Shown: one piece after another, positions 1-31,894 of the stretch
Position numbering within the stretch: the stretch's first letter is position 1
Layout of the letters: each line of letters opens with the position of its first letter
IMG/VR virus record: IMGVR_UViG_2558860161_000001
Length of the DNA stretch: 31,894 nucleotides
Reading direction: 5' to 3' (one strand)
From: a virus
Lineage: Duplodnaviria; Heunggongvirae; Uroviricota; Caudoviricetes
The notes under the pieces: generated by a model
Database searches by the model: none
Seen by the model: only the letters and a program-made list of their open reading frames with translations
Told to the model about the DNA's origin: nothing
Made by a program: the position numbers and the translations under genes

Positions 1-20
1 TGTACTAAGGAGCAGGAACA

Positions 21-113
21 ATGTGGTATTTACTTTGGTTCGTCGGCATTTTGTTGATGTGTTCGCTCTCCACCCTTGTGTTGGTATGGCTGGACCCGCG
101 TCTGAAAAGTTAA
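21..113 (+). CDS. appX: Cytochrome bd-II oxidase small accessory subunit AppX-like peptide (30 aa), host flank
   Basis: ATG at 21, TAA at 111-113. Translation MWYLLWFVGILLMCSLSTLVLVWLDPRLKS is a single-TM 30-aa peptide matching the enterobacterial AppX/CydX small-subunit family as I recall it. Not phage-like. Confidence 0.7.
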   Translation: MWYLLWFVGILLMCSLSTLVLVWLDPRLKS

Positions 114-178
114 CGAACGTAGGCCTGATGCGGCGTGATTAGACTTGAGATAAATGACAGGGGATAAGTGAGATAATT

Positions 179-213
179 ATGGGAAGTACTGGGTCAACAT
201 GGGAAGAGACTGG
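179..213. repeat. Direct repeats ATGGGAAG-N(1-2)-ACTGG at 179..193 and 199..213 near the prophage left end; candidate transposase-binding sites
   Basis: Two near-identical 14-15 bp direct repeats about 20 bp apart in the non-coding stretch between appX and mor. Related half-motifs AGACTGG/AGACTTG occur at 141..147, 207..213 and 250..256, and GAGATAA(A/T)T at 147..155 and 170..178. Confidence 0.4.
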
Positions 214-215
214 AT

Positions 216-248
<33 letters not shown>

Positions 249-296
249 AAGACTGGCCCGAAAAAAACAGAACTCGCACCAGCCTGATTGCAGATA

Positions 297-686
297 TTAC
301 TCCTTTTTCCCTGTATCGGCATCAGGTTCGCCATCAAACAGTTTGCCCTGCATCCGATCCAGTTCTTCTTTTCTGACCCGCTTCACCACGCTGTAAACCC
401 ACTGTAGTGAAACACCAAATTTGCGGGCCAGTTCGTGATGGTTGCGCCCGTCAAACTCCAGGAAAATTTCCCGGTCGCGCTGGCTGACCTTCCAGACCAT
501 GCCCATCGGAAAATAGACGTTTTGCCCACCCCAGACCTGCATCATGCGGTTCGCGACGGCCTGACCAATCTGGTCGGCAACTGCGGGTTCGATATCAATA
601 ATCTCGCGGACAGTCTCAGAGGTATGCTGTGCCAGTTCCACCAACAGTTCCGGCCCTTTACTACGAAACTGATTCAGGTCGCTCAT
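297..686 (-). CDS. mor: Mor/C-family transcriptional activator (Mu middle operon regulator homologue)
   Basis: Translation has the Mor/C C-terminal HTH signature (GGQNVYFPMG ... FNGRNHHELARKFGVSLQWVYSVVKR) resembling Mu Mor. Start moved to the internal ATG at 684..686, which has a GGGAG Shine-Dalgarno and an ATGA overlap with the upstream stop. Last gene of the leftward early operon. Confidence 0.8.
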   Translation of the reverse strand: MSDLNQFRSKGPELLVELAQHTSETVREIIDIEPAVADQIGQAVANRMMQVWGGQNVYFPMGMVWKVSQRDREIFLEFDGRNHHELARKFGVSLQWVYSVVKRVRKEELDRMQGKLFDGEPDADTGKKE

Positions 687-1111
687 TGCTTCACTCCCGC
701 AGCTCTGCGCTGCCACTTCTTCAGTTTCTCAATCACGCTACTTGCCTGCTCATTGCTGAGCCAGCGTAACGCGCTGATGCCGGTTTCCCGTTTAACCCAC
801 AGCGCCAGCGCCTGCTCTGAACTGTCACGGACGATGCCTGCGGCAGCCATTTCAAGCCATAGCGCACGGATTTTCTTTGACTGCGGATGGCTGTCGAGCG
901 GTAAGCCGGACTTGGCTTTCCCGGCAGGCTTAATGCGAAAGCCTTTCTTTTTCATTGATTCCAGCACGCGGTTTAGCTGTGGGGTATCCATCCCTTTGGT
1001 TGAGGCTTTGCCGGTCAGCCCCTGTAGCATCTGGCGGTAGGTGTCCTCATCCATCTGGAGGTCGCTGCGGGCAATATGAATGAGTTGAATAAGACGCTGC
1101 TTAGTCATCAT
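683..1111 (-). CDS. gemA: GemA-like protein (Mu gp16, DUF1018 family)
   Basis: Translation MMTKQRLIQLIHIARSDLQMDEDTYRQMLQGLTGK...NRVLESMKKKGF matches the conserved GemA N-terminal motif. ATG at 1109..1111 is preceded by an AAGGAG Shine-Dalgarno. The longer track ORF (to 1300) was rejected. Confidence 0.75.
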   Translation of the reverse strand: MMTKQRLIQLIHIARSDLQMDEDTYRQMLQGLTGKASTKGMDTPQLNRVLESMKKKGFRIKPAGKAKSGLPLDSHPQSKKIRALWLEMAAAGIVRDSSEQALALWVKRETGISALRWLSNEQASSVIEKLKKWQRRAAGVKQ

Positions 1112-1316
1112 TGCCACTCCTTTTACCTGCGCCACCGATATAGTCGACATATAAAGGAAGCGCGACAGGCCAGCACAGGAACATAACGGCCCAACTGATC
1201 CAGTGTCCGGTACCGCTGTAACGTGAGTAAAACCCTGAACGGCGGTGCAGTTCAGCAGTACACCACCCCACGAGACCATACCAGAACAAGGCACATACAA
1301 TTGATTCAGCCATCAT
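1101..1316 (-). CDS. Small hydrophobic protein (71 aa, two predicted TM helices), function unknown
   Basis: ORF with ATGA overlap to the upstream gene stop. Hydrophobic stretches IVCALFWYGLVGW and WISWAVMFLCWPVALPLYV. No recognisable family. Confidence 0.5.
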   Translation of the reverse strand: MMAESIVCALFWYGLVGWCTAELHRRSGFYSRYSGTGHWISWAVMFLCWPVALPLYVDYIGGAGKRSGNDD

Positions 1317-2002
1317 AAGCCACTCCCCAGCTTCCGCTGTTCCTGCCCGCTGACAGGCTGATGTAGACGGACGTTTTCTCCCTCTCTGTAACCGATGTGG
1401 CGGGACATGTCCGCGTCACGGGATTTACCGGCTTTGCGGCCAGAGGTTGTTCCTGAATCAGGGTATTTTTGTTCAAGCCAGAGGTTTGCCAGCTCCCGTT
1501 CTTCGCGGGACATAGCAAATAAATGAACCTCACTACGCACGGCCAGAACCCATCCTTCGGCAAATTTGTCACCACGGCTGGTCTTGGTCGTGTTTTTGAT
1601 TCTTTTATTCTGCTGTCGAATATAGTTTTTACGGGCCATGATTAACTGTCTGGCCAGTACCTCCCATGTATATGAGGCCAGTTCAACCCGGTCTTTATTA
1701 CCGTAAAAGCCAACGCCGGGTTTAAAGCCGGAGTGAATAATAGACTTAACGCCAAATGCCACCTGGATAATATCCAGCAGACCCAGCATATAACGCGGCG
1801 GATTAACGCTACCTGCAGCCCAGTAGTTACTGACGCTTTCATCAATATCACTGAGTGCGAGGTCAGCCTGGGTGATGTTATAGGCCTGCATCAGTTTCTG
1901 GGCGCGTTGCAGTGCCAGTGCCGCTTCATGGGGGTTATCGGATTTAGCCAGCGCAAGTAGCTTTTTTAACTTCTCCAGCAGCTTTTCATTATTCTGCGGC
2001 AT
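1313..2002 (-). CDS. DUF2786-like phage early protein
   Basis: N-terminal motif EKLLEKLKKLLALAKSDNPHEAALALQRAQKLM is typical of the DUF2786 family as I recall it. ATG at 2000..2002. Confidence 0.6.
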   Translation of the reverse strand: MPQNNEKLLEKLKKLLALAKSDNPHEAALALQRAQKLMQAYNITQADLALSDIDESVSNYWAAGSVNPPRYMLGLLDIIQVAFGVKSIIHSGFKPGVGFYGNKDRVELASYTWEVLARQLIMARKNYIRQQNKRIKNTTKTSRGDKFAEGWVLAVRSEVHLFAMSREERELANLWLEQKYPDSGTTSGRKAGKSRDADMSRHIGYREGENVRLHQPVSGQEQRKLGSGL

Positions 2003-2285
2003 AAGTCACCCCCAGGCGTTCGGCAAGGCGTTCCAGCTTTTTCTGCTTATGAAAATCAATCATCAGGCCCATCCCGTTTAGGCGGAACTGTTCAATCATG
2101 ATTTCAACGTCAGCCAGTTCGCCTGCCAGATCAACTTCATTGCCCAGTCCGTTCATGTTGCGGGCAGCAGCAGCGGCCAGTTCGGCAGCTTCTTCCATCA
2201 GCTTCAGAGCCTGAGCTTCTGGGCCGAAGGTTTTGAGGGCCAGATTGTAGATCGTCGAACGGTTATATAATTTCATGCCTTTCAT
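1989..2285 (-). CDS. Small all-alpha protein, possibly MazG-like NTP pyrophosphohydrolase
   Basis: 98-aa ORF with EExxE (LMEEAAELA) and ExxD (GELADVEIM) motifs consistent with the MazG/HisE-type fold. Assignment is tentative. Confidence 0.45.
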   Translation of the reverse strand: MKGMKLYNRSTIYNLALKTFGPEAQALKLMEEAAELAAAAARNMNGLGNEVDLAGELADVEIMIEQFRLNGMGLMIDFHKQKKLERLAERLGVTYAAE

Positions 2286-2300
2286 CTTATCTTCCCCAAA

Positions 2301-2573
2301 TCAATGGCGTGATACGCTGATAACTTTCACGTGGCCGTCCTCAGTAATTTCCAGCTCGTACAGCGGCGGCATTTTTCTCAGGTGGTCACTGGTGGCGTGA
2401 AGAACGTAAATGGCCTGATCTAGGCCATTTGTTGCTACGATGGCGTGTGAAGCCATGCTGATTAATTTGATTAATACCTGCCGGATATGGTTGGGATTTT
2501 CACAACCACATTCACTGATATATTCCGCGACAATTTCACGGGTCCGTTTTTCGGCTTCTTTTGCAGTAATCAT
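2301..2573 (-). CDS. Hypothetical early protein (90 aa)
   Basis: ORF in the early operon; its ATG overlaps the upstream stop (ATGA). No recognisable motif. Confidence 0.5.
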   Translation of the reverse strand: MITAKEAEKRTREIVAEYISECGCENPNHIRQVLIKLISMASHAIVATNGLDQAIYVLHATSDHLRKMPPLYELEITEDGHVKVISVSRH

Positions 2574-2758
2574 TTCTTTGCCTCACAAGGGATGAATTCC
2601 ATGGCCGGGACTTCGGTGTAGTAATGCTGGCTACAGTGTGGGCATACCAGCGTGATGAGGACGGCTGGTACGCGGTACTTACCGGAGGAAATGACGCTGG
2701 CGTCGCTGAACTTCAGGGTGGTGATACCTTTCTGGCAGTTGATACATTTGATGGACAT
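2570..2758 (-). CDS. Small zinc-ribbon protein (62 aa, CxxC ... CxxC)
   Basis: Cys pairs CINC (residues 5-8) and CPHC (39-42). AAGGA Shine-Dalgarno 8 nt upstream of ATG at 2756..2758. Confidence 0.55.
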   Translation of the reverse strand: MSIKCINCQKGITTLKFSDASVISSGKYRVPAVLITLVCPHCSQHYYTEVPAMEFIPCEAKK

Positions 2759-2779
2759 GATTTATTCCTTAATGCTGTT

Positions 2780-2814
2780 TTCGGCGTGCAGAAGCCCACG
2801 GCACTGACGCCGAA
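2780..2814 (-). other. Intergenic stem-loop (8-bp stem TTCGGCGT/ACGCCGAA) just upstream of the zinc-ribbon gene RBS
   Basis: Inverted repeat at 2780..2787 and 2807..2814. No U-tract follows on the transcribed (minus) strand, so it is not a classical intrinsic terminator; possible processing or attenuation element. Confidence 0.3.
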
Positions 2815-2836
2815 ATAAAAAGAAATTGAATTAAAA

Positions 2837-3448
2837 TTAAATGGCAGCGATATCTAACGGAATATTAATTAGCTTCCCGTGTTTATCTTTCTCCCGGAAA
2901 TTAATATAGGTTTTGGACATTGCCACCTGCAGTGATTCCGATATGGCCTCCATTGCCCGGTTCCAGCGCTCGTCCTGAATCTTGACGCGGCGCAGGGAAA
3001 GAATACGTCCGGTATTAAGCTGGCCCTCTTTGTCCACCTGAAAAGCATCGCTGATGATGGCCCGCAGGTTGGCGTTCGCGCCTTCCGACCACTCGGTGAC
3101 GCACTCGTCTATCAGGTCTTTGGCAATCTGCAGCTCTGGCCCGAAGGTCAGGGTTTCCTGCACGCGGATGGTGATCTGCTGAGCACCGTCGAAGCTGCTG
3201 AAGGTCACGTTGCCTTTGGCACCGCCACGCGTTCTGCCGTACTTCTCGGCCACAAGGTCAAGCCAGGCATAGCACTCGTCAAAGGCACGACGCTTGAAGT
3301 CACTGAGTTCATCGCGTTTAACCTTCGCGGCGACAACCTGTTCTTTAACGAAAGAGTCCATCGCAAGGTCATAGTCAGACACCTGGTCAACCGGCACCAG
3401 ACGCCCCTTGCGGTCTTTCATGTAGTTTTCTTTATTTACTTCGCTCAT
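2837..3448 (-). CDS. Conserved transposable-phage early protein (tentatively DUF3164-like)
   Basis: 203-aa ORF with AAGGTGA Shine-Dalgarno before ATG at 3446..3448. Position downstream of the helper ATPase and sequence character fit the family; assignment is from memory only. Confidence 0.55.
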   Translation of the reverse strand: MSEVNKENYMKDRKGRLVPVDQVSDYDLAMDSFVKEQVVAAKVKRDELSDFKRRAFDECYAWLDLVAEKYGRTRGGAKGNVTFSSFDGAQQITIRVQETLTFGPELQIAKDLIDECVTEWSEGANANLRAIISDAFQVDKEGQLNTGRILSLRRVKIQDERWNRAMEAISESLQVAMSKTYINFREKDKHGKLINIPLDIAAI

Positions 3449-3465
3449 CTCTGTTCACCTTATGG

Positions 3466-3735
3466 TTAATGTAACGACTCTGACCAGGTAATACGGCAGC
3501 CATGCAACTCAAAGACACCCTGACGGAAGCGCCCTGAGCCGTCATGGCCAACATGGGTATAACTCGCTTTGCCCTGCTCCAGCAGGCGGGCACAGTGCCC
3601 GTTGCGGGCGATACGGATAACCGGCTTACTGCCAGCAATCATGACGCTCTGCACGGTAGTGTTCATGGCGTTGAGCGCCATAATGGCGGACTGCACCTTG
3701 TTCATCTGCTGGTTGATATCGGCGATGGATTTCAT
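3466..3735 (-). CDS. Hypothetical early protein (89 aa)
   Basis: ORF starting 2 nt after the stop of the helper ATPase gene. No recognisable motif. Confidence 0.5.
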   Translation of the reverse strand: MKSIADINQQMNKVQSAIMALNAMNTTVQSVMIAGSKPVIRIARNGHCARLLEQGKASYTHVGHDGSGRFRQGVFELHGCRITWSESLH

Positions 3736-3737
3736 GC

Positions 3738-4904
3738 TTAAACTCCTTTGACGACGTCGGCGTTGACCTGCGGGACCCCGATTTCAGCAGCCAGATTCAT
3801 GGCGGCTATCACCAGGTTACTGACGGCCAGCGGATACAGCAGGCTGACCATGCTTTTACGGCTACTACCCAGATTGCTCAGACGGGCGCGGATGGCTTCC
3901 ACTGCGCTGGCGTCCATGATGTCGGCCAGCTGCTTACCGGCACGTTGCAGTTTGAACGTCAGAAACTCTTCGAGGCTGTTGTCCAGCGGCAGCAATTCAA
4001 CCAACTCGCAGCGCTGGACGACCTCACGGACTTCCATGTTGCGTTCGGACAGTTTGTCCGCCAGTTCAGGCTGGCCAATCAGCACGATGGACAGCAGTTT
4101 TTTGAAGCCGGACTCCAGTTCGAAGAAGCGTTTAAGGTGCTTCAGCGTCGGAATGGGAAGGCTGTGGGCCTCCTCAATCACCAGAACGTGGCTGAAACCC
4201 GCCTGACTGCTGTCCTTCAGGACTCGGTGCAACTGGCGGAAGCGGGCGTCCTGGCTGCGTTTGATACTCTCCAGCGGCGCGATGGTGCTGATGATGGCCT
4301 CGGCGATAGCTGCCGCCTTCAGGGTTTTGCCCTTCACGTCGTTGTCTTCCATGGCGATGATGTATGGCTCGATTACAATCACCGGCGCGTTCTCGCGGTT
4401 GACGCGTTCAATCAGGTCGCGGCGCAGCGTGGATTTACCCGCACCGGACTCGCCGATAACCGCCAGAAAGCCACCATGGCGGGCGGTCTGGAACAGCGCC
4501 TCACGCACGTAGCGGATATCCGGCGTGGTGAACACATCGTCCGCGCCCTGCATGGCTTCATCGGCGAACGGATCACGGAAAAGGCCAAACGCTTTTTTGG
4601 TTGCTGGAAATAACACCTGCTTTTTGAGTAACATGTTCTCTTCCTCACTGAGGTTGGTTTTATCGGTAGTACCCGCTGTACGGGGCGTGACAGCGCCCTG
4701 TGCAGCATCAAAACTTTTCACTGTATCAATCCCCTTACTTTCCAGATACAACGCCAGACGCTGGCGTACCTCTTCGGGGCTGGTGCGTGGCCACTCGTTA
4801 TGGTTCACAATCTGGGCCAGCGTGGCCTCGGAAACGGCGACGGCTCTTGCCACCACCGCCTGCGGGATGCGGGCCTCTTTCAGTTGTTGCTTCAGTACCA
4901 GCAT
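3738..4904 (-). CDS. Transposition helper AAA+ ATPase (MuB/TniB-like)
   Basis: Walker A GESGAGKST and Walker B-like HVLVIEEAH. GAGGAGG Shine-Dalgarno before ATG at 4902..4904. Immediately downstream of the transposase gene, as in Mu A-B. Confidence 0.85.
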   Translation of the reverse strand: MLVLKQQLKEARIPQAVVARAVAVSEATLAQIVNHNEWPRTSPEEVRQRLALYLESKGIDTVKSFDAAQGAVTPRTAGTTDKTNLSEEENMLLKKQVLFPATKKAFGLFRDPFADEAMQGADDVFTTPDIRYVREALFQTARHGGFLAVIGESGAGKSTLRRDLIERVNRENAPVIVIEPYIIAMEDNDVKGKTLKAAAIAEAIISTIAPLESIKRSQDARFRQLHRVLKDSSQAGFSHVLVIEEAHSLPIPTLKHLKRFFELESGFKKLLSIVLIGQPELADKLSERNMEVREVVQRCELVELLPLDNSLEEFLTFKLQRAGKQLADIMDASAVEAIRARLSNLGSSRKSMVSLLYPLAVSNLVIAAMNLAAEIGVPQVNADVVKGV

Positions 4905-4914
4905 GCCTTCCTCC

Positions 4915-6684
4915 TCAGTTACCGTTAACGATGCTGATAACGCTGTTGCGGGCCGGAGTGGTCAGGGTAACCATCACCTCATCCAGCGCGGCTTCAGGTA
5001 CGCCATCCGGGTACTGCGCCGTTAACTGGCGGTAATGTTCCGGCGTCCAGATATGGCCGTTAGCGCCAAACTTCTCGCGCAGGGCTTTCGCCGCCTCCAC
5101 ATGGGTCAGCGGACGCTGCTCAATACGCGGCCCGCGCACGTCTGAAGCCTGACCGCGCTTCGGCATATAGGCCGGAAGCGTGGTGTCGTCGATATGTTTG
5201 TACGGGTCAAGTCGCCCGCCGAACGGCAGCGCCTTCGCCTTGCGTGCAGCAGCTGCATCGGTGGCGTTATCGGTGCCCGTAACCAGCTCTTCGATTTCTT
5301 TTGCCGCCGTCTGCGCCGGGGTCTCCGGCAGGGCTTTGTAGTTTTCGCCAAATACCGCCGCGTTTTCGGCAAAGCCGAACTCGTTCTTTCTGACCTCCTC
5401 GACCAGGAAGAACGTCTCGTGACCGTCCTCACCGGTCAGCACCACCTGCGCCACATCGCTGCGCCACGGGTTACGGGTAATCATCAGTTTTTCGCCGACC
5501 AGTACGCCCGGTACCGTCGAAACGTCAAACTCATTGCCCCGGAACGAGACGCGCAGTTTTGGTGTGACCTTACGGAGTTCCGGTGCGGCCACCGCCAGTT
5601 CGCGGCAAACCTCAACGGATGGCGCTTTTTTCAGCTGGTCAGCAGTAATCTTCAGCCAGATATCCGTGCGGGTTTTACCGTGGCGGCTGTGGACCGCCGT
5701 GGCGTTAAAGTGGCTGCGCCATTTCACCGCCAGTGCGTTCAGTTCGTCCAGGCTATGAACCGGCTGGAATTTGAGACCCGGCTCCAGTTTACGTTCGATA
5801 ATGTCACGGGCCTTTTCCACCTGCCCGGTGGCGCGGGCGTTATGCGGCTTGTGCGCTATCAGATTGATGCCCAGCGAGCGGCACATGTTTTTCGTCATGC
5901 CAGCGGTGTTCGCCGAACCGGGATCAAGGTAGAGTATTTTCGGCACGCCGTGCAGCACGTCCGCGCCGCCGCGCTCCTGCATGGCGTTGATAAGCACAGA
6001 ACAGAGGTTCTCACCAGATTCCGCACCCATCACGTACTCAACGTAAATCCAGCCGCTGGTATGGTCGGTAATCTCGTAACTCCACACGCGGTCACTGGCG
6101 ATGCGGGCGATGTTGGCAGGCTTGTTCTTGTAGAACTTCGAGCTGTCCATCACCTGCAACCCTTTATGGCCGTTGCTCAGGTAGTAAAGCGTACAAAGTG
6201 AGGCATCAATCTCCCAGACGTGATTGGGATGCAGGCTGGCCATCTCGGACGACGGGGCCGGTGCGTCAAGCTGTTCCGGGTGCAGACCATAGTTCCGCAG
6301 GGCGCGGCTGATGGTGTCCTCGGACAGCGGGAAAAACTCGCCTGTGGCCTCGTCCGTTCTGCCAGCAGTGATAAAGCCGTTTGACCGCAGGGTCTCCACC
6401 GCATCCGCGATGGAATACAGGCGCTTACCGTTCTTACGGGTGGCCTCGCGCAGCGTGGCAGATATCAGCGCGGCTTCGTCGCGGCTCAGGGCACTGCGCC
6501 CGGCATCGGCGCGTTTTTTACGTTTGTCAGTCACTGATACCTCCTTCAGCTTGCGCAGCAGGGTGGCGCGGGAAATGCCCAGTTCGGCGCAGGCGGCATC
6601 ATATATCGCACCACGCTTACCATGCCCCGCGTCACGTGCCGCGCGGGCAACATAAACCAGTCGTTCAGTCAGGGCGGCACTCAT
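4915..6684 (-). CDS. DDE transposase (transposable-phage TnpA, rve/Tn552-like catalytic core)
   Basis: 589 aa. N-terminal HTH-like region, then catalytic residues in HVWEIDAS and ILYLDPGSANT contexts followed by a conserved Glu region. AGGAGG Shine-Dalgarno 8 nt upstream. Confidence 0.9.
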   Translation of the reverse strand: MSAALTERLVYVARAARDAGHGKRGAIYDAACAELGISRATLLRKLKEVSVTDKRKKRADAGRSALSRDEAALISATLREATRKNGKRLYSIADAVETLRSNGFITAGRTDEATGEFFPLSEDTISRALRNYGLHPEQLDAPAPSSEMASLHPNHVWEIDASLCTLYYLSNGHKGLQVMDSSKFYKNKPANIARIASDRVWSYEITDHTSGWIYVEYVMGAESGENLCSVLINAMQERGGADVLHGVPKILYLDPGSANTAGMTKNMCRSLGINLIAHKPHNARATGQVEKARDIIERKLEPGLKFQPVHSLDELNALAVKWRSHFNATAVHSRHGKTRTDIWLKITADQLKKAPSVEVCRELAVAAPELRKVTPKLRVSFRGNEFDVSTVPGVLVGEKLMITRNPWRSDVAQVVLTGEDGHETFFLVEEVRKNEFGFAENAAVFGENYKALPETPAQTAAKEIEELVTGTDNATDAAAARKAKALPFGGRLDPYKHIDDTTLPAYMPKRGQASDVRGPRIEQRPLTHVEAAKALREKFGANGHIWTPEHYRQLTAQYPDGVPEAALDEVMVTLTTPARNSVISIVNGN

Positions 6685-6687
6685 GGG

Positions 6688-7596
6688 TTATGCCTCCTGC
6701 CCGTTAATCTCTGGCGTCGGGTCAGTCAGCCATGAAGGGGCGGCGTTGCCTGTCGGCTCGTCCGGCAGGTCAAATGTGGAGCGTAGGCTACGCGCGGTGC
6801 TTTCCAACTGGCAGACCAGACCGGCCATAAAGTCTCTGGGGGTATCAATCATATTTTCAGCACAGTATGCGCACAGGGTCTCAAAGGCGCTGGACAGTCG
6901 AACGGCGATGGCAGATTCCGCCTCAACCGCTAACGCTGTAACTTCCGCACGCAGCTTCTTCACCTCTTCGTCAGGCTTGGGCGGCTGGATACGGGATTTC
7001 TTCTCCAGTTTTGTGGAGAGCGAGTCGATTTTTTCGTTTTTGTCGGCAAGCACGCGCTGTTGTGCTGCGTTGGTTTCGCGGGCTTCACGTAGGGCTTGAC
7101 GCAATTCTCTACAGCTCATGCGGTCGACATCATCTAGTTTCAGACCCGCTACAGTGCCACCATCAGCCAGTTCAGCGAGAGATTCATCATCTTCAGTCAT
7201 CAATTCAAAAAGTTTGGATTTACCCAAATGTGCCAACGTTGGCACATTTGATTTCAGTGCGGGGGATAAGTATTTAGTCGATGCTTGCATCATCCGCACA
7301 GAAGTTCGGTATGGTAAGCCCAACTCATTTTCAAGAATGTTAATAAATTCCCCGTGCGGCTCATTTTCTTTAAGAATTACAAGGCGCTTACCTGCTTCCA
7401 GCATCGCCTCAGCACTCTGTGCCATATAAAACCGTGTTTCGTGAACAATACGATCACGTTCATACGGCAGACCATCACCGAACTGCTGCATGATTTCGAG
7501 GCGATGTTCGGTCATGGCATTAAGACTAACGTTGAGGCCATCACTCAGCGGAGCATCTTCCATTAGTTCAACTGGTTGTGATTTTGTGCGTCCCAT
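6688..7596 (-). CDS. Early protein with DUF3102-like N-terminal domain and central coiled coil
   Basis: Motif AGKRLVILKENEPHGEFINILENELGLPYRTSVRMMQAS resembles the DUF3102 signature (from memory). GGAG Shine-Dalgarno before ATG at 7594..7596. Confidence 0.55.
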   Translation of the reverse strand: MGRTKSQPVELMEDAPLSDGLNVSLNAMTEHRLEIMQQFGDGLPYERDRIVHETRFYMAQSAEAMLEAGKRLVILKENEPHGEFINILENELGLPYRTSVRMMQASTKYLSPALKSNVPTLAHLGKSKLFELMTEDDESLAELADGGTVAGLKLDDVDRMSCRELRQALREARETNAAQQRVLADKNEKIDSLSTKLEKKSRIQPPKPDEEVKKLRAEVTALAVEAESAIAVRLSSAFETLCAYCAENMIDTPRDFMAGLVCQLESTARSLRSTFDLPDEPTGNAAPSWLTDPTPEINGQEA

Positions 7597-7605
7597 TTCA
7601 ACTCC

Positions 7606-7911
7606 TTAGCGACTACCAGCCATAACACGCTGGTTGATTTCATTAATACGATCCTGCGCCCGCGCCATTTCGGTACTGTGCGCCATGGCGATTTGTAAGA
7701 GCTGGACTCCAGGGGCAAAACGCCCGTTATCCAGTTTCAGGGCCAGTCCTTCTTCGATAAGGGTATTGAGCGCCCGATTGATATTCGCCGGGGACTCGCC
7801 CAGAGCTGACGCCAGCTCGCCGTTAGAAACACCGTTCAGAGCGTGACCGCGTAAAGCCTTAAGGACACGCAAAATACGGGTACCTGAGCTTGATGTATTT
7901 GGTTTACTCAT
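7606..7911 (-). CDS. Winged-helix HTH DNA-binding protein (IclR/MarR-like N-terminal domain)
   Basis: TRILRVLKALRGHALNGVSNGELASALGESPANINRALNTLIEEGLA is a typical wHTH pattern. ATGA overlap with the ner stop. Confidence 0.6.
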   Translation of the reverse strand: MSKPNTSSSGTRILRVLKALRGHALNGVSNGELASALGESPANINRALNTLIEEGLALKLDNGRFAPGVQLLQIAMAHSTEMARAQDRINEINQRVMAGSR

Positions 7912-8132
7912 GACGCCTCCTTGAGGATGCCGGGGGTAACTTCTTTGCCTATTGCGACCGAAAGGTCTCGCAAAATCCGATAAGTCAAACGACCGCGTGG
8001 AAGTTCGCTTTTGCCTGCCCAGCGGCTGACAGCCTGGGTGACTGTTCGTGGCTCATAGCCCGCGTTAAGCGCGAACTGGCGCAAGCTACTGCCTCTTTCA
8101 ACCAGCCGTGCCCGAACTTGTTGTTTGTTCAT
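7908..8132 (-). CDS. ner: Ner-like DNA-binding protein (Ner/Nlp family), first gene of the early operon
   Basis: 74 aa from ATG at 8130..8132 (AGGA Shine-Dalgarno upstream). LRQFALNAGYEPRTVTQAVSR resembles the Mu Ner/E. coli Nlp HTH. Confidence 0.7.
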   Translation of the reverse strand: MNKQQVRARLVERGSSLRQFALNAGYEPRTVTQAVSRWAGKSELPRGRLTYRILRDLSVAIGKEVTPGILKEAS

Positions 8133-8176
8133 ATGCACCGTGTTCCTGTTGGGTTATGATGTACTCTATTGGGTCT

Positions 8177-8204
8177 ATTGTACGCACCCGAACGGGTATG
8201 TCAA
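8177..8204 (-). promoter_or_regulatory. Predicted early promoter (Pe): -35 TTGACA, 16-nt spacer, -10 TACAAT, with dyad operator ACCCG-AA-CGGGT in the spacer
   Basis: Reverse complement of 8199..8204 is TTGACA and of 8177..8182 is TACAAT. The inverted repeat at 8186..8197 sits between them. Located about 45 nt upstream of the ner start codon. Confidence 0.55.
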
Positions 8205-8220
8205 ATTGAGATATGTTCAA

Positions 8221-8631
8221 ATGAGTATAAAAGAGAGATTGCGCGAAGCGATGGATGCTAAGAGTCTGACAATTAAGGCATTGTCAGACTTGTCAAAAAT
8301 TCCATATCGCTCACTTCAAAACTATCTGCGTGGAGAGAGAGAACCTAATGCAGAGGCTCTTGTTGCGCTAAGCACCCATTTGAACATATCAATAGATTGG
8401 CTACTTACTGGTAAAGGGGAAGCTGTTGGGGTAGAGAAAGCACAGCCAGCTAATCAGGAGCAGCATTTCAACCAGTCTGATCTGAAGTTATTGGAGCTGC
8501 TCAACCAACTGGAGCCAGAGGTGCGAAAAGAGTTGCTGCGAGGCGCTGAGGAAAAACAGCGAATGATTGATATGGAAAAACAGCTTAAGGAGCTGTCCGC
8601 AGCGTTCGAAAGATTAAAAAATACGGGTTAA
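8221..8631 (+). CDS. XRE-family HTH repressor (CI/c-like immunity repressor, no peptidase domain)
   Basis: N-terminal HTH (LTIKALSDLSKIPYRSLQNYLRGEREP...ISIDWLLTGKG) and C-terminal coiled coil. Divergent from the early operon. ATG at 8221 preferred over the upstream alternative start of the track ORF. Confidence 0.7.
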   Translation: MSIKERLREAMDAKSLTIKALSDLSKIPYRSLQNYLRGEREPNAEALVALSTHLNISIDWLLTGKGEAVGVEKAQPANQEQHFNQSDLKLLELLNQLEPEVRKELLRGAEEKQRMIDMEKQLKELSAAFERLKNTG

Positions 8632-8672
8632 TCTGTTCCTATTAAGAACATTATAGGTATAAGGACATGACT

Positions 8673-9200
8673 ATGCGCAAATTATTTTTACCGTTGATAT
8701 TTGTTTTATCTGGGTGTGGAGATAATACCGATCCTGCTGATACGTCCACCACAGCTAAGGAGCACGCGGTTTTTAGCGTTGAAACAGATAATCCGGTTGT
8801 AAATCGCGAATTACCGTTTATTCGCCAACAACTCCCCGGCCTGGATAAGTACGCGGACAGTTTTGAAAAAGTCGAAGTATCCGAGGATAGCGAACGTCCG
8901 GTGACAACGGTGCAGTTTCATATTAAAGACGAAAATAATATTCCAAGTGACTACATAGCCTCTGGTCATAATTGTTATTTGTTCATATCAAATAATGCCC
9001 ACGAAGTGAAAATATCTAAATCAGCATGTCAGGCTGTTTTTTTCGATAAAACGGATGTTCCTGGTGGAGACCTGACCGTGAAACTTGATAAGGAAAAAGT
9101 TCCTATGACAGATGATGGTAAGACCCCGCGAGCAGGTTGTTTGAAAGCTTATTCACCAGAGCCAGATAATGATTATTGGACTTGTCCAAGGCAGGATTAA
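8673..9200 (+). CDS. Lipoprotein of unknown function (moron; lipobox LSGC)
   Basis: Signal peptide MRKLFLPLIFVLSGC with lipobox Cys. Four further Cys in the mature part. AAGGA Shine-Dalgarno 7 nt before ATG at 8673. Gene and the adjacent repressor are markedly AT-richer (about 40-43% GC by eye) than the rest of the prophage (about 55-60%). Confidence 0.65.
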   Translation: MRKLFLPLIFVLSGCGDNTDPADTSTTAKEHAVFSVETDNPVVNRELPFIRQQLPGLDKYADSFEKVEVSEDSERPVTTVQFHIKDENNIPSDYIASGHNCYLFISNNAHEVKISKSACQAVFFDKTDVPGGDLTVKLDKEKVPMTDDGKTPRAGCLKAYSPEPDNDYWTCPRQD

Positions 9201-9206
9201 ATGTTT

Positions 9207-9233
9207 AGGTGGTGCTGCAGATGCACCACCACC
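9207..9233. terminator. Hairpin between convergent lipoprotein and methyltransferase genes (possible bidirectional terminator)
   Basis: AGGTGGTGC ... GCACCACCT inverted repeat centred on CTGCAG. Weak T-tracts, so termination efficiency is uncertain. Confidence 0.4.
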
Positions 9234-9247
9234 TTTAACTACCTCTT

Positions 9248-10018
9248 TCAAAAATTACAAATTACCAGCTCTTTCTTCGGGCTGGGTTTGCCTGTTACCT
9301 TAAGGTTGTAGCTGATATCAACCGACTGCATGTTCAGACCGTTGAATACCTGCCGCATTTCCGGGATATCGTTCACTGATATAATCATCTTCCCTTTGAT
9401 CCTTCGCGCTAAATCTGCCATGTGATCATAGTTTTCCAGCCCGAACTCCACACCATAGCCTTCCGTTCCCCAGTACGGTGGGTCACAGTAGAACAGCGTA
9501 TGCGGGCGATCATATCGCTCTATGCACTGGTGCCAGTCCAGATGCTCTATCAGCGTTCTCGACAGGCGCAGGTGTGCCATCGACAGTTCTTCCTCAATAC
9601 GCAGCAAATTGAAGCGCGGCGCACTGGTTGTAGAGGTACCGAATGTGTGATCGGCGACCTTGCCGCCAAATGCCTGTTTCTGCAGGTAGTAGAACCGGGC
9701 CGCCCGCTGAATGTCGGTGAGCGTTTCTTCCGGCGTATCCTGCAACCATTTGTAAATCTGACGGCTGACCAGCGCCCATTTGAACTGGCGAATAAATTCT
9801 TCCAGATGATGCTTGACCACCCGATAGAGGTTCACCAGTTCCCCGTTGATATCGTTAATGACTTCGGTCTTGCTGGGAGTCTTTAGGAAATAGAGCGCAG
9901 CTGCCCCGCAGAACGGCTCCACATAGCAGGTATGGGCCGGAAACAATGGTAAAATATGCTTCGCCAGACGACGTTTACCGCCAATCCATGGGACGATGGG
10001 TAAAGATTGTTCTTTCAT
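9248..10018 (-). CDS. Dam-family N6-adenine DNA methyltransferase (orphan, no cognate endonuclease seen)
   Basis: Motifs PWIGGKRRL, VEPFCGAAALYF (AdoMet binding) and DPPY (catalytic), in the D12-class order. Start set to ATG 10016..10018 rather than the TTG at 10042. Confidence 0.85.
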   Translation of the reverse strand: MKEQSLPIVPWIGGKRRLAKHILPLFPAHTCYVEPFCGAAALYFLKTPSKTEVINDINGELVNLYRVVKHHLEEFIRQFKWALVSRQIYKWLQDTPEETLTDIQRAARFYYLQKQAFGGKVADHTFGTSTTSAPRFNLLRIEEELSMAHLRLSRTLIEHLDWHQCIERYDRPHTLFYCDPPYWGTEGYGVEFGLENYDHMADLARRIKGKMIISVNDIPEMRQVFNGLNMQSVDISYNLKVTGKPSPKKELVICNF

Positions 10019-10121
10019 TATCCGTAAGCCTTTTGCAATCAATGAAAATATGGCAGGCTAGTCTGGTCTCGCGAGACTGACTGAACCCTGGTCGGCTCAC
10101 AGTGCATACCTGTGGGTTGAT

Positions 10122-10165
10122 GACCAGCCTGGTGTTACCGCACCGGGCTGGTCGTTCTTTCAAAG
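10122..10165 (+). other. Composite hairpin (GACCAGCC ... GGCTGGTC with inner GGTG/CACC) followed by GTTCTTTC; terminator-like element or small RNA 3' end
   Basis: Inverted repeats at 10122..10129 and 10146..10153 with an inner 4-bp stem, then a T-rich run. Lies in the 247-bp intergenic region between the methyltransferase and the lysis genes. No upstream plus-strand gene explains a terminator here. Confidence 0.35.
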
Positions 10166-10265
10166 CCATCATGCGGTTCACGTCTGCATCCTCACTATTA
10201 ACGCTGTTTAAAATCCCTTTCCCCGACCATTTGTGATGCTGTCTCCACTACACAAGGAGACGCTC

Positions 10266-10616
10266 ATGAAAAACCTGAAAAAATTCATTCCCCCTGTTAA
10301 AAAGCCACGTCTCAGCGGCTGGCTGCTGACCGCTGTGCTGCTGCTCGGCACCATCGGTCTGGTATCGCCCCAGCAGCTGCCGGTGGTTGTCTACAAGCTA
10401 TCACTCATCACGCTGGCGGCAGTATTGGGCTACTGGCTTGACCGTTCGCTTTTCCCCAAAGCCCGTCCCGGTCAGTACCTGAAGCATGATGACAGGCTGA
10501 TGGCTGATGGTCGCTTCCCTGTCCAGACTGGCCTTCACCTGGTCTTTTCTGCTGCGCTAATCCGCCGTGCGCTGATTGTTGCTGCAGTCTGTCTGGCCGT
10601 AGCGATGGGGCTTTAA
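10266..10616 (+). CDS. Membrane protein, first gene of lysis cassette (putative holin)
   Basis: AAGGAGA Shine-Dalgarno 5 nt before ATG at 10266. Three hydrophobic segments. TAATG overlap with the next gene. Confidence 0.5.
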   Translation: MKNLKKFIPPVKKPRLSGWLLTAVLLLGTIGLVSPQQLPVVVYKLSLITLAAVLGYWLDRSLFPKARPGQYLKHDDRLMADGRFPVQTGLHLVFSAALIRRALIVAAVCLAVAMGL

Positions 10617-11353
10617 TGATGACCCTCTATATGTACTGGCCTCAGGTTGTCTGGGCCGTGCTGGTACTGCTGGGGCTGGGCATCGAACTGGCCCGCTACG
10701 GGCAGGCCCGAACGGGTAAGCACAGTTTCTGGTGGCAGCTCTTTGGTTCAGTAACGGTAGCCTGGCTGCTCTGGTGTGGCGGCTTCTTCAGTCAGGCCCG
10801 CGCTGCCCAGCCACCGCAGACCGCGCTGCAGTATCGCGACGATGTGATCCGTAATGCCCGGCTTGAATGGGGAATGTCTGCGCCGGTGGCCGACTTCGCC
10901 GCGCAGCTGCATCAGGAAAGCGGCTGGCGACCTGATGCGGTCTCGCCGGTTGGCGCTCAGGGACTGGCGCAGTTTATGCCCACCACCGCTGACTGGATAA
11001 GTCAGCTGATGCCGGGGCTTAACAGCCGTGAACCGTTTAATCCGTCTTGGGCCATCCGGGCGCTGGTCAGCTATGACCGCTGGCTGTGGCAACGCGTCAG
11101 CGCCGTCAATGACTGCGAGCGTATGGCCATGACGCTGTCAGGCTATAACGGTGGTCTGGGCTGGGTACAGCGGGACAAACGGCTGGCCTCGCAGCAGGGG
11201 CTGGACAGCACCCGCTGGTTTGGTCATGTCGCCACGGTGAATGCCGGACGCAGCACTGCCAACTGGCGGGAGAACCGTCATTATCCGCAGCGCATCCTGC
11301 ACGAACTGGCCCCGCGTTATCTCACCTGGGGAGGCGGCAGCTGTGTGGACTAA
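10616..11353 (+). CDS. Membrane-anchored lytic transglycosylase (SLT-domain endolysin)
   Basis: SLT catalytic motif LHQESGWRPDAVSPVGAQGLAQFMPTTA, preceded by two N-terminal hydrophobic segments in the same ORF. Confidence 0.8.
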   Translation: MMTLYMYWPQVVWAVLVLLGLGIELARYGQARTGKHSFWWQLFGSVTVAWLLWCGGFFSQARAAQPPQTALQYRDDVIRNARLEWGMSAPVADFAAQLHQESGWRPDAVSPVGAQGLAQFMPTTADWISQLMPGLNSREPFNPSWAIRALVSYDRWLWQRVSAVNDCERMAMTLSGYNGGLGWVQRDKRLASQQGLDSTRWFGHVATVNAGRSTANWRENRHYPQRILHELAPRYLTWGGGSCVD

Positions 11354-11996
11354 CCTGCTAAAAAATCTGCCGTGGCGCAGTCTGCTGCTGGCGGTGGTCA
11401 TAAATGCTTTTCTGATTGGGCTTTATTACCTGGGCTACAAAAGCGGGCATGAAAACGCCACGCGCGACGGCGATAAGGCGGTCAGTGAGTTGCAGTCAGC
11501 ATTCGACACGTACAAAACGGAGCAGGCAACGCTTGAGAACGCTGCGTTGCGGGCTTGGGCGAAACGGTATCAGGAACAGGTAGCCGCCGGGCAGCAGGCT
11601 GAAGCCAGTTACCTTGAGCAGATTGCTCAACTGGAGAGCCAGAACAAACAACTACAGGGGCAAATTAACGATGTCACACAGCGCTGGATTGATGAAAAAG
11701 GTAAGAGCCATCCCATTGAGTGCGTGTTTACTCGCGGTTTCGTGCGCCAGTACAACGCCGCGCTCGGATATGACAACGCATCCGTCGACACCGGTCATTC
11801 AGACGCAACTGCCGCCGCTGGCACCGGCACTGGCGCAGCGTCCGGGCAACCTGAAGCCGCTGACGCCTGGCTACGCAACTCAGGCGTCTCCCAGCGTGAT
11901 GTCCTCGCCAACATCATCGACAACGCGAAGCAGTGCCGCATCTGGCGCAGCCAGATAAACGGGATGCTGGACGAACGGGAAGGATTACAGAAATGA
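11343..11996 (+). CDS. Rz-like i-spanin (inner membrane spanin subunit)
   Basis: GTG start at 11343 after GGAGG. N-terminal TM (LLLAVVINAFLIGLYYLGY) then a predicted coiled-coil periplasmic domain. Contains an embedded +1-frame lipoprotein gene. Confidence 0.6.
   Translation: MWTNLLKNLPWRSLLLAVVINAFLIGLYYLGYKSGHENATRDGDKAVSELQSAFDTYKTEQATLENAALRAWAKRYQEQVAAGQQAEASYLEQIAQLESQNKQLQGQINDVTQRWIDEKGKSHPIECVFTRGFVRQYNAALGYDNASVDTGHSDATAAAGTGTGAASGQPEAADAWLRNSGVSQRDVLANIIDNAKQCRIWRSQINGMLDEREGLQK
11692..11958 (+). CDS. Rz1-like o-spanin (outer membrane lipoprotein) embedded in the Rz frame
   Basis: MKKVRAIPLSACLLAVSC lipoprotein signal followed by a Pro-rich mature region (PSTPVIQTQLPPLAPALAQRPGNLKPLTPGY). 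Entirely inside the i-spanin gene in another frame. Confidence 0.55.
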   Translation: MKKVRAIPLSACLLAVSCASTTPRSDMTTHPSTPVIQTQLPPLAPALAQRPGNLKPLTPGYATQASPSVMSSPTSSTTRSSAASGAAR

Positions 11997-12325
11997 CGTT
12001 GCAGGTTGAATTCTGGACGGTGGTGGGCTTTCTCATCACCTTCATGAGCTTTGTCGGCGGTATGGCCAAGTGGCTGTTCAGTAAAGCGGAGGAGCGTCAG
12101 GCGGCGCGGTTCGCCTCTCTTGAGCAGTCGCTGCAACAGTCCGCTTCCAACTGGGGCGAGCTGGAAAAAGAATTTATGCGGTTTAAGGCGGATTTACCGC
12201 TGAACTACGTCCGCCGCGAGGATTACATCCGTGGGCAGACGGTCATCGAGGCCAAGCTGGACGCACTCTACAACAAACTGGAAGTGGTACAGCAGTATCG
12301 TCATACAGGAGGTCACCATGGTTGA
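11993..12325 (+). CDS. Small membrane protein (110 aa)
   Basis: ATG at 11993 overlapping the Rz stop (ATGA). N-terminal TM FWTVVGFLITFMSFVGGMAKWLF. Confidence 0.5.
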   Translation: MTLQVEFWTVVGFLITFMSFVGGMAKWLFSKAEERQAARFASLEQSLQQSASNWGELEKEFMRFKADLPLNYVRREDYIRGQTVIEAKLDALYNKLEVVQQYRHTGGHHG

Positions 12326-12629
12326 TATCGCCCGCGTGCGCCGGGAATCCCTGCGCTGGAGTCTGCTGGTTGCTCTGAACAAAACCCGCCCGTACACCGC
12401 CAGCGAGACGCTGCTGCTGGACGTGTCCCGCGCCATCTACCCGGACACCACTCCGCTGGAGCTGCGCCGTGAGCTGGATTATCTGTCCGACCGCAAGATG
12501 GTTGATCTGGAGAAAAAACCCTCCGGCGACTGGTTTGCCGACCTGACCCGCCTCGGCGTTGACCTGGTGGAATATACCGTGGAATGCGGCCCCGGTATCG
12601 CCCGCCCGGAAAAGTACTGGAGTGAATGA
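12318..12629 (+). CDS. Hypothetical late protein (103 aa)
   Basis: Perfect AGGAGG Shine-Dalgarno 5 nt before ATG at 12318. ATGA overlap with the small terminase start. Confidence 0.55.
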   Translation: MVDIARVRRESLRWSLLVALNKTRPYTASETLLLDVSRAIYPDTTPLELRRELDYLSDRKMVDLEKKPSGDWFADLTRLGVDLVEYTVECGPGIARPEKYWSE

Positions 12630-13174
12630 TGGCCAGACGCAGCACGATAGAAAAGCTGCCGGAAGACGTGCGTCGCTGGCTTGAGCGGGCGCTGACTGAA
12701 TCCGGCTTCAGCGGGTATAACGAGCTGGAGTCCCTGCTGCGTGAGCAGGGTTATGTCATCAGCAAATCGGCTATCCATCGCTATGGCCAGAAGATTGAGC
12801 GCCGCTATGGCGCTATCCGTGCAGCCACTGAAGCGGCCCGGATGCTGACCGAAGGTGCGGCTGACGATCAGGATGCACGTTCGGAGGCGGTGATCGCCCT
12901 GATTCAGACCGAGCTGTTCGAGAGCATCGTCCAGCTGCAGGAAGCGGAAGAAGGCGAAGTCGACCCCAAAGAGCGCGTGGCGCTGTTGTCGAAGGTGGCA
13001 AAGAACGTGGCCACGCTGTCCCGCGCTTCCGTCAACCTCAAGAAGTTCCAGTCTGAAGTCCGGGCCAGAGCGCAGCAGGCGGCCAGCAACGCCGAGAAAA
13101 TTGCCCGTAAGGGTGGACTGTCAACCGATGCGGTACAGGCGCTGCGTCGTGAAATTCTGGGGATTGCCTCATGA
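12626..13174 (+). CDS. Terminase small subunit-like protein (DUF3486, Mu gp27-like)
   Basis: N-terminal LPEDVRRWLERALTESGFSGYNELESLLREQGYVISKSAIHRYGQKIERR matches the DUF3486 pattern. Immediately upstream of the large terminase. Confidence 0.6.
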   Translation: MMARRSTIEKLPEDVRRWLERALTESGFSGYNELESLLREQGYVISKSAIHRYGQKIERRYGAIRAATEAARMLTEGAADDQDARSEAVIALIQTELFESIVQLQEAEEGEVDPKERVALLSKVAKNVATLSRASVNLKKFQSEVRARAQQAASNAEKIARKGGLSTDAVQALRREILGIAS

Positions 13175-14694
13175 GCCAGCTTGCTCCTGTTTTGCCTGAC
13201 ACCTCGGCGCTGGATATCCCCGCCGTTCTGATGCCCTACCAGCAGCGCTGGGTGGCTGACACGTCTCCGCTCAAGGTGATTGAGAAGAGCCGCCGAACCG
13301 GTATCACCTGGGCTGAGGCGTCCGATGACGTGCTGACCGCAGCCTCTTCAGCCCCTGCGGGTGGGATGAACGTGTATTACATCGCCTATAACCAGGACAT
13401 GACCGTCGAATATATTCAGGCGTGTGCGATGTGGGCGCGGGCATTCAACTATGCCGCCAGTGAAATCGAAGAGGGTTTCTGGGAAGAGGACGAAGACGAC
13501 AAGCATATCAAGACCTACACCATCAAATTCCCTGACTCCGGCTTCCGCGTTGTCGCGCTCTCCAGCCGTCCGTCTAACCTGCGTGGCCGTCAGGGCATCA
13601 TCGTTATCGACGAAGCGGCGTTCCATGAGCAACTGGACGAACTGCTGAAGGCGGCGCTGGCGATGCTTATCTGGGGCGGTAAAGTGCGCGTTATCTCCAC
13701 CCATGACGGTGACGATAACCCGTTCAATACGCTTATCGGTGATATCCGGGCCGGGCGTCAGGGGGGCAGCGTACATCGCATTACTTTTCAGGAGGCTGTG
13801 TCCCAAGGGCTGTTCCACCGCGTCTGCCTGCGTACCGGGAAAGAATGGTCGGAAGCATCCGAGCAGGCGTGGATGGCATCGGTGTACAAATTCTACGGTG
13901 CCGGTGCATCGGAGGAGCTTGACTGTGTTCCGGCCAACGGTGGCGGAGCCTGGCTGTCCCGCGCCCTGATTGAGTCCCGTATGTCGGCTGGCACGCCGGT
14001 GTTGCGTCTGACCTGCCCGGAGGGTTACGAGCTGAAGCCCGATGATGTCCGCTGGAGCGAGACGCAGGAGTGGCTTGATACACATCTGAAACCGTTGCTG
14101 GAGGCGCTCCCCGCTGACGCACGTTCTTTCCTGGGTCGCGACTTTGGCCGCAGCGGTGACCTGTCGGTGGACTATCCCCTGCTGCAGGAGAAGAACCTAG
14201 TTCGCCGCGTGCCGTTCGTGCTGGAGCTGCGCAACGTGCCGTTCAAACAGCAGGAGCAAATCGCCTGGTACCTGATGGATGGCCTGCCAAACCTGATGGG
14301 CGCGGCGCTTGATGCCCGTGGTAACGGCTCTTACCTCGCCGAATACGCCATGCAGCGCTACGGCTCCAGCCGGGTTAAGCAGGTGATGCCAACTGAAAAC
14401 TGGTATCGCGAGCATATGCCGCCGGTCAAGGCTGCGCTGGAAGATGGCAACCTGGTGGATTTACCGAAGGATGAAGATACGCTGGATGACCTGCGGGCCG
14501 TTCAGGTGGTAAACGGCGTTCCCCGCGTGCCGGAACAGCGCTCAAAAGCGAAGTCTGACAGTGGCAAGCGTCACGGGGATTCAGCCATCGCACTGGCGCT
14601 GGCGTACTTCGCCAGTCGTGAAATTAACAAAGGGCCGGTGAAGGCAAGCTCACGCCGTCGTCGTCAGGCGGCCCGTATGCTGGAGGATTACTGA
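13171..14694 (+). CDS. Terminase large subunit (Mu gp28-like)
   Basis: 507 aa with ATPase-like KSRRTGIT and VIVIDEAAF motifs and a C-terminal nuclease-like region. ATGA overlap upstream, TGATG overlap downstream. Confidence 0.85.
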   Translation: MSQLAPVLPDTSALDIPAVLMPYQQRWVADTSPLKVIEKSRRTGITWAEASDDVLTAASSAPAGGMNVYYIAYNQDMTVEYIQACAMWARAFNYAASEIEEGFWEEDEDDKHIKTYTIKFPDSGFRVVALSSRPSNLRGRQGIIVIDEAAFHEQLDELLKAALAMLIWGGKVRVISTHDGDDNPFNTLIGDIRAGRQGGSVHRITFQEAVSQGLFHRVCLRTGKEWSEASEQAWMASVYKFYGAGASEELDCVPANGGGAWLSRALIESRMSAGTPVLRLTCPEGYELKPDDVRWSETQEWLDTHLKPLLEALPADARSFLGRDFGRSGDLSVDYPLLQEKNLVRRVPFVLELRNVPFKQQEQIAWYLMDGLPNLMGAALDARGNGSYLAEYAMQRYGSSRVKQVMPTENWYREHMPPVKAALEDGNLVDLPKDEDTLDDLRAVQVVNGVPRVPEQRSKAKSDSGKRHGDSAIALALAYFASREINKGPVKASSRRRRQAARMLEDY

Positions 14695-16190
14695 TGGCCC
14701 GTGGACTCTGGGTTTCACCCAGTGAGTTCGTCAAATTTGCCGAACCTAATAAAACACTGACGGAGCAGATCGCCTCGCGCAGCCGCTCCATCGACTTCTT
14801 CGGGCTGGGGATGTACCTGCCTAACCCTGACCCCATTCTGAAATCTCAGGGCCGGGATATCCGCATCTATCGCGAGCTGCGTACCGACCCGCTGGTCGGT
14901 GGCTGCATCCGCAGGCGTAAGGCGGCGGTCAAATCGCTGGAGCGCGGTCTTGAACGTGGCCATGCCCCGGCGCGGGTATTCAGCTTCATCCGGGATATGC
15001 TCGACGATCTGGATCTGTCCCGCATCATCGGCGAGATGACCGACGCCGTTCTCTACGGGTATCAGCCCTGTGAGATCATGTGGGGACGCTCTGTTAAATC
15101 CTGGGCCATTGCCGATATCGTAGGTAAACCCCCTGAGTGGTTCCAGTTCGACAACGACAACCTGCTGCGCTTTCGCGCCAAGGACGCCGGGCTGGAAGGC
15201 GAGCCGGTACCGCTGAACAAGTTTGTGGTACCGCGTCAGGACGCGACCTACGATAACCCGTATGGCTTCCCTGACCTGTCGATGTGCTTCTGGCCCGTGA
15301 CCTTCAAAAAAGGCGGCATGAAGTTCTGGGTGCGCTTTGCCGAGAAATATGGCTCACCGTGGGTTATCGGCAAGCATCCGCGCGGTACCGCTCAGGGTGA
15401 GATTGACCTGCTGCTGGATTCCATGGAGGCAATGGTGGAAGACGCGGTGGCCGCTATCCCCGACGATTCCTCCATTGAAATTAAGGAGGCCGCAGGCAAG
15501 GCCGACAGCAGCGATATTTATCAGAACCTGATAACGCTTGCCCGCAGTGAAATCTCCATCGCCCTGCTGGGGCAGAACCAGACCACCGAGGCCAACAGTA
15601 ACCGCGCCTCCGCGCAGGCCGGACTGGAGGTTACTGATGATATCCGTGACGCTGACGCTGATATCGTGGAAAGCGCGGTGAATCAGGCCATCAGGATGGC
15701 GGTATCAATGAACTTTGGCGACGTGGCCAGCCCCGTCTGGAAGATGTGGGAACAGGGAACGGTCGACGATACCCAGGCAACCCGCGACGAGAAACTCAGC
15801 CGCTCCGGTGTGGTCTTCACCCCGCAATACTTCAAGCGTGAGTACCAGCTGCAGGACGGTGATATTGACGAGACACCACCGTCAGAACGCCAGAAGAACA
15901 TGCTGCCGCTGTCATTTGCCGAAGCTATTGATGCCGATATTCAGGCACAGCAGGCCCTGGACGACGCGCTGGATATTATGATGAACGGAGGCGCGTTAAA
16001 TGGCACGCTGGAACCCGTACTGGCTCCTTTGTTTAAGCGGGTTGAAGATGGCGTCAATCCGTCTGAGCTGCTGGGCGAACTGGCCGAGCTGTACCCGCAG
16101 ATGAACGCTGAAGACCTGCAGGAACGGCTGGCACGGATTATGTTTGTTGCAACTGTCTGGGGGCGTCTGCATGAGCGTGACAACGGCTGA
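14694..16190 (+). CDS. Portal protein (Mu gp29/DUF935-like)
   Basis: 498 aa, positioned between terminase and the Mu F-like gene. Sequence character fits DUF935 portals. Confidence 0.8.
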   Translation: MARGLWVSPSEFVKFAEPNKTLTEQIASRSRSIDFFGLGMYLPNPDPILKSQGRDIRIYRELRTDPLVGGCIRRRKAAVKSLERGLERGHAPARVFSFIRDMLDDLDLSRIIGEMTDAVLYGYQPCEIMWGRSVKSWAIADIVGKPPEWFQFDNDNLLRFRAKDAGLEGEPVPLNKFVVPRQDATYDNPYGFPDLSMCFWPVTFKKGGMKFWVRFAEKYGSPWVIGKHPRGTAQGEIDLLLDSMEAMVEDAVAAIPDDSSIEIKEAAGKADSSDIYQNLITLARSEISIALLGQNQTTEANSNRASAQAGLEVTDDIRDADADIVESAVNQAIRMAVSMNFGDVASPVWKMWEQGTVDDTQATRDEKLSRSGVVFTPQYFKREYQLQDGDIDETPPSERQKNMLPLSFAEAIDADIQAQQALDDALDIMMNGGALNGTLEPVLAPLFKRVEDGVNPSELLGELAELYPQMNAEDLQERLARIMFVATVWGRLHERDNG

Positions 16191-16992
16191 ACTGGCGTAC
16201 TGCATGACGTTGCCCCCCAAACGGGCTATCAGTTACCTGAAGTCCAAAGGGTATAGCTTCACGTGGGACTGGGAGGAGATGTGGCAGGATGCCCATGCCC
16301 GCGCCTTTACCGTCGCCAAAGTGACCCGCCTTGATATCCTGGAAGATATTCGCGGGGCACTGCAGCAGGCTGTCGATGAAGGAAAAACAGGCCGCTGGTT
16401 CCGGCAGGAGCTGGAGCCGGAGCTGCAGCGTAAGGGATGGTGGGGGCCACGTGACACCACCGACCCGGTAACGGGCGAGCCGGTCACCATCCAGCAGGGC
16501 AGCCCATGGCGTCTCGACACCATCTTTCGCACAAATATGTCCGTACTCTACAGCGCCGGTCGCTGGGCTGAGCAGATGGAGAACGTCGACGACAGGCCGT
16601 ACTGGATGTATACCGGCATCAACGACAGCCATACCCGCAAGAGCCATCTGGCGCTGCATGGTCTGGTGCTGCGCTATGATGACCCGTTCTGGCAGGCGTT
16701 CTATCCGCCGAACGGCTGGCGCTGCCGTTGTGGCGTGATTGCCCTGAGCGCGGCGGATGTGCGTGCCCGTGGCCTGAAGGTGTCAGGTTCTGGCGCAGCT
16801 CTGGGATGGGAGCTGAAGCTGGTCTCAGAGAAAACCGGCGAGATGCAGAACGTCGCCACCTTCAATACCGGCACCACGAAGGTGGCTACCGACGTCGGCT
16901 GGTCTTATGCGCCGGGGGCAGCATACCGTCCCGACCTTGCCCGCTATCAGGGGACGCTTCAACCGCTGGCACAGCAGGAACTGAGAGGATAA
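16171..16992 (+). CDS. Head morphogenesis protein (Mu F-like)
   Basis: ATG at 16171 overlapping the portal 3' end. Conserved Mu F-type region (WRLDTIFRTNMSVLYSAGRW ... NGWRCRCGV). Confidence 0.75.
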   Translation: MSVTTAELAYCMTLPPKRAISYLKSKGYSFTWDWEEMWQDAHARAFTVAKVTRLDILEDIRGALQQAVDEGKTGRWFRQELEPELQRKGWWGPRDTTDPVTGEPVTIQQGSPWRLDTIFRTNMSVLYSAGRWAEQMENVDDRPYWMYTGINDSHTRKSHLALHGLVLRYDDPFWQAFYPPNGWRCRCGVIALSAADVRARGLKVSGSGAALGWELKLVSEKTGEMQNVATFNTGTTKVATDVGWSYAPGAAYRPDLARYQGTLQPLAQQELRG

Positions 16993-16994
16993 CG

Positions 16995-17453
16995 ATGGCT
17001 TCCGATAACCTGGTCAATGTCACCATTAACGATGAATCCCTGCGCCGGAGCCTCCGTGCGCTGGATCTTGCTGCCACAGACCTGGAACCCGCGATGCGCA
17101 AAATCGCCGGAACCCTGCTGGCGGAAACGCAGTTTAACTTTCTCGATGAGGGGCGTCCGGGGTGGACTCCCTCGCTGGCAGCGCAGGAGCGCGACGGGCA
17201 AACGCTGCAGGATACCGGGCGTCTGATGGGGTCGGTATCAACCGACCATGACGACCGGCAGGCAGCGGTTGGCACTAATGTCGTTTATGGGCCGATTCAC
17301 CAGTTTGGGGGTAAAACGGGGCGTAATGAGTCCGTTGAACTTCCTGCCCGTCCGTTCCTGCCGCTGACGGGGGACGGTGAGCTGCAGCCTGAAGTGGTTG
17401 TCCCTATCCTCGATACGATTGTCCGCCATCTTGAAGCAGCGGCCCGTCGCTGA
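16995..17453 (+). CDS. Virion morphogenesis protein (Mu G-like)
   Basis: 152 aa with the VGTNVVYGPIHQFGG ... ARPFLPL signature of the family. Confidence 0.7.
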   Translation: MASDNLVNVTINDESLRRSLRALDLAATDLEPAMRKIAGTLLAETQFNFLDEGRPGWTPSLAAQERDGQTLQDTGRLMGSVSTDHDDRQAAVGTNVVYGPIHQFGGKTGRNESVELPARPFLPLTGDGELQPEVVVPILDTIVRHLEAAARR

Positions 17454-17497
17454 GTTTTGTCTCTGCAGGCGGGTGATTTATCATTGCCAGCCGCTGA

Positions 17498-17533
17498 GGG
17501 GCTGTATTACCTTTATAAAGGCTTTACAGCCCC
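17498..17533 (+). terminator. Long hairpin after the G-like gene (9-bp stem GGGGCTGTA/TACAGCCCC enclosing the palindrome CCTTTATAAAGG), followed by GCTTTG
   Basis: Inverted repeats at 17498..17506 and 17525..17533 with the 12-bp palindrome 17510..17521 in the loop. Weak U-tract. Confidence 0.4.
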
Positions 17534-17635
17534 CGCTTTGCACCACTATTCGCCCGCAGCGTGACATTCCCCGTACTGATACCCCCGATTTTTTCTAAAG
17601 CAGATTAAAAGCGCTGCTGACGCTTTTTCCACAGA

Positions 17636-17663
17636 CTGTCCCCGACAACGTAACGCGGGACAG
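17636..17663 (+). promoter_or_regulatory. Stem-loop (CTGTCCC ... GGGACAG) whose 3' arm contains the only SD-like GGGA, 4 nt upstream of the I-gene start
   Basis: Inverted repeat at 17636..17642 and 17657..17663, with ATG at 17668. Possible translational control of the protease/scaffold gene. Confidence 0.3.
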
Positions 17664-17667
17664 CAAA

Positions 17668-18765
17668 ATGCCAGCCATTCACATTTTTAAAGCCGGTACT
17701 CATACCGATATGCACGGCACGAAATTGCCGTTCACGCAAAGCGATCTTGCCGCCTGCGTGAAAGCCTATGACCCGTCCGTCCATGAAGCACCACTCGTTA
17801 TCGGCCACCCCAAAACGGAAGACCCGGCGTGGGGCTGGGTGAAATCCCTGTCGCTTAACGGCGGCGATCTGCTGGCTGAGCCTGACCAGCTCGACCCGCA
17901 GTTTGCCGAACTGGTGGGCAACGGGCGCTTCAAGAAGGTCTCAGCCTCGTTCTATCTCCCGGACTCACCGAACAACCCGAAGCCCGGCACGCTTTACCTG
18001 CGTCATGTCGGCTTTCTGGGGGCGCAGCCACCGTCCATTAAGGGGCTTAAGCAGGTTTCGTTTGGTGAGAAAGAAGAAGGCGTCGTGGAGTTTGCCGACT
18101 GGAGTGATATCACCAACGCCTCTTTATGGGGCCGTCTGCGCGATTTTCTGATCGCCCAGTTCGGGCTGGACGAGACCGACAAGGTGCTTCCTTCATGGCA
18201 GGTGGACTCCCTGCGTGAAGAGGCTTACCGCGACACCGGGAAGTCTGAACCGGACTTCAGTGAACACAATCCCACCCCTCAAAAAGAGAACAGCACCATG
18301 ACTGAAGAAGAAATCAAAGCGCTTCAGGCGGAAAACACGCGTCTGAAAGCGGAAGCCACCCAGCGGGCGGAACAGGAAGCGAAGGCTAAGCAGGACAAAC
18401 TGCACGCGGACAACGTCTCCTTTGCCGAGAAGCTGGTTGGCGATGGCCGACTGGCTCCTAAAGCGAAGTCGGTTGTCGTGGCCATTCTGGACGCGGTCTC
18501 TGCAGGCGACAAGCCGGTTGAGTTTGCCGAAGGCGATATCCGCACCCCTCTGGCCACGGCGTTTAAGACGCTGCTGGACAGCACTGAGCCGGTACTGAAT
18601 TTCAGTGAGCACGCGACCAAAGACCGCGTGAACACGGAGATCAAAACGACGTCAGCAGAGTTCGCTGAAGCCGACCCGGAACGTCTGGCGCTGCATCAGA
18701 AAGCGCTGGAACTGTCGAAAAAAGAAGGCATCAGCTACGACGCTGCTGTCTCCCGCTGCCTGTAA
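17668..18765 (+). CDS. Head protease/scaffold protein (Mu I-like)
   Basis: 365 aa. N-terminal Mu I-type domain (MPAIHIFKAGTHTDMHGTKLPFTQSDL...) and an acidic/coiled-coil C-terminal scaffold-like region. Confidence 0.8.
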   Translation: MPAIHIFKAGTHTDMHGTKLPFTQSDLAACVKAYDPSVHEAPLVIGHPKTEDPAWGWVKSLSLNGGDLLAEPDQLDPQFAELVGNGRFKKVSASFYLPDSPNNPKPGTLYLRHVGFLGAQPPSIKGLKQVSFGEKEEGVVEFADWSDITNASLWGRLRDFLIAQFGLDETDKVLPSWQVDSLREEAYRDTGKSEPDFSEHNPTPQKENSTMTEEEIKALQAENTRLKAEATQRAEQEAKAKQDKLHADNVSFAEKLVGDGRLAPKAKSVVVAILDAVSAGDKPVEFAEGDIRTPLATAFKTLLDSTEPVLNFSEHATKDRVNTEIKTTSAEFAEADPERLALHQKALELSKKEGISYDAAVSRCL

Positions 18766-18778
18766 TTAAGGAGAGAAC

Positions 18779-19732
18779 ATGTCTGACTATTTAAAGGGTA
18801 AGCGCGTTGTTGACCCGGTGCTGACCAGCATCGCTCGCGGTTATAAAAATGCCGCATTTATCGGCGAACGCATCTTCCCCATTGTCCAGACCGATAAGGA
18901 AGGTGTGACCGTCCCGACCTTCGGTAAATCCGCCTTTGTTGAGTACGACACCGAGCGTGCCGTGGGGGCTGACAGTAACGTCCTGGTACGTGAGAAGACC
19001 GGCAAACTGGATCTGGTTCTTAACGAGCACGATCTGGCCGCGCCGGTGGACTACCGCGAGCAGGCGGAGTCGATGTTCAACGAAGAGGCCAAGGCCATTC
19101 GTCGCGTGACCAGTGGCGTCAACCTGAAGCGCGAACTGTATGCGGCCCGTCTGGCGCAGGACAAAAACGTTTACCCGGCATCGTCCGTTAAAGCACTGGC
19201 AGTTGCTGAACGCTGGGTCGGTGGTAAAGGTGATCCAATTGGCATTATTGAAGGTGGCATTGAGGCGGTACGTAACAAAACCGGCCTGCGCCCAAACCTG
19301 ATGACCATGGGGGCCAGCGTCATGTCGCTGCTGAAGTTCCACCCGGCGATTCAGGCCGCGATTGGAGCCAACGAGCGCAAGCGTATCACCATCGAAATTC
19401 TGAAAGACCTTTTCCAACTGGAAGATGTGGCGATCGGCGAGCCGGTCTCCATGGCCTCCATGAAAGACGCGCAGAACAAGGACAAAGTCCCGACCGATAT
19501 CTGGGGTGACAACCTGATGCTGCATTACGTTGGCAAACCGCAACCAGGCACCGACAGCGCCGACGAAAACGAGCCGTCATTCGGTTACACCCTGCGCCGT
19601 AAAGGGATGCCGGTGGCGGATAAATACGACGGTGTCGGCGGCAAAGTGAAGTACTGCCGTTATACCGATATCTACAAAGTCGCCGTGGTCGGTGGCGATG
19701 CCGGGTATCTCGTCACCAACATTGTGAAATAA
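18779..19732 (+). CDS. Major capsid protein (Mu T-like)
   Basis: 317 aa with AAGGAGAG Shine-Dalgarno. Positioned after the protease/scaffold gene; sequence fits the Mu T major head subunit family. Confidence 0.85.
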   Translation: MSDYLKGKRVVDPVLTSIARGYKNAAFIGERIFPIVQTDKEGVTVPTFGKSAFVEYDTERAVGADSNVLVREKTGKLDLVLNEHDLAAPVDYREQAESMFNEEAKAIRRVTSGVNLKRELYAARLAQDKNVYPASSVKALAVAERWVGGKGDPIGIIEGGIEAVRNKTGLRPNLMTMGASVMSLLKFHPAIQAAIGANERKRITIEILKDLFQLEDVAIGEPVSMASMKDAQNKDKVPTDIWGDNLMLHYVGKPQPGTDSADENEPSFGYTLRRKGMPVADKYDGVGGKVKYCRYTDIYKVAVVGGDAGYLVTNIVK

Positions 19733-19742
19733 GGAGACGGTC

Positions 19743-20099
19743 ATGGGTACAACTCAACAGGTCATTCTGACCACCACCGTGACGGCCAGCGCGGCGCTGA
19801 CGCAACAGCGCTTTGTCGGTGCCGATAATGGCCCCTGTCAGGCCGGTGCCGTGGCGCTCGGTGTGGCAGAGGTGGATGCTGCTGCCGGTGATGTAACGCC
19901 GGTCAACGTACTGGGTATTGTTGCCGTCGAGGCTGGTGCTGCGATTGCTAAAGGGCAGAACGTCCAGTCGGATGAGAATGCCTGCGCCGTTCCCCAGACA
20001 GCCGCATCGGGCGAGACCCCGGCGGGCATTTCTGCCGGGATTGCGCTGGATGAGGCGCTGGCCGAAGGTGACGTTATCCGTATCCTGCGCGGGGTGTGA
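19743..20099 (+). CDS. Small Gly/Ala/Val-rich head protein (possibly DUF2190-like)
   Basis: AAGGAGA Shine-Dalgarno before ATG at 19743. 118 aa located directly after the major capsid gene. Confidence 0.5.
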   Translation: MGTTQQVILTTTVTASAALTQQRFVGADNGPCQAGAVALGVAEVDAAAGDVTPVNVLGIVAVEAGAAIAKGQNVQSDENACAVPQTAASGETPAGISAGIALDEALAEGDVIRILRGV

Positions 20100-20100
20100 T

Positions 20101-20547
20101 ATGTACTGCACCCTCGCGGATTTGCTTGAACAGGTTCCTGAGCGGACGCTAATCCAGCTCACCAATGAGGAGCTGGACTTCGACTCGCCCGCGACGGTGA
20201 AAACTGAGGTGGTGGACAGCTGTATTCGCTATGCCGATGAACTGATTGATGCCCATCTGCGCGGACGCTATACCCTGCCGCTGGCGGAAATACCGACCGT
20301 TCTGCGGGACATTGCCATCACGCTGGTGCGTTACCGGCTCTACACCCGCCGCCCGGAAGGGGCTGTCCCGGATACCGTGAAGGATGACCACAAAGAGGCC
20401 CGGCGACAGCTGGAGGGGTTGCGTGACAACAAGCTGACGCTGGGGCTGCAGTCCACTCAAAAAGACGTGCCTGAGTCCGGTGAAATCCGGGCGCGGGCAC
20501 GTCGCCCCACCTTTGGCGGGCGCGATGGCTTACTGGAGAAATACTGA
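20101..20547 (+). CDS. Mu gp36-like protein (DUF1320 family)
   Basis: 148 aa. Position and sequence fit the gp36 head-tail connector family. Confidence 0.6.
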   Translation: MYCTLADLLEQVPERTLIQLTNEELDFDSPATVKTEVVDSCIRYADELIDAHLRGRYTLPLAEIPTVLRDIAITLVRYRLYTRRPEGAVPDTVKDDHKEARRQLEGLRDNKLTLGLQSTQKDVPESGEIRARARRPTFGGRDGLLEKY

Positions 20548-21011
20548 TGAACGTTCTGCCCGTCCTCGATGCAGTACTGACCCGGTTACGGGAGAAGCTG
20601 CCGCAGCTGCAGGTGGAGTACTTCCCGGAGAAACCGGCTGAGTATCGCCTGAATCATCCGGTTGGGGCGCTGCTGGTGAGCTATGCCGGGTCGCGCTTCG
20701 ATAAGCCGAATGATATCGGTGCGGTGCTCCAGACTCAGACTATCCAGCTCTGCGTCACGGTAGTTTTCCGCCAGCTCAACGGTAAAAGAGGCGCGATTGA
20801 CGTTCTGGATGCAGTCCGTCGCATCCTCGGTGGCTACACCCCGCCGAACTGCCGCCGTCGCATCTGGCTGACCCGCGAGGTGTTTATCGGTGAGGTCAAG
20901 GGGCTGTGGCAGTACGCCCTCGACTTTGCCACTGAAAGCGTCTTTATCGAAGACAGCGATTTACCGTCCGGCCCGCTGTTAACCGAAGTGAACTATGAGG
21001 AAAGCGAGTGA
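20547..21011 (+). CDS. Mu gp37-like protein (DUF1834 family)
   Basis: 154 aa with TGATG overlap to the upstream gene. Confidence 0.6.
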   Translation: MNVLPVLDAVLTRLREKLPQLQVEYFPEKPAEYRLNHPVGALLVSYAGSRFDKPNDIGAVLQTQTIQLCVTVVFRQLNGKRGAIDVLDAVRRILGGYTPPNCRRRIWLTREVFIGEVKGLWQYALDFATESVFIEDSDLPSGPLLTEVNYEESE

Positions 21012-21262
21012 TGAAAGAATACCGCTATTCCGGCCCGGCCAGCGGCGTCACGCTGTCGGACGGAACCGAAATCCTGCTCTGGCCGGGGAAGAATGTTTCC
21101 CTGCCGGAGGAGCATGACTATGTGAAGGTACTGGTGGCGCTGAAGCATCTGACACCGGTATCTGAAGAGACTAAACCCGCCAGCACACCGGTTGTGCAGT
21201 CACCAAAGCGCAGGAACGCCGGCGACAACGATGTGAAAACGGAGGACTCCCATGGCAGCTAA
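21011..21262 (+). CDS. Hypothetical protein (83 aa)
   Basis: ATG at 21011 overlapping the upstream stop. Precedes the sheath gene. Confidence 0.45.
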   Translation: MKEYRYSGPASGVTLSDGTEILLWPGKNVSLPEEHDYVKVLVALKHLTPVSEETKPASTPVVQSPKRRNAGDNDVKTEDSHGS

Positions 21263-22679
21263 CTATCTGCATGGCGTCGAAACCATTGAGGTGGAAAACG
21301 GTGCCCGCCCGGTAAAAATGGTGAAGTCTGCCGTCATTGGCCTGATTGGTACCGCCCCGATGGGGGACGTCAATACGCTGGTGCAGTGCCTGTCTGAGAA
21401 AGATGCAGCGGCGTTTGGCAGCCAGCTCACCGGTTTTACCATTCCGCAGGCGCTGGATGCGATCTACGACCATGGGGCAGGCACCGTTCTGGTCATTAAC
21501 GTGCTTGATCCGGCTGTGCATAAAACCGCTGTGGCCGATGAAGATGTAACGTTCGACAAGGCGACGGGCAAGGCACAGCTGGCTAATCCGGTGGTCGCGC
21601 AGCTGGTACTGAAACCGGACAGCGATGGCCAGCCTTATGTGGAAGGTCAGGACTACTCGCTTGATGCACAGACCGGAGTGATTACCAACCTTGGTAAGAG
21701 CATTGCCGCAGATGCAACGGTGAAGGCCAGCTATAACTATGCTGATCCAACTAAAGTCACCCCGGCTGATATCATCGGTGCCGTTAACGCTGCGGGCAAC
21801 CGTACCGGCATGAAGCTGCTTAACGACAGCTTCAACCTGTTTGGCTACTTCGCAAAAATACTGATTGCCCCGGTCTTCTGCACCCAGAACAGCGTCTCGG
21901 TTGAGCTTATCGCCATGGCTGAGAAGCTGGGCGCGGTGACCTACATCGACGCGCCGATTGGTACCACTTTTGCGCAGGCTCTGGCGGGGCGTGGCCCGGA
22001 AGGCACCATTAACTTCAACACCAGCTCCGACCGCGTCCGTCTGTGCTACCCGCACGTCAAGGTGTACGACGCGGCCACCAACAGCGAACGGCTGGAGCCG
22101 CTGAGCCAGCGTGCTGCAGGTCTGCGTGCCAAAGTCGACCTGGACAAGGGCTACTGGTGGTCGTCCTCCAACCAGGAAATTCTGGGTATCACCGGCGTGG
22201 AGCGCCAGCTGTCGGCAATGATTGACGACCCGCAGAGCGAGGTGAACCTGCTCAACGAACAGGGCATCACCACGGTCTTCAGCAGCTACGGCAGCGGCCT
22301 GCGTCTGTGGGGCAACCGTATGGCGGCATGGCCAACGGTCACCCATATGCGCAACTTTGAGAACGTTCGCCGTACCGGTGATGTGATCAACGAGTCCCTG
22401 CGTTACTTCAGCCAGCAGTACATCGACATGCCGATTACCCAGGCGCTGATTGATGCGCTGACGGAGTCGGTCAACGCCTACGGTCGCAAGCTGATTGGCG
22501 ACGGTGCGCTGCTGGGCTTCAGCTGCTGGTTTGATCCGGCCCGCAACGAAGAGACGGAGCTTGCCGCCGGTCACCTGTTGCTGAGCTACAAATACACGCC
22601 ACCACCACCGCTGGAGCGACTGACGTTTGAGACCGAGATCACCTCGGAATATCTGTTAACCCTGAAGGGGAATAGCTGA
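21252..22679 (+). CDS. Tail sheath protein (Mu L-like)
   Basis: 475 aa, followed immediately by the tube gene. Conserved C-terminal sheath region (LRLWGNRMAAWPT...). Confidence 0.85.
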   Translation: MAANYLHGVETIEVENGARPVKMVKSAVIGLIGTAPMGDVNTLVQCLSEKDAAAFGSQLTGFTIPQALDAIYDHGAGTVLVINVLDPAVHKTAVADEDVTFDKATGKAQLANPVVAQLVLKPDSDGQPYVEGQDYSLDAQTGVITNLGKSIAADATVKASYNYADPTKVTPADIIGAVNAAGNRTGMKLLNDSFNLFGYFAKILIAPVFCTQNSVSVELIAMAEKLGAVTYIDAPIGTTFAQALAGRGPEGTINFNTSSDRVRLCYPHVKVYDAATNSERLEPLSQRAAGLRAKVDLDKGYWWSSSNQEILGITGVERQLSAMIDDPQSEVNLLNEQGITTVFSSYGSGLRLWGNRMAAWPTVTHMRNFENVRRTGDVINESLRYFSQQYIDMPITQALIDALTESVNAYGRKLIGDGALLGFSCWFDPARNEETELAAGHLLLSYKYTPPPPLERLTFETEITSEYLLTLKGNS

Positions 22680-23200
22680 TGGCAAAGATTGAGATCAACC
22701 GCATCACGAATGCCAACATCTACCTGGATGGCGCTAACCTGCTGGGCCGGGCCGAGGAGGTCAAACTCCCGGACGTCTCCATGACCATGCAGGAGCATAA
22801 GGCGCTGGGGATGGTGGGCAAAGTGGAACTCCCGGCAGGCTTCGACAAGCTGGAGGGTGAGATCAAGTGGAACAGCTTTTACCGCGACGCGATGCTGTCT
22901 GCTGCGAACCCGTATAAGTCGCTGGCGCTGCAGTGCCGTTCCAGCGTCCAGCGCTACAGTTCGCAGGGGCTGATTGACGAAATCCCGCTGGTCACATTCC
23001 TGACGATCATGTTCAAGAAGAACCCGCTGGGGACGTTCAAACAGCACGAGAACGCCGAGTTCTCTAGCAGCTTCACCTGCACGTACATCAAGCAGGTACT
23101 GGATGGTGAAGAGCTGCTGGAGCTGGACTATCTGGCCAACATCTTCCGAGTCGGCGGCGTTGACCAGTTGACTGACTACCGCATCAATATCGGGGGCTGA
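22679..23200 (+). CDS. Tail tube protein (Mu M/P2 FII-like)
   Basis: 173 aa with TGATG overlap to the sheath gene. Confidence 0.8.
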   Translation: MAKIEINRITNANIYLDGANLLGRAEEVKLPDVSMTMQEHKALGMVGKVELPAGFDKLEGEIKWNSFYRDAMLSAANPYKSLALQCRSSVQRYSSQGLIDEIPLVTFLTIMFKKNPLGTFKQHENAEFSSSFTCTYIKQVLDGEELLELDYLANIFRVGGVDQLTDYRINIGG

Positions 23201-23202
23201 CG

Positions 23203-23484
23203 GTGACCGTCGAGATTGAAGATAAAGGCGGGAACTGTGGTTCGATTGGCATGGGAAATGGTACGTGGTTTACCATCCTTGATATTCCGGGGGTGGAAAA
23301 CCTTTTTAATACCCAGAAAACCAATGATCCGATTGACTGCACCCGCTCTAAAGCACGGAAGCTCGCTGACCTGATTGAGGCATGGGAGCCACCTGACCAC
23401 TGGTTCACCGGCATCGGCAAATCTGAAGGAAAGGCGCTTCTTATCGCCTTCCTGCGTAACTGCAAAGGCTTTCGCACTCACTGA
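23203..23484 (+). CDS. Orphan small ORF (93 aa) between the tube and chaperone genes, unknown function
   Basis: GTG start 2 nt after the tube stop, with a GGGGG stretch upstream. Followed immediately by a strong intrinsic terminator. Coding status is uncertain. Confidence 0.4.
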   Translation: MTVEIEDKGGNCGSIGMGNGTWFTILDIPGVENLFNTQKTNDPIDCTRSKARKLADLIEAWEPPDHWFTGIGKSEGKALLIAFLRNCKGFRTH

Positions 23485-23491
23485 TATCACA

Positions 23492-23514
23492 GGGGCTTCG
23501 GCCCCTTTCTTCTT
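23492..23514 (+). terminator. Rho-independent terminator (GGGGC-TTCG-GCCCC then TTTCTTCTT)
   Basis: Perfect 5-bp GC stem with a UUCG tetraloop and a U-rich tail. Confidence 0.65.
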
Positions 23515-23530
23515 AATCCCCTTTAATATC
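23510..23530 (+). promoter_or_regulatory. 21-bp motif TTCTTAA-N3-CCTTTAATATC (copy 1), candidate late promoter/activator site
   Basis: Near-identical copy at 29326..29346. Both lie in late-operon intergenic regions 30-50 nt upstream of a start codon and contain a -10-like TAATAT. Confidence 0.35.
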
Positions 23531-23582
23531 CGTCACGTCCACCTCCAGACATACTGCTCTGAACTTACACAGGAGCACGATC

Positions 23583-23897
23583 ATGTCACAGACCCAATCC
23601 GATACTTTTAAGCTGTCTTACCCCTTCACCACCGCAGCAGGCACCAGAGTTGAGCAGGTTGAACTGAAACGCCTGACGGTCAAAGACCTGAAGCAGGTGC
23701 GCAAAATCAGTAAAGACCCGGCTGACTGGGACGAACCGCTCATTGCCCGTAGCACCGGTATTCTCCCCGAAGACCTCGATAACATGGATCTTGCCGATTA
23801 CATGGAGCTGCAGAAACGATTTCAGCAAGTCACTGGGCTGGGCAAGAGCGACGAAAACGCTGATGCAGGCGCAGGGGCTGCTGGCGAGGTGGTTTAG
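23583..23897 (+). CDS. Tail assembly chaperone (P2 gpE-like)
   Basis: AGGAG Shine-Dalgarno 7 nt before ATG at 23583. 104 aa. Located between the tube and tape measure genes. Confidence 0.6.
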   Translation: MSQTQSDTFKLSYPFTTAAGTRVEQVELKRLTVKDLKQVRKISKDPADWDEPLIARSTGILPEDLDNMDLADYMELQKRFQQVTGLGKSDENADAGAGAAGEVV

Positions 23898-24000
23898 ATT
23901 TCAGCCGGGGGAGATTGATGCCCTCGATACTGACGATCTGGAGATGTGGCTGGAGCAGGCTGAAGAGCAAATCAAAAGCGAGTTCGGCGACAATCAGTAA
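23743..24000 (+). CDS. Putative frameshift-dependent C-terminal extension of the tail chaperone (E'-like), in the +1 frame
   Basis: Overlapping ORF in the +1 frame relative to the chaperone, open from 23743 and extending about 100 nt past the chaperone stop, with no good independent start. Geometry resembles G/GT or E/E+E' pairs. Confidence 0.35.
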   Translation: MPVAPVFSPKTSITWILPITWSCRNDFSKSLGWARATKTLMQAQGLLARWFRFQPGEIDALDTDDLEMWLEQAEEQIKSEFGDNQ

Positions 24001-24013
24001 CGACTCATCACTT

Positions 24014-24036
24014 AACAGCCGCCCCTCGCGGCTGTT
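24014..24036 (+). terminator. Hairpin AACAGCCGC-CCCTC-GCGGCTGTT upstream of the tape measure gene (possible attenuator)
   Basis: 9-bp stem. The T-rich sequence is not immediately adjacent. Confidence 0.35.
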
Positions 24037-24092
24037 CTGCATGGCTCTCAGACATTTTCCTTCCGTTTTTCCGCTTTCAGAGGATAACAACC

Positions 24093-26558
24093 GTGGCCAG
24101 TGAATTTTCAGTCGGCGTCATTATTGGCGGCATTGTCGGAAGCAGCTTCCGCTCAGCCGTCAGTGGCACCCGACGCGCCCTAGATTCCCTGGGCGATACA
24201 TCGCGCCGCCTGCAGGAACGCCAGAATGCCTTAACTCGTGCAACTGAACGTTATGGCCAGTTAGGCTCTTCCCGGATGCAGCGCCTCAACAGCGAACTGC
24301 TGCGGGTAAGCCGCACAATGGAGCAAATTGAACGCCAGCAGCGCCGTCTGTCAGCAGTATCAGCCACCAGTGACGCGCTGAAAGCTAACCGCATGGCGCT
24401 CTATGGCCAGGGAGCAGAGACTTATGGTATCGCCCGAACGCTGGGCGCACCGGTCATGGCCTCTGTCAAACAATATTCATCGTTTGAATCCCAGCTACGC
24501 GATATCAGTGTCACCGGTGATCTGGATTCAAGGCAGGAACAGGCCATCGGTACTGCCATTCGTCGGGCATCCCTGCAGGTCAATCAGCTCCAGGAATCTC
24601 TGTTGAGCGGCGTTGGTCAACTGGTTGCCGATGGCATGAATCCGCAGCAGGCAGCGACCTTTGCCGGGATGCTCGGTAAAGCGGCCACGGCCACCAAAGC
24701 AGATATGACTGACCTCGCAAAAATGACCTATGCCTTTAGCGATGCGCTGAAAATTACCGATGCCAAAGAGCTGGAGCAGGCGTTTGGGATTGCGGCAACC
24801 GGGGCCAAGCTAGGCTCGTTTGAGCTGAAGGATATGGCGAAAGCGTTACCCGGTATGGCCAAAGCCTTCGCTGCACGTGGTATTTACGGCAAAGACGCCA
24901 TAACCCAGATCGTAGCCAGTCTGGAAGTGGGTAAAGGCAGCGGCTCAGCGGAAGAGGCCGTCACCAATATGTCAAACTGGCTGGCGGCAATGGGACGCGG
25001 AGATACCACGCAGAAATACGCTAAGGCTGGCGTGGATTACCAGGGATCAATGCAAAATTATGTAGCCCAGGGGTTCTCTCAATATGAAGCCTCCCTGATG
25101 ATTGCCAACCGGTTTATCGACGGTAAAGGCAAGGCATTTGTGCAGCAATGGAAGGCGGCAGGCTCAAGAGGCGATCAGGAAGGCCAGCAGAGGCTGATGG
25201 AGTCCTTCGGACTGGCGGAAGTCTTTACCGATATCCAGACCGTGAACCATCTACTGTCTATGCGTCAGGGCTGGGATAAGTACCAATCTAACAAGCAGGA
25301 AATGAACACTCCCTCTGCAATGTCTACGCTGGACAAGGATGCAGCGAAACAAAATGATACGCTCGAAGGACGTTGGCGCAGAACGCAGATTGGGTTTAAC
25401 GACTCGGCCATTAGCATCGGAGAATCATTACGTCCGGCGTTGATCCAGCTGGGGGAAACATTCATCCCCTTAATGAACAGCGTTGGAAAATGGATTGCGG
25501 CTAATCCGCAACTCGTGAGCGGCACAATTCAAGTGATTGGCGCATTACTTGCGTTCAAGATGGCAACCATCGGCCTCAAGCTCGGGCTGAATCTCCTTAT
25601 TTCACCTTTCGTCAACGTCTGGAAAAATGCCGTGCTCCTGCGGGCCAACTGGCTTCGCCTGACACTCGCGCTGGGTGAAGGCGGCAAACTTCGCTGGCTG
25701 GTGACCGGCTTCAGCGCCGTCGCCAGAGGAGCCAGAACACTGGGTGGTGTGCTGTCAGGTGGGCTGGTTCGCGGCATTATGATCGCCGGGCGTGCCGTTC
25801 TCTGGATTGGGCGGGCATTGCTGATGAATCCCATTGGTCTTGCTATCACCGCCGTCGCGGCGGCGGCTTATCTTATTTATCGTAACTGGGGGGCTGTCAG
25901 CAGTTGGTTCAAACAGCGCTGGGCTGACATTAAAGAGGCTTTTAACGGCGGTATCGTGGGGATTGGTAAACTGCTGATTAACTGGTCGCCGGTTGGTCTG
26001 CTCTATAAAGCCTTTGCGGCTGCGCTGAAATATCTCGGCGTTGATCTGCCCGCGAAGTTCACTGACTTCGGTGGCCATCTTATCGACGGGCTGATAAACG
26101 GCATCAAAAACAAATGGGAGTCGCTCAAAACCACCGTCACAGATATGGGTGACAGTGTCGGCGGCTGGTTCAAGGAAAAGCTGGGTATCCATTCGCCGAG
26201 CCGCGTGTTTATGGGCTTTGGTGACAACATCGCGCAGGGTGCCGCTATCGGCCTGCAGCGTACCACACCACTGGCAGCGCTCGCCGGACAACGCCTGGCA
26301 ACAGAGATGACTCCCGATGTTCCCCGTATCCCGTCGCCGGAAATCATGGCTGCGGGATATTCAGGTCGTGGCGCAGTTGCAACTGGCGGCGGAACATCTG
26401 GCGGTATCCAGGTCAGCTTTAATCCTCAGTTTTTCCTCAATGGCAAAGAAACCGCAGCGCCTGCCGGACTGACCGGCGCACTGAATATGAGCCTGCATGA
26501 ACTGGAGAAAATGCTGGAGCGTCTGCTGGCTCAGAAACAACGTCGGGGGTACGAATAA
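24093..26558 (+). CDS. Tail tape measure protein
   Basis: 821 aa with a GTG start after AGAGGA. Helical N-terminal half, Gly/Ala-rich hydrophobic segments in the middle, position after the chaperone pair. Confidence 0.85.
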   Translation: MASEFSVGVIIGGIVGSSFRSAVSGTRRALDSLGDTSRRLQERQNALTRATERYGQLGSSRMQRLNSELLRVSRTMEQIERQQRRLSAVSATSDALKANRMALYGQGAETYGIARTLGAPVMASVKQYSSFESQLRDISVTGDLDSRQEQAIGTAIRRASLQVNQLQESLLSGVGQLVADGMNPQQAATFAGMLGKAATATKADMTDLAKMTYAFSDALKITDAKELEQAFGIAATGAKLGSFELKDMAKALPGMAKAFAARGIYGKDAITQIVASLEVGKGSGSAEEAVTNMSNWLAAMGRGDTTQKYAKAGVDYQGSMQNYVAQGFSQYEASLMIANRFIDGKGKAFVQQWKAAGSRGDQEGQQRLMESFGLAEVFTDIQTVNHLLSMRQGWDKYQSNKQEMNTPSAMSTLDKDAAKQNDTLEGRWRRTQIGFNDSAISIGESLRPALIQLGETFIPLMNSVGKWIAANPQLVSGTIQVIGALLAFKMATIGLKLGLNLLISPFVNVWKNAVLLRANWLRLTLALGEGGKLRWLVTGFSAVARGARTLGGVLSGGLVRGIMIAGRAVLWIGRALLMNPIGLAITAVAAAAYLIYRNWGAVSSWFKQRWADIKEAFNGGIVGIGKLLINWSPVGLLYKAFAAALKYLGVDLPAKFTDFGGHLIDGLINGIKNKWESLKTTVTDMGDSVGGWFKEKLGIHSPSRVFMGFGDNIAQGAAIGLQRTTPLAALAGQRLATEMTPDVPRIPSPEIMAAGYSGRGAVATGGGTSGGIQVSFNPQFFLNGKETAAPAGLTGALNMSLHELEKMLERLLAQKQRRGYE

Positions 26559-27442
26559 TGTTTGCGGTACTGGGTGATATTGAGTTTGAACTGATTACCT
26601 ACTGGGACGGCTTTGAGGCCACTTTCGGTGTCGATTATGCGGAACATGCCCGCATAGAGGGTAAGCCCGGCCTGCAGTTCGTCGGCGACAAGCTGGACGA
26701 AATCCAGATAAGCCTGGTCTTCCATCAGCATTATTGTGTGCCCGACGTGGAGCTGGCGAGACTGAGAACGGCCATGAAAGCCCATCAGGCGCTGGCACTG
26801 GTTTTCGGCAACGGTGACTATCGCGGCTGGTTTGTGATTACCGACGTGACCGCGACCAGCGAGCAGACCGACAGCACAGGCAACGTGCTGGCCGTCAATG
26901 CCACCGCATCTCTCCGGGAGTACATCGGCGACCCGAAGAACCCGCTACAGCCTCCTGCGATACGCACGCAGGTTCCCGGCGTCGGGGCGGTCTCCGGTGC
27001 CGTACCTTCTCCCTCCGGGGTGGCGCAGTACGTTCGCGACGGCGTCAACTATGCCAAACAGGCGCAGTCTGTTCTCCAGACCACCATCAGCGCCGTTCGG
27101 GTGGCGCAGAAAATGAAGGATAACCCCGCCGTCGCGCTGACCCGCGTGCCGGGGCTGATGAGCGGACTGGGCAACGTGTCCGGGGCGTTAGGCCAGAGCG
27201 TTCCGGCATTCAATGCGCTCTCTGAATCCATGCCTGATGCCATCAGTCTGGCCAGAGCCACCAGCGATGCGGCCACGTATGTACAACAGGCACAGTCTTC
27301 GCTGAGCGGCGTGGACGGCAGCAATATCGCGGCAGCGCTGGATGCCGTTTCCGGGCAGCTTAACTCCGCCAGCACCACCTTCACTCGTATGTCGCCGGGG
27401 TTAAGCACCATGGCAGCTAAAATTCTGGCGAGGAGTGTGTGA
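26558..27442 (+). CDS. Tail protein (P2 gpU-like N-terminal domain; Mu N position)
   Basis: N-terminus MFAVLGDIEFELITYW...QFVGDKLDEIQISLVFH resembles the gpU family. TAATG overlap with the tape measure gene. Confidence 0.6.
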   Translation: MFAVLGDIEFELITYWDGFEATFGVDYAEHARIEGKPGLQFVGDKLDEIQISLVFHQHYCVPDVELARLRTAMKAHQALALVFGNGDYRGWFVITDVTATSEQTDSTGNVLAVNATASLREYIGDPKNPLQPPAIRTQVPGVGAVSGAVPSPSGVAQYVRDGVNYAKQAQSVLQTTISAVRVAQKMKDNPAVALTRVPGLMSGLGNVSGALGQSVPAFNALSESMPDAISLARATSDAATYVQQAQSSLSGVDGSNIAAALDAVSGQLNSASTTFTRMSPGLSTMAAKILARSV

Positions 27443-27654
27443 TGTTTCTTGAACATGTTACCCGTGACGGAGAGCGCTGGGACTCTCTGGCATGGCAGTA
27501 CTACGGCGACCCACTGGGCTATCCCCGGATAATTGCCGCCAATCCGCACGTGGCCATTACGCCGGTGCTGCCCTCCGGGCTGTTGTTACTGATCCCGGTT
27601 ATCGAGGCTGAAGAAGCCACCACAGAAGAGGATATTGCCCCATGGCTGAGATAA
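27442..27654 (+). CDS. Tail protein X-like (P2 gpX family)
   Basis: About 70 aa. DGERWDSLAWQYYGDPLGYPRIIAANPHVAITPVLPSGLLLLIP resembles gpX. Confidence 0.65.
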   Translation: MFLEHVTRDGERWDSLAWQYYGDPLGYPRIIAANPHVAITPVLPSGLLLLIPVIEAEEATTEEDIAPWLR

Positions 27655-28811
27655 ACAGCACTGCACAGGTCGCATCAGCGTTAACCGGCGTCAGCGATGT
27701 TCTGAGTCCGGTGTTCACGCTGTGGTATCTGCAGAAGAACATCACCACCGATATCGCCCCCTATGTCACCCGCGTAACCTACAGCGATAACATCAAAAGC
27801 GAGTCCGATACCATTGAGGTGGAGCTGGACGACACCGATGGCCGCTGGCTGGATAAGTGGTATCCGGGCAAGGGTGACACGCTGACGCTGAAAATGGGTT
27901 ATCAGGGCGAGAAGCTGCTGTCCTGTGGTACGTTCTCGATAGACGAGATCGAGGTGAGTTCGCCCGCGTCCGTTGTCGCTATCCGGGGCGTGGCCACGTC
28001 GGTCAACAACGCCCTGCGGACAAAATCCAGTCGTGGTTTCGAGAGCACCACGCTGGCGGCTATAGCCGGACGGATTGCCAAAAAGCATCAGCTGAAGCTG
28101 GTTGGCAGTATTGAGTCCATCAAAATTGACCGGGTGACCCAGTATGCTGAAACGGACGTGGGCTTCCTGCGTCGACTGGCCAGCGAGTATGGTTATGCCG
28201 TGAAAGTGGTCAGCGACCAGCTGATTTTCTCTCATCTGGCCACGCTGCGCGATCAGGAGCCGGTAAAACAGTTGAAGCCACAGGATGTGGCCAGCTTTTC
28301 CCTGCGTGACACCATCAACCGCGTCTACAAATCCGCAAAGGTAAAACACCAGAAGAGCAGCGATAAAAAGCTGATCGTCTACGAAGCTGATGGCGGTACC
28401 AGCGAAAGCGACAAACAAACCAAAGGCGGTAAGGTCACCAGTGCCGACTCACTGAAGGTCAACAGCCGCGTCAGTGATCCGGACAGCGCCCGGATTAAAG
28501 CAGATTCGGCGCTGGCCAGGCATAACGAATACCAGCAGAACGGCTCGCTGTCGCTGATGGGGACGCCTCAGTTGACTGCAGGCAACAAAATTGAACTGGT
28601 GGGTTTTGGTCAGTTATCCGGGCCATGGCTGATAACTACTGCCCGCCATGCGTTTGACCGTAACAGCGGCTACATCACCGAACTGGAAGTGGCACGAGGG
28701 CCGGTTACGCAGGGCAAAGCGAAGAAAGGTAAAAAGACCGGAAAAACCCAGACGCTGACCGTCTATAAACCGGACGGCAGCACGTCCACGGTAATAAAGG
28801 AGAAAAAATAA
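27642..28811 (+). CDS. Late control D-like tail/baseplate hub protein (P2 gpD/Mu P-like)
   Basis: 389 aa following the X-like gene. Sequence character fits the gpD family. Confidence 0.75.
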   Translation: MAEINSTAQVASALTGVSDVLSPVFTLWYLQKNITTDIAPYVTRVTYSDNIKSESDTIEVELDDTDGRWLDKWYPGKGDTLTLKMGYQGEKLLSCGTFSIDEIEVSSPASVVAIRGVATSVNNALRTKSSRGFESTTLAAIAGRIAKKHQLKLVGSIESIKIDRVTQYAETDVGFLRRLASEYGYAVKVVSDQLIFSHLATLRDQEPVKQLKPQDVASFSLRDTINRVYKSAKVKHQKSSDKKLIVYEADGGTSESDKQTKGGKVTSADSLKVNSRVSDPDSARIKADSALARHNEYQQNGSLSLMGTPQLTAGNKIELVGFGQLSGPWLITTARHAFDRNSGYITELEVARGPVTQGKAKKGKKTGKTQTLTVYKPDGSTSTVIKEKK

Positions 28812-29323
28812 TGGCAGGCGTCACCCGTCAGGTCGGTACGGTCAGCGCCGTCGATGCCGACAAGGTTCAGGCCCGCGTTCGTCTGCCTGAGTGCGATAAC
28901 CTGCGCACTAACTGGCTTAACGTACTGCAGCGCAACACCCAGGATAACAAGGATTACTGGCTACCTGACGTGGGGGAGCAGGTTGAGGTGCTGCTCGATG
29001 CCAACGGCGAGGATGGTGTCATTCTGGGCGCGGTGTATTCAGACGTCGATAAGCCACCGTTCAGCGACAAAAACGTCCGGGGCACGAAATACGCGGATGG
29101 CGCAGAGTTCAGCTATAACCGCGCGACCCATACGCTGACGGTCAAAGGTGGTATCGAGCGCGTAGTAATCGAGGTTGCGGTAGGTATCAGCCTGAAGGGG
29201 AAAACCATTGATTTGACCGCTGACACCACCACGGTGAACGGCAACCTTGAAATCAACGGCAATGCCCACTCCACAGGCAGCATGCTCTCTGACGGCCAGA
29301 ACTCCAATCATCACTCCCACTGA
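28811..29323 (+). CDS. Baseplate assembly protein V-like (spike)
   Basis: 170 aa. VGEQVEVLLDANGEDGVILGAVY matches the gpV-type pattern. Confidence 0.75.
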   Translation: MAGVTRQVGTVSAVDADKVQARVRLPECDNLRTNWLNVLQRNTQDNKDYWLPDVGEQVEVLLDANGEDGVILGAVYSDVDKPPFSDKNVRGTKYADGAEFSYNRATHTLTVKGGIERVVIEVAVGISLKGKTIDLTADTTTVNGNLEINGNAHSTGSMLSDGQNSNHHSH

Positions 29324-29325
29324 CC

Positions 29326-29346
29326 TTCTTAAACGCCTTTAATATC
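29326..29346 (+). promoter_or_regulatory. 21-bp motif TTCTTAA-N3-CCTTTAATATC (copy 2), overlapping the first of two tandem hairpins before the W-like gene
   Basis: Matches copy 1 at 23510..23530. Hairpins AACGCC/GGCGTT (29332..29352) and GGGGCA/TGCCCC (29361..29376) follow. ATG at 29378. Confidence 0.35.
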
Positions 29347-29377
29347 GGCGTTCCCGCACAGGGGCAATACTGCCCCC

Positions 29378-29725
29378 ATGAAAACAACTTCCGTATTCTG
29401 GCAACCGGCCCTGCAGGCCCCTGGCGAAATCGTCCGGGGGCTGGATGATATCTGGCAGGCCATTCAAATCATCCTGCGAACTCCTCGCGGCAGCGACCCG
29501 CATCGCCCGGAGTTCGGCAGCAACCTGCATCTTTATATCGACTGGCCCATCGACCGGGCTATCCCACATGTGGTGCGCGAGTCCGTTGATGCCATCCGGC
29601 GCTGGGAGCCTCGCTGCCAGCTTATGTCGGTTAAACCCGCCGTCGACGGTGAACATCTTACGCTCCGGGTGAGCTGGAAAGGCTCTGACGGACAGCCCCG
29701 GACTCAGGAGCTTTTATGGCGCTGA
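29378..29725 (+). CDS. Baseplate wedge protein (GPW/gp25 family)
   Basis: 115 aa. IQIILRTPRGSDPHRPEFGSNL ... RWEPR aligns well with P2 gpW. Confidence 0.8.
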   Translation: MKTTSVFWQPALQAPGEIVRGLDDIWQAIQIILRTPRGSDPHRPEFGSNLHLYIDWPIDRAIPHVVRESVDAIRRWEPRCQLMSVKPAVDGEHLTLRVSWKGSDGQPRTQELLWR

Positions 29726-30819
29726 CAGAACCCGATTTTATTGAACGCGATGCCGACAAAATCACGGCTGAAATGATTGCTCAGTACGAAGCCGCAACCG
29801 GCAAGACGCTGTACCCCGCCCAGGCTGAGCGCCTGTTGATTGACCTGTGGGCATACCGCGAAATGCTGGTCAGGGTAGCGGCGCAGGAAGCGGCCAAACA
29901 GAATCTGGTCGCCTTTGCCCGTGAGCCGATGATTGATTACCTCGGTGAACTGGTCGGTGTTTACCGCCTTGCCGCGCAGCCTGCCACCACCACTCTCCAG
30001 TTCTCCGTGGATGAGGCACTGGCCATTGATGTGCTGATTCCGGCAGGCACCCGCGTCAGCGCTTCCGACAGCATTATTTTTGCCACCGATACGGACGTGG
30101 TGCTGAAAGCCGGATTGCTTCTGGTCAATGCCACGGCCACCTGTACCGAACCGGGAGCCGCTGGCAATGGCTGGCAACCTGCGCAGGTCAGTCAGTTGCT
30201 CGATGAGATTGATAACGTCGACCTGCAGGTGACCAATCTGATGGCAAGTTCTGGCGGTTCAGAGCAGGAAGACAATGACAGGCTCCGCGAGCGTATCAAA
30301 CTGGCCCCGGAGTCATTCACCAACGCCGGAAGCCGTATGGCATACCGCTTTCATGCCATGCAGGCCCATCCCAACATCGTCGACGTCGCTGTGCTCTCCC
30401 CGGTTCCCGGCACCGTAGAACTGTATCCGCTGCTCAGTACCGGCCTGCCGGAGGACAGCATCCTTACGCTGGTAGAGAGTTTCTGCTCGGACGAAAAAGT
30501 CAGGCCGCTCACTGACACCGTGCGGGCTAAAACACCTGTGCAGGTGGATTACGCCATTGAAGCCAACATCACTATCTATCGTGATCAGGATGCCAACTCG
30601 ATAAAGGACAACGCCAACAGCGCCATACAGAACTGGGTGGCGTCCCGTACCGCCACGCTGGGGCGCGATATTGTCCCCAGTCAGATTATCAGCGTGCTGT
30701 CCGTTGCCGGAGTGTATCAGGTCGAACTGGTGACACCAGTGCTGAAGGTAGTGGCAGAAAACGAATGGGCAAACTGTACGGCGATCACTCTTAACATGAC
30801 CGGGGTGTCCGATGGCTGA
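29716..30819 (+). CDS. Baseplate J-like protein (P2 gpJ/Mu gp47-like)
   Basis: 367 aa following the W-like gene. Confidence 0.8.
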   Translation: MALTEPDFIERDADKITAEMIAQYEAATGKTLYPAQAERLLIDLWAYREMLVRVAAQEAAKQNLVAFAREPMIDYLGELVGVYRLAAQPATTTLQFSVDEALAIDVLIPAGTRVSASDSIIFATDTDVVLKAGLLLVNATATCTEPGAAGNGWQPAQVSQLLDEIDNVDLQVTNLMASSGGSEQEDNDRLRERIKLAPESFTNAGSRMAYRFHAMQAHPNIVDVAVLSPVPGTVELYPLLSTGLPEDSILTLVESFCSDEKVRPLTDTVRAKTPVQVDYAIEANITIYRDQDANSIKDNANSAIQNWVASRTATLGRDIVPSQIISVLSVAGVYQVELVTPVLKVVAENEWANCTAITLNMTGVSDG

Positions 30820-31390
30820 GCCGCTACAACTCCCGCCACCGCTTGAGGGTGATATCAGTCTCAGAACGCTGGGAAGACTCGCCGGGCGGCTGGATAACAT
30901 CGACCTGAGCGTACTGATGGTCTATCTCGTCGATATTGTCGACAGTTCCGCGCTGCCATGGCTGGGCGAGCAGTTCTCACTGTTCGGCGATGGCTGGGAG
31001 CTGGCGGAATCTGACGATGTACGCCGCATGCTTATCAAATCCGCTATCGAGCTGCACCGCTACAAAGGGACGCCGTGGTCAATCAGGGAAATTATCCGCC
31101 GTTTCGGCTTCGGCGAAGTGGATCTGATTGAAGGCACTGGCCAGATTGGCTACGACGGCAAACACACTTACAACGGGCTTTTCGTTCATGGCGATGCGGA
31201 AGCCTGGGCGGTATATCGCGTCATCCTTCAACAGCCCATCACTAACGATCAGGCGGCGCTGTTACGCCAGACGCTCGCTGCTTTTGCTCCGGCCCGCTGC
31301 CATCTGGCAAGCCTGGAGTATCAGTCTGTCGCCATTCGCTACAACAACACCGCCAACTATGACGGCAGCTATAACCACGGGAGCAGTTAA
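30812..31390 (+). CDS. Tail protein I-like (P2 gpI/Mu gp48-like)
   Basis: 192 aa following the J-like gene. Confidence 0.7.
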   Translation: MAEPLQLPPPLEGDISLRTLGRLAGRLDNIDLSVLMVYLVDIVDSSALPWLGEQFSLFGDGWELAESDDVRRMLIKSAIELHRYKGTPWSIREIIRRFGFGEVDLIEGTGQIGYDGKHTYNGLFVHGDAEAWAVYRVILQQPITNDQAALLRQTLAAFAPARCHLASLEYQSVAIRYNNTANYDGSYNHGSS

Positions 31391-31392
31391 TT

Positions 31393-31894
31393 ATGGCAAA
31401 CCTACCTGAAACACCGCAGTGGGAAGAAGGCATCTACCAGATTGAGGTCTCTGACCCCGTTCTGGGTGGGCCTGACGGAATCTCTAACCGTCAGGGTAAA
31501 CAACTGGCCAGCCGCACGCTGTACCTGAAGCAACAGGTTGAAAAAGGCGGTTCTGAACTTGCGAAACACATCGCGGCAGCAGACCCGCATACCCAGTACG
31601 CACCGAAAGCCAGCCCGACATTCACCGGCACGCCAACAGCGCCTACGCCTGCAAATAGTGATAACAGCAAGAAGCTGGCGACGACAGAGTTTGTGGCCAA
31701 AGCACTTGCGGCGCTTGCTGGCAGCGCTCCTGAGACGCTGGATACGCTCAAAGAGCTGGCTGATGCCCTCGGCAACGATCCGAATTTTGCGACCACGGTG
31801 TTGAACAAGCTGGCGGAAAAGCTGGCCAAAGACCAGCACGGCGCAGATATTCCTGACCCGGCGCTCTTTGTCAAAAACCTTGGTTTGGGAGAAG
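31393..31894 (+). CDS. Tail fibre protein, N-terminal part (truncated by window end)
   Basis: ATG at 31393, open to the window end, so not in the ORF track. My translation MANLPETPQWEEGIYQIEVSDPVLGGPDGISNRQGKQLASRTLYLK...PTFTGTPTAPTP is a conserved tail-fibre N-terminus. Confidence 0.75.
   Translation, partial: MANLPETPQWEEGIYQIEVSDPVLGGPDGISNRQGKQLASRTLYLKQQVEKGGSELAKHIAAADPHTQYAPKASPTFTGTPTAPTPANSDNSKKLATTEFVAKALAALAGSAPETLDTLKELADALGNDPNFATTVLNKLAEKLAKDQHGADIPDPALFVKNLGLGE

Follow-up and report, generated by a model that had tools for sequence, protein, structure and literature searches.

Between the transposition genes and gemA/mor in the stretch of DNA that we analyzed (31,894 nt, here called the window) lies a cluster of small genes at positions 1101-3735. 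What kind of region is this, and what might its genes do for the phage?

Position and layout of the cluster

The first-pass annotation had read the cluster as the early region of a Mu-type phage, variable and semi-essential, and its neighborhood bears this placement out. Upstream in the operon are a DDE transposase (4915-6684; phrog_310 transposase, E 6e-145) and a B-type AAA_22/ExeA ATPase (3738-4904; Pfam AAA_22, E 3e-20), and the operon's downstream end is formed by gemA (683-1111; Pfam GemA, E 9e-41) and mor (297-686; Pfam Mor, E 1e-42), the coordinates of the latter two being those of the NCBI annotation of an identical prophage; all these genes are on the minus strand. The early region is that of a transposable phage, but of one laid out like BcepMu and B3 and not like Mu itself: the transposase is a Tn552-like rve protein, the B gene is ExeA-like, and the early operon runs leftward to the genome end. 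B of the window has 60% identity to BcepMu gp08 and the transposase 68% to gp09, and PhiKM, a close relative, has been placed in Bcepmuvirus. The annotation of E. coli AW1.7 includes a 100% identical prophage, which occupies another chromosomal site. The element is carried by 23 of 5426 complete E. coli genomes, homology beginning at window positions 133-136. In our view the cluster quite probably represents the semi-essential early (SEE) region of a transposable prophage of the BcepMu/B3 type that resides beside appX in an E. coli chromosome, and is a mosaic of small functions.

The best promoter-like site found by a consensus scan of positions 100-8700 is TTGACA-16-TACAAT on the minus strand (8177-8204), which has 11 of 12 consensus matches and is divergent from the repressor gene; a consensus scan of the minus strand from this candidate early promoter to mor gave no terminator-like site. 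From these consensus scans, and in line with gene junctions that are narrow or overlapping, we infer a single operon, in which one early transcript starting at 8204-8177 would cover a Ner-like gene, DUF3102, the transposase, the B ATPase, the cluster, gemA and mor, so that the cluster genes would form the distal portion of a leftward early transcript.

Eight genes had been claimed for the cluster, but seven minus-strand ORFs fill 1101-3735 and the earlier list itself named seven products. Exactly the same seven coding sequences are present in the NCBI annotation of the AW1.7 prophage. An eighth gene was not found in this interval, the remaining ORFs being nested within larger genes in other frames. 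It had also been stated that the genes are chained by ATGA overlaps. This is true of zn62/orf90 (2570-2573) and of DUF2786/tm71 (1313-1316) but not of the other cluster junctions: mazG and DUF2786 overlap by 14 nt, tm71 and gemA by 11 nt, and the others are gaps of 2, 17, 15 and 78 nt. Outside the cluster gemA and mor are also joined by an ATGA overlap. A plausible Shine-Dalgarno sequence is found at every start.

That the ORFs are real genes is confirmed by their median dN/dS against distinct alleles, which ranges from 0.07 to 0.36 and indicates purifying selection on all seven (in operon order orf89 0.11, DUF3164 0.07, zn62 0.10, orf90 0.36, MazG-like 0.11, DUF2786 0.09 and tm71 0.15; for comparison transposase 0.07 and B 0.075). 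Coding conservation, the absence of which had been named as an argument against the earlier reading, is thus seen for all ORFs. The products, as had been expected, are mostly of unassigned function and do not all belong to well-characterized replication or structural families.

The SE region of Mu (kil to gene 14/gp54) is likewise situated between the transposition ATPase and gemA/mor on the early-operon strand, consists of many small, tightly packed genes mostly without assigned function, has a Kil-type gene immediately after B and encodes a small zinc-ribbon-like protein (gp13). However, no cluster protein of the window matches any Mu SE protein in BLASTP. Mu has Gam and lacks DUF3164, DUF2786 and the MazG-like protein, it uses MuA and MuB in place of the Tn552-like rve and ExeA/AAA_22 proteins, and its gemA is preceded by a terminator and by a promoter of its own, whereas in the window tm71 overlaps gemA. 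The early regions of BcepMu (gp03-gp07) and B3 (ORF3-ORF10) are, as here, leftward operons with gemA-mor at the genome end, and their A, B, GemA and Mor are homologous to those of the window. DUF3164 is found in both (BcepMu gp05 and B3 ORF6) and DUF2786 in B3 (ORF5). BcepMu differs in having SSB and HU genes in this region and in lacking DUF2786, the zinc-ribbon gene, orf90 and tm71.

DUF3164 and the Gam slot

The 203 aa protein encoded at 2837-3448 (minus strand) had been called DUF3164-like, and Pfam leaves little doubt about this (PF11363, E 7e-80); it is 44% identical to BcepMu gp05. Its gene lies in the position that Gam takes in related transposable phages. Among 289 loci DUF3164 is present in 114, Gam in 172 and both in none, these loci not being independent since many are near-identical prophages, so that the independent evidence amounts to about three or four swap events. 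Gam is absent within 10 kb of DUF3164 in all 70 DUF3164-anchored loci and DUF3164 is absent from all 80 Gam-anchored loci. Only two of 80 B-anchored loci have neither, namely L027, where the contig stops just past B, and the deletion derivative L075. Gam was not found in the whole window or in the whole B3 genome either. Of the 209 phage records that carry DUF3164, 60 were listed at even steps down the ranking, and all 60 have transposable Mu-like names, hosts or gene positions. In Bacteroidetes prophages, too, DUF3164 follows the genes for transposase and ATPase according to a published survey (PMC7761591).

DUF3164 and Gam replace each other precisely in three phage lineages, in two of them within genomes that are about 97% identical: JBD25/H72 and LPB1/JBD30 retain this identity on each side of the swap. 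Mu Gam (PF07352), a Ku-like DNA-end-binding inhibitor of host nuclease, is similar to DUF3164 in size (174 versus 203 aa) and pI range, but the two have no match in sequence or model structure and DNA-end binding is a feature of Gam. An hhalign comparison gave a probability of 0.5%, that is no detectable sequence similarity, and with the DUF3164 model neither Ku nor Gam was matched in structure. Since this model is mediocre (pLDDT 77, pTM 0.48), structure speaks neither for nor against a mechanism like that of Gam. As the two genes never occur together, replace each other precisely and have no detectable sequence similarity, we infer that DUF3164 would stand in for Gam without being homologous to it. 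It would shield the phage DNA ends from the host exonuclease (RecBCD), or serve an equivalent early step, by means of an unrelated protein.

The two genes could also be functionally unrelated and alternate only because recombination has a hot spot at this slot, with conserved sequence on its borders, a few ancestral haplotypes having been sampled many times over. The heavy redundancy of the counted loci and the missing similarity between the two proteins would be compatible with this, and small neighbors are swapped along with the cassette (gp08 in JBD25, gp14 in JBD30). In addition a conserved hairpin, a possible boundary of this kind, borders the slot in the enterobacterial lineage. However, the same two-way alternation is seen in all three lineages, which differ in transposase types and flanking genes, and DUF3164 phages with MuA/MuB-type transposition genes lack Gam too. 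Moreover, in the loci examined the slot is hardly ever vacant and is never filled by a third family, while at other positions of the region alternatives and absences are many. We therefore regard a mere hot spot as unlikely. DUF3164 seems better described as one of two alternative occupants, the other being Gam, of a slot that is nearly always filled than as free accessory cargo. The region as a whole is of a familiar and ordinary type and offers one testable new lead.

The hairpin itself (2779-2815, minus strand) lies between DUF3164 and the zinc-ribbon gene, which are 78 nt apart, and consists of TTTCGGCGT, a 19-nt loop and ACGCCGAAA. Inspection of both strands revealed no trailing U-run. 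The 86-nt intergenic stretch folds as RNA with -22.9 kcal/mol (z -3.1). Across 63 loci the stem is invariant and the loop variable, and the hairpin is kept beside Gam-type and non-zn62 neighbors.

A Kil-like and a MazG-like candidate in a mosaic region

The membrane peptide of the cluster had been mentioned as possibly Kil-like. The profile match and the position after B point instead to orf89 (3466-3735, minus strand), an 89 aa protein that had been described as featureless and that begins 2 nt past the stop codon of B. It matches phrog_2041 (E 3e-33) and weakly the 'Kil' family phrog_6381 (E 0.005), which Mu Kil matches at E 1e-9. Aligning orf89 with Mu Kil by hhalign gave a probability of 88%, and with an alignment of 42 sequences 92.6% (E 4.6e-7, covering 70 of 74 Kil columns). 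Both proteins are small and basic (pI 9.9 for orf89 and 10.2 for Mu Kil), are encoded immediately downstream of B and have the C-terminal pattern P-x-I/L-x-I ... C ... GC-R/Q-I-x-W in common. Yet orf89 is 15 residues longer and assigned to a different PHROG, the pairwise identity is about 21-24% and BLASTP finds nothing beyond an 8-residue motif. The two families were found in 147 (orf89) and 116 (Kil) loci and never in the same one; in B3 the gene following B is not detectably of either family. Both families are short and the profile match that links them is remote; on this footing orf89 is probably a distant homologue of Mu Kil. As a diverged Kil this small, basic protein would be made directly after B and would serve to kill or take over the host.

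For the 98 aa protein (1989-2285, minus strand) the proposed MazG-like identity holds in part. The motifs EExxE (residues 31-35) and ExxD (56-59) are present and the protein matches phrog_2245, 'NTP pyrophosphohydrolase' (E 5e-31), but it stays below the Pfam thresholds (PRA-PH 19.6 bits with a cut-off of 21.3, E 1.3e-3; MazG 13.5 with a cut-off of 22, E 0.09). Among 15 family members six match PRA-PH and five MazG, all below threshold. E61 and E65 are invariant in the family, part of the EExxE motif is missing in some members, and some sources call relatives 'NTP pyrophosphatase'. BcepMu gp06 falls in PHROG 'pyrophosphatase' families but is not similar to the window protein in BLASTP. A precedent is provided by phage MazG-like pyrophosphatases such as Atd1, which depletes (p)ppGpp (bioRxiv 10.1101/2022.06.09.495361). 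The window protein would resemble them as a short all-alpha candidate with the acidic motifs EExxE...ExxD whose gene lies among early accessory genes; it differs in its sub-threshold Pfam scores and in having no PDB relative in a profile search. It is a plausible candidate for a divergent, all-alpha MazG/PRA-PH-type NTP pyrophosphohydrolase, which would act on a nucleotide pool or an alarmone.

The content of the cluster varies among about 80 related prophages, the interval from B to gemA ranging from 1.75 to 4.3 kb, and in comparison with PhiKM the accessory genes are 45-72% identical and the core genes 87-95%. Such variability and divergence are typical of arms-race genes. The cluster could accordingly be chiefly an anti-defence island in which each small protein inhibits a host immune system (restriction-modification, CRISPR, abortive infection or cyclic-nucleotide signaling), the MazG-like protein removing an alarmone or signaling nucleotide as Atd1 does, and DUF3164 blocking RecBCD in its role as a defence nuclease, much as Gam counters a host nuclease (PMC8705779). 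We find this doubtful. None of the cluster products matches any PADLOC model, dN/dS values of 0.07-0.15 reflect ordinary purifying and not diversifying selection, and DUF3164, Kil-like and MazG-like genes are near universal in this phage group, so that housekeeping roles in the lytic cycle fit better than strain-specific counter-defence. We favor the reading that the cluster would be a mosaic of independent small functions, and not one machine, with genes being gained, lost and swapped among relatives.

The remaining small genes

All remaining genes are likewise on the minus strand. The protein encoded at 1313-2002 (229 aa, basic) had been called DUF2786-like; Pfam agrees (DUF2786, E 2e-13) and adds DUF7168 (E 1.5e-24). 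It may bind nucleic acids.

To zn62, orf90 and tm71 no role can be assigned in the proposed scheme. The zinc-ribbon call for zn62 (2570-2758, 62 aa, CxxC...CxxC; phrog_3401, E 9e-32) is well founded, C5, C8, C39 and C42 being invariant in 44 distinct alleles with identity down to 26%. The two membrane segments ascribed to the 71 aa peptide tm71 (1101-1316; phrog_6436, E 8e-15) are recovered as two peaks of hydropathy, at roughly residues 5-21 and 40-57, and a WPxxLP motif is conserved in 36 alleles. The product of orf90 (2301-2573, 90 aa; phrog_3691, E 2e-44) has no match in Pfam, NCBIfam or PADLOC and has the conserved motifs ExCxC and AIVATNG. Its gene is the most sporadic of the cluster and is absent from most loci having close alleles of its neighbors.

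Since none of the three belongs to a family of known function, and orf90 is both often missing and has the highest median dN/dS of the cluster, they might be conserved translated spacers or linkage-kept remnants and not functional genes. This is very improbable, as open frames and motifs (the cysteines, AIVATNG, WPxxLP) are kept across alleles down to 26-40% identity, dN/dS is 0.06-0.10 among close alleles (0.08 for orf90), and each ORF has a Shine-Dalgarno sequence and a PHROG family of its own. In the deletion derivative L075 zn62 is the only accessory gene retained.

Layout and coding of the accessory cluster

The accessory cluster (1101-3735, between the B gene and gemA) shares the minus strand with A, B, gemA and mor and is positioned between the transposition genes and gemA/mor. 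The early operon begins with a Ner-like ORF of 74 aa (7908-8132), followed on the same minus strand by an HTH gene (7606-7911), a DUF3102 gene (6688-7596), the DDE transposase A (4915-6684), the AAA_22/ExeA-type ATPase B (3738-4904), the cluster itself, gemA (683-1111) and mor (297-686). The late genes run rightward from about 10.2 kb. This layout matches that of BcepMu and B3, whereas the layout of Mu differs. In the divergent control region (8133-8221), which lies next to a repressor-like HTH gene of plus orientation with its start near 8222, a consensus scan identified a candidate promoter close to consensus, TTGACA-16-TACAAT at 8204-8177, directed at the early operon. The scan found no minus-strand terminator-like site between this candidate and mor. 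The near-perfect promoter candidate together with the lack of such a site suggests that A, B, the cluster, gemA and mor would probably be read as one early transcript.

The first-pass annotation had counted eight small genes in this interval. We count seven ORFs, and the NCBI annotation likewise lists seven CDS; an eighth gene was sought, and only nested out-of-frame ORFs were found there. In operon order the genes are the 89-aa ORF (3466-3735), DUF3164 (2837-3448), the 62-aa CxxC protein zn62 (2570-2758), orf90 (2301-2573), the MazG-like gene (1989-2285), DUF2786 (1313-2002) and the membrane peptide tm71 (1101-1316). The chaining of the genes by ATGA overlaps holds at two junctions, zn62/orf90 and DUF2786/tm71, and fails at the remaining ones, where neighbours overlap by 14 nt or, into gemA, by 11 nt, or are separated by 2, 15, 17 or 78 nt. 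A Shine-Dalgarno-like sequence is present at every start. That the ORFs are genuinely coding is borne out by purifying selection in all seven genes: calculated against the distinct alleles of related loci, the median dN/dS from the 89-aa ORF to tm71 is 0.11, 0.07, 0.10, 0.36, 0.11, 0.09 and 0.15, compared with 0.07 for the transposase. The higher median of orf90 stems from comparisons with saturated synonymous sites; among close alleles its dN/dS is 0.08. Scans of all seven proteins against NCBIfam and PADLOC gave no meaningful match. The finding of the first-pass annotation is real and its interpretation essentially right; what is gained over it is the corrected gene count, the phage type, the Kil-like assignment and a DUF3164 hypothesis open to test.

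The gap between DUF3164 and zn62 contains a conserved hairpin (2779-2815, minus strand) with the stem TTTCGGCGT, a 19-nt loop and ACGCCGAAA. Across 63 related loci the stem is invariant and the loop variable, and the hairpin is retained with Gam upstream or with a different downstream gene. We rejected an intrinsic terminator because a U-run is missing after the hairpin on both strands. Possible roles of the hairpin are in the processing or stability of the RNA, or as a boundary of recombination.

Alternation of DUF3164 and Gam

The assignment of the second gene to DUF3164 is firm, with PF11363 scoring 267.6 bits against a gathering score of 23.7 and covering model positions 1-193 of 194. At exactly the site of this gene the transposable phage PhiKM carries a homologue of Mu Gam, the Ku-like DNA-end-binding inhibitor of host nucleases (PF07352). 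The same alternation is seen in two further lineages. In the B3-like Pseudomonas phages JBD25 has PF11363 at 2941-3594 and H72 has Gam at 2942-3460, and the two genomes are about 97% identical on either side of the swapped segment. Among the Casadabanviruses LPB1 has DUF3164 at 6575-7192 and JBD30 has Gam at 7600-8118, again with about 97% identity on either side of the swap.

A profile HMM scan of the 289 fetched loci found DUF3164 in 114, Gam in 172 and both together in none. Gam is absent from all 70 DUF3164-anchored loci with their 10-kb flanks, the relatives returned by the search for DUF3164 homologues all being at least 64% identical, and DUF3164 is absent from all 80 Gam-anchored loci. 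Only two of 80 B-anchored loci are devoid of both genes, L027, in which the contig stops just past B, and the deletion derivative L075. Gam was found neither in the entire window nor in the entire B3 genome. Among phage records DUF3164 occurs in 209; 60 of these, sampled at regular intervals along the ranked list, are all transposable and Mu-like by name, host or gene position. For Gam there are 139 records, and among the matches listed no accession is common to Gam and DUF3164. One survey (PMC8705779) treats Gam as nearly a core protein of the transposable phages, and in Bacteroidetes prophages DUF3164 follows the transposase and ATPase genes (PMC7761591).

That DUF3164 might be a diverged Ku/Gam protein is unsupported, as neither sequence nor fold similarity to Gam/Ku (PF07352) was detected: hhalign gave a probability of 0.5% for homology between DUF3164 and Gam, and the AF2 model of DUF3164 (pLDDT 77, pTM 0.48) had no informative structural match, a Foldseek search against viral models giving nothing at E <= 0.001. 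A fold could not be assigned. Searches of PDB sequences with DUF3164 and with the DUF2786 protein, both single-sequence and profile, returned only noise and designed helical repeats.

From the mutual exclusion, the precise swaps and the absence of detectable homology we therefore tentatively propose that DUF3164 stands in functionally for Mu Gam without being homologous to it, a role not recognised before. On this view DUF3164 would form another widespread phage family, alongside Gam, that protects linear DNA ends from RecBCD-type host nucleases or otherwise neutralises these enzymes, a reading which we regard as a serious possibility while holding it at somewhat less than even confidence. The slot shared by DUF3164 and Gam could also be no more than a hot spot of recombination. 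Because the loci are phylogenetically redundant, the independent support for the substitution is a handful of swap events. If the replacement of Gam by DUF3164 is true, it would explain why B3, BcepMu and the window prophage are without Gam. The virion proteome of a Mu-like roseophage included DUF3164 peptides (PMC5488378); if this detection is real, DUF3164 might accompany the DNA into the cell, in keeping with end protection on infection. No study of function emerged from a literature search for DUF3164, DUF2786, PF11363, PF10979 and DUF7168. The near-isogenic swaps JBD25/H72 and LPB1/JBD30 offer a cheap and direct genetic route to the function of a DUF present in more than 200 sequenced phages.

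A probable Kil-like gene and the remaining accessory proteins

The first-pass annotation had suggested the membrane peptide as a possible Kil-like protein. Position and profile evidence point instead to the 89-aa ORF. Its start codon lies 2 nt past the stop codon of B, making it the first gene after B, and the kil gene of Mu, starting 18 nt after B, has the equivalent position. Both proteins are small and basic, and both match phrog_6381, the 'Kil' PHROG, the match of the 89-aa protein being weak. Pairwise BLAST between them showed only a common C-terminal L-x-GC-x-I-x-W motif, and a plain HMM search gave only E 0.13, hence the similarity is remote. Comparing the 89-aa family with Mu Kil by hhalign gave 88% probability and E 3e-6 with a 16-sequence alignment; with a 42-sequence alignment from an exhaustive search the values were 92.6% and E 4.6e-7 over 70 of 74 Kil columns. 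The two families exclude each other, 147 loci having the 89-aa family and 116 Kil without a single co-occurrence, and some phages with MuB-type genes also carry the 89-aa family. On profile, position and exclusivity we have moved the suggestion from tm71 to the 89-aa ORF, which is probably Kil-like. Such an assignment points to a phenotype rather than a mechanism. With its members in the examined prophages of BcepMu type, the Kil-like family enlarges the set of sequences that can be used in the search for the target of Kil.

Two other genes located directly after B were considered as relatives and dismissed. BcepMu gp07 gave no BLASTP alignment with the 89-aa protein, its sole link to the family being a weak PHROG cross-match (E 0.008), and the HMM score of B3 ORF10 was insignificant.

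The MazG-like call stands on its EExxE/ExxD motifs and a PHROG match and falls short in Pfam. In the 98-aa protein the acidic motifs E31/E32-x-x-E35 and E56-x-x-D59 are present, and the match to the PHROG 'NTP pyrophosphohydrolase' has E 5e-31; the Pfam scores are below gathering for both PRA-PH (19.6 vs 21.3 bits) and MazG (13.5 vs 22). Sub-threshold matches were obtained for 6 (PRA-PH) and 5 (MazG) of 15 family members. Within the family the motifs are mostly, not fully, conserved, whereas residues E61 and E65 do not vary. PDB sequences, searched both with the single sequence and with a profile, yielded no solved relative, only noise and designed helical repeats. The gene could reasonably be proposed to act on an alarmone or on the nucleotide pool; there is a published precedent in the phage MazG-like enzyme Atd1, which depletes (p)ppGpp and counters abortive infection (bioRxiv 10.1101/2022.06.09.495361). 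Some homologues (L258-L268, L067 and L102) are longer, at about 160-170 aa, and bear C-terminal extensions of two types unrelated to each other, one in Gam-carrying Mu-like phages and the other in enterobacterial BcepMu-like prophages.

The DUF2786-like protein was correctly recognised (PF10979, 50.4 bits vs 23.9, residues 7-45), and this domain is followed by DUF7168 (PF23771, 86.7 bits vs 25.5, residues 47-190). A KH domain, defined by a beta-alpha-alpha-beta-beta-alpha fold and a GxxG loop, was considered as a candidate fold for the DUF7168 core. In two 364-aa metagenomic proteins, P0197 and P0199, DUF2786 and DUF7168 are fused with an SprT-like metalloprotease domain (PF10263), a fusion that may hint at a function connected with DNA. 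For zn62 the CxxC...CxxC pattern was confirmed, C5, C8, C39 and C42 being invariant in 44 alleles, and all Pfam zinc-ribbon matches are sub-threshold; with both CxxC knuckles conserved family-wide we regard it as a putative zinc ribbon. The description of tm71 as a two-TM peptide agrees with its two hydrophobic segments, and a WPxxLP motif is conserved in it. No function can be assigned to zn62, orf90 or tm71.

Variable gene content and the prophage type

The interval had been likened to the variable semi-essential early region of Mu-type phages. The variability is what we observe: the content differs among relatives and the flanking core genes are conserved. In a presence/absence matrix built on 80 viral contigs with B as the anchor gene, the interval from B to gemA measures between 1.75 and 4.3 kb. 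Most loci whose other alleles are close have no orf90, several loci are without the MazG-like gene and several without DUF2786, DUF3164 is absent in all PhiKM-type loci, and additional small genes are present in some. Protein identity between the window and PhiKM is only 45-72% for the accessory genes and 87-95% for the core. BLASTP of the seven proteins against those of the Mu semi-essential region gave no match, and with BcepMu the cluster has DUF3164 alone in common (gp05).

The L075 locus (7155-8044) is a natural deletion derivative in which nothing but a zn62-like 71-aa gene, a truncated GemA of 81 aa and Mor comes after B, with host genes soon downstream of Mor. In eight other loci (L013, L016, L017, L019, L021, L022, L032 and L050) the transposase, compared as the gene upstream of B at 6001-7164, is 60-63% identical to that of the window and the adjacent B is 95-99% identical. 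Recombination seems to have placed two alleles of the transposase on one and the same backbone of B and accessory genes.

Bases 1-133 of the window are matched by nearly all complete E. coli genomes. Bases 21-113 presumably code for AppX, and we take the host flank at 1-136 to be that end of the E. coli cyx/app locus where appX lies. Prophage homology begins at about 133-136, and the element is found in 23 of 5426 complete E. coli genomes. A 100% identical copy in E. coli AW1.7 sits in another gene, a disrupted decarboxylase; an identical prophage in different genes fits insertion by transposition. The closest phage-database records are Escherichia phage Phi06_2974 B (99.7%), a 'Klebsiella phage KP12' contig (96.8%) and Escherichia phage PhiKM (88.9%), the last belonging to the genus Bcepmuvirus. 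As a genomic feature the cluster is ordinary: transposable prophages of this type, with their accessory early genes, are known and already in RefSeq, where the products are labelled as DUFs and hypothetical proteins. The KP12 contig (OM835952.1, 'Klebsiella phage KP12 clone KP12_2') is recorded as Vequintavirinae, yet is 96.8% identical to the BcepMu-like prophage. Most probably a prophage of the host was co-assembled here, and the contig does not belong to a Vequintavirus genome.

Follow-up and report, generated by a model that had tools for sequence, protein, structure and literature searches.

In phage Mu, the early promoter (Pe) and the repressor promoter (Pc) face each other, and the polymerases that use them are mutually exclusive. 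A published account describes the Mu promoters PcM and Pe simply as divergent (PMC3820752). In B3 and Fc02, overlapping pE and pC2 promoters were predicted in the spacer between ner and repc; in Fc02, a B3-like phage, RNA-seq after inactivation of a temperature-sensitive repressor revealed a burst of transcription starting upstream of the ner-like gene, and in the lysogen the repressor is transcribed mainly from a distal promoter, pC1 (PMC9936078). That a phage repressor can have several operators and opposed promoters is known already, and for B3 and Fc02 such a promoter layout was predicted and in part tested. In the literature, we found no start site, footprint or binding assay for phages with the repressor family described below, no operator mapping for BcepMu-like phages and nothing relevant on phage PhiKM. 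What is new here is a predicted operator map for this repressor family, a candidate fourth site inside the repressor gene and the proposed boundaries of an immunity cassette.

We analyzed a stretch of viral DNA of 31,894 nucleotides (hereafter, the window). Approximately 1.9 kb around the switch shows 99.9% identity to a prophage that, in the E. coli AW1.7 chromosome, is inserted within an Orn/Lys/Arg decarboxylase gene, adjoining melR. The same region has a match in 71 of 5,426 complete E. coli genomes, and two deposited phage records are 98.6-98.7% identical to it. According to the AW1.7 annotation, the leftward genes begin with those for a Ner-like protein, a wHTH regulator, a DUF3102 protein and a DDE transposase (7908..8138, 7606..7911, 6688..7596 and 4915..6684 in the window, all on the minus strand) and continue with an ExeA-type (MuB-like) ATPase, several small genes, GemA and Mor. 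The rightward genes code for the repressor and a lipoprotein, followed by holin, transglycosylase, and head and tail genes. Thus, the repressor and a ner-type gene are oppositely transcribed, ner is the first gene of an operon that contains the DDE transposase and the MuB-like ATPase, and, as in the BcepMu/B3 group, the early operon runs leftward and the lysis and structural genes run rightward. Over its full length, the 589-aa transposase shows 68% identity to its BcepMu and phiE255 counterparts and 57% to the B3 and Fc02 enzymes; these identities to annotated BcepMu/B3 transposases (57-68%) are stronger evidence for its assignment than the Pfam rve model, whose match lies below the curated cutoff (31.4 vs 32.6 bits). 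Judging by the transposase identities and the gene order, the window therefore represents a BcepMu/B3-like transposable prophage of E. coli, and the region under study is its lysis/lysogeny control region. Such prophages are common in Enterobacteriaceae and Pseudomonas. The best explanation of the region as a whole, and one that we consider probable on the basis of comparative sequence analysis, is that 8155..8387 constitutes a BcepMu/B3-like immunity switch composed of Pe, four repressor dyads and a facing Pc.

The predicted immunity repressor (8221..8631, plus strand; same start in the PGAP annotation) is a protein of 136 aa that matches only XRE/CI-type helix-turn-helix (HTH) families in Pfam, namely HTH_3 (E=5.8e-11), HTH_19 and Phage_CI_repr. 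Its family profile matches the DNA-binding domains of the ICEBs1 Xre-family regulator, 434, P22 C2 and 186 CI. The protein does not match Mu c, with its MuA-like winged-helix N-terminal domain; its matches are of the CI type. The initial annotation described a repressor devoid of an autocleavage domain, and our results agree: Pfam detects no S24 peptidase domain in the 136-aa protein, and its C-terminal half is modeled as a linker followed by helices. The AlphaFold2 model consists of a five-helix domain (residues 1-63, pLDDT of about 85), a disordered linker (70-84) and two helices (85-95 and 99-135) of low confidence, as would be expected for an oligomerization helix modeled as a monomer. In related Vibrio Mu-like phages, a similar HTH is fused to S24. 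SOS control was set aside, as a strict LexA box (CTGT-N8-ACAG) is absent from the entire window, and no antirepressor is annotated in the AW1.7 copy; these negative findings speak neither for nor against the antirepressor or other non-SOS route that the initial annotation suggested for induction. The Ner-like protein, a small DNA-binding protein (PHROG 8503) that starts at ATG 8132 (PGAP) or GTG 8138, is encoded by the first early gene. It shows weak similarity to Mu Ner (33% identity over 42 aa, pairwise E=5e-4) and a below-threshold match to Pfam HTH_35 (17.6 bits against a cutoff of 25; E=0.0039), and no relative with a solved structure was found for it by sequence.

For comparison, we combined a search anchored on the repressor, which gave genome loci from Pantoea, Mixta, Lelliottia, Serratia, Pseudomonas and others, with a search anchored on the Ner-like protein, which gave 80 viral contigs. 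Together they yielded about 58 distinct ner-repressor intergenic regions with at least eight operator variants from two helix-turn-helix families.

The early promoter was the first element proposed by the initial annotation, and it holds up well. A minus-strand TTGACA (-35, 8199..8204) and TACAAT (-10, 8177..8182), separated by a spacer of 16 nt (8198..8183), match the sigma-70 consensus at 11 of 12 positions, with an expected start near 8170. No other match of 11/12 or better exists on the two strands of the window (31,894 bases), where first-order Markov simulations predict 0.12. In each of the 58 distinct related regions, the best minus-strand sigma-70 match, with a TTGAC-like -35, occupies the corresponding position, and GTCAA is present at the place of the -35. 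T1, A2 and T6 of the -10 are kept in 57 of the 58 (the exception, L092, has TGCAAT), while its middle bases vary (TACAAT, TACACT, TATACT, TAGGAT, TAGATT) and the spacer ranges from 16 to 18 nt in relatives. Such conservation is the pattern expected of a functional promoter. The promoter points leftward into the genes for the Ner-like protein, the wHTH regulator, the DUF3102 protein and the DDE transposase, which is consistent with the earlier proposal that it drives the early operon.

Facing Pe, the plus strand carries a TATGAT hexamer (8155..8160), overlooked in the initial annotation, that we propose as the -10 element of Pc, with a weak candidate -35, TATGCA, at 8132..8137. All 58 regions have a plus-strand TAnnnT hexamer 15-17 bp away from the Pe -10 (exactly 16 bp in 52 of them), in which positions 1, 2 and 6 never change and positions 3-5 are free to vary. 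The proposed promoter has a poor -35 and a merely partial extended -10. We consider it likely that this conserved hexamer marks the repressor promoter Pc, which would face Pe as in Mu, the two start sites being separated by just a few bases. A less probable reading, although one that we take seriously, is that TAnnnT is a Ner site or a part of the ner leader and that the repressor is transcribed from a distal promoter, as from pC1 in the Fc02 lysogen (PMC9936078). The poor -35 is compatible with this reading, as is the joint conservation of Ner and the block surrounding the hexamer (TTGGnTAAnATGTAC). On the other hand, invariance of positions 1, 2 and 6 combined with freedom at 3-5 is the signature of a -10 element, no plus-strand promoter with at least 9/12 matches was found between 7400 and 8130, and a proximal pC2 was predicted in B3 and Fc02 as well. 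Symmetry or repeats that could represent a Ner site were sought in 8139..8166, the block common to loci with identical Ner, and nothing convincing was seen. All four operator sites described below are located downstream of the proposed Pc start; thus, repressor bound to them would need to be read through by the polymerase.

Three other elements of this region were considered and set aside. A leaderless or proximal repressor promoter just 5' of ATG 8221 was rejected because its candidate hexamers lack conservation among relatives. For a structured RNA in the region or in the ner leader, Rfam gave nothing above noise, and folding of the leader was no better than that of shuffled sequences (z=0.35). 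Finally, an 11-nt perfect inverted repeat in the repressor gene (8263..8273 and 8280..8290) was judged to be due to chance: in relatives that encode the same amino acids it is broken at synonymous sites, with 6-10 of the 11 pairs kept.

The dyad that the initial annotation placed in the Pe spacer, ACCCG-AA-CGGGT, is present at 8186..8197 (ACCCGAACGGGT). A dyad with 5-bp arms is expected by chance with p of about 0.02 within the given 16-nt spacer and about 0.30 anywhere in the 82-nt intergenic region, and its pattern with one mismatch allowed occurs three times in the window against 1.2 expected. Taken by itself, the dyad is weak evidence; its weight comes from the related loci. At the dyad, close relatives mostly read ACCCAAACGGGT or ACACCCAAATGAGTGT; the perfect 5-bp arms are an allele-specific accident, and the conserved unit is larger than the 12-nt dyad. 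It comprises 16 bp, GCACCCGAACGGGTAT (8184..8199), which fill the Pe spacer; we refer to it as O1, the main predicted operator. Every immunity type has its own dyad in this spacer, and the dyad follows the type of the repressor HTH. It is GCACCC-N4-GGGTAT-like in the repressor type of the window (type A), GTACTC-AAAC-GAGTAG in Lelliottia, TCCCA-AA-TGGGA in one Pseudomonas group and TTATTCA-AAA-TGAATAA in loci with a PF07022-type HTH; other loci have TACGCA-AAT-TGCGTA, ATCCGCA-AAA-TGCGGAT or TTACCCA-ATA-CGGGTAA. A dyad stays in the spacer of every relative and varies with the DNA-binding domain of the repressor, so the proposal that it is the repressor target fits well, and O1 is the best operator candidate in the region.

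To seek sites related to O1, the 16-mer from the spacer of each locus was slid along the sequence of that locus. Related sites appeared at three offsets: about -22 (termed O3), about +29 (O2) and +175 to +191 (O4). In addition, the 31,894 bases were scanned on both strands with a weight matrix derived exclusively from O1 and O4 sites of other type-A loci. The top four of about 64,000 positions start at 8184 (O1, 16.6 bits), 8372 (O4, 14.1 bits), 8213 (O2, 12.5 bits) and 8161 (O3, 9.9 bits) and all fall within 227 bp; the fifth match, at 17696, scores 7.4 bits. The four 16-bp dyads share roughly the form RYACYC-N4-GRGTRY. O2, ATGTTCAAATGAGTAT (8213..8228), covers the repressor ATG, with its center about 50 bp upstream of the expected Pe start. 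O3, GTACTCTATTGGGTCT (8161..8176), is the weakest predicted site. It exactly fills the gap separating the Pc -10 from the Pe -10, and the expected starts of both promoters fall within it; Pseudomonas relatives with this repressor type retain hardly more than a half-site here. O4, GCACCCATTTGAACAT (8372..8387), is the distal predicted operator. It occupies codons 51-56 of the repressor gene, 188 bp from O1, keeps its offset in almost every locus and varies along with O1. The view of a single compact dyad as the whole switch was consequently not borne out, given three more related 16-bp sites, one of which is intragenic.

Co-variation of these sites with O1 was assessed by a self-versus-cross test, in which sites of loci with 39 distinct O1 sequences were compared with their own O1 and with dissimilar O1 sequences. 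Immunity types defined by single linkage of O1 similarity had merged unrelated types, and the comparison of self with dissimilar sequences was used instead. The related regions are phylogenetically non-independent, and the p-values accordingly overstate significance, with gains in matches out of 16 of +1.7 for O3 (p=5e-8), +2.0 for O2 (p=5e-5) and +2.5 for O4 (p=4e-7); the effect was absent from five control regions. Strict co-variation of O1 and O4 within type A fails (for example, O1 with GCACCA is found beside O4 with GTACTC), and the claim of co-variation rests on differences between types and subtypes.

O2 and O4 overlap coding sequence, which raises the question of whether they are operators at all. 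It could be argued that O1, perhaps together with O3, is the sole operator and that O2 and O4 owe their appearance to the demands of translation initiation and of the protein sequence, respectively, and not to DNA binding. The start codon and the codons right after it, at which the choice of codon is often restricted, fall within O2, and O4 encodes conserved motifs, THLG[IV] or PY[AS]xC[VI]. Where the repressor has a PF07022-type HTH, the latter motif partly determines O4, which tracks O1 loosely and keeps a generic TTAYGCR form even where O1 differs. Codon usage speaks against this explanation, which we regard as improbable. Across 49 distinct repressor genes of type A, there are only two stretches at which the entropy of synonymous codons collapses: codons 2-4 (O2) and codons 52-56 (O4). 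At O2, serine is encoded by AGT in 38 of 39 cases, isoleucine by ATA in 40 of 44 and lysine by AAA in all 18. At O4, threonine is encoded by ACC or ACT only, histidine by CAT (36/36), glycine by GGT (36/41) and isoleucine by ATA (35/40); the leucine, whose codons are six-fold degenerate, is encoded by TTG in 46 of 49 genes and never by CTN, whereas seven other leucine codons in the same alignment have an entropy of about 2 bits. This pattern indicates that O2 and O4 are constrained as DNA. Furthermore, the amino-acid changes at O4 mirror changes in the operator. In the type with TCCCA half-sites, the threonine codon ACC of O4 is replaced by the serine codon TCC, and the glycine codon GGT by GGA. 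In three loci whose O1 left half is GCACCA (L144, L153 and L154), the histidine codon CAT is replaced by the asparagine codon AAT and the leucine codon TTG by TTA, and in the last two the right half of O1 is also changed, to TAGGTG. The outer base of O4 (proline CCT vs CCA) follows the O1 type too, and O2 is recovered by the matrix, whose training set consisted of O1 and O4 sites from other loci. In the clade of the window itself, O4 (GCACCCATTTGAACAT) has asparagine instead of glycine. The right half of this O4, GAACAT, matches the O2 left half in reverse complement and is identical to the O1 right half of another locus (L110); therefore, it is probably still usable as a half-site. No O4-like site was seen in Fc02 or BcepMu, both of which have O1 and a site at the start codon.

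Another question is which of the two regulators recognizes the dyads. Because the gene layout resembles lambda cI/cro, the dyads might be shared with, or mainly bound by, the Ner-like (Cro-like) early protein, as lambda operators are by Cro and CI, and the left half of O3, GTACTCA, is indeed conserved across many immunity types. This possibility appears very unlikely in light of loci in which the two proteins have parted company. In loci L095-L105 of our set, the Ner-like protein is 91-99% identical to that of the window, yet the repressor HTH is different, and the dyads differ at all four positions along with it; conversely, loci in which Ner is only 64-86% identical retain the type-A dyads and the type-A repressor. 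Since the dyads track the repressor HTH and not the Ner-like protein, they would belong to the repressor, and the spacer dyad would be its operator.

The initial annotation also drew attention to a tandem TCTATTG repeat flanking the Pe -10. Both copies exist, at 8165..8171 and 8174..8180, although not on either side of the -10: the second overlaps it, and the first lies on its transcribed side, near the expected start and at the center of O3. An exact 7-mer tandem repeat is uncommon in this region by chance (p of about 0.02), and every close enterobacterial relative that has the same repressor retains this one. It is conserved solely where the entire O3 region is identical: it is degenerate in two loci, L114 and L117 (TCAATTG and TTTATTG), and absent both from Pseudomonas relatives of the same repressor type (GTACCTGTTTGTTCGCAGTATAC) and from loci of another type (type B) with Ner 96-99% identical. 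Its absence from distant relatives with the same repressor and from loci with near-identical Ner argues that the repeat is neither a conserved repressor site nor a Ner site, and we see nothing to support a role of its own for the repeat. The simplest model, in which the spacer dyad is the whole repressor target and the repeats are extra repressor or Ner sites, accounts for the dyad and the repeats that are present, but it has very little to recommend it when the copies are explained by the O3 center and the Pe -10 and three more operator-like sites rank second to fourth in the window.

Taken as repressor operators, the four sites suggest how the switch might work. The 136-aa XRE-type repressor would dimerize or oligomerize through its C-terminal helices and bind all four sites. 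At O1, the best site, it would block RNA polymerase at Pe, and O2 and O4 would add cooperativity or stabilize binding, possibly through a DNA loop. The long C-terminal helix in the structural model and the spacing of the site centers, which are close to whole helical turns, possibly point to looping: the distances are 188 bp for O1-O4, 159 bp for O2-O4 and 211 bp for O3-O4, or 17.9, 15.1 and 20.1 turns, respectively. With the two -10 hexamers just 16 bp apart, polymerases at Pc and Pe should exclude each other, so that blocking Pe would free the weak Pc. O3, as the weakest site, would be filled last, and both start sites would then be shut off, resulting in negative autoregulation of Pc. Upon loss of the repressor, Pe would fire and, by analogy with Mu Ner, the Ner-like protein would turn down Pc.

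The comparison with type-B loci, which have a different repressor HTH, further suggests that the sites and the HTH are exchanged together. DNA identity to these loci is 0.97 up to approximately 8160, drops to about 0.4-0.6 from there to approximately 8394 and then recovers; the C-terminal domain of the repressor is common to different immunity types, and the HTH is swapped. The exchangeable cassette delimited in this way (8167..8395) would consist of the right half of O3, O1, the Pe hexamers, O2, the HTH-coding region and O4. We tentatively propose, as a possibility that we would not yet favor over its negation, that this is a self-contained cassette of about 230 bp, in which Pe, the three proximal operators and the HTH-coding region, with its co-evolving embedded O4, are combined and a repressor oligomer loops the DNA over its own gene. 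If so, a recognition domain and one of its own binding sites share nucleotides and are inherited together when the immunity type is swapped. Such an arrangement explains how immunity types could be exchanged without touching the Ner-like gene or the oligomerization domain of the repressor, and the loci described here offer a natural set of orthogonal small repressor/operator pairs. The analysis provides a testable map of the promoter, four operators, a candidate repressor promoter and cassette boundaries. The understanding of phage switches is unchanged by it, as the logic is that of Mu, lambda and 186.

Among the known systems, Mu resembles this one in several respects. Both are transposable phages in which the repressor and a Ner-like gene are oppositely transcribed from a short region with several repressor sites (here, predicted ones), the early operon begins with ner (here, the Ner-like gene) and continues with transposase, MuB-like ATPase, GemA and Mor, and the early promoter is nearer to the repressor gene and the repressor promoter (here, the candidate Pc) nearer to ner. 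However, the repressor here is a small XRE/CI-type HTH protein, whereas Mu c is a winged-helix protein related to MuA; the regulatory region spans 88 bp compared to about 235 bp in Mu; and one of the predicted operators lies inside the repressor gene. B3, Fc02 and BcepMu belong to the same phage group by transposase and have the same gene order. In Fc02 and BcepMu, too, the Pe spacer contains a dyad and the repressor start codon a related site, and the facing Pe and candidate Pc match the overlapping pE and pC2 predicted in B3 and Fc02. On the other hand, the repressors of B3-like phages and BcepMu are barely related to that of the window (pairwise E=1e-4 to 2e-4, HTH only), and their Ner-like proteins are not detectably related; Fc02 and BcepMu do not show an O4-like intragenic site, and a counterpart of the distal pC1 of Fc02 was not found in the window.

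The CI repressors of lambda, 434 and P22 (C2) have a homologous HTH domain and graded dyad operators over lytic and maintenance promoters, and the predicted order of strength here, O1 > O2 > O3, would similarly lead to repression first and autoregulation last. Unlike the lambdoid repressors, the repressor of the window has no S24 peptidase domain and thus would not undergo RecA-stimulated autocleavage; in addition, the promoters would face each other here and are back to back in lambdoid phages, there is no sign here that the maintenance promoter is activated, and the early protein here does not appear to share the operators. Finally, auxiliary or distal operators that take part in looping are known from other systems: lac O2 in lacZ, gal OI in galE, the flanking sites of 186 CI and OD of TP901-1 CI. 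The predicted O4 is similar to these in being a site of the same specificity located inside coding sequence, about 150-210 bp from the promoter-proximal sites, and 186 CI has a PF07022-type HTH, as do sister immunity types of the family studied here. It differs from them in that the distal site lies in the HTH-coding region of the repressor itself and would travel with it as one exchangeable cassette.

Helix-turn-helix (HTH) domains 42% identical to that of the immunity repressor are present in Vibrio Mu-like phages (1.028.O and others; records H22-H30), where the features that bear them are mostly annotated as S24/S26 peptidase. The same DNA-binding domain is thus found in proteins that have an autocleavage module as well as in proteins that lack one.

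The start of the Ner-like gene, the first early gene on the minus strand, is ambiguous (8130-8138): the ATG at 8132, which PGAP selects, is located 11 nt from AGGA, whereas the alternative GTG at 8138 is located 5 nt from it. Relatives without the additional 6 nt start at the ATG. Many Pseudomonas relatives (among the Pseudomonas-type loci L127-L161) have a further in-frame ATG for the repressor, situated some 60 nt 5' of the usual one. It overlaps the -10 of the candidate repressor promoter and would lengthen the protein by 21 aa, to 156 aa. This extension is probably a mere open frame, because its ATG either coincides with the expected start site or precedes it. Within the repressor gene of the window, there is a perfect 11-nt inverted repeat (AGTCTGACAAT / ATTGTCAGACT; 8263-8290) with a 6-nt gap. 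It looks like a chance occurrence, because relatives with the same amino acids keep 6-10 of the 11 pairs and break the others at synonymous sites.

Immediately 3' of the repressor gene and in the same orientation is a gene (8667-9200) whose 177-aa product bears a lipoprotein signal (…LSGC). The protein has no Pfam match and belongs to PHROG family 10002, a family without an assigned function. The gene is probably co-transcribed with the repressor in the lysogen and is therefore a candidate lysogenic-conversion or exclusion gene. Its 3' end contains TTGAAA-18-GATAAT (9141-9170, plus strand), which, besides the early promoter, is the sole promoter-like site in the window scoring at least 10/12. 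A D12-class (Dam-like) N6-adenine methyltransferase gene (9248-10042, minus strand) converges on the repressor-lipoprotein unit.

The prophage of E. coli AW1.7 (locus L001, region 4735-5287) is inserted within an Orn/Lys/Arg decarboxylase gene adjoining melR, which it disrupts. The left end of the prophage almost coincides with the window start (window region about 135-686), near which the Mor gene is located (about 297-686).

The window differs from both Fc02 (locus L164, 1940-2130) and BcepMu (locus L165, 1700-1900) in its intragenic fourth operator-like site, which is absent from those two regions. The layout is alike: the early-promoter spacer contains a dyad in Fc02 (TGGGACATCAAAGTCCCA) and in BcepMu (GGTATGCGTTTGATTACC), as it does in the window, and in both phages a dyad-related site is again located at the repressor start codon.

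Follow-up and report, generated by a model that had tools for sequence, protein, structure and literature searches.

The gene at positions 8673–9200 of the window (the whole 31,894-nt stretch of DNA analysed here, which comes from a BcepMu-like transposable prophage of E. coli) codes for a prolipoprotein of an uncharacterised phage protein family and is an accessory gene located beside the immunity repressor. The reading that we prefer, to which we give a probability of about 0.4, is that it is a moron-type gene of the immunity region whose product would be made in the lysogen and act in the periplasm, excluding other phages or otherwise defending the lysogen.

The reading frame is a real gene rather than a chance ORF because it has 35 homologues at E ≤ 1e-33, shows dN/dS values of 0.07–0.15 when compared to alleles that are 66–86% identical, and gives an AlphaFold2 model with a mean pLDDT of 85.9. 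The identical CDS is labelled in RefSeq as a hypothetical protein (WP_001228474.1). The open frame spans 8667–9200 on the plus strand and includes an in-frame alternative ATG at 8667, but the start is likely the ATG at 8673, located 8 nt past the sequence AAGGA (8660–8664). The initial annotation had placed the gene 41 nt past the repressor stop and on the same strand, and this is indeed the arrangement found (8631 to 8673). The locus is organized as follows:

8221..8631, plus strand: immunity-repressor-like gene, 136 aa, with an HTH and a coiled-coil tail (Pfam and PHROG)
8632..8672, plus strand: spacer of 41 nt, with a conserved palindrome and the Shine-Dalgarno sequence AAGGA
8634..8650, no strand assigned: palindrome TGTTCCTATTAAGAACA (alignment of relatives)
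8673..9200, plus strand: prolipoprotein gene, 175 aa plus stop (ORF list, homologues, dN/dS)
9203..9239, no strand assigned: GC-rich hairpin lying between the lipoprotein gene and dam, which converge on it

The protein coded upstream matches HTH_3 (5.8e-11) and Phage_CI_repr (8e-6) in Pfam and also transcriptional repressor families in PHROG, and its gene is divergent from a ner-like early operon and a promoter-like site at 8204..8177 (minus strand). No promoter of its own was identified for the repressor gene. The spacer folds weakly (−4.3 kcal/mol), and the consensus scan detected neither a promoter nor a terminator between 8632 and 8672. The gap between repressor and lipoprotein genes is retained in relatives (33–41 nt), and the gap to the upstream plus-strand gene is 10–66 nt in most of 52 related loci. 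Since there is no terminator in the spacer and the tight arrangement is kept in the relatives, the most economical reading is that both genes would be co-transcribed in the lysogen; a separate lipoprotein promoter in the spacer is conceivable. The hairpin downstream is a likely bidirectional terminator, judging from its stability (−18.8 kcal/mol, z = −3.93, with 0 of 200 shuffles folding as well) and from the strong hairpins found at the equivalent position in relatives, although it is poor in U-tract and was not called by the consensus terminator scan. No Rfam match was obtained within 7000–10500.

The core of the palindrome in the spacer, TGTTC.yATTAAGAAC, is invariant in eight relatives despite the divergence of the flanking coding DNA. 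We considered a repeated operator and rejected it, as the window contains one copy and one match is about what is expected by chance. Since a single match is at chance level, it is conservation that carries the argument for this element, which may serve as a site of regulation, as an RNA element or, at the module boundary, as a linker for recombination. Read by eye, the spacer also contains a weak promoter-like sequence, TTCCTA-16-TATAAG, that falls under the scan threshold.

The prolipoprotein itself can be divided into four segments:

8673..8717, plus strand: type II (lipoprotein) signal peptide MRKLFLPLIFVLSG-C, with the lipobox LSGC at 8706–8717 (sequence)
8718..8762, plus strand: flexible tether rich in Asp, Thr and Pro, approximately mature residues 2–16 (variable in the alignment)
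8763..9092, plus strand: conserved core domain, in which two helices carrying the motif PGLDKY precede a beta-sheet
9093..9197, plus strand: optional C-terminal tail with a second Cys pair (..PRAGC..WTCP..) (alignment and translations of relatives)

The signal peptide has the positive n-region, hydrophobic h-region and lipobox (MRK-LFLPLIFV-LSGC) of a bacterial lipoprotein processed by Lgt and LspA. The clear lipobox and the four cysteines of the mature part claimed by the initial annotation both stand: G14 and C15 are invariant across 17 homologues, with L12 conserved in at least 90% of them, and beyond C15 the mature part contains C101, C119, C157 and C171 (numbered from the ATG at 8673). 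In E. coli, an Asp after the lipidated Cys leads to retention in the inner membrane and lipoproteins are otherwise sorted to the outer membrane (the “+2 rule”). The mature N-terminus of the window protein is C-G-D-N, with no Asp at +2, and because the residue in that position is a Gly, the protein would by this rule be sorted to the outer membrane. In the 309–312-aa relatives L043, L046 and L054, by the same rule, the sequence C-D-S/G predicts retention in the inner membrane. Across the family, anchoring to the envelope varies further, as we found lipoboxes, plain signal peptides, N-terminal membrane helices and a zinc-ribbon plus membrane helix, and in some cases the domain occurs as the periplasmic terminus of a bitopic protein.

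In the AlphaFold2 model the first 15 mature residues have pLDDT values below 50, while the core reaches 90 or more over most of its length, with the invariant C101/C119 pair sited in the beta-sheet. The core is the portion common to the wider family and to the C-terminus of phrog_10002 (best profile stretches at approximately positions 30–140). The C-terminal tail is absent from relatives of 134–147 aa, and the forms of 305–312 aa have an insert of about 130 aa between core and tail. Two other cysteines, in the motifs CPGL and CLD, were both present in 110 of the retrieved proteins and both absent in 34, with nine mismatches (Fisher p = 3e-25, a value that ignores relatedness). Their joint presence or absence is the signature of a disulfide and points to an oxidising, extracytoplasmic location; the window protein has lost both.

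Database searches with this protein gave little. No Pfam or NCBIfam family matches it, and even at E ≤ 10 Pfam returned nothing for 28 family members, Bor, TraT and the Ltp domain included. In PADLOC-DB 2.0, neither the window protein nor any of six relatives or partner proteins matched a defence-system model at E ≤ 0.01, and no convincing fold match was found in the PDB or among viral folds. The sole library match was to the C-terminal third of phrog_10002, of unknown function (5e-14), where residues 25–132 of the window protein align to positions 215–321 of a 328-position profile. BLASTP against a full-length member of phrog_10002, the fused protein L024:3867–4838, gave 28% identity (E = 3e-15). 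Extended to 27 homologues and to distant members, the scans of Pfam, NCBIfam, PHROGs and PADLOC again turned up nothing informative beyond phrog_10002. With 186 clusters at 50% identity, the sequences define an uncharacterised family of periplasmic, apparently disulfide-bonded domains to which the lipoprotein belongs. The literature on BcepMu lipoproteins, on exclusion lipoproteins of Mu-like phages and on the protein accession, as far as it was searched, contains no mention of the family.

The position of the gene is highly conserved. In 52 viral contigs, and also in prophages of Morganella, Serratia, Salmonella and E. fergusonii, homologues fill the same slot in the same orientation, with the immunity gene before them and the lysis cassette after them, and all family members with an examined genomic context belong to phages or prophages, mostly transposable. 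The upstream partner varies, being either one of several unrelated types of HTH repressor or a membrane protein. The gene is accessory and optional: the isolated phage PhiKM lacks it in its deposited genome, which is partial, and so does the prophage of ABU 83972, where dam comes straight after the repressor. Among 5,426 complete E. coli genomes, BcepMu-like prophages with this kind of transposase were detected in 639 (about 12%), and a family member was detected in 22 + 2 (~24) of these 639. BcepMu has at the same position an unrelated membrane protein, gp18; neither gp18 nor gp19 is homologous to the family, and both were discarded as candidates. Presence and absence between related phages and a deviant base composition, two hallmarks of a moron, were both found. 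As to a third, a promoter and terminator belonging to the gene itself, the terminator-like hairpin is there, while the spacer showed no consensus promoter.

The divergence of the lipoprotein does not match that of its neighbours. Relative L002 has a repressor 88% identical and a lipoprotein only 43% identical, in L005 the values are 62% and 52%, in L020 they are 62% and 86%, and in L044 the transposase is 100% identical and the lipoprotein 38%. Alleles are reshuffled on near-identical backbones, a pattern typical of genes at the interface between phage and host or between phages.

The low GC noted by the initial annotation was corroborated by sliding-window GC and by GC3. The gene has a GC of 41.7% and a GC3 of 34.7%, against 56.2% GC for the window and a GC3 of about 65–72% in the structural genes. 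Its further interpretation, that the gene was acquired recently, did not survive the comparison with relatives. A foreign gene newly arrived beside the repressor, possibly not yet adapted or non-functional, would fit a composition far below that of the phage and below that of E. coli too, and also the presence/absence polymorphism among E. coli BcepMu-like prophages. However, equally AT-rich 528-nt windows make up 0.8% of the total and all start within 8196–8925, so that the trough covers both repressor (44.5% GC) and lipoprotein and is a shared feature. In addition, the gene was below the GC of its locus in 43 of 43 distinct relatives (by 9.5 points on average, including hosts of 43–68% GC) and its own GC follows that of the host (31–64%). 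Together with the same slot and orientation across genera and 52 viral contigs, strong purifying selection and a dS that is saturated between alleles, this makes recent acquisition very improbable. The deviation in GC is old and family-wide.

The same conserved slot raises the possibility that the gene serves the lytic cycle, with an envelope function tied to the lysis cassette, either modulating the breakdown of the cell wall or the release of phage (tempering the endolysin or spanin, for instance) or preventing the loss of progeny on cell debris. In nearly all loci the family gene is just upstream of the holin/endolysin/Rz block. In L067, a Pseudoxanthomonas Mu-like prophage, it lies away from the repressor, shares sequence with the end of mor and comes immediately before the holin and SLT genes on the same strand, a placement that implies expression in the lytic cycle and counts against expression in the lysogen. 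The order in L064 is repressor, family gene, mor and holin, and in L048 the gene is part of a tight same-strand array running towards the lysis genes. In the window, in contrast, the convergent dam gene and the hairpin stand between lipoprotein and lysis genes, and these lysis genes already form a full set (holin, SLT endolysin, Rz and an embedded Rz1). We discarded the identity of the lipoprotein as an o-spanin because that Rz1 is found embedded in Rz (ATG 11692, lipobox AVSC). A specific tie to an SLT-type endolysin was weakened as well, given that relatives keep the gene without a detectable holin or SLT of the window type (the family is retained in L041, L047–L052 and L055–L056 with no tblastn match to either). 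Furthermore, PhiKM does without the gene in its deposited (partial) genome, and the Maridesulfovibrio gene sits with a repressor at the prophage end, far from the lysis genes. On balance we regard a lytic function as unlikely.

As to the preferred reading, exclusion by a lysogen-expressed factor, several known systems can be compared. Llp of T5 and Cor of phi80, N15 and HK022 are lipoproteins that block FhuA-dependent phages. They resemble the window protein in being small phage-encoded outer-membrane lipoproteins containing disulfides, but the analogy drawn with them in the initial annotation fails if taken as membership, as there is no relation in sequence or fold. No Pfam or PHROG family annotated as Cor or Llp matches the window lipoprotein, and in a tblastn search of 50,697 phage records (E ≤ 0.01) the mature protein hit only two, both of this very phage. 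Also unlike Llp and Cor, the window gene is not next to a receptor-binding gene, the tail-fibre genes being ~23 kb away. Masking of a receptor matched to the phage's own tail fibre was not supported either, since the lipoprotein allele does not track the fibre: L014 and L015 have lipoproteins 99% identical with N-terminal parts of the tail fibre only 64–66% identical to the reference (96–98% in L011 and L017). In E. coli 730V1, which has the same prophage, the tail-fibre region contains fibre and assembly genes in opposite orientations and an adjacent recombinase, which we read as a Mu-like invertible segment; if so, a single receptor-masking protein would be unlikely.

Ltp of the Streptococcus thermophilus phage TP-J34 is a superinfection-exclusion lipoprotein encoded in the lysogeny module. 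The window gene is similar in that it is a prophage lipoprotein gene adjoining the repressor in the lysogeny/immunity module and expected to be expressed in the lysogen, and its product would also have a folded extracytoplasmic domain tethered to a membrane by a flexible linker. The Lipoprotein_Ltp repeats of Pfam, however, were not found in any of the 28 family members at E ≤ 10.

A precedent comes from Fc02, a Pseudomonas transposable phage with a transposase 56.7% identical to that of the window. Its olg1 is a neighbour of the repressor within the region that regulates lysogeny and lysis, apparently on the forward-strand transcript expressed in the lysogen; supplied on a plasmid and expressed from it, this gene excludes superinfecting phages (PMC9936078). 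Plasmid constructs have shown that both olg1 and gene 10 are exclusion genes of the repressor/ner regulatory region (PMC9936078). Fc02 thus shares with the window a homologous transposase and accessory genes in that region, but its genes either precede the repressor or overlap with the early operon, and code for small proteins that are neither lipoproteins nor homologous to the one described here. Superinfection exclusion by the window lipoprotein is what we infer by analogy, with indirect support from Fc02. If this is correct, the gene would be transcribed with the repressor in the lysogen up to the hairpin at 9203–9239, and the product, lipidated at Cys15 and, with Gly at +2, delivered to the outer membrane's inner leaflet, would display a compact disulfide-stabilised domain with a Cys-loop tail at the end of a flexible tether of ~15 residues. 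Acting inside the periplasm, this domain would most likely interfere with an entering phage at the stage of the cell wall or of DNA entry, and would not mask the phage's own surface receptor.

Exclusion is not the only role that a prophage lipoprotein can have. Lambda Bor and plasmid TraT are conversion lipoproteins that alter the host envelope (serum/complement resistance), and Bor is located beside the lysis genes. The window gene is alike in coding for a lipoprotein of a mobile element whose expression in the carrier state is presumed and, like bor, in adjoining lysis genes. It might therefore be a lysogenic-conversion factor with no relation to phages, an outer-membrane lipoprotein changing serum or complement resistance, adhesion or stress tolerance, and its predicted lysogen-expressed position and its accessory, AT-rich and patchy nature in E. 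coli of human and animal sources would agree with this. But there is no homology to Bor or TraT, nor similarity of the 28 members to these or to any Pfam family (E ≤ 10), and many members of the family have an inner-membrane anchor or are soluble periplasmic proteins, which places them away from the surface. Besides, all examined contexts are phages or prophages, in hosts as diverse as Maridesulfovibrio, Pseudoxanthomonas and enterobacteria, and such different hosts favour a phage-centred function over one in the niche of the host. We consider conversion of this kind doubtful. More generally, a periplasmic factor expressed in the lysogen, for either exclusion or conversion, is the best reading that we can infer.

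The forms found in relatives suggest yet another possibility. Members of phrog_10002 (324–328 aa) consist of a Flk-N-like cytoplasmic domain, a membrane helix and then a domain of the window type, i.e., they are bitopic inner-membrane proteins, whereas the window protein has the periplasmic domain only, with a lipoprotein anchor and the extra Cys-loop tail, and does not have the full architecture, the N-terminal cytoplasmic domain being absent. Many relatives encode, between repressor and lipoprotein, a separate Flk-like protein with a tail anchor (phrog_5825), and the motif FHGxVGQVAxG(D/N)INN is common to the C-terminus of the repressor and the N-termini of the membrane proteins of relatives. 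The domain could then be the periplasmic half of a module that crosses the envelope, serves in sensing or anchoring and is linked to the decision between lysis and lysogeny. It would bind an envelope ligand or partner, and the fused or paired forms would signal to the Flk-like cytoplasmic domain. The window phage, however, lacks both the Flk-like partner and the motif, its repressor being a plain HTH plus coiled coil, and a two-part exclusion protein would account for the fusion equally well, so we hold this sensing role to be decidedly improbable. A broader proposal, which we make quite tentatively and consider unlikely too, is that the domain is a new fold and the periplasmic part of an undescribed envelope-spanning module of the immunity region, appearing alone, paired or fused with a Flk-like protein, and acting in exclusion at DNA entry or in coupling the envelope to the repressor.

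As things stand, the gene looks like a plausible, ordinary prophage moron. The accessory genes of BcepMu-like prophages are almost unstudied, and this one defines an uncharacterised periplasmic family, present in phage and prophage contexts across the Proteobacteria, that keeps a fixed position beside the immunity gene and is under purifying selection, although its alleles have been exchanged among phages that are otherwise near-identical. No relative with a known structure or function could be detected for it. An exclusion role would be simple to test because a single 175-aa gene is involved. If such a role applies, this would be a new family of exclusion factors acting in the periplasm, and the host range of therapeutic phages in E. 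coli, Klebsiella, Serratia, Salmonella and Morganella could be affected. If it does not, the fusion to Flk-like proteins points to an unexplored membrane biology of the lysogeny module.

The window is a BcepMu-like transposable prophage over almost all its length, and the features around the lipoprotein gene are as follows.

1-135: host flank (prophage start at about 136)
Minus strand: DUF3164 gene, early
3738-4904, minus: ExeA/MuB-like ATPase, early
4915-6684, minus: DDE transposase, early
Minus strand: DUF3102 gene, early
7606-7911, minus: IclR-type HTH gene, early
7908-8138, minus: ner-like gene, early
8221-8631, plus: repressor-like HTH gene
8673-9200, plus: lipoprotein gene
9248-10021, minus: Dam-type methylase gene, convergent, between lipoprotein and lysis genes
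10233 onwards, plus: holin, lysis
10616 onwards, plus: SLT endolysin, lysis
11343-11996, plus: Rz, lysis
11692-11958, plus: Rz1, o-spanin embedded out of frame inside Rz (MKKVRAIPLSACLLAVSC, then a proline-rich mature part)
Downstream of the lysis genes, plus: Mu gp27-like, terminase, portal, head and contractile-tail genes

The host flank encodes a small ORF, MWYLLWFVGILLMCSLSTLVLVWLDPRLKS, which we take to be AppX-like. In E. coli O19:H7 730V1 the same prophage (98.8–99.9% identical) interrupts narU, a different chromosomal site, as expected for insertion by transposition. Near-identical DNA is found in the database entries for ‘Escherichia phage Phi06_2974 B’ and for a clone of ‘Klebsiella phage KP12’. 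The first tail-fibre gene (ca. 31402-31894) is truncated by the end of the window. In the 730V1 copy (L068:32804-36126), fibre and assembly genes form two sets in opposite orientation, with a serine-recombinase gene alongside, an arrangement we read as an invertible host-range switch like the Mu G segment, with two fibre specificities.

The best start after the repressor stop, which ends at 8631, is an ATG at 8673 located 8 nt after AAGGA, leaving on one strand the 41-nt gap reported in the initial annotation. The product starts with MRKLFLPLIFVLSG-C, its LSGC lipobox is canonical, with the Gly and Cys invariant in the alignment of homologues, and the mature part contains the four cysteines described before (C101, C119, C157 and C171); judged from the sequence, its identification as a lipoprotein holds. 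The ORF is a real gene, because it has 35 database homologues at E ≤ 1e-33, a dN/dS of 0.07–0.15 against alleles 66–86% identical, and a confident AlphaFold2 model (mean pLDDT 85.9, with disorder only in the first 15 mature residues). In E. coli the residue after the lipidated Cys is linked to lipoprotein sorting (the ‘+2 rule’), and the mature Cys-Gly-Asp N-terminus would thus predict sorting to the outer membrane. The o-spanin role is ruled out for this lipoprotein, since the Rz1 embedded in Rz already completes the spanin pair.

The GC content of the gene (41.7%, GC3 34.7%) is indeed far below that of the window (56.2%), but the trough is not confined to it as had been thought. Segments of the same size that are equally AT-rich make up 0.8% and all start at 8196-8925, so the trough takes in the repressor gene (44.5% GC), and the low-GC unit is the repressor-lipoprotein pair. 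The recent acquisition that had been proposed from this composition is rejected. In each of 43 distinct relatives, the GC of the gene lies 2.4–16.9 points (mean 9.5) below that of its locus and tracks that of the host phage from 31 to 64%, and dS between alleles is saturated. What we find is alleles shuffled on near-identical backbones. The relative L044 has transposase, gp27 and terminase 100% identical to those of the window, with a 309-aa lipoprotein only 38% identical. Repressor and lipoprotein identities to the window are 88 and 43% in L002, 62 and 52% in L005, and 62 and 86% in L020. Both main repressor types were found with each of the two main lipoprotein types, which indicates that recombination takes place between these genes. 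Kept across the types are the 3′ end of the repressor gene and, in the spacer, a palindrome of 17 nt (8634-8650, TGTTCCTATTAAGAACA; a single copy in the window), whose core is invariant in eight relatives from several genera in which the adjoining coding DNA is ca. 60–90% identical. The palindrome may be a protein-binding regulatory site, an RNA element or a homologous ‘linker’ for module exchange.

As the initial annotation had it, the protein resembles no recognized family: Pfam, NCBIfam and PADLOC gave no match, including for 28 close homologues scanned at E ≤ 10, and the one similarity is to phrog_10002 (a phage protein family with no assigned function), over its C-terminal third only. An exhaustive profile search retrieved 186 cluster representatives at E ≤ 1e-3 (70 at E ≤ 1e-10), mostly of 120–200 aa, whose shared core of ca. 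110 residues contains the motifs (W)PK...(C)PGL(D/N)KY, IP..Y.A.GH.C and K..C.S.C(L)D. The N-terminal anchor is a lipobox in about half of them, and otherwise an ordinary signal peptide, a single membrane helix, or a membrane helix preceded by a cytoplasmic zinc ribbon; the core would therefore be an extracytoplasmic domain that can be attached to either membrane or be soluble. Two cysteines, that of CPGL and the last one of C.S.CLD, occur together in 110 members, are both missing from 34 and occur singly in nine (Fisher p = 3e-25, a value inflated by relatedness), supporting a predicted disulfide between them, which also backs an extracytoplasmic core. Neither of these two cysteines is left in the window protein (LPGLDKY ... 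CQAVFFD), which retains the invariant GHNC/KSAC pair. Foldseek gave nothing convincing, either against PDB (best E = 0.22) or BFVD (best E = 0.08), and a profile search of PDB sequences gave no match. The domain is best filed as a previously undescribed periplasmic one, and the gene as coding for a prophage accessory envelope protein of the immunity operon.

Relevant features of related loci (L-numbers; coordinates in each locus’s own numbering)
Long-form lipoproteins: L035:5016-5933; L043:5010-5939; L036:5025-5939
Second variable slot: L008/L009:6549-8836; L001:8163-8729; L151:4843-6180
Flk-like proteins: L048:4360-4950; L036:4393-4977; L041:4358-4984; L024:3867-4841
FHGxVGQVAxG(D/N)INN motif: L048:3937-5758; L055:4362-4799; L042:786-1265; L024:3867-4841

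Long forms (304–312 aa) carry an insert of ca. 130 aa, with a weak phrog_23218 match, between the core and the conserved Cys-loop tail. The 309–312-aa relatives examined (L043, L046 and L054) have a mature Cys-Asp start, predicting inner-membrane retention.

Prophages of the same kind encode close homologues in Morganella (43% identical), in E. fergusonii/Salmonella (66%) and, as a short form of 147 aa, in Serratia/Klebsiella (52%), in each case 36–41 nt after the gene for a 136-aa repressor. The IMG/VR scan yielded 52 loci with a single pattern wherever flanking sequence was retained: the plus-strand gene follows the divergent ner/IclR early operon and an immunity gene and precedes lysis and packaging genes (holin/SLT where recognizable, Rz, gp27 and terminase). 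The lipoprotein is constant and the same-strand gene immediately upstream varies: unrelated HTH repressors of 112, 136, 139 or 145 aa, a 262-aa protein whose N-terminal region is HTH-like and whose C-terminal part is longer, a membrane protein of ca. 178 aa with two helices, or a tail-anchored protein of 194–208 aa (phrog_5825). Among distant members, a metagenomic BcepMu-like contig has the order repressor, 33-aa ORF, family gene, mor, holin, SLT; a Maridesulfovibrio Mu-like prophage has repressor then lipoprotein at its end; and one integrase-type contig with phage-like genes carries the gene in an accessory region near int. The stretch from lipoprotein (or repressor) to holin is a second variable slot, containing dam, a nucleoid-associated NA37-family gene with a 402-aa gene, or other small genes, and is a possible hotspot for genes of defence or counter-defence.

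The gene is optional. In the partial genome deposited for the isolated phage PhiKM, whose transposase is 93% identical, dam comes 116 nt after the gene for a 118-aa repressor and the lipoprotein gene is missing; the prophage of E. coli ABU 83972 has the same build. In BcepMu the repressor gp17 is followed by a membrane protein, gp18, unrelated to the family. In nucleotide searches, which leave out very divergent alleles, 639 of 5,426 complete E. coli genomes had a transposase of this kind, 22 of them with a detectable 175-aa allele and two with a long form. The differing occupants indicate that envelope proteins have a slot after the repressor, which this family fills most often in the lineages sampled.

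In the phrog_10002 proteins, a single membrane helix connects a cytoplasmic domain to a C-terminal homologue of the lipoprotein core (28% identity, E = 3e-15, for the 324-aa example L024:3867-4838). The tail-anchored phrog_5825 proteins share this cytoplasmic domain, the N-terminal half of phrog_10002, and it partially matches the flagellar regulator Flk in its cytoplasmic N-terminal part (NCBIfam NF007987, E = 1e-14 to 1e-15). To our knowledge, Flk-like domains have not been described in phage immunity regions. The fusion indicates that the domain can form one end of a membrane-spanning protein; the fusion alone does not reveal its activity. Besides the fused protein, L024 encodes a separate lipoprotein. 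The window phage has no Flk-like partner. A module that senses the envelope and is tied to the switch appears quite improbable. The motif FHGxVGQVAxG(D/N)INN is found at the C-terminal end of HTH repressors in relatives and at the N-termini of downstream Flk-like tail-anchored, 129-aa two-helix and zinc-ribbon membrane proteins, which hints at a shared interaction or degradation tag; it is absent from the window’s repressor.

A scan of the repressor-lipoprotein spacer found no sigma-70 consensus promoter and no intrinsic terminator, and its fold is weak (-4.3 kcal/mol). It does contain a weak promoter-like TTCCTA-16-TATAAG, which may act as a promoter. A hairpin of -18.8 kcal/mol (z = -3.9) lies between the lipoprotein stop and the convergent dam, and comparable ones are found 3′ of the gene in relatives. 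Co-transcription with the repressor is thus the simplest model, and the probable operon proposed at the outset stands. The 82-bp divergent control region (8139-8220) has a near-consensus promoter TTGACA-16-TACAAT (8204..8177, minus) for the early (ner-like) operon and no repressor promoter above the scan threshold. The repressor ATG (8221) has no Shine-Dalgarno sequence, making a short-leader or leaderless mRNA possible. In a Pseudoxanthomonas Mu-like prophage the family gene sits between mor, whose end it overlaps, and the holin, an order from which some members must, it would seem, be expressed in the lytic cycle. This favours a lytic, lysis-associated role, which we nevertheless consider unlikely.

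The literature searched does not mention the family. We favour, at a probability of roughly 0.4, a periplasmic exclusion or defence factor expressed in the lysogen; host conversion unrelated to phages is doubtful. Accessory, AT-rich, immunity-region genes with shuffled alleles have the usual profile of prophage genes acting against other phages, and this gene fits it. Hung on either membrane, the domain would operate in the periplasm, which makes a target accessible there likelier than the masking of a surface receptor from outside. A T5 Llp-like masking of the phage’s own receptor is unlikely, because lipoprotein allele and tail fibre show no co-variation (the lipoproteins of L014 and L015 are 99% identical, with fibre N-terminal parts 64–66% identical to the reference, against 96–98% in L011 and L017) and the putative invertible segment would give two fibre specificities. 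Neither were Cor and Llp, named before as parallels, found to be relatives: the sequence and fold tests run gave no membership in the Cor, Llp, Ltp, Bor or TraT families. Its closest functional parallels would be Ltp, a lipoprotein likewise encoded in a lysogeny module, and the exclusion genes linked to the repressor in Fc02, a related transposable phage. There olg1, which adjoins the repressor in the regulatory region, apparently on a forward-strand transcript expressed in the lysogen, excludes superinfecting phages, as found by strand-specific RNA-seq and plasmid expression (PMC9936078). An exclusion function is plausible. At present the gene looks like an ordinary moron, but as a candidate for a new exclusion family it is clean and cheap to test, and its fusion partner is intriguing.

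Follow-up and report, generated by a model that had tools for sequence, protein, structure and literature searches.

A mobile phage cassette couples an adenine methyltransferase gene to a conserved structured RNA, a possible antisense regulator

Study of the window (the whole stretch of 31,894 nucleotides analysed here, IMG/VR record IMGVR_UViG_2558860161_000001) revealed that the DNA methyltransferase (MTase) gene at positions 9248..10018, on the minus strand, is one half of a self-contained mobile two-gene cassette carried by a BcepMu-like, i.e. Mu-like, transposable prophage. The other half is a predicted structured RNA gene of about 100 nt, at 10064..10163 on the plus strand, which lies divergent and antisense to the 5′ region of the MTase gene. 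Taken alone the MTase is ordinary, and the novelty resides in the RNA that accompanies it. The reading that we prefer, with a probability of about 0.5, is that of a Mom-like, late-expressed mobile anti-restriction cassette which would be kept off in the lysogen by the antisense RNA.

The MTase open reading frame (ORF) starts with an ATG and encodes 256 amino acids. It matches the MethyltransfD12 profile PF02086 with E = 1.2e-27 (97.7 bits against a cut-off of 22) and covers profile positions 1-246 of 253. Motif IV, DPPY (residues 179-182), shows no variation among 45-50 members of the family; motif I reads EPFCGAA (residues 34-40), with F36 and G38 conserved and the last G replaced by A, and its location N-terminal to DPPY gives the alpha-class order. 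The AF2 model of the protein (pLDDT 91.8) has EcoDam (E 1.9e-17, TM 0.79), DpnM and T4Dam as its best Foldseek matches, Mcbe1 being also among the best PDB matches. The initial annotation had described a complete D12-class N6-adenine methyltransferase, and this holds: the protein is an intact D12/alpha-class N6-adenine DNA methyltransferase with a Dam fold. Its dN/dS of 0.075, calculated against the EC958 orthologue, indicates purifying selection. The identical gene is found in E. coli O19:H7 730V1 under the RefSeq label ‘DNA adenine methylase’ (WP_000664222.1), a 2,601-bp query (window positions 8100-10700) being 100% identical to that genome, and homologues occur in 443 phage records. A TTG start would lengthen the ORF to 10042; the ATG at 10018 is supported as the start by conservation of the non-coding sequence upstream of it, where the Shine-Dalgarno sequence AAGG (10029..10032, minus strand) lies within a AAAAGGCTTAC block that alignments reveal to be conserved from enterics to beta-proteobacteria.

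The setting is the one initially described, between the immunity and lysis modules and on the strand opposite to the late genes. On the left, an HTH repressor gene (8221-8631) is followed by a lipoprotein moron (8667..9200; lipobox LSGC, low GC of 41.6%), both on the plus strand; on the right, a holin gene starting at 10266, an SLT lysin gene and the late genes are all on the plus strand. Further away, a Mor-family activator gene matching phrog_532 occupies 297-716 on the minus strand. The lipoprotein belongs to phrog_10002, whose function label is ‘unknown’, and has no Pfam or PADLOC match; its place is taken by other genes in sister phages, and it is not a nuclease and lies outside the cassette. 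Where the lipoprotein and MTase genes converge, a GC-rich hairpin (9203..9239) lies between them and can fold on both strands (-18.8 kcal/mol, z -3.9, on the plus strand; -21.0 kcal/mol, z -3.5, on the minus strand). It is likely the terminator of the repressor-lipoprotein transcript, with its U-rich tail on the plus strand, and it likely also stops the MTase transcript, if more weakly. As claimed at first, no restriction endonuclease partner was found: PADLOC and Pfam searches with 10 proteins (the MTase, its neighbours on the left and ORFs of the early region) gave no restriction endonuclease or defence match, and RefSeq annotates no endonuclease in the part of the prophage that was retrieved. 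The GC content of the MTase gene is indeed intermediate (50.7%; the window as a whole has 56.2% and its late region 57.9%). Its proposed acquisition separately from the phage core is borne out by this lower GC, by a GATC density that is normal within the gene, unlike in the GATC-depleted phage around it, and by the presence of the same cassette at other positions in unrelated phages, and by sister prophages that are without it.

The RNA begins with a 5′ hairpin, P0 (GUCUCGCGAGAC), and continues with a helix, P1 (GAAC/GUUC), that closes a three-way junction from which emerge P2 (CGGCUCACAG...CUGUGGGUUG) and P3. The last of these is a GC-rich hairpin that resembles a terminator and leads into a U-rich tail whose U-tract is interrupted. 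Its minimum free energy is -50.6 kcal/mol (z -4.99). In alignment A2, made with MAFFT, 96.2% of the cells are paired and 12 pairs show compensatory changes, and none of 500 shuffles was as good; in alignment A4 (56 sequences), compensatory changes affect 27 of the 29 pairs. The RNA block is nearly invariant despite saturation of the synonymous sites in the coding sequence, and conservation extends beyond the stems to the loops and the junction. When the block is read on the opposite strand, 81% of the cells pair, and there are 111 G-U cells versus 13 A-C cells, an asymmetry that supports assignment of the RNA to the plus strand. An element of the MTase 5′ untranslated region, acting in the MTase sense, was rejected on the same ground (81% of cells paired versus 96% on the plus strand). 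Our covariance model R1 gives the window RNA a score of 108 bits; Rfam returned nothing at E ≤ 10 for 9900-10400, and Rfam 15 had no match at gathering scores over the whole window. Covariation, structure and strand thus identify it as a real, previously unannotated structured RNA gene. A Com-like ORF upstream of the MTase gene was also considered; the 68-amino-acid ORF at 9975-10181 on the minus strand lacks CxxC pairs and is ruled out as coding by indels in its relatives.

The interval 10019..10265, initially taken for a simple promoter gap, turned out to hold the RNA gene with a promoter of its own and a motif belonging to the late genes. The RNA promoter is predicted at 10032..10059 on the plus strand from a conserved motif, with a -35-like TTTGCA (10032-10037), an extended -10 TG (10051-10052) and a -10 CAGGCT (10054-10059), and it overlaps, on the other strand, the ribosome-binding region of the MTase gene. 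In most of 49 diverse copies a TGnTAnnnT element stands 6-9 nt 5′ of the first hairpin, with TAGGCT, TAGCCT, TAGAAT and TAAACT among the -10 variants; T1, A2 and T6 of the -10 are conserved only if read on the RNA strand, and the motif is conserved across gamma- and beta-proteobacterial copies. Judged in silico, the RNA possesses what defines cis-antisense RNAs, its own promoter and an intrinsic terminator opposite a target gene. Closer to the holin gene, a probable late promoter of the lysis operon (10198..10214, plus strand) consists of an invariant TTAACGC, 4 nt and a -10 TAAAAT, and has no -35; it presumably depends on the Mor-family activator. Its motif is found upstream of holin whether or not the prophage carries the MTase, and another copy stands upstream of DUF2441 in KP12/TW14425. 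The CTATTAACGC...TAAAAT sequence was for this reason discarded as a promoter for the MTase, since it belongs to holin/DUF2441 on the plus strand and occurs in MTase-less prophages. No sigma-70-like promoter for the MTase was detected in 10019-10232.

Linkage of the RNA to the MTase family is near-obligate. The covariance model places the RNA adjacent and antisense to the MTase gene at the majority of the 80 genome loci; it also locates the RNA in phages B3, MuM16-1, TJ1, phiE125, VP882 (NC_009016, 20857-20956 on the minus strand) and AM106, and finds none in one MTase-less sister prophage and none in 50 kb of host chromosome. The two genes travel together in phages of several kinds (Mu-like, lambda-like, telomere, Acinetobacter). 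An IMG/VR scan seeded with the RNA gave 72 hits, 67 of which have an adjacent and divergent MTase gene; the 5 others match a single hairpin by chance. All the true copies (67/67) keep the same orientation and the same distance to the start of the MTase or com gene. A Mu Com-like zinc-finger ORF (CxxC...CxxC) lies between the RNA and the MTase gene in 14 of 86 modules, including those of B3 and TJ1, and none is present in window positions 10019-10232.

One could argue that the RNA does not regulate the MTase but is an independent trans-acting phage sRNA, or mainly a structured terminator or insulator that shields neighbouring operons, and that its linkage to the MTase reflects hitch-hiking within one mobile cassette. 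E. coli TW14425, where the RNA and its promoter are kept and the MTase is absent, indicates that the RNA might serve another role, and KP12-type phages carry a second, partial copy of the RNA after DUF2441. In the window, moreover, the terminator shares its strand with the repressor operon and precedes the late promoter by 35 bp, and VP882 reportedly encodes a trans-acting sRNA, VpdS (mentioned in PMC13250501). We nevertheless find this explanation unlikely, because hitch-hiking does not account for an orientation and distance so strictly kept in unrelated phage types, because in B3 and MuM16-1 the RNA faces the late operon, where an insulator would make no sense, and because sequence is conserved in loops and junction and not in stems alone. 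A leader or riboswitch for holin was rejected as well: in B3, MuM16-1, phiE125 and VP882 there is no gene downstream on the RNA strand, and in ST131-type phages minus-strand genes intervene before holin.

How the RNA would act in our preferred reading, as an antisense repressor, can be drawn from the geometry of the locus. The RNA starts about 46 bp from the MTase ATG; given this spacing the MTase transcript probably overlaps the RNA, and the MTase mRNA would have to begin beyond the RNA gene, so that its 5′ leader would be fully complementary to the RNA. With the RNA promoter placed on top of the MTase ribosome-binding site, antisense pairing and promoter interference could together impose a threshold. 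In the lysogen, a low level of read-through would produce no enzyme; in lytic growth, strong late transcription would overcome the block, and progeny DNA would be methylated prior to packaging. Methylated progeny DNA would then be shielded from adenine-methylation-sensitive restriction in the next host, the role played by Mom in phage Mu. There is a precedent, as adenine methylases that replace mom in Mu-like prophages block many restriction enzymes (PMC3299994), and it is by this analogy that we attribute a putative anti-restriction role to the MTase.

Genome organization elsewhere is consistent with late expression. In B3, MuM16-1, TJ1, phiE125 and VP882 the cassette is co-directional with late-type genes (tail, lysis) among which it is embedded, and an MTase promoter of its own would not fit; in these phages the MTase is thus most likely expressed late, by read-through, against which the RNA runs antisense. 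In the window the cassette is directed away from the late operon, late read-through cannot drive the MTase, and a separate leftward promoter, perhaps activator-dependent, is required. The antisense model also has to face a negative result: no pairing in trans was predicted between the RNA and the region where translation of the MTase or of com begins (median z of -0.1 over 35 modules), which counts against it, as does the interrupted U-tract of the terminator. Within the MTase leader, a candidate helix AGCCU/AGGCU that would sequester the Shine-Dalgarno sequence was dismissed (z = 0.13 versus shuffles, no covariation).

P22 sar, lambda oop, IS10 RNA-OUT and the EcoRI antisense RNA are small, structured, constitutively promoted and terminated cis-antisense RNAs, encoded opposite the 5′ region of genes that are harmful if expressed early. 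None of them is homologous to the window RNA, which differs from them in having a three-way junction whose conservation extends across bacterial classes, and in its link to one methylase family. Another possibility, quite improbable to our mind, is that RNA and MTase form an obligate functional pair, either as a type I/III toxin-antitoxin-like module, in which a promiscuous or host-toxic MTase may be neutralised by the RNA, or because the RNA binds or directs the enzyme. Such a pair would explain why a three-way junction, i.e. more than mere complementarity, is kept with the MTase in unrelated gamma- and beta-proteobacterial phages.

The silence in lysogens that the antisense model supposes is documented for two probable orthologues, which were matched to the window gene by position, size and domain and not by sequence or accession. 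The first is M.EcoMIV (EC958_1101), from prophage Phi2 of E. coli ST131; the BcepMu-like prophage of EC958 has an MTase gene at the same place, with 85% amino-acid identity. Transcription of M.EcoMIV is significantly below that of dam, and no motif was attributed to it (PMC4659465). The second, M.PluTORF3449 (plu3449), is a 771-bp solitary Dam-type gene of prophage P80 in Photorhabdus TT01, with a transcript level of less than 0.001 of gyrB and again no motif (PMC6092372). The RNA goes unmentioned in both papers (PMC4659465, PMC6092372). For these two probable orthologues, barely transcribed and adding no motif, the results contradict the initial suggestions that the MTase could be expressed in the lysogen or alter host methylation. 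Silence is not universal, as the phi1026b homologue reached 21,563 RPKM in a lysogen, in unstranded RNA-seq (PMC2920897). That count, together with the orientation of the MTase gene opposite to the late genes, in a moron-rich zone beside the repressor, is what speaks for a lysogenic role, in which the enzyme would alter host methylation and gene expression or ‘vaccinate’ the host genome. We hold such a role to be very improbable in view of the very low transcription and lack of extra motif in the two methylome/RT-PCR studies of probable orthologues, of the failure to find a sigma-70-like MTase promoter in the 10019-10232 interval, and of the dedicated antisense RNA gene that the MTase gene faces, with its promoter over the ribosome-binding site.

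The name ‘Dam-family’ first given to the MTase is appropriate as far as D12 class and Dam fold are concerned, but not if it implies a GATC-specific Dam. With EcoDam, T4 Dam and DpnM the MTase shares fold (TM of about 0.8 to EcoDam), motif order, DPPY and a GGK motif X, at about 23-25% identity; unlike them it is encoded by a phage and linked with an antisense RNA. It barely passes the TIGR00571 ‘dam’ subfamily model (117.2 bits versus a cut-off of 114.85) and does not reach the Dam equivalog NF008152 (69.8 bits versus 441). When the profile of the MTase family was aligned with EcoDam by hhalign, EcoDam K9, L122, R124 and P134 had no match, P10, K120, A122 and S129 being found instead, and the same was true of N120, R137 and Y138, replaced by G118, T130 and T131. 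All seven EcoDam residues are said to have roles in base contact, as assigned by Horton and colleagues in 2006. The single contact residue kept in kind is Y119, which corresponds to another aromatic, F117, and the recognition hairpin of the MTase is 5 residues shorter than that of EcoDam. Judged by these comparisons, the MTase is no Dam orthologue, and it probably reads its target otherwise than EcoDam reads GATC.

It could still be simply a phage Dam, GATC-specific, which tops up host Dam in rapid lytic replication, with avoidance of MutH nicking or of DpnII-type restriction as examples of what is gained, and for which the RNA would be incidental. The TIGR00571 cut-off is after all passed, if narrowly, the nearest solved structures (EcoDam, DpnM, T4Dam) are all GATC enzymes, and a K/R conserved at position 120 of the hairpin could stand in for R124; T4Dam itself reads GATC with residues partly different from those of EcoDam. 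A GATC enzyme would also be invisible in dam+ methylomes, in keeping with the absence of a new motif. These arguments have to be set against the score far under the equivalog cut-off, the contact residues that fail to align and the shorter hairpin. Furthermore, GATC is strongly depleted in the phage (63 observed versus 152 expected, a ratio of 0.41), which would be needless if the phage methylated its own GATC sites, and REBASE has no predicted site for plu3449, yet predicts GATC for another TT01 prophage enzyme. Finally, the family is common in phages of Pseudomonas, Burkholderia and Acinetobacter, hosts that to our knowledge are without Dam. On balance we see a phage Dam as a possible but doubtful explanation. 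The GTWWAC methylase of Ralstonia/Burkholderia was set aside as a relevant system, for want of any link to the MTase family.

The closest parallel to the Mom-like reading that we favour is provided by the com-mom operon of Mu, with which the cassette shares the logic of a tightly gated late DNA modification. The Mu mom promoter region is reportedly transcribed in both directions, an observation attributed to Sun and Hattman in 1998. The window cassette differs from com-mom in having no Com ORF and in being located between immunity and lysis genes and not at the right end; the chemistry differs too, methylation for the MTase and another adenine modification for Mom. Homologues of the MTase are phage B3 ORF48, phiE125 gp27 and VP882 gp37. 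In B3 the Dam-like ORF48 (64.5% identity) is preceded by ORF47, a Com-like zinc-finger translational regulator annotated as ‘similar to phage Mu Com’, and the same RNA is found upstream of com. Hia5, Hin1523 and Nma1821 are solitary, non-specific, Dam-related adenine methyltransferases that replace mom in Mu-like prophages and confer broad restriction resistance (PMC3299994). B3 ORF48 is absent from the 1000 sequences most similar to Hia5 (PMC3299994) and, by its relation to ORF48, the MTase is unlikely to belong to the Hia5/Hin1523 subfamily, the one for which relaxed specificity is described.

Methylome surveys have repeatedly met intact, silent and motif-less solitary methylases in prophages, for example in EC958, Photorhabdus TT01 and E. 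coli O104/O111. For one large methylase family, the RNA next to the gene may explain this silence in lysogens, a Com-like translational activator being added in some phages, akin to the gating of mom in Mu. If this is true, the RNA would represent a new and widespread phage RNA family, the MTase would be a lytic-phase anti-restriction function and not a lysogenic-conversion gene, and mutating the -10 of the RNA promoter would offer a simple handle to switch such enzymes on and find their specificity. In existing annotations the RNA is concealed by misassigned genes, in B3 by tiny ORFs (ORF45/46) and in VP882 by gp36.

As first written, the observation of a solitary D12-class N6-adenine methyltransferase gene between the repressor and lysis genes is an ordinary one, since the enzyme's family is known and has been catalogued before; what deserves follow-up is the cassette that this gene forms with a structured RNA gene. 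The observation itself stands, and the interpretation given to it in the initial annotation is supported in part. The open reading frame (9248-10018, minus strand) is intact, encodes 256 amino acids and strongly matches Pfam PF02086 across almost its full length, with motif I (residues 34-40) ahead of the DPPY motif (residues 179-182), i.e. in alpha-class order; profile searches with nuclease and defence models gave no match among its neighbours or the early genes. The intermediate GC content was also borne out (50.7%, versus 57.9% for the late genes). An AlphaFold model computed with 50 homologues as input is confident (pLDDT 91.8), its closest solved structures being EcoDam (TM ~0.8), DpnM, Mcbe1 and T4Dam. 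With a dN/dS of 0.075 against the orthologue of E. coli EC958, and an exact protein sequence present on at least 1000 contigs, the methylase is, on sequence criteria, a maintained and functional gene.

When the gap between the methylase and holin genes was aligned across relatives, a block of ~85 bp proved almost invariant, even where synonymous sites of the coding sequence are saturated. The plus strand folds here much better than shuffled sequences (z about -4.9), into a predicted RNA (about 10064-10163, plus strand, as placed by promoter motif and fold) that consists of a 5′ hairpin, P0, and a three-way junction closed by a GAAC/GUUC helix, P1, within which lie an invariant CACAG/CUGUG helix, P2, and a GC-rich, terminator-like helix with a U-rich tail, P3. 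Among 23 diverse enterobacterial copies aligned with MAFFT, the 29 pairs are 96.2% paired and 12 show compensatory changes, shuffled and slid controls all being far worse. The same pairs read on the methylase-sense strand are only 81% paired, with 111 G-U cells versus 13 A-C cells, and this asymmetry indicates that the RNA is transcribed from the plus strand. A TGnTAnnnT motif (TAGGCT, TAGCCT, TAGAAT, TAAACT and others), which as an extended -10 would be meaningful on the RNA strand only, lies 6-9 bases 5′ of P0 in most copies inspected and places the predicted promoter at 10032-10059 on the plus strand. No similar family was found in Rfam 15, the gene is without RefSeq annotation, and it is overlain by small hypothetical ORFs in phages B3 (ORF45/ORF46, 2067-2292 of the extracted locus L008) and VP882 (gp36, 1572-1904 of L094), which may be annotation artefacts. 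The RNA thus appears to be undescribed so far, aside from possible identity of the VP882 copy (NC_009016, 20857-20956, minus strand) with VpdS, a published sRNA of that phage (PMC13250501).

In most of the 80 genome loci, those of beta-proteobacteria included, a covariance model built from 21 copies places the RNA directly 5′ of the methylase or com gene and antisense to it. The model also matches phages B3, MuM16-1, TJ1, phiE125, VP882 and AM106; it gave zero matches in a sister prophage lacking the methylase and in an E. coli chromosomal stretch of 50 kb. Over 56 matches, compensatory changes affect 27 of the 29 pairs, but this alignment was fitted to the model and is therefore biased towards the structure, a bias from which the MAFFT alignment is free. 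When IMG/VR was scanned with the P2 signature as sole seed, 72 contigs matched, 67 of them with a methylase adjoining, divergent and at the expected distance; the remaining five were rejected as chance hairpin matches. Three loci are natural 'mutants' of the cassette: E. coli TW14425 (L091, 3093-3192) has kept the RNA and lost the methylase but for its first 46 bp, Pantoea stewartii (L011, upstream of 3001) has kept the methylase and had the RNA gene replaced from the -10 outwards, and Apirhabdus (L022, 831-930) carries an insertion of ~2 kb between the RNA and a 5′-truncated methylase.

Homologues of the methylase were found by tblastn in 443 phage records. At 55-68% identity they are located at the right end or in the tail region of the Mu-like phages B3, MuM16-1, TJ1 and Bise, after the lysis genes in phiE125/phi1026b, after gpD in the telomere phage VP882, and in Acinetobacter siphophages. 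The B3 gene follows ORF47, a CxxC...CxxC protein annotated as 'similar to phage Mu Com'; of the 86 modules examined, 14 contain a Com-like ORF of this kind, and none precedes the methylase in the window. Drozdz et al. described adenine methylases at the mom position of other Mu-like prophages, which block many restriction enzymes, and they placed B3 ORF48 in a different subfamily (PMC3299994). The cassette sometimes has nuclease neighbours: in phiE125 (L093, 2889-4738) and phi1026b, genes for a hypothetical protein, a PAAR protein and a VRR-NUC nuclease come after the methylase, a set that has been termed a lysogen-expressed 'methylase and restriction-modification moron' (PMC2920897).

The label 'Dam-family' is correct in the broad sense only. 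The protein barely passes the TIGR00571 subfamily model (117.2 for a cut-off of 114.85) and fails the Dam equivalog model (69.8 versus 441). A profile of 45 family members, aligned to EcoDam, has P, G, K, A, S, T and T in place of K9, N120, L122, R124, P134, R137 and Y138, the residues through which EcoDam recognises GATC in its complex with DNA; the hairpin is 5 residues shorter, and the intercalating aromatic (EcoDam Y119, here F117) is the only one retained. A basic residue at position 120, together with S85-R86 and R105, is retained as well, so that a G-containing site, even GATC, is possible. GATC is the most depleted 4-bp palindrome in the window (63 observed versus 152 expected from a Markov model, ratio 0.41), below even CTAG (0.44), and four of the 63 sites cluster within the methylase gene (9398, 9424, 9508 and 9649). 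We consider specificity for GATC unlikely, at about one chance in four.

Many enterobacterial BcepMu-like prophages have the gene between repressor and holin, with varying neighbours. In E. coli ST131 strain EC958 the equivalent place is held by the sole D12 methylase of a BcepMu-like prophage at 1.03 Mb, 85% identical in protein sequence, which fits M.EcoMIV (EC958_1101, prophage Phi2). Transcription of M.EcoMIV was significantly below that of dam, and motif assignment failed (PMC4659465); plu3449 of Photorhabdus TT01 (prophage P80), a solitary Dam-type gene of 771 bp, had a transcript level <0.001 that of gyrB and likewise no motif (PMC6092372). For these closest relatives studied, the proposed expression in the lysogen is therefore contradicted. 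By contrast, reads for the phi1026b homologue are present in a B. pseudomallei lysogen, in unstranded RNA-seq (PMC2920897).

Gating by the antisense RNA would account for the silence of M.EcoMIV and plu3449. The RNA start lies only ~46 bp from the methylase ATG, and these contain the ribosome-binding site, so any methylase mRNA would have to be initiated on the far side of the RNA gene and include the complement of the RNA; the RNA promoter would occupy the methylase initiation region as well. Since the cassette is co-directional among late-type genes in most phages, the methylase there is most likely expressed late, by read-through, against an antisense RNA that is made constitutively. The arrangement could act as a threshold filter, in which leaky transcription in the lysogen would yield no enzyme and strong late transcription would, the likely benefit being that progeny DNA is methylated and so withstands restriction when a new host is infected. 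With the Com-bearing variants added, the arrangement would resemble the layered gating of Mu mom. This working model as a whole is an inference that we hold with moderate confidence; against it count the inversion of the cassette relative to the late operon in the window, which does not suit late read-through, and the retention of the RNA in TW14425 despite loss of the methylase. Two negative results also weaken the model: no trans pairing of the RNA with the methylase initiation region was predicted, and no sigma-70-like promoter for the methylase was found in 10019-10232. The stretch from the SD to the ATG, AAAGGCTTAC(A/G)G (10023-10035, minus strand), is conserved at the nucleotide level in 40+ loci, from E. 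coli to beta-proteobacteria and Vibrio, which seems to exceed the need of an SD or of the RNA promoter.

The motif TTAACGC-N4-TAAAAT (10198-10214, plus strand) was rejected as a methylase promoter, because it belongs to the holin promoter. Its general form, TTAACGC-N4-T(A/T)TA(A/C)(A/T), has a -10-like TAAAAT and no -35. It stands unchanged 5′ of the holin in every BcepMu-like prophage compared and recurs upstream of the DUF2441 moron; in L001 it lies at ~8700-8720 and ~9640-9660. The motif probably marks the Mor-dependent late promoters of the group. Downstream of that moron, KP12-type phages carry the RNA element a second time, as a partial and AT-richer copy of mostly P2 and P3 (L013, 1837-1961; L017, 1370-1494), corresponding in L001 to the DUF2441-holin interval, which suggests that recombination at the element, or its duplication, brought the moron in.

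Gene content identifies the window as a BcepMu-like transposable prophage. Positions 8100-10700 match the E. coli O19:H7 730V1 chromosome at 100% identity, and positions 7500-12500 are 99.6% identical to Escherichia phage Phi06_2974 B and 96.7% to Klebsiella phage KP12. Early-type genes occupy the minus strand (Mor-family activator, gp16, DUF3164, ExeA, DDE transposase, DUF3102, IclR-type HTH and a BcepMu_gp16-like Ner analogue), and the plus strand carries the HTH repressor, then holin, SLT lysin, spanin, DUF3486/terminase, portal and Mu-F-like genes. The left end (~1-290; L003, 3010-4035) adjoins a narU pseudogene that is truncated ('missing C-terminus'), in keeping with insertion of a Mu-like transposable prophage into a host gene, and IS903B lies directly outside it. 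The methylase is flanked by the holin on the right and by a repressor-lipoprotein pair on the left. The lipoprotein gene (8667-9200, plus strand; GC 41.6%, lipobox LSGC) lies directly downstream of the repressor, with which it is probably co-transcribed. It had no match in Pfam or PADLOC and matches phrog_10002, a family without known function; other genes take its place in sister phages. It may be a moron expressed by the lysogen, for example one that serves in superinfection exclusion.

Follow-up and report, generated by a model that had tools for sequence, protein, structure and literature searches.

FinP/traJ of the F-like plasmids and RNA I/RNA II of ColE1 are cis-antisense systems built as a series of stem-loops, in which the loops vary and set specificity and the stems are kept. 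Here we describe a conserved phage element in a 31,894-nt stretch of DNA (the window), lying in the 247 bp between a dam methyltransferase gene and the lysis genes. Like FinP and RNA I, it consists of consecutive stem-loops with variable loops in a cis-antisense arrangement; unlike them, it has no evident FinO/Rom-like chaperone, and its predicted 5' end leaves the dam ribosome-binding site (RBS) uncovered. The plasmid ctRNAs (RF00236, pT181/pIP501 type) share with it antisense orientation to a target leader, one hairpin whose loop has 7 nt and, after it, a GC-rich terminator hairpin with a U-tail. They target Rep, whereas the presumed target here is a phage DNA methylase, and the phage element further contains a palindromic hairpin at its 5' end and a three-way junction formed by a closing helix. 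Lambda OOP, P22 sar and P1/P7 c4 are likewise short, terminator-ended phage RNAs antisense to the transcript of a neighbouring gene, but they have another partner gene and another architecture and show no sequence or model similarity to the element; the C4 model (RF01695) reached only 17 bits, on the wrong strand.

Restraint of phage modification methylases is known in detail only for Mu mom. The Mu com-mom system (momP1/momP2) resembles the present locus in placing a DNA-modification gene under multi-layer control beside a divergent promoter, and in relatives of the window a Com zinc-ribbon gene directly precedes dam. The window itself has no com: no ORF lies between 10019 and 10053, so it lacks an operon of the com-mom type. 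The covariance model finds no element in Sakai prophage Sp18, a true Mu-type phage that carries com-mom and has no dam, or in BcepMu, which also lacks dam. To our knowledge, no structured divergent RNA has been described for mom.

Rfam holds no family for the element, and its search gave no match in the window, even at E <= 10 on 141 nt. Against RF00236 (ctRNA_pGA1, gathering score 45), two loci of a single subclade gave borderline scores (L305, 45.1 bits; L300, 42.3 bits), and about 35 other loci, including B3, phiE125 and VP882, gave no match; the window does not qualify as a member of this family. The phage element and ctRNA_pGA1 may be either homologous or convergent. The literature on BcepMu, Mu-like prophage sRNAs, ctRNA_pGA1 and Burkholderia thailandensis sRNAs does not describe the RNA element, and HnrS and BTH_s1/s39 are unrelated. 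The element is thus a previously uncatalogued, strongly conserved one and an annotation gap. Phage orphan Dam methylases affect the epigenetics of the host as well as restriction evasion and mutation rates, and a large family with one shared RNA-level device, including the laboratory phages B3, phiE125 and VP882, is directly testable.

The 247 bp comprise three modules, namely the dam RBS region, a predicted sRNA gene and a late-promoter/holin-leader module (Table 1). The preliminary description had treated them as a single divergent control region, which is partly supported: the features that it listed are present, and they belong to separate modules, with the lysis genes not controlled by the RNA element. 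The 12-bp palindrome GTCTCGCGAGAC is perfect; CTGGTC occurs at 10063, 10088 and 10148, with an inverted GACCAG at 10122; and a composite hairpin with 13-nt arms (10122-10134/10141-10153, 92% complementary) is followed by GTTCTTTC. RNAfold extends this hairpin to the 14 bp of P4. No plus-strand gene lies upstream of it, as had been remarked, dam being on the minus strand. In the identical E. coli Ecol_542 prophage, dam is annotated as a DNA adenine methylase.

Table 1 Features of the dam-holin intergenic region and the flanking dam gene (positions in the window).
Feature	Position	Strand	Remarks
dam, D12-class N6-adenine DNA methyltransferase	9248..10018	-	Pfam MethyltransfD12, E 1e-27
dam translation-initiation region	10019..10050	-	complement of GTAAGCCTTTT (10024-34) = AAAAGGCUUAC, SD-like AAGG
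Predicted sRNA promoter, extended -10 TGGCAGGCT	10051..10059	+	hexamer CAGGCT 10054-59
Predicted +1 G10066 and 5' hairpin P2, GUCU-CGCG-AGAC	10066..10077	+	12-bp palindrome; tip pairs covary
Closing-helix strand c (GAAC)	10083..10086	+	pairs with strand d, GUUC 10154-57; three-way junction around P3 and P4
Junction linker CCUGGU	10087..10092	+	conserved, 3' of strand c
Hairpin P3, 12 bp (10091-10102/10110-10121), 7-nt loop UGCAUAC (10103-09)	10091..10121	+	12/12 pairs compensatory in distant homologues
Hairpin P4, 14-bp GC-rich stem (10122-35/10140-53), loop UACC	10122..10153	+	covariation
Strand d (GUUC), then U-rich tail (UUUC); predicted RNA 3' end	10154..10161	+	homology with relatives stops directly after GTTCTTTCA
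Late-promoter-like motif CTATTAACGCTGTTTAAAAT, -10 TAAAAT (10209-14), and holin leader	10196..10265 (start approximate)	+	separate from the RNA

Folding of the 248-nt plus strand gave z = -3.6, with none of 200 shuffles as stable. For the predicted RNA (10066-10161), z was -4.7 on the plus strand and -2.6 on the minus strand, where P3 is lost, and the covariance model scored 108 bits on the plus strand vs 18.7 bits on the minus strand. About 150 distinct homologues were analysed in an enteric set (A6) and a distant set (A7). In these alignments, which were fitted to the covariance model, 92-94% of cells are paired, and compensatory changes were found at 22 of 36 pairs (A6) and 35 of 38 pairs (A7). 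An alignment not fitted to the structure had 90.1% of cells paired, compared with 33-43% for slid partners, and a covariation score of 0.317, compared with <=0.105. Double changes occur at all seven P2 pairs in A7. Covariation analysis in homologues had been proposed as a check on the composite hairpin, and P4 does covary, with compensatory changes at 10 of 13 pairs (A6) and 12 of 13 (A7).

The closing helix is absent from the covariance model, yet it covaries. RNAalifold recovered it on a plain MAFFT alignment, in which one pair occurs as 32 G-C, 28 A-U and 1 C-G; its cells are paired at 99.2% in A6 and 92.2% in A7, with compensatory changes; and its own pairing averages 6.35 bp per element, against 4.55 bp in cross-controls. 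A long lower P2 stem (AGGCU:AGCCU) in the first model was dropped, because AGGCU belongs to the conserved -10 hexamer, its pairs never covary, and its 3' partner joins the tail in the closing helix.

P3 has a lower stem rich in G-U pairs, a top that is invariant in enterics, and a loop of 7 nt in 129 of 151 elements. The loop is hypervariable: 65 elements have 37 distinct sequences and 86 have 68. Neutral drift would give the same picture if the loop were unconstrained. From enterics to Betaproteobacteria, the junction linker, C(C/U)UGG(C/U)U, is conserved and predicted to be unpaired.

The structure was assigned to the plus strand because G-U pairs, which would be A-C mismatches on the dam strand, are frequent and conserved. 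G-U exceeded A-C by 404 to 140 overall, by 193 to 2 in P3 and by 81 to 29 in P4. This bias, together with the loss of P3 from the minus-strand fold, led us to reject a same-strand riboswitch or translational operator of dam, and it argues generally against a functional structure on the dam strand, whether a cis-acting 5' leader or an intercistronic element such as a translational switch or processing site. We regard that explanation as very improbable indeed. It would draw on the enteric minus-strand minimum free energy fold, in which AGCCU pairs with AGGCU over the SD-like AAGGCU of dam, as it may also do in the mRNA, and on the Com-type translational control in relatives. Examined as an SD-sequestering switch (AAGCCU/AGGCU/GAGCC), however, the complementarity holds for the enteric clade alone, and Betaproteobacterial types lack it. 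The dam initiation region itself has an invariant GTAAGCC and TTT (61 homologues), and an A/T-rich spacer including GAAAAT (10044-49) follows the SD-like AAGG; in distant relatives, an (A/G)GGCUU motif lies 5' of the first gene, be it dam or com.

The predicted promoter of the sRNA has no convincing -35 element, and its -10 hexamer is weak, agreeing with the consensus only at A2 and T6, plus the TG. Of 127 homologues compared, 124 have an nAnnnT hexamer that precedes the palindrome by 4-12 nt (mostly 6-8), with versions that include TAGGCT, TAGAAT, TACACT, TAGACT and TATATT; TGn precedes it in 56 of the 124, against about 6% expected. The conserved (TGn)TAnnnT is accordingly named here as the predicted sRNA promoter. 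GAAAAT in the dam spacer was rejected as the -10, the palindrome-adjacent hexamer being preferred and conserved in distant clades. At the other end, the 14-bp GC-rich stem is followed by GUUCUUUC, a modest, imperfect U-tract, part of which enters the closing helix; all clades have a U-rich tail. P4 and the tail have the form of an intrinsic terminator, predicted to act on plus-strand transcription only. A generic promoter and terminator scan called neither the sRNA promoter nor the terminator. The RNA is predicted to begin at ~10066 and end at ~10160. The earlier suggestion that the hairpin could be the 3' end of a small RNA thus gains comparative support, as hairpin and U-tail close a covarying plus-strand structure that starts at (TGn)TAnnnT.

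Of 5426 complete E. coli genomes, 572 have the block 10020-10162 in conserved form. The element is also found in other Enterobacterales, in Betaproteobacteria, in Francisella and in phages B3, phiE125 and VP882, and hundreds of phage contigs from Gamma- and Betaproteobacteria carry it. It adjoins dam in 79 of 80 close viral loci and in at least 85 of 100 distant ones. Genome contigs were scanned with the pattern CTCACAGN7CTGTGNGTT, which gave mostly chance matches until these were filtered by the covariance model; among the matches listed, linkage to dam recurs in Nitrosomonas, Nitrosospira, Methylibium, Burkholderiaceae and Francisella, and the sole copy away from a dam or com 5' end is a 5'-truncated one in Pantoea stewartii. 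The element always lies on the strand opposite to dam or com-dam, 13-45 nt from the start codon. Where a Com-like gene precedes dam, as in L084 (PF10122, E 7e-13), B3 (ORF47) and about 12 of the 100 distant loci, the element is upstream of com.

A free-standing sRNA acting in trans needs neither this tie to the dam or com 5' end nor the fixed opposite strand and spacing. It is therefore unlikely, in our estimate, that the sRNA is real but works mainly on host or phage mRNAs in trans, or by binding protein, and is merely carried in the dam cassette. Such a role would fit the conserved, predicted-unpaired junction linker, and the conserved G-U pairs and invariant P3 top in enterics suggest recognition of a partner. 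Many prophage sRNAs do act in trans, for example HnrS (PMC13502914).

The block is inherited with dam and not with the holin, which bears on the proposal that it is an attenuator gating the late operon. As a leader and terminator relieved by antitermination, the element would be suitably placed, for in the window it shares the strand of the holin gene, precedes it by about 105 nt and is terminator-ended. The comparative data contradict this reading, and we give it next to no chance. The block remains beside dam even where it is parted from the holin by three genes, two of which lie on the opposite strand; the RNA is directed against the flanking late genes in B3, phiE125 and VP882; and the late-promoter-like motif, which a pR'-tR' type attenuator would not have downstream of it, lies 3' of the terminator and travels with the holin. 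The stretch 10196-10265 is conserved upstream of the holin in KP12, PhiKM, ABU 83972 and JJ1887, 1.0-1.6 kb from the dam block, and the holin leader contains a hairpin, GUCUCC...GGAGAC (10241-62), over the holin SD.

In B3, the tail chaperone gene and com-dam flank the element, and the tape-measure gene lies downstream; in phiE125 the element is between Rz and dam, and in VP882 between gpD and dam. Its 3' end lies beside or overlaps annotated upstream ORFs in all three phages, and the last named same-strand late gene ends 2-6 nt from it in phiE125 and VP882. Since the element sits inside late operons in these phages, it is antisense to sense transcripts there, and across relatives it is encoded opposite the 5' leader of its presumed target. 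Within the window, the dam promoter was not located and the sequence to the right of 10162 showed no leftward promoter, so that overlap of dam mRNA with the sRNA, though presumed, is less certain in the window phage itself.

These observations point to a reading to which, taken as a whole, we give about an even chance: that 10051-10161 on the plus strand is a self-contained gene for a structured sRNA of predicted length ~95 nt, and that this RNA is a cis-antisense countertranscript restraining dam. Transcription would start at about G10066 from the sigma-70-type extended -10. The RNA would fold into the 5' palindromic hairpin and then the three-way junction, made up of the GAAC:GUUC helix, the 12-bp hairpin with its free 7-nt loop and the 14-bp GC-rich hairpin, and transcription would stop in the U-rich tail at about 10160. 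Because the element is head-to-head with dam or com-dam, 13-45 nt from the start, dam transcripts derived from upstream would carry its exact complement in their leader. The sRNA could pair with this leader, probably first by loop-loop contact at the 7-nt loop, and the pairing would hold down a potentially harmful methylase until strong late transcription overrides it. We infer the transcription of the sRNA, its exact ends, its pairing with the dam leader and the direction of the effect on dam from comparative sequence analysis. The terminator would keep the antisense transcript out of neighbouring genes, here the lysis operon. Read-through from the immunity operon is unlikely to be what the terminator serves to stop, since a strong hairpin at 9207-9235 already separates the lipoprotein gene from the 3' end of dam.

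Alternatively, the act of transcription may be what matters, with a constitutive divergent promoter competing with or occluding dam, like momP2 with momP1, and the structure serving as an elaborate insulating terminator. Bidirectional transcription is established at the phage Mu mom promoter. In many relatives of the window, the -10 is only 13-35 nt from the dam start, so that bound RNA polymerase would cover the dam 5' region, and the terminator abuts the upstream genes. A terminator alone, however, needs no second 12-bp hairpin of fixed loop length, no closing helix and no 5' hairpin, all of which covary over very large distances, and we consider this explanation distinctly unlikely.

The preliminary description had also offered a cluster of regulator binding sites, which is not borne out. 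CTGGTC has 35 copies in the window, and its four occurrences in 91 nt are a local excess, two of them being the two arms of the P4 hairpin; as 105 of the 151 homologous elements lack the repeat, its presence is an incidental trait of the E. coli clade. The palindrome has no second copy in the window, other matches requiring three mismatches, which is chance level. Of 148 distinct homologues, 117 have a perfectly palindromic P2 of at least 10 bp, and at least 30 different sequences occur, so that the sequence is free to change while palindromy is kept. The palindrome differs even between close relatives with near-identical neighbouring sequence, and it lies anywhere from 39 to ~65 nt from the dam ATG. 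A single copy of unconserved sequence at variable distance from dam does not behave as a Mor/C or repressor site.

These properties weigh against the element acting as DNA, whether as a palindromic operator (for Mor, a repressor or another dimer), as a cruciform or as single-stranded DNA hairpins, as do the -10 motif, the U-tail and the plus-strand G-U bias in P3 and P4, which fit an RNA; we judge a role as DNA highly unlikely. It would account for a P2 tip that is palindromic through its centre, when the P3 and P4 loops are not, and for the position of the palindrome at +1 to +12 of the predicted promoter, and G-T pairs are tolerated in single-stranded DNA hairpins too. The distance from the palindrome to the sRNA -10 is fixed, and given this spacing an operator at the sRNA +1 is conceivable.

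Under the countertranscript reading, the palindromic 5' hairpin is a constraint unexpected for an ordinary sRNA. Perfect palindromy through the centre is not explained by selection for an RNA stem, which hints at an extra or different constraint, such as a DNA site or dimerisation. A further, improbable extension is that dam or com-dam is a portable cassette with its own RNA "safety lock", in which P2 is a second functional device and the 7-nt kissing loop sets non-interfering specificity groups. P2, which begins at the predicted +1, would be identical on the sense and antisense RNAs, and it could serve in RNA dimerisation or an extended duplex, as a site on both RNAs for RNase III or some other protein, or as a DNA operator and RNA hairpin at once. 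If this were true, several cassettes could coexist in a cell; E. coli genomes carry up to six copies.

A 68-aa minus-strand ORF and a 44-aa plus-strand ORF across the region were rejected as genes, their frames being disrupted by indels and loop variation in relatives. Separately, several database records have spurious small ORFs annotated over the RNA element.

The stretch between dam and holin (10019-10265) belongs to an E. coli transposable prophage of the BcepMu-like (Bcepmuvirus) type, and Escherichia phage Phi06_2974 B and a prophage of E. coli Ecol_542 are 100% identical to this stretch and its flanks. BcepMu has the same gene layout, but lacks the dam gene. The palindrome, CTGGTC copies and hairpin of a preliminary description were all present where it had placed them, although its treatment of the stretch as one divergent control region held only in part. 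When the 248 bp were searched by BLAST in 5426 complete E. coli genomes, 572 gave matches, and in approximately 550 of these the match was limited to positions 2-144 (10020-10162), with 84-88% identity, abutting the dam start codon directly. In ABU 83972, JJ1887 and phage PhiKM, three additional genes, two of them on the minus strand, separate the dam-side block from holin, and homology with the window ends right after GTTCTTTCA. The 70 bp 5' of holin, which comprise CTATTAACGCNNTTTAAAAT and then, over the holin Shine-Dalgarno sequence, a GUCUCC...GGAGAC hairpin, stay with holin in all these relatives, 1.0-1.6 kb from dam. The stretch is therefore composed of three modules, with 10019-10162 going with dam and about 10196-10265 with the late operon, which leaves unsupported the suggestion that the hairpin is an attenuator gating the late operon. 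CTGGTC occurs four times in 91 nt here, versus 35 times in 31.9 kb; two of the four local copies are arms of the large hairpin and the repeat is missing from 105 of 151 homologous elements, so it is considered incidental. As the 12-bp palindrome also occurs only once in the window, a cluster of regulator binding sites finds no support either.

Coordinates of the element, its neighbours and its copies in cultured phages
Feature	Location	Strand	Remarks
Mor-family activator, last of the leftward early genes	297-716	minus	PF08765
CI-like repressor	8221-8631	plus	
Lipoprotein gene	8667-9200	plus	
Intergenic hairpin	9207-9235		GGTGGTGC-TGCAGAT-GCACCACC
Dam methylase	9248-10018	minus	D12-class
Element	10051-10161	plus	contains predicted RNA of ~95 nt (10066-10161)
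-10-like hexamer	10054-10059	plus	CAGGCT
P2 (5' hairpin)	10066-10077	plus	
Closing helix c:d	10083-10086:10154-10157	plus	GAAC:GUUC
P3	10091-10121	plus	
P4	10122-10153	plus	followed by U-rich tail
Late-promoter-like motif	10196-10214		CTATTAACGCTGTTTAAAAT; -10 TAAAAT at 10209-10214
Holin-leader hairpin	10241-10262		GUCUCC-ACUACACA-AGGAGAC
Holin	10266-10616	plus	then SLT endolysin and terminase genes, plus
VP882 element			59.9 bits; between gpD and dam
phiE125 element			45.2 bits; between Rz and dam, occupying the whole intergenic gap
B3 element			38.0 bits; between tail chaperone gene and com-dam, tape-measure gene downstream

The remaining suggestion, the 3' end of a small RNA, was supported by a covarying plus-strand structure antisense to dam. 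The plus strand of the region folds far better than shuffled sequences (z = -3.6, versus -1.3 for the minus strand). Eighty viral contigs were gathered through the Dam protein alone, a retrieval unbiased toward the non-coding element, yielding 71 distinct upstream sequences. RNAalifold analysis of a plain MAFFT alignment recovered both 3' hairpins and an unforeseen helix between an upstream GA(A/G)C and a G(U/C)UC just 3' of the last hairpin; in all, compensatory changes were seen at 15 of 27 pairs. In another alignment that had not been fitted to any structure, with 20 diverse sequences, the proposed structure paired 90.1% of cells versus 33-43% for slid partners, with covariation scores of 0.317 and at most 0.105, respectively. 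The covariance model R1 detected exactly one copy in the window, on the plus strand at 10052-10164 (108 bits, E 3e-30). Using Dam proteins of Nitrosomonas and Methylibium prophages as queries, 100 far more divergent loci were collected, at least 85 of which contain the element. The final tested structure consisted of P2, the closing helix, P3 and P4. Covariation analysis in homologues, proposed in the preliminary description as a check, revealed compensatory changes in 35 of 38 pairs in the distant set (92.1% of cells paired; covariation score 0.52, versus at most 0.11 for slid partners) and in 22 of 36 pairs in the enteric set (93.6% paired). Support for the closing helix is independent of model fitting, since this helix was never in the covariance model; it extends from 4 bp in the window to 8-9 bp elsewhere, e.g. 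GGCAGGGC:GCCCUGUC, and averages 6.35 bp within its own element versus 4.55 bp with tails swapped between sequences.

The P3 loop is 7 nt long in 129 of 151 elements and almost free in sequence (37 distinct loops in 65 sequences, 68 in 86). The conserved G-U pairs lie in the lower part of the P3 stem, and the upper part forms Watson-Crick pairs on either strand. A plus-strand G-U pair corresponds to an A-C mismatch on the dam strand. Counts of G-U to A-C pairs were 404:140 in total, 193:2 in P3 and 81:29 in P4. The predicted RNA (10066-10161) folds into the exact consensus structure (-47.9 kcal/mol, z = -4.7), whereas its reverse complement loses P3 (z = -2.6). It is thus the plus strand, antisense to dam, that carries the structure under selection.

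A -10-like hexamer lies directly 5' of the palindrome in every clade (TAGGCT, TAGACT, TACACT, TAGAAT, TACAAT, TATATT). In 124 of 127 sequences, a hexamer of the form nAnnnT precedes the first base of the palindrome by 4-12 nt (mostly 6-8), with T as base 1 in 93 and C in 30, and an extended -10 TGn was present in 56 of the 124, versus about 6% expected (TGGCAGGCT in the window). This spacing places the predicted promoter's +1 at the palindrome's first base, G10066. No -35 was recognisable for the small RNA, and a generic scan listed neither its promoter nor its terminator. A lower P2 stem (AGGCU) was dropped from the fold because its pairs never covary; AGGCU is the predicted -10. Two homologous loci, L059 and L061, have a 12-nt insertion (about one helical turn) in the spacer from the dam ribosome-binding site to the RNA's -10, between GAAAA and the hexamer, and that of L061 folds into its own 6-bp hairpin, AUGCCA-GCA-UGGCAU.

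The palindromic 5' hairpin is one odd feature of the family. P2 is a perfect palindrome through its centre, with self-complementary tetraloops (CGCG, CCGG, UCGA, ACGU, GUAC and others) and a median palindrome of 12 bp, versus 4 bp for the P3-P4 part. Palindromes of at least 10 bp were present in 117 of 148 distinct sequences, versus 4.8% of shuffles, and at least 30 different palindromes were observed. Such perfect central palindromy would not be expected if only an RNA stem were selected, and could reflect RNA dimerisation, a hairpin common to both the sense and the antisense RNA, or a site in the DNA at +1. In Photorhabdus-type loci (L046, L048, L051, L052, L054, L057 and L080, as well as L119 4104-4223), the P2 tip is replaced by two or three tandem ATCAATA repeats with the flanking stem retained, and model scores fall to 66-78 bits.

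Element and dam are always on opposite strands, and the distance from the end of the element to the dam start codon is usually 13-45 nt. The element adjoins a Dam homologue (61-96% identity) in Symbiopectobacterium, Buttiauxella, Mixta, Serratia, Photorhabdus, Nitrosomonas, Nitrosospira, Methylibium, a Burkholderiaceae MAG and Francisella; neither BcepMu nor the E. coli Sakai prophage Sp18, which is of Mu type, contains it. The sole copy found without dam, in Pantoea stewartii ATCC 8199 (L117 5566-5678), is 5'-truncated, missing promoter-proximal bases, and is probably a decayed remnant. In about 12 of the 100 distant loci, in locus L084 and in phage B3, the element lies approximately 160 nt further from dam. 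A small Com zinc-ribbon gene (PF10122) is located between the two in L084 (about 2810-3000) and B3 (L309 1334-1519, annotated as Com-like), forming a com-dam operon analogous to Mu com-mom; from the spacing, we infer a com gene before dam in the remaining loci. The window has no com-type gene between element and dam.

Three cultured phages of different types, VP882, phiE125 and B3, carry the element. In phiE125 and VP882, the last named late gene on the same strand stops 2-6 nt from the element's 3' end. In all three, late transcripts must read through the element in the sense direction, making the predicted RNA a true cis-antisense partner. Hypothetical ORFs annotated across or against the element, B3 ORF45 and ORF46 (132 and 81 nt) and VP882 gp36 (333 nt), are probably spurious. 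The gap from the dam start to the RNA's -10 is only 13-35 nt in many Betaproteobacterial types; a dam promoter has no space there, and the dam mRNA must therefore start within or beyond the RNA gene. In the window, no leftward promoter was located right of 10162, and the weakest part of the account is the supposed overlap between the RNA and dam mRNA in this phage.

In its anatomy the element matches classical countertranscripts, being a compact antisense RNA that has a predicted promoter of its own, a stem-loop with a 7-nt loop, and a terminator hairpin with U-tail. Because of this anatomy, the near-free P3 loop and the G-U pattern of the P3 stem, we propose that the RNA would pair with the complementary leader of dam-strand transcripts. 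Pairing would presumably restrain Dam synthesis, and might depend on RNase III or Hfq, while the terminator would keep antisense read-through out of the neighbouring genes, in this prophage the lysis operon. No family for the element was found in Rfam 15. Two members of one Betaproteobacterial subclade scored 42.3 and 45.1 bits against ctRNA_pGA1 (gathering score 45), with alignments spanning P3, P4 and the tail, and the window copy falls outside that family by Rfam covariance-model score. The element may work like a ctRNA. Literature searches returned no published description. The element represents a new, widespread family that accompanies phage Dam cassettes and ends in a predicted intrinsic terminator, and we see an even chance, judging from sequence comparison, that its members are cis-antisense countertranscripts.

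The viral contig L060 contains two copies of the element, 2220-2332 and 2855-2967 (100.5 and 95.3 bits), on either side of a 154-aa ORF encoded on the same strand as the RNA. A remnant of the 5' end of dam persists at the distal copy and suggests that the element is a recombination junction for cassette exchange. In Nitrosospira and Nitrosomonas loci, the dam cassette is at the very end of the prophage beside the attachment site, much like mom at the end of Mu, with a tRNA gene just beyond dam (L125 4150-4222, L131 6026-6098).

In the holin-side module, the late-promoter-like motif has a good -10 without a -35, and may be a Mor-dependent late promoter, since it moves with the holin gene in relatives. 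The holin-leader hairpin would sequester the Shine-Dalgarno sequence AAGGAG; its stem and flanking ATTTGTGATGCTGTCTCC are invariant 5' of holin in KP12, PhiKM, ABU 83972 and JJ1887. Beyond dam, a strong hairpin, uncalled by the terminator scan tool, lies between the 3' ends of dam and the convergent lipoprotein gene, and is likely a bidirectional terminator. The lipoprotein gene, which matched nothing in Pfam and PHROG only weakly, is missing from ABU 83972-type and JJ1887-type relatives; it is AT-rich, lies 3' of the repressor gene, encodes a signal peptide ending in LSGC, and is probably a lysogeny-expressed moron.

Follow-up and report, generated by a model that had tools for sequence, protein, structure and literature searches.

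The 93-aa open reading frame (ORF) between the tail tube and tail assembly chaperone genes of the 31,894-nt stretch of viral DNA analysed here (the window) is, on the evidence of its own sequence and that of its relatives, an accessory gene that truly encodes a protein, of the DUF7739 / PHROG 1239 family. That family is established but uncharacterised, and the predicted terminator which follows it appears to be the lineage-wide end of the sheath-tube unit, with the ORF inserted ahead of it. The reading that we favour, with a probability of about 0.7, is that the gene is DUF7739 accessory cargo which would be co-expressed late with the tube gene, lies ahead of an older operon terminator and, as the weakest part of the reading, may have an inhibitor-like role outside the tail.

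The tail genes of the window are arranged in the order sheath, tube, small ORF, a 98-nt intergenic stretch, gpE-type chaperone and tape-measure, the last of which starts at 24093 (Table 1). A Mu-like transposase and Mu-like head genes are combined in the window with a P2-like tail module, and by its gene sequences the window is classed as a BcepMu-like (Bcepmuvirus-type) transposable prophage of Enterobacteriaceae. Klebsiella phage KP12 shares 99.8% DNA identity over the region, its tail core protein being 100% identical to the tube product of the window, and E. coli phage PhiKM, which is classified as Bcepmuvirus, shares 88.5%. The two products of the chaperone pair are named "phage tail assembly protein" and "GpE family phage tail protein" by RefSeq in a relative. 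The 93-aa, GTG-initiated ORF reported in the initial annotation is present on the + strand, where 2 nt separate its first codon from the tube stop codon (23198-23200) and where it ends with a TGA at 23482-23484. Also as reported there, its GC content is lower than that of its neighbours, at 51.1% versus 58.3% for the sheath and 57.1% for the tube gene; the difference is modest, corresponds to the 14th percentile among windows of 282 nt, and is accompanied by a GC3 of 56% versus 71-82% for sheath and tube. A repeat search around the ORF found no flanking direct or inverted repeats hinting at transposition, and no Rfam matches were obtained over positions 23000-24100. A separate GC hairpin (AACAGCCGC-loop-GCGGCTGTT) was noted at 24014-24036, in the interval that separates the chaperone frameshift frame, which ends at 24000, from the tape-measure gene; it has no T-run and is thus not a canonical terminator.

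Table 1. Coordinates of the features at and around the tube-chaperone junction of the window.
Feature	Position	Strand	Basis
Sheath gene	21252-22679		
Tail tube gene, P2 FII type	22679-23200	+	PF04985, E = 1.1e-54
GGGGG run in the final tube codons	23192-23196	+	Sequence inspection; 6 nt 5' of the GTG
93-aa accessory gene, DUF7739 / PHROG 1239, Sf6 gene 22-like	23203-23484	+	PHROG match, pN/pS, frame conservation
Intrinsic-terminator-like element	23491-23514	+	Stem-loop 23491-23506 with UUCG loop, T-run 23507-23514
22-nt block CTTCTTAATCCCCTTTAATATC (23509-23530), 19-nt spacer, CATACT (23550-23555)	23509-23555	+	Conserved block
Tail assembly chaperone gene, gpE type	23583-23897	+	PF10109, E = 6.8e-23
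Chaperone frameshift extension frame	23743-24000	+	RefSeq annotation of the pair in a relative

The coding status of the ORF had been called open in the initial annotation on account of antisense ORFs of similar length, and two such ORFs do exist on the - strand, of 104 aa (23176-23490) and 97 aa (23184-23477). The sense product matches phrog_1239 over its entire length (E = 1.5e-45, 154 bits, residues 1-93 against positions 1-96 of a 96-position profile), and the antisense ORFs have no profile match in Pfam or PHROG. The pattern of synonymous and non-synonymous substitutions, determined over 48 distinct ungapped copies from relatives, is that of purifying selection in the sense frame (pN/pS = 0.155), with values of 2.1-2.4 in four other frames; the antisense frame that shares its third codon positions with the sense frame gave 0.27, a shadow effect that was to be expected. 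Comparison with more distant copies of the ORF gave pairwise omega values of 0.03-0.14. A lack of reading-frame conservation among relatives would, according to the initial annotation, have refuted a coding role; the frame proved to be conserved, the sense frame being open in 55 of 60 distinct copies with nucleotide identities to the window of 66-100%, and the frames of the two long antisense ORFs in 33 and 16 of the 60. The first codon occupies a constant position (GTG in 39 sequences, ATG in 19 and TTG in one), and GTG is supported as the true start by Sf6 gp22 (the product of gene 22; 40% identity over the full length) and by the homologue of Yersinia phage fHe-Yen8-01 (39% identity, likewise full length), both of which align from the N-terminal M-T/S-V-E. 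Purifying selection, the open sense frame, the PHROG match and the poor conservation of the antisense ORFs together settle the coding status at the level of sequence comparison, at which the antisense ORFs are spurious; the alternative of a non-coding spacer, which the initial annotation had offered, is rejected by the first three of these.

Not every copy of the gene is intact. Stop codons or frameshifts were seen in some enterobacterial copies (loci L032, L034, L049, L059, L068, L077 and L085), copy L041 has an internal deletion, and Photorhabdus prophages (L114-L117:3009-3179) hold only a 56-aa C-terminal DUF7739 remnant in a gap of 248 nt. Such remnants, stops, frameshifts and the deletion imply that the DUF7739 gene is decaying in some lineages.

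Membership of the window protein in DUF7739 is transitive through its relatives and not direct. Against the Pfam model PF24881 (DUF7739), which has a gathering cut-off of 27, the window protein scores 18.7 bits and its close relative P0012 24.9, whereas the more distant P0036 and P0043 exceed the cut-off with 30.8 and 72.3 bits, and precomputed PF24881 hits are on record for P0007 and P0012. When 1.84 billion representatives were searched exhaustively with a profile, only 77 clusters were returned, and most of the cluster representatives are stand-alone proteins of about 85-100 aa. The family alignment contains the conserved motifs NGTWF, TNDP, WxPPxxW and a C-terminal FFxxCxGF, and in an alignment of 50 sequences residues N19, D42, F83, C87, G89 and F90 are nearly invariant. 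Full-length homologues with 30-50% identity occur in unrelated phages. In lambdoid and P22-like phages the home of these genes is the non-essential early-left region, after the recombination genes and before xis/int; Sf6 gene 22 is located between abc2 and int, a member in a lambdoid prophage lies 3' of RecT/YqaJ, the members of Edwardsiella phage EPP-1 and of an Enterobacter phage, the latter beside EaA, belong here too, and the short-tailed P22-like phages carry their homologues in early regions. A second home is formed by blocks of small genes in phages of 92-95 kb. The homologues of Sf6 gene 22 type and those of pHCM2-type plasmid-phages resemble the window protein in length, in the M-T/S-V-E N-terminus and in the four motifs; the Sf6 gene 22-type homologues are found in early-left accessory regions, whereas the window gene is located in a late tail operon.

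A conserved partner gene of the family was considered and rejected, as the flanking genes change from one context to the next. The DUF2737-DUF7739 and DUF7739-YopX "fusions" are probably adjacent genes that have been merged by gene callers. Other database entries join DUF7739 to part of Gp37 (P0016) or to the C-terminal part of the tube protein (P0035, from an E. coli plasmid), and these are probably products of deletion, frameshift or assembly error and not true fusions. No family function is given by the Pfam, PHROG, NCBIfam or PADLOC libraries; NCBIfam and PADLOC returned no matches, the PADLOC models being for defence and not for anti-defence. A literature search found no paper that mentions DUF7739, PF24881, phrog_1239, the RefSeq protein accessions or fHe-Yen8-01. 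The statement in the initial annotation that the product is not similar to structural proteins holds, since neither Pfam nor PHROG gave a match of that kind.

Occupancy of the tube-chaperone junction was analysed in 80 viral contigs with tube proteins that share 93-100% identity with that of the window. Most of them have a tube-chaperone gap of about 382 nt which contains the ORF alone, 11 have a gap of about 665 nt with a PF13876 gene in addition to the ORF, and seven have a gap of 87-129 nt with no gene; one contig shows an internal deletion and a few carry pseudogenes. The presence/absence comparison suggested in the initial annotation has thus revealed empty, single-gene and double-gene states among very close relatives, and the ORF is absent even at tube identities of 97-100% (L030, L043-L045, L048 and L050). 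The PF13876 cargo encodes a protein of 97 aa of the N4 Gp49 / Sf6 gene 66 family ("Gp49 family protein" in RefSeq) and precedes the DUF7739 gene, overlapping its start, which is then ATG. It lies at L007:3525-3818 and was found also in L012, L015, L019, L024, L028, L029, L034, L036 and L042, as well as in L084, L096-L098, L100 and L104. Both the PF13876 and the DUF7739 cargo genes have namesakes in the accessory regions of Sf6. In L104, from Pantoea stewartii, the gap measures 1966 nt against the usual 665 nt or so, and the approximately 1.3 kb of extra DNA between the DUF7739 and chaperone genes may be an insertion sequence.

In a broader set of 74 loci, taken from assemblies at one genome per species, many Enterobacterales and almost all betaproteobacterial relatives have no gene at the junction. 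Other loci hold either DUF7739, intact or, in Photorhabdus, as truncated remnants, or different cargo. Pectobacterium and Symbiopectobacterium (L113, L119 and L127, at about 3026-3231) have a gene for a 66-aa phrog_9518 protein; other Pectobacterium loci (L134, L136, L138 and L141-L143, at about 3040-3372) have a Fer2-like gene of about 100 codons that belongs to phrog_844 (ferredoxin), placed by PHROGs in the category "moron, auxiliary metabolic gene and host takeover"; and a Neisseriaceae prophage (L152:3096-4343) has at this junction a CdiA-CT RNase A toxin (RNAse_A_bac, PF18431, E = 8.5e-32) paired with a CdiI_2 immunity protein (PF18593, E = 1.1e-17). No gene is present in the 121-nt annotated gap of BcepMu and phiE255. 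Mu and P2 also have nothing at this place, as the initial annotation had it, with annotated gaps of 9 nt between M and the chaperone gene in Mu and of 56 nt between FII and E in P2. Judged from these sequences, the junction behaves as a cargo hot spot which is either empty or occupied by one or two genes, and the cargo is of five or more unrelated kinds. The identities of the tube and chaperone proteins vary independently of each other, a 100% identical tube being found with chaperones of 70-100% identity, which makes the junction a mosaic recombination boundary as well.

The tube gene was detected in 642 of 5,426 complete E. coli genomes, including that of an ST131 strain, and an ST131 prophage has an 86%-identical copy of the ORF in the same place. 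Megablast found the ORF in only 39 of those E. coli genomes, a count that is an underestimate due to DNA divergence; a protein cluster at 84% identity is on record for at least 1,000 contigs.

The terminator-like element identified by consensus scan has the form A-GGGGC-UUCG-GCCCC-U followed by TTCTTCTT, with six pairs, five of them G-C, and a folding energy of -11.8 kcal/mol; the end coordinate in the initial annotation, 23514, coincides with the last position of the T-run. Compared with shuffled sequences the hairpin has a z of -2.2, with two of 200 shuffles as good, so that it is only moderately unusual in isolation, and what really supports it is that relatives have conserved it. Its tail, TTCTTCTTA, has six T in nine positions, and the interruption of the T-run (TTCTTCTT) means that the predicted termination may be partial. 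A GC hairpin with a T-run is kept directly after the tube gene in all empty sites of the close relatives except L083, and at the sites that keep it the hairpin is followed by the conserved sequence AATCCCCTTTAATATCCG. At the equivalent place BcepMu has GGCCCGC-UUCG-GCGGGCC-UUUUUU and the Salmonella STM4212 locus has CGGGGC-UGCG-GCCCCG, and a hairpin with a T-run was found also at the junctions without the ORF of phiE255, Xenorhabdus, Brenneria, Erwinia and Pandoraea. Twelve distinct variants of the hairpin, each folded separately, gave -9.2 to -24.1 kcal/mol, and their stems include GGGGC/GCCCC, GGGGGCC/GGCTCCC, GGGAGC/GCTCCC, GAGGGGCC/GGCCCCTT and GGCCCGC/GCGGGCC. In most lineages of the species-wide set the hairpin is located 47-90 nt 5' of the chaperone start. 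Of the cargo, the DUF7739 and phrog_9518 genes lie upstream of it. The toxin-immunity pair and the Fer2-like gene are located on its downstream side, and in the case of the Fer2-like gene the hairpin comes immediately after the tube gene. As empty sites, including that of BcepMu, keep a hairpin and T-run with different stems, the predicted terminator predates the ORF. Of the description in the initial annotation, according to which the ORF is followed by its own strong, textbook UUCG-tetraloop terminator, the hairpin and T-run are therefore confirmed; their attribution to the ORF is not, since they are present also in relatives that lack it.

A consensus scan of positions 21442-25330 found no sigma-70-like site on the + strand; on sequence alone a weak promoter may lie inside the tube gene. 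The 2-nt distance from the tube stop codon is too short to accommodate a separate promoter for the ORF, and from the absence of a promoter, the 2-nt spacing and the position upstream of the terminator we infer that the ORF is co-transcribed late with sheath and tube and is translated by coupling. The GGGGG run in the last tube codons is a possible Shine-Dalgarno-like element for such coupled translation. In the scheme which we propose, the ORF would be expressed in this way during late infection, its translation depending on that of the tube gene, and the terminator, possibly together with a late promoter immediately 3' of it, would separate the abundant sheath and tube messages from those of the chaperone, tape-measure and baseplate genes and so lower the expression of these low-copy products relative to sheath and tube. 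A candidate for the late promoter is provided by a 22-nt block (CTTCTTAAnCnCCTTTAATATC) which, followed by a 19-nt spacer and (C/A)ATACT, occurs exactly twice in the window, both times on the + strand and both times in an intergenic gap of the tail cluster. The second copy, at 29325-29371, is located in the gap between the gpV-like (28811-29323) and gpW-like (29378-29725) genes. The block and the hexamer are kept in empty-site relatives, with a variable spacer sequence which in L030, the one relative checked for this, is of equal length. We hypothesise that the copy at 23509-23555 is an activator-dependent late promoter for the chaperone/tape-measure unit; no Mor/C-type late activator was found among nine ORFs of the window, mostly from its early/regulatory region.

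Structure prediction, which had also been suggested in the initial annotation, yielded for the 93-aa product an AlphaFold model of a compact alpha/beta domain (pLDDT 87.4, pTM 0.80). Foldseek gave no match at E <= 0.001 against the PDB and BFVD, and a sequence-profile search of the PDB gave none. The predicted fold is weakly like two small protein-binding inhibitors, the Neisseria HU-binding DNA mimic DMP12 (PDB 3W1O) and CdiI of B. pseudomallei E479 (PDB 5J4A); these Foldseek hits are not significant, and the two proteins share 8-9% identity with the window protein. DMP12 is acidic, with a pI of 4.39 (PMC3643605), whereas the window protein is near neutral (pI 6.06, with 12 acidic and 11 basic residues) and does not have the charge pattern of a DNA mimic. 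A DNA-mimic mechanism is unlikely at this pI, as the strongly acidic surface is missing. No paper was found in the literature that links DMP12 or YfbM to the SUKH superfamily.

The product would be, in the scheme proposed above, a soluble alpha/beta protein of 10 kDa which tail assembly does not require and which binds and modulates a host or competitor protein, in the manner of an inhibitor or in counter-defence; this last step is the weakest. The patchy distribution of the gene, the early accessory-region homes of its homologues and the resemblance to inhibitor and immunity proteins are what lead us to a small binder or inhibitor of a host or competitor function, to which we give somewhat less than an even chance. 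A single role shared by the whole family is not obvious, as the genes belong to early operons in lambdoid phages and expression would be late here. One possibility is that DUF7739 blocks a host immune sensor which reacts to late structural proteins, and this would explain production of the ORF together with the tube. The CdiA-type toxin/immunity pair and the other "moron" cargo in the slot fit a counter-defence role, without showing it, and the stronger proposal, of which the blocking of such a sensor would be part, that the junction is a dedicated counter-defence or competition slot and DUF7739 a family of small inhibitors seems to us rather doubtful.

Other explanations of the ORF were weighed against this cargo reading. 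It could be a lysogenic-conversion moron, expressed in the uninduced prophage from a weak promoter in the 3' end of the tube gene and of benefit to the host, perhaps by acting against a toxin in the manner of an orphan immunity-like protein. The presence/absence pattern, the lower GC3, the weak fold likeness to the CdiI immunity protein and the toxin-immunity pair at the same junction of the Neisseriaceae prophage all speak for this, but the + strand has no sigma-70-like site in the scanned interval, the ORF starts 2 nt from the tube stop, and it lies upstream of the operon terminator, while the toxin-immunity and Fer2-like cargo lie downstream; we regard such a moron as unlikely. Slightly lower still is the likelihood of a virion-associated protein that is made with the tail proteins, packaged and delivered to the next host. 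It would agree with the co-expression with sheath and tube that the position of the ORF suggests, and the fHe-Yen8-01 homologue gp123 (L004:4001-4309) is annotated as "particle associated protein", as are a DNA methyltransferase and a large ADP-ribosyltransferase near to it; no basis for this annotation was found in the literature, however, lambdoid and P22-like phages have the family in early operons, and prophages whose tube proteins show about 97-100% identity lack the gene.

The same absences at 97-100% tube identity, together with those from BcepMu, phiE255, P2 and Mu, make it quite improbable that the product is an assembly or structural accessory factor of this type of tail, such as an extra tube chaperone. 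A gene that is flanked by those for tube and chaperone and is closely coupled to the former is what one would expect of such a factor, but homologues are encoded in the early regions of short-tailed P22-like phages, and no profile of a tail family is matched. Hardly credible at all is a non-coding spacer which serves only to carry the terminator, with the ORF as a chance open frame. Antisense ORFs of similar length would suit it, but purifying selection on a frame that stays open at 66-100% nucleotide identity, the full-length homologues at 30-50% identity in unrelated phages, and empty sites showing that the terminator needs no such spacer are all against it.

According to the concept of Juhala and Hendrix, a moron is reportedly an additional gene, equipped with a separate promoter and terminator, that is inserted among the late genes of lambdoid phages. 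The window gene is like the lambdoid morons in being an extra gene in a structural operon, patchy among close relatives and of differing base composition; it is unlike them in lacking a separate promoter and in being followed by a terminator that appears to be that of the operon. The typical moron footprint recognised in the initial annotation is thus present as regards an accessory gene with a patchy distribution and varied contexts, but not as regards an independent transcription unit, for which there is neither room for a promoter nor a match to one, and judged by its sequence context the ORF is not a classical moron. Mu-like Pseudomonas phages carry anti-CRISPR and other accessory loci inside their structural operons, and accessory regions are said to have been described in that group. 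These loci provide what seems to be the nearest analogy, being likewise composed of small variable genes with differing cargo at a fixed late-structural junction of a transposable phage. The slot in the window differs from them in being the tube-chaperone junction, in having no associated regulator gene and in giving no PADLOC match.

Current concepts are left unchanged by these findings, which provide a clean example of a known phenomenon. They settle the annotation of the locus, in that the ORF is a real gene, its antisense counterparts are spurious, and the predicted terminator has to be assigned to the tail operon. They also define a cargo slot in a family of prophages that is common in E. 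coli, and this slot could be mined for accessory and anti-defence genes. As DUF7739 is widespread in temperate enterobacterial phages, one functional test would annotate many genomes.

What the first reader, a model, noticed from the sequence alone, without database searches (positions are those of the whole stretch)
23510..23530. Shared 21-bp element TTCTTAA-N3-CCTTTAATATC in two late intergenic regions
The same motif occurs at 23510..23530 (after the terminator downstream of the tube and orphan ORF, before the chaperone gene) and at 29326..29346 (between the V-like and W-like baseplate genes). It contains a -10-like TAATAT with no properly spaced -35, the architecture expected of an activator-dependent late promoter such as the C-dependent promoters of Mu. 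It may mark Mor-dependent internal late promoters, but this is inference from two copies only.
Basis: partly seen in the sequence, partly recalled or inferred. Interest (0 to 1): 0.5.

Follow-up and report, generated by a model that had tools for sequence, protein, structure and literature searches.

The report
Mor-type late promoter boxes in prophage
The repeated 21-base motif is most likely the docking site for the prophage's Mor-type activator protein in front of late (virion and lysis) gene blocks; it works like the well-studied promoters of phage Mu, so it is a tidy but fairly ordinary find.

Summary
Both 21-mers sit exactly where stated and form the best direct 21-mer repeat in the window. 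The window is a BcepMu-like transposable prophage with one Mor/C-family activator gene. The motif is not a -10 element. It is a dyad, TTAA-N6-TTAA, and exactly 23 nt downstream of it lies a real -10-like hexamer (CATACT at 23550-55, AATACT at 29366-71). There are four such composite sites, not two, all on the + strand ahead of late gene blocks: lysis (10198), head (17595), tail chaperone and tape measure (23513), and baseplate W (29329). Chance expectation is 0.01-0.09 sites.

The same pattern run on phage Mu picks out Pm, the experimentally defined Mor-dependent promoter (GTAA-N6-TTAA-N23-TATCCT). Its published Mor dyad, centred at -43.5, coincides with these half-sites. The architecture holds in over 150 related prophages from Enterobacterales, Burkholderiales and Pseudomonas, although the spacers have diverged.

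The W promoter puts the A of the W start codon 7 to 9 nt after the -10 hexamer and there is no ribosome-binding site, which predicts a leaderless W mRNA.

Verdict: new members of a known promoter kind. Nothing has been tested experimentally.

The parts
23510..23530 (+). Activator (Mor) box of the tail chaperone / tape-measure promoter 'P_E': ttcTTAAtcccctTTAAtatc, with half-sites at 23513-16 and 23523-26. This is the first copy named in the finding.
   Evidence: Conserved upstream of the chaperone gene in 64/74 and 50/54 related loci.
23550..23555 (+). -10-like hexamer CATACT of P_E, 23 nt after the right half-site. Predicted start is about 23562 (A). The 5' UTR is about 20 nt and carries the SD cAGGAGc ahead of the ATG at 23583.
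   Evidence: the hexamer is nAnnnT at this fixed distance in all listed relatives
29326..29346 (+). Activator (Mor) box of the baseplate promoter 'P_W': ttcTTAAacgcctTTAAtatc, with half-sites at 29329-32 and 29339-42. This is the second copy named in the finding.
   Evidence: Present upstream of W in 83 related loci.
29366..29371 (+). -10-like hexamer AATACT of P_W, flanked by the inverted repeat GGGGC / GCCCC.
29378..29380 (+). ATG of the W-like baseplate gene (29378-29725). Its A is the 7th nt after the -10 hexamer, there is no SD, and no alternative in-frame start follows the upstream stop. This is the predicted +1 of a leaderless mRNA.
   Evidence: gap between hexamer and ATG is 6 nt in 63 loci, 7 nt in 8 and 8 nt in 12
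10195..10215 (+). Third Mor box, lysis-operon promoter 'P_lys': ctaTTAAcgctgtTTAAaatc.
   Evidence: found upstream of holin homologues in 27/31 loci
10235..10240 (+). -10-like hexamer GATGCT of P_lys. Predicted start is about 10247. The holin ATG at 10266 is preceded by aAGGAGa.
17592..17612 (+). Fourth Mor box, head-operon promoter 'P_head': tttCTAAagcagaTTAAaagc. The left half-site is CTAA.
   Evidence: found upstream of the protease/scaffold gene in 63/78 loci
17632..17637 (+). -10-like hexamer CAGACT of P_head. Predicted start is about 17644-45. The protease/scaffold gene ATG is at 17668.
297..716 (-). The only Mor/C-family activator gene in the window. It is the last gene of the leftward early operon, after a GemA-like gene. 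The likely true start is the ATG at 686.
   Evidence: Pfam Mor, E = 1.3e-42. 30% identical to Mu Mor and 35% to Mu C. No second paralogue found. The recognition-helix region is conserved among BcepMu-like homologues.
23491..23506 (+). Intrinsic-terminator-like hairpin AGGGGCTTCGGCCCCT. Its T-run runs into the left edge of the P_E Mor box and closes the head / sheath / tube transcription unit.
17437..17452 (+). Terminator-like hairpin after the G-like gene, upstream of P_head.
10122..10161 (+). GC-rich inverted repeat GACCAGCC...GGCTGGTC followed by GTTCTTTC, upstream of P_lys. Read directly from the sequence as a terminator-like element.
   Evidence: sequence reading only; not scored by a tool

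Best explanation
The 21-bp element is the binding site for the prophage's single Mor/C-family activator. It sits at about -52 to -32 of a sigma-70-dependent late promoter, where it replaces the missing -35 element. It is a dyad of two AT-rich half-sites one helical turn apart (yTAA-N6-TTAA). A weak -10 hexamer (nAnnnT) follows 23 nt after the right half-site. The window has four such promoters, each heading a block of late genes: lysis plus packaging, head through tail tube, tail chaperone through spike V, and baseplate W onward. The first three come directly after a terminator-like hairpin.

Inferred mechanism, by analogy with Mu Pm: the early leftward operon ends in the mor-like gene. The Mor-like protein then binds the dyad and recruits RNA polymerase through alpha-CTD and sigma region 4, and transcription starts 7-8 nt after the -10 hexamer. 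That makes a two-tier cascade (early to late) with no separate C protein.

At the W promoter the predicted start is the A of the W start codon, so W would be made from a leaderless mRNA.

Shown here: the sequence architecture, its statistics, its identity with Mu Pm, and its conservation. Inferred: binding by Mor, activator dependence, and the start sites.
For: (1) YTAA-N6-TTAA-N23-nAnnnT occurs exactly 4 times in the window. All four are on the + strand and intergenic, ahead of the holin, head protease, chaperone and W genes. Expected counts are 0.01 and 0.085 for nTAA. TTAA-N6-TTAA alone occurs at 3 places against 0.12 expected.
(2) On the + strand of the whole Mu genome, the same regex at spacing 23 hits only Pm (L089 9174: GTAAagccggTTAA-N23-TATCCT). 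PMC4287176 places the Mor dyad at -51..-36, centred at -43.5. It reports permanganate-reactive bottom-strand T at -12, -4, -1, +1, +3 and +4. These fit the Mu sequence only if +1 is 9224, which puts the centre of GTAA-N6-TTAA at exactly -43.5.
(3) Mu late promoters have a -10, no -35, and a 16-bp dyad at -43.5 (PMC2582627). None of the four window sites has a -35-like hexamer. This rests on direct reading; the promoter scan of 12000-31894 calls no sigma-70-type promoter at the three sites it covers, and P_lys lies outside the scanned range.
(4) A Mor-family gene is present and is the only one.
(5) Phylogenetic footprint. The W site is kept in 83 loci from at least 25 genera, with divergent spacers, invariant half-sites, and A2/T6 of the hexamer intact. 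The E site is kept in 64/74 loci. In 80 independent viral contigs the sites are H 63/78, E 50/54 and L 27/31, with 159 hits on the + strand and 19 on the - strand in 1.35 Mb.
(6) Pseudomonas phage Komp_PAO1_1 carries its own variant, CTCTTTAAACCYGATTAAAAGCC, at all four equivalent positions.
(7) In the Salmonella remnant a 3.3-kb gtrABC cassette is inserted between V and the motif, and the motif stays attached to W.
Against: There is no experimental evidence for this phage group: no mapped starts, no binding data, no dependence test. None was found in the searchable literature.

The composite pattern was refined on the same four sites it then counts. Its independent support is the Mu Pm hit and the relatives.

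Some relatives lack or have degenerate sites. The BcepMu E site is TTAA-N7-TGAA. The Salmonella-type lineage and phage Bise have no E promoter. Lysobacter W boxes have TTCG as the right half-site.

By strict analogy with Pm, where +1 is the 8th nt after the hexamer, the W start would fall on the U of AUG rather than the A.

Which protein binds is inferred only from the presence of a single Mor homologue.
Confidence: 0.85

Rival explanations
1. One reading: TAATAT inside the motif is the -10 of an activator-dependent promoter. Transcription would start about 7 nt downstream (about 23536 and 29352), and the activator site would lie further upstream.
For: TAATAT matches the -10 consensus at 5 of 6 positions in both window copies and in many enteric and Burkholderia W sites.
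Against: The hexamer is not kept as a -10 in relatives. It reads TAAAAG (Pseudomonas lineage), TAATCG (Bise), TACAAG (Lonsdalea), TAATAC or TAATAA, losing the essential final T, while the TTAA half-site stays. No TAA-N6-TTAA or other shared element lies 23 nt upstream of it; at site 1 that position is the terminator stem. This model also does not explain the nAnnnT hexamer at a fixed 23 nt downstream in over 150 loci, or the exact match to Mu Pm geometry.
Confidence: 0.05
2. The motif is bound by some other factor (a host nucleoid protein such as IHF or Fis, or another phage protein), or it acts at the RNA level in read-through transcripts rather than as a Mor box.
For: The sites are AT-rich islands in 56% GC DNA. 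The W site is followed by a GC inverted repeat that could fold in RNA. No binding data exist.
Against: The half-sites and spacing equal those of the footprinted Mor site of Mu Pm. There is no match to the IHF core WATCAA-N4-TTR (direct reading; consensus recalled from memory). No Rfam family matches anywhere in the window. The palindromic AT half-sites with a 4-6 nt GC centre cannot form a stable RNA hairpin. All sites are strand-specific and fixed in distance to a -10-like hexamer.
Confidence: 0.06
3. A chance or neutral repeat, for example a leftover of recombination between modules, with no function.
For: Pairs matching 18/21 are not rare: there are 11 in the window. Both sites sit at module boundaries where cargo genes are inserted in relatives.
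Against: It is the top-scoring pair in the window. It sits in two of the very few late intergenic gaps. It is conserved across orders of Proteobacteria while flanking spacers diverge.
Confidence: 0.02

Closest known systems
Phage Mu middle promoter Pm (Mor-dependent)
   Same: Half-sites and geometry are the same: xTAA-N6-TTAA, then 23 nt, then a weak -10 hexamer, with no -35. The dyad centre is 35.5 bp upstream of the last base of the hexamer (centre at -43.5 in Pm). Pm is also immediately preceded or overlapped by an intrinsic terminator. The activator is a Mor-family protein encoded after gemA at the end of the early operon.
   Different: In Mu this architecture drives a single middle promoter whose product C then activates the late promoters. 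Here four copies head the late operons directly and no C paralogue exists. The activator is only 30% identical to Mu Mor. Binding and activation are untested here.
Phage Mu late promoters Plys, PI, PP, Pmom (C-dependent)
   Same: The role is the same: four promoters with a -10, no -35, and an imperfect dyad near -43.5 (PMC2582627). P_lys and P_head occupy the same genome positions as Mu Plys and PI. The -10 regions resemble each other (Mu TAGACTG and CAAACTG against window CAGACTG and CATACTG).
   Different: Mu C boxes read TTAT-N6-ATAA (Pmom) or end in ATAA, and sit 24 rather than 23 nt from the hexamer. The third and fourth promoters are in different places: here before the chaperone and before W, in Mu before P and before com/mom.
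Phage P2 late promoters (Ogr-dependent; PV heads the V-W-J-I-H-G operon)
   Same: The tail module is P2-like (FI, FII, E, T, U, X, D, V, W, J, I). An internal late promoter sits at the V/W boundary. From my memory only, not verified in the library: the P2 gene V transcript is reported to be leaderless, as predicted here for W.
   Different: The Ogr-type box TGT-N12-ACA (box form and its position near -55 recalled from memory) is absent from all four sites; the window's 4 matches lie elsewhere and are fewer than chance. The activator here is Mor-family, not an Ogr zinc-finger protein. The promoter precedes W, not V.

Membership tests
Mor/C-family activator-dependent promoters of Mu-like phages (Pm type) | A recognisable -10 hexamer with no usable -35 hexamer and no extended -10 | tested here: met
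   GATGCT, CAGACT, CATACT and AATACT all have A2 and T6. The hexamers 16-18 bp upstream match TTGACA at no more than 2 of 6 positions, and no TGn precedes the -10 (direct reading). The sigma-70 consensus scan of 12000-31894 calls no promoter at the three sites it covers; P_lys lies outside the scanned range.
Mor/C-family activator-dependent promoters of Mu-like phages (Pm type) | An imperfect dyad-symmetry element overlapping the -35 region, centred near -43.5 | tested here: met
   The centre of yTAA-N6-TTAA is 35.5 bp upstream of the last base of the hexamer in all four sites. This is identical to Mu Pm, whose centre is -43.5 by published footprint and permanganate data. The position relative to the true +1 is predicted, not measured.
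Mor/C-family activator-dependent promoters of Mu-like phages (Pm type) | Half-site sequence like the footprinted Mor site of Pm (A-GTAA-N6-TTAA-T) | tested here: met
   The window sites read TTAA, CTAA, TTAA and TTAA, then N6, then TTAA. A regex built from them recovers Pm as the only + strand hit at spacing 23 in the Mu genome.
Mor/C-family activator-dependent promoters of Mu-like phages (Pm type) | A Mor/C-family activator encoded by the same element | tested here: met
   Window 297-716 (-): Pfam Mor, E = 1.3e-42. PDB sequence hits are Mu Mor 1rr7 and Mu C. It is the single copy.
Mor/C-family activator-dependent promoters of Mu-like phages (Pm type) | Activator binding to the box, and activator-dependent initiation 7-8 nt after the -10 | not testable with these tools
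   This needs EMSA or footprinting, reporter fusions with and without Mor, and 5'-end mapping. No such data for BcepMu-like phages were found in the library.
Mu C-dependent late promoters (strict sense) | A C-type box (TTAT-N6-ATAA, or a right half-site ATAA) 24 nt upstream of the -10 | tested here: not met
   The right half-site is TTAA and the spacing is 23 nt in all four window sites and nearly all relatives. Mu Plys, PI and Pmom have ATAA and 24 nt.
P2 Ogr/Delta-dependent late promoters | A TGT-N12-ACA dyad upstream of a -10 (box form and its position near -55 recalled from memory) | tested here: not met
   There are only 4 matches in the window (1338, 7229, 26629, 27438). None is near a late intergenic region, and this is fewer than the 6.45 expected by chance.
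Leaderless mRNAs (sub-claim for gene W) | The transcription start coincides with the A of the start codon; no 5' UTR and no SD | tested here: inconclusive
   The geometry fits. The A of the ATG is the 7th nt after the hexamer in 63 loci, the 8th in 8 and the 9th in 12. The base before the ATG is a pyrimidine in 51 of 52 distinct sequences. There is no SD and no alternative start codon. The actual 5' end is unmapped.

The most novel reading that the evidence does not exclude
In the whole BcepMu-like group the baseplate gene W would be translated from a leaderless mRNA that starts at its own AUG, made by a Mor-dependent promoter whose position is locked to the start codon. More broadly, the late promoters would couple translation to promoter of origin. 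The few bases between the -10 and the start site are complementary to the ribosome-binding region of the first gene (or, at W, form a GC hairpin abutting the AUG). Read-through RNA from upstream would therefore be poorly translated, while promoter-initiated RNA would be open.
Probability: 0.45. Interest if true: 0.45.

Novelty: new member of a known kind. Interest (0 to 1): 0.3.

Why it matters
This gives BcepMu-like transposable prophages a concrete, testable late-transcription map. These prophages are common in Enterobacterales, Burkholderia, Ralstonia and Pseudomonas, and often carry cargo such as O-antigen modification genes. The map has four Mor-type promoters, a two-step cascade with a single activator, and predicted start sites to the base.

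It shows that the Mu Pm architecture is the ancestral, general late-promoter design in this group rather than a Mu-specific middle promoter. It supplies a simple pattern (nTAA-N6-TTAA-N23-nAnnnT) for annotating such promoters and operon boundaries.

It also shows that cargo genes insert upstream of the promoter box, leaving the late operon intact. The predicted leaderless W mRNA would add a conserved phage example of leaderless translation in Gram-negative hosts.

None of this changes how Mor/C activators are thought to work.

Tried and rejected
2. An Ogr-type TGT-N12-ACA box was absent near the sites.
3. No known RNA family matched: Rfam gave 0 hits at gathering threshold over the whole window.
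4. I looked for a second Mor/C paralogue, which would imply a three-tier Mu-like cascade. None was found in the window, Komp_PAO1_1 or phiE255.
5. I tested covariation for the GC inverted repeat flanking the W -10 hexamer. With fixed columns, 58-73% of positions pair, but shifted registers pair about as often in these G/C runs. The result is inconclusive.
6. I tested whether the segment just upstream of the predicted start masks the SD in read-through RNA. Over 46 distinct E promoters the mean SD-unpaired probability was 0.28 for read-through RNA, 0.49 for promoter-initiated RNA and 0.35 for shuffled controls. Ten of 46 beat 95% of shuffles and the Photorhabdus lineage goes the other way. This is suggestive only.
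7. Literature searches for described BcepMu/Bcepmuvirus late promoters found nothing relevant. Searches to confirm that the P2 gene V mRNA is leaderless also found nothing. The original BcepMu paper (J Mol Biol 2004) is not in the library, so prior description cannot be excluded.

Full report
**Observation.** A search allowing three mismatches finds no further copy, and no shuffle reached two matches. That test is post hoc, so I also counted all same-strand 21-mer pairs with at least 18 matches. The window has 11, against 1-2 in shuffles, and this pair is the only one at 19/21. It is the best direct repeat in the window, but the repeat alone would not be compelling. Position and conservation carry the argument.

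**Context.** The window is a BcepMu-like (Bcepmuvirus-type) transposable prophage. Over the tested 1.6-kb tail segment (22600-24200) it is 99.8% identical to Klebsiella phage KP12 and 85% to E. coli phage PhiKM, and it shares gene order with Burkholderia phage BcepMu.
- The leftward early operon carries the transposase, a MuB-like gene, DUF3164 and GemA. It ends in a Mor-family gene at 297-716 (Pfam Mor, E = 1.3e-42).
- The rightward late region runs holin/lysis, terminase, portal, head protease, capsid, then a P2-like tail: sheath, tube, chaperone E, tape measure, U, X, D, V, W, J, I.
- Site 1 follows a terminator-like hairpin after the tube gene and a 93-aa orphan ORF. Site 2 lies in the 54-nt gap between V and W.

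**Anatomy.** The motif is a dyad: TTAA, six bases, TTAA.
- TTAA-N6-TTAA occurs at only three places in 31.9 kb, against 0.12 expected. The third is at 10198, upstream of the holin.
- Allowing CTAA on the left adds one site at 17595, upstream of the head protease/scaffold gene.
- In all four sites a hexamer of the form nAnnnT lies exactly 23 nt after the right half-site: GATGCT, CAGACT, CATACT, AATACT. In all four sites the next base is G.
- The composite YTAA-N6-TTAA-N23-nAnnnT has exactly four matches. All are on the + strand and intergenic, each ahead of a block of late genes. Expected counts are 0.01, or 0.085 with any base at the first position, with a maximum of 1 in 200 shuffles.
- No site has a -35-like hexamer (direct reading; the promoter scan of 12000-31894 calls none at the three sites it covers).
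- The first three sites are each preceded by a terminator-like hairpin.

**Comparison with Mu.** I fetched the Mu genome and ran the same pattern.
- On the + strand at spacing 23 it hits a single place, 9174: GTAAagccggTTAA, 23 nt, TATCCT. This is Pm, the Mor-dependent middle promoter.
- PMC4287176 states that Pm has a -10 but no -35, and that Mor binds a dyad at -51 to -36 centred at -43.5. It reports permanganate-reactive bottom-strand T at -12, -4, -1, +1, +3 and +4.
- Those six positions are all A on the top strand only if +1 is Mu 9224. That places the centre of GTAA-N6-TTAA at exactly -43.5.
- The window's motif therefore has the half-sites, the spacing and the distance to the -10 of an experimentally footprinted Mor site.
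- Mu's C-dependent late promoters have the same logic: a 16-bp imperfect dyad at -43.5, a required region from -52 to -34, a -10 and no -35 (PMC2582627). Their boxes end in ATAA and sit 24 nt from the hexamer.

**Activator.** The window's Mor-like protein is 30% identical to Mu Mor and 35% to Mu C. Its best solved relatives are those two proteins. It is the only family member in the window and in two complete relatives. The helix-turn-helix region (VSLQW[VI]Y...K) is well conserved among BcepMu-like homologues, in line with the conserved half-sites. A recent cryo-EM preprint reports that Mor and C bind such boxes as tetramers and contact alpha-CTD, sigma region 4 and the beta flap. I take that as the likely mechanism here, by inference.

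**Conservation of the W site.** An alignment-based search of one genome per species returned 80 loci from Enterobacterales, Burkholderiales, Pseudomonas, Lysobacter and others.
- The half-sites and A2/T6 of the hexamer are essentially invariant, while the 19-nt spacer and the N6 core vary freely.

**Conservation of the other sites.**
- The chaperone site is present in 64 of 74 distinct sequences.
- A second search seeded with the head protease gave 80 independent viral contigs. In these the exact composite lies directly upstream of the protease in 63/78, the chaperone in 50/54 and a holin homologue in 27/31.
- Over 1.35 Mb there are 159 hits on the + strand and 19 on the - strand.

**Two telling cases.**
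- Pseudomonas phage Komp_PAO1_1 carries its own version, CTCTTTAAACCYGATTAAAAGCC, at all four equivalent positions.
- In the Salmonella LT2-type remnant a 3.3-kb gtrABC cassette is inserted between V and the box, and the box stays attached to W.

**Exceptions.** The BcepMu chaperone site is degenerate. The Salmonella-type lineage and phage Bise lack the chaperone promoter. Lysobacter has a degenerate right half-site.

**Which hexamer is the -10.** In relatives that hexamer reads TAAAAG, TAATCG, TACAAG, TAATAC or TAATAA, so the final T is not kept, whereas TTAA is. The downstream hexamer keeps A2 and T6, the two positions a -10 needs most, at a fixed distance in essentially all loci. I therefore reassign the -10 to 23550-55 and 29366-71. 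Predicted starts are about 23562 and 29378, which is 32 nt rather than about 7 nt past the motif.

**Leaderless W (prediction).**
- At the W promoter the hexamer is followed by six bases and then the ATG.
- The gap is 6 nt in 63 loci, 7 in 8 and 8 in 12. The base before the ATG is a pyrimidine in 51 of 52 distinct sequences (listing).
- There is no Shine-Dalgarno sequence, and no other in-frame start codon after the upstream stop.
- By contrast the chaperone promoter has 5' UTRs of 20-60 nt with a clear GGAG.
- A promoter locked to the start codon is what a leaderless mRNA requires.
- In BcepMu and the Ralstonia phage the head protease gene shows the same geometry.
- The caveat is that in Pm the start is the 8th nucleotide after the hexamer, which here would be the U of AUG. 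The C-A step at the 6th and 7th positions favours the A, but only mapping can settle it.

**Model.** The early operon ends in the mor-like gene. Its product binds the four boxes and recruits RNA polymerase to promoters that otherwise lack a -35. Four late units follow, separated by terminators: lysis and packaging, head to tube, chaperone to V, and W onward. The cascade has two steps rather than Mu's three.

**Rivals.** I weighed three alternatives and give each low weight, for the reasons in the rivals section:
- binding by another factor, or an RNA-level role;
- a neutral or chance repeat.

No Rfam family and no Ogr-type box is present.

**Novelty and limits.** I found no description of late promoters for BcepMu-like phages in the searchable library, but the original BcepMu paper is not held, so prior mention cannot be excluded. 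The kind of element is well known. The new parts are the membership, the direct use of a Pm-type box at all late operons, and the leaderless-W prediction. Everything about binding, dependence and start sites is inferred.

Noticed in passing
window 17499-17535 (also L003 about 14860, L088 about 7095, L085 about 5035): A conserved palindrome CCTTTATAAAGG sits inside a longer inverted repeat (GGGGCTGTA...TACAGCCCC) 82 nt upstream of the head-operon Mor box. TTATAAAG lies 62-103 nt upstream of that box in at least 39 distinct relatives, including Burkholderia, Ralstonia and Pseudomonas phages. It occupies the same genome position, between the G-like and I-like genes, as the strong gyrase site annotated in Mu. 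Its function is unknown.
   Followed up: partly
L084 16660-19985 (Salmonella Infantis, LT2-type prophage remnant STM4196-4219): A gtrABC O-antigen glucosylation cassette is inserted between the V stop codon and the W promoter box. It is flanked by a direct repeat of about 33 nt (ggcccggtaagcgcagaagcgccaccgggca) at about 16726 and 19866. The V-W gap is therefore a cargo insertion point that leaves the W promoter intact.
   Followed up: partly
window 10241-10260, 17638-17660, 23556-23576: The 6-7 nt right after the -10 hexamers, just upstream of the predicted starts, are complementary to the ribosome-binding region of the first gene: GTCTCC/GGAGAC, GTCCC/GGGAC, GCTCTG/CAGGAGC. Read-through RNA could mask the SD while promoter-initiated RNA could not. 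A folding test on 46 distinct relatives gave a modest, non-uniform signal.
   Followed up: partly
window 29360-29377 and the equivalent in relatives: A GC-rich inverted repeat brackets the W -10 hexamer (GGGGC-AATACT-GCCCC) and ends one base before the ATG. Similar repeats with different sequences occur in Burkholderia (GCGGC-AACATG-GCCGC), Ralstonia and Salmonella-type relatives. The fixed-column pairing test was inconclusive.
   Followed up: partly
L085 17445-17470; L151, L159, L165 and other Pseudomonas loci: In the Pseudomonas lineage a GC hairpin followed by a T-run, which looks like an intrinsic terminator, sits inside the promoter between the Mor box and the -10 hexamer. This is reminiscent of Mu Pm overlapping the early-operon terminator.
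   Followed up: no
window 23203-23484: A 93-aa orphan ORF lies between the tube gene and the terminator, with only a weak sub-threshold DUF7739 hit. It is present in KP12 and PhiKM and absent from BcepMu and the Salmonella remnant. It may be a cargo gene co-transcribed with the head-tail operon.
   Followed up: no
window about 10042-10233 versus L001 6493-7679: KP12 carries an extra 188-aa gene (KP12_281, positionally equivalent to BcepMu gp19) between the Dam methylase and the lysis promoter. The window lacks it. In KP12 the left half-site of the lysis box is ATAA instead of TTAA.
   Followed up: no
L003 14937-14990; L088 7168-7220: In BcepMu and the Ralstonia phage the head protease/scaffold gene ATG lies 6-7 nt after the -10-like hexamer with no SD. 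That gene may therefore also be leaderless there, whereas the enteric relatives have a UTR of about 24 nt.
   Followed up: no
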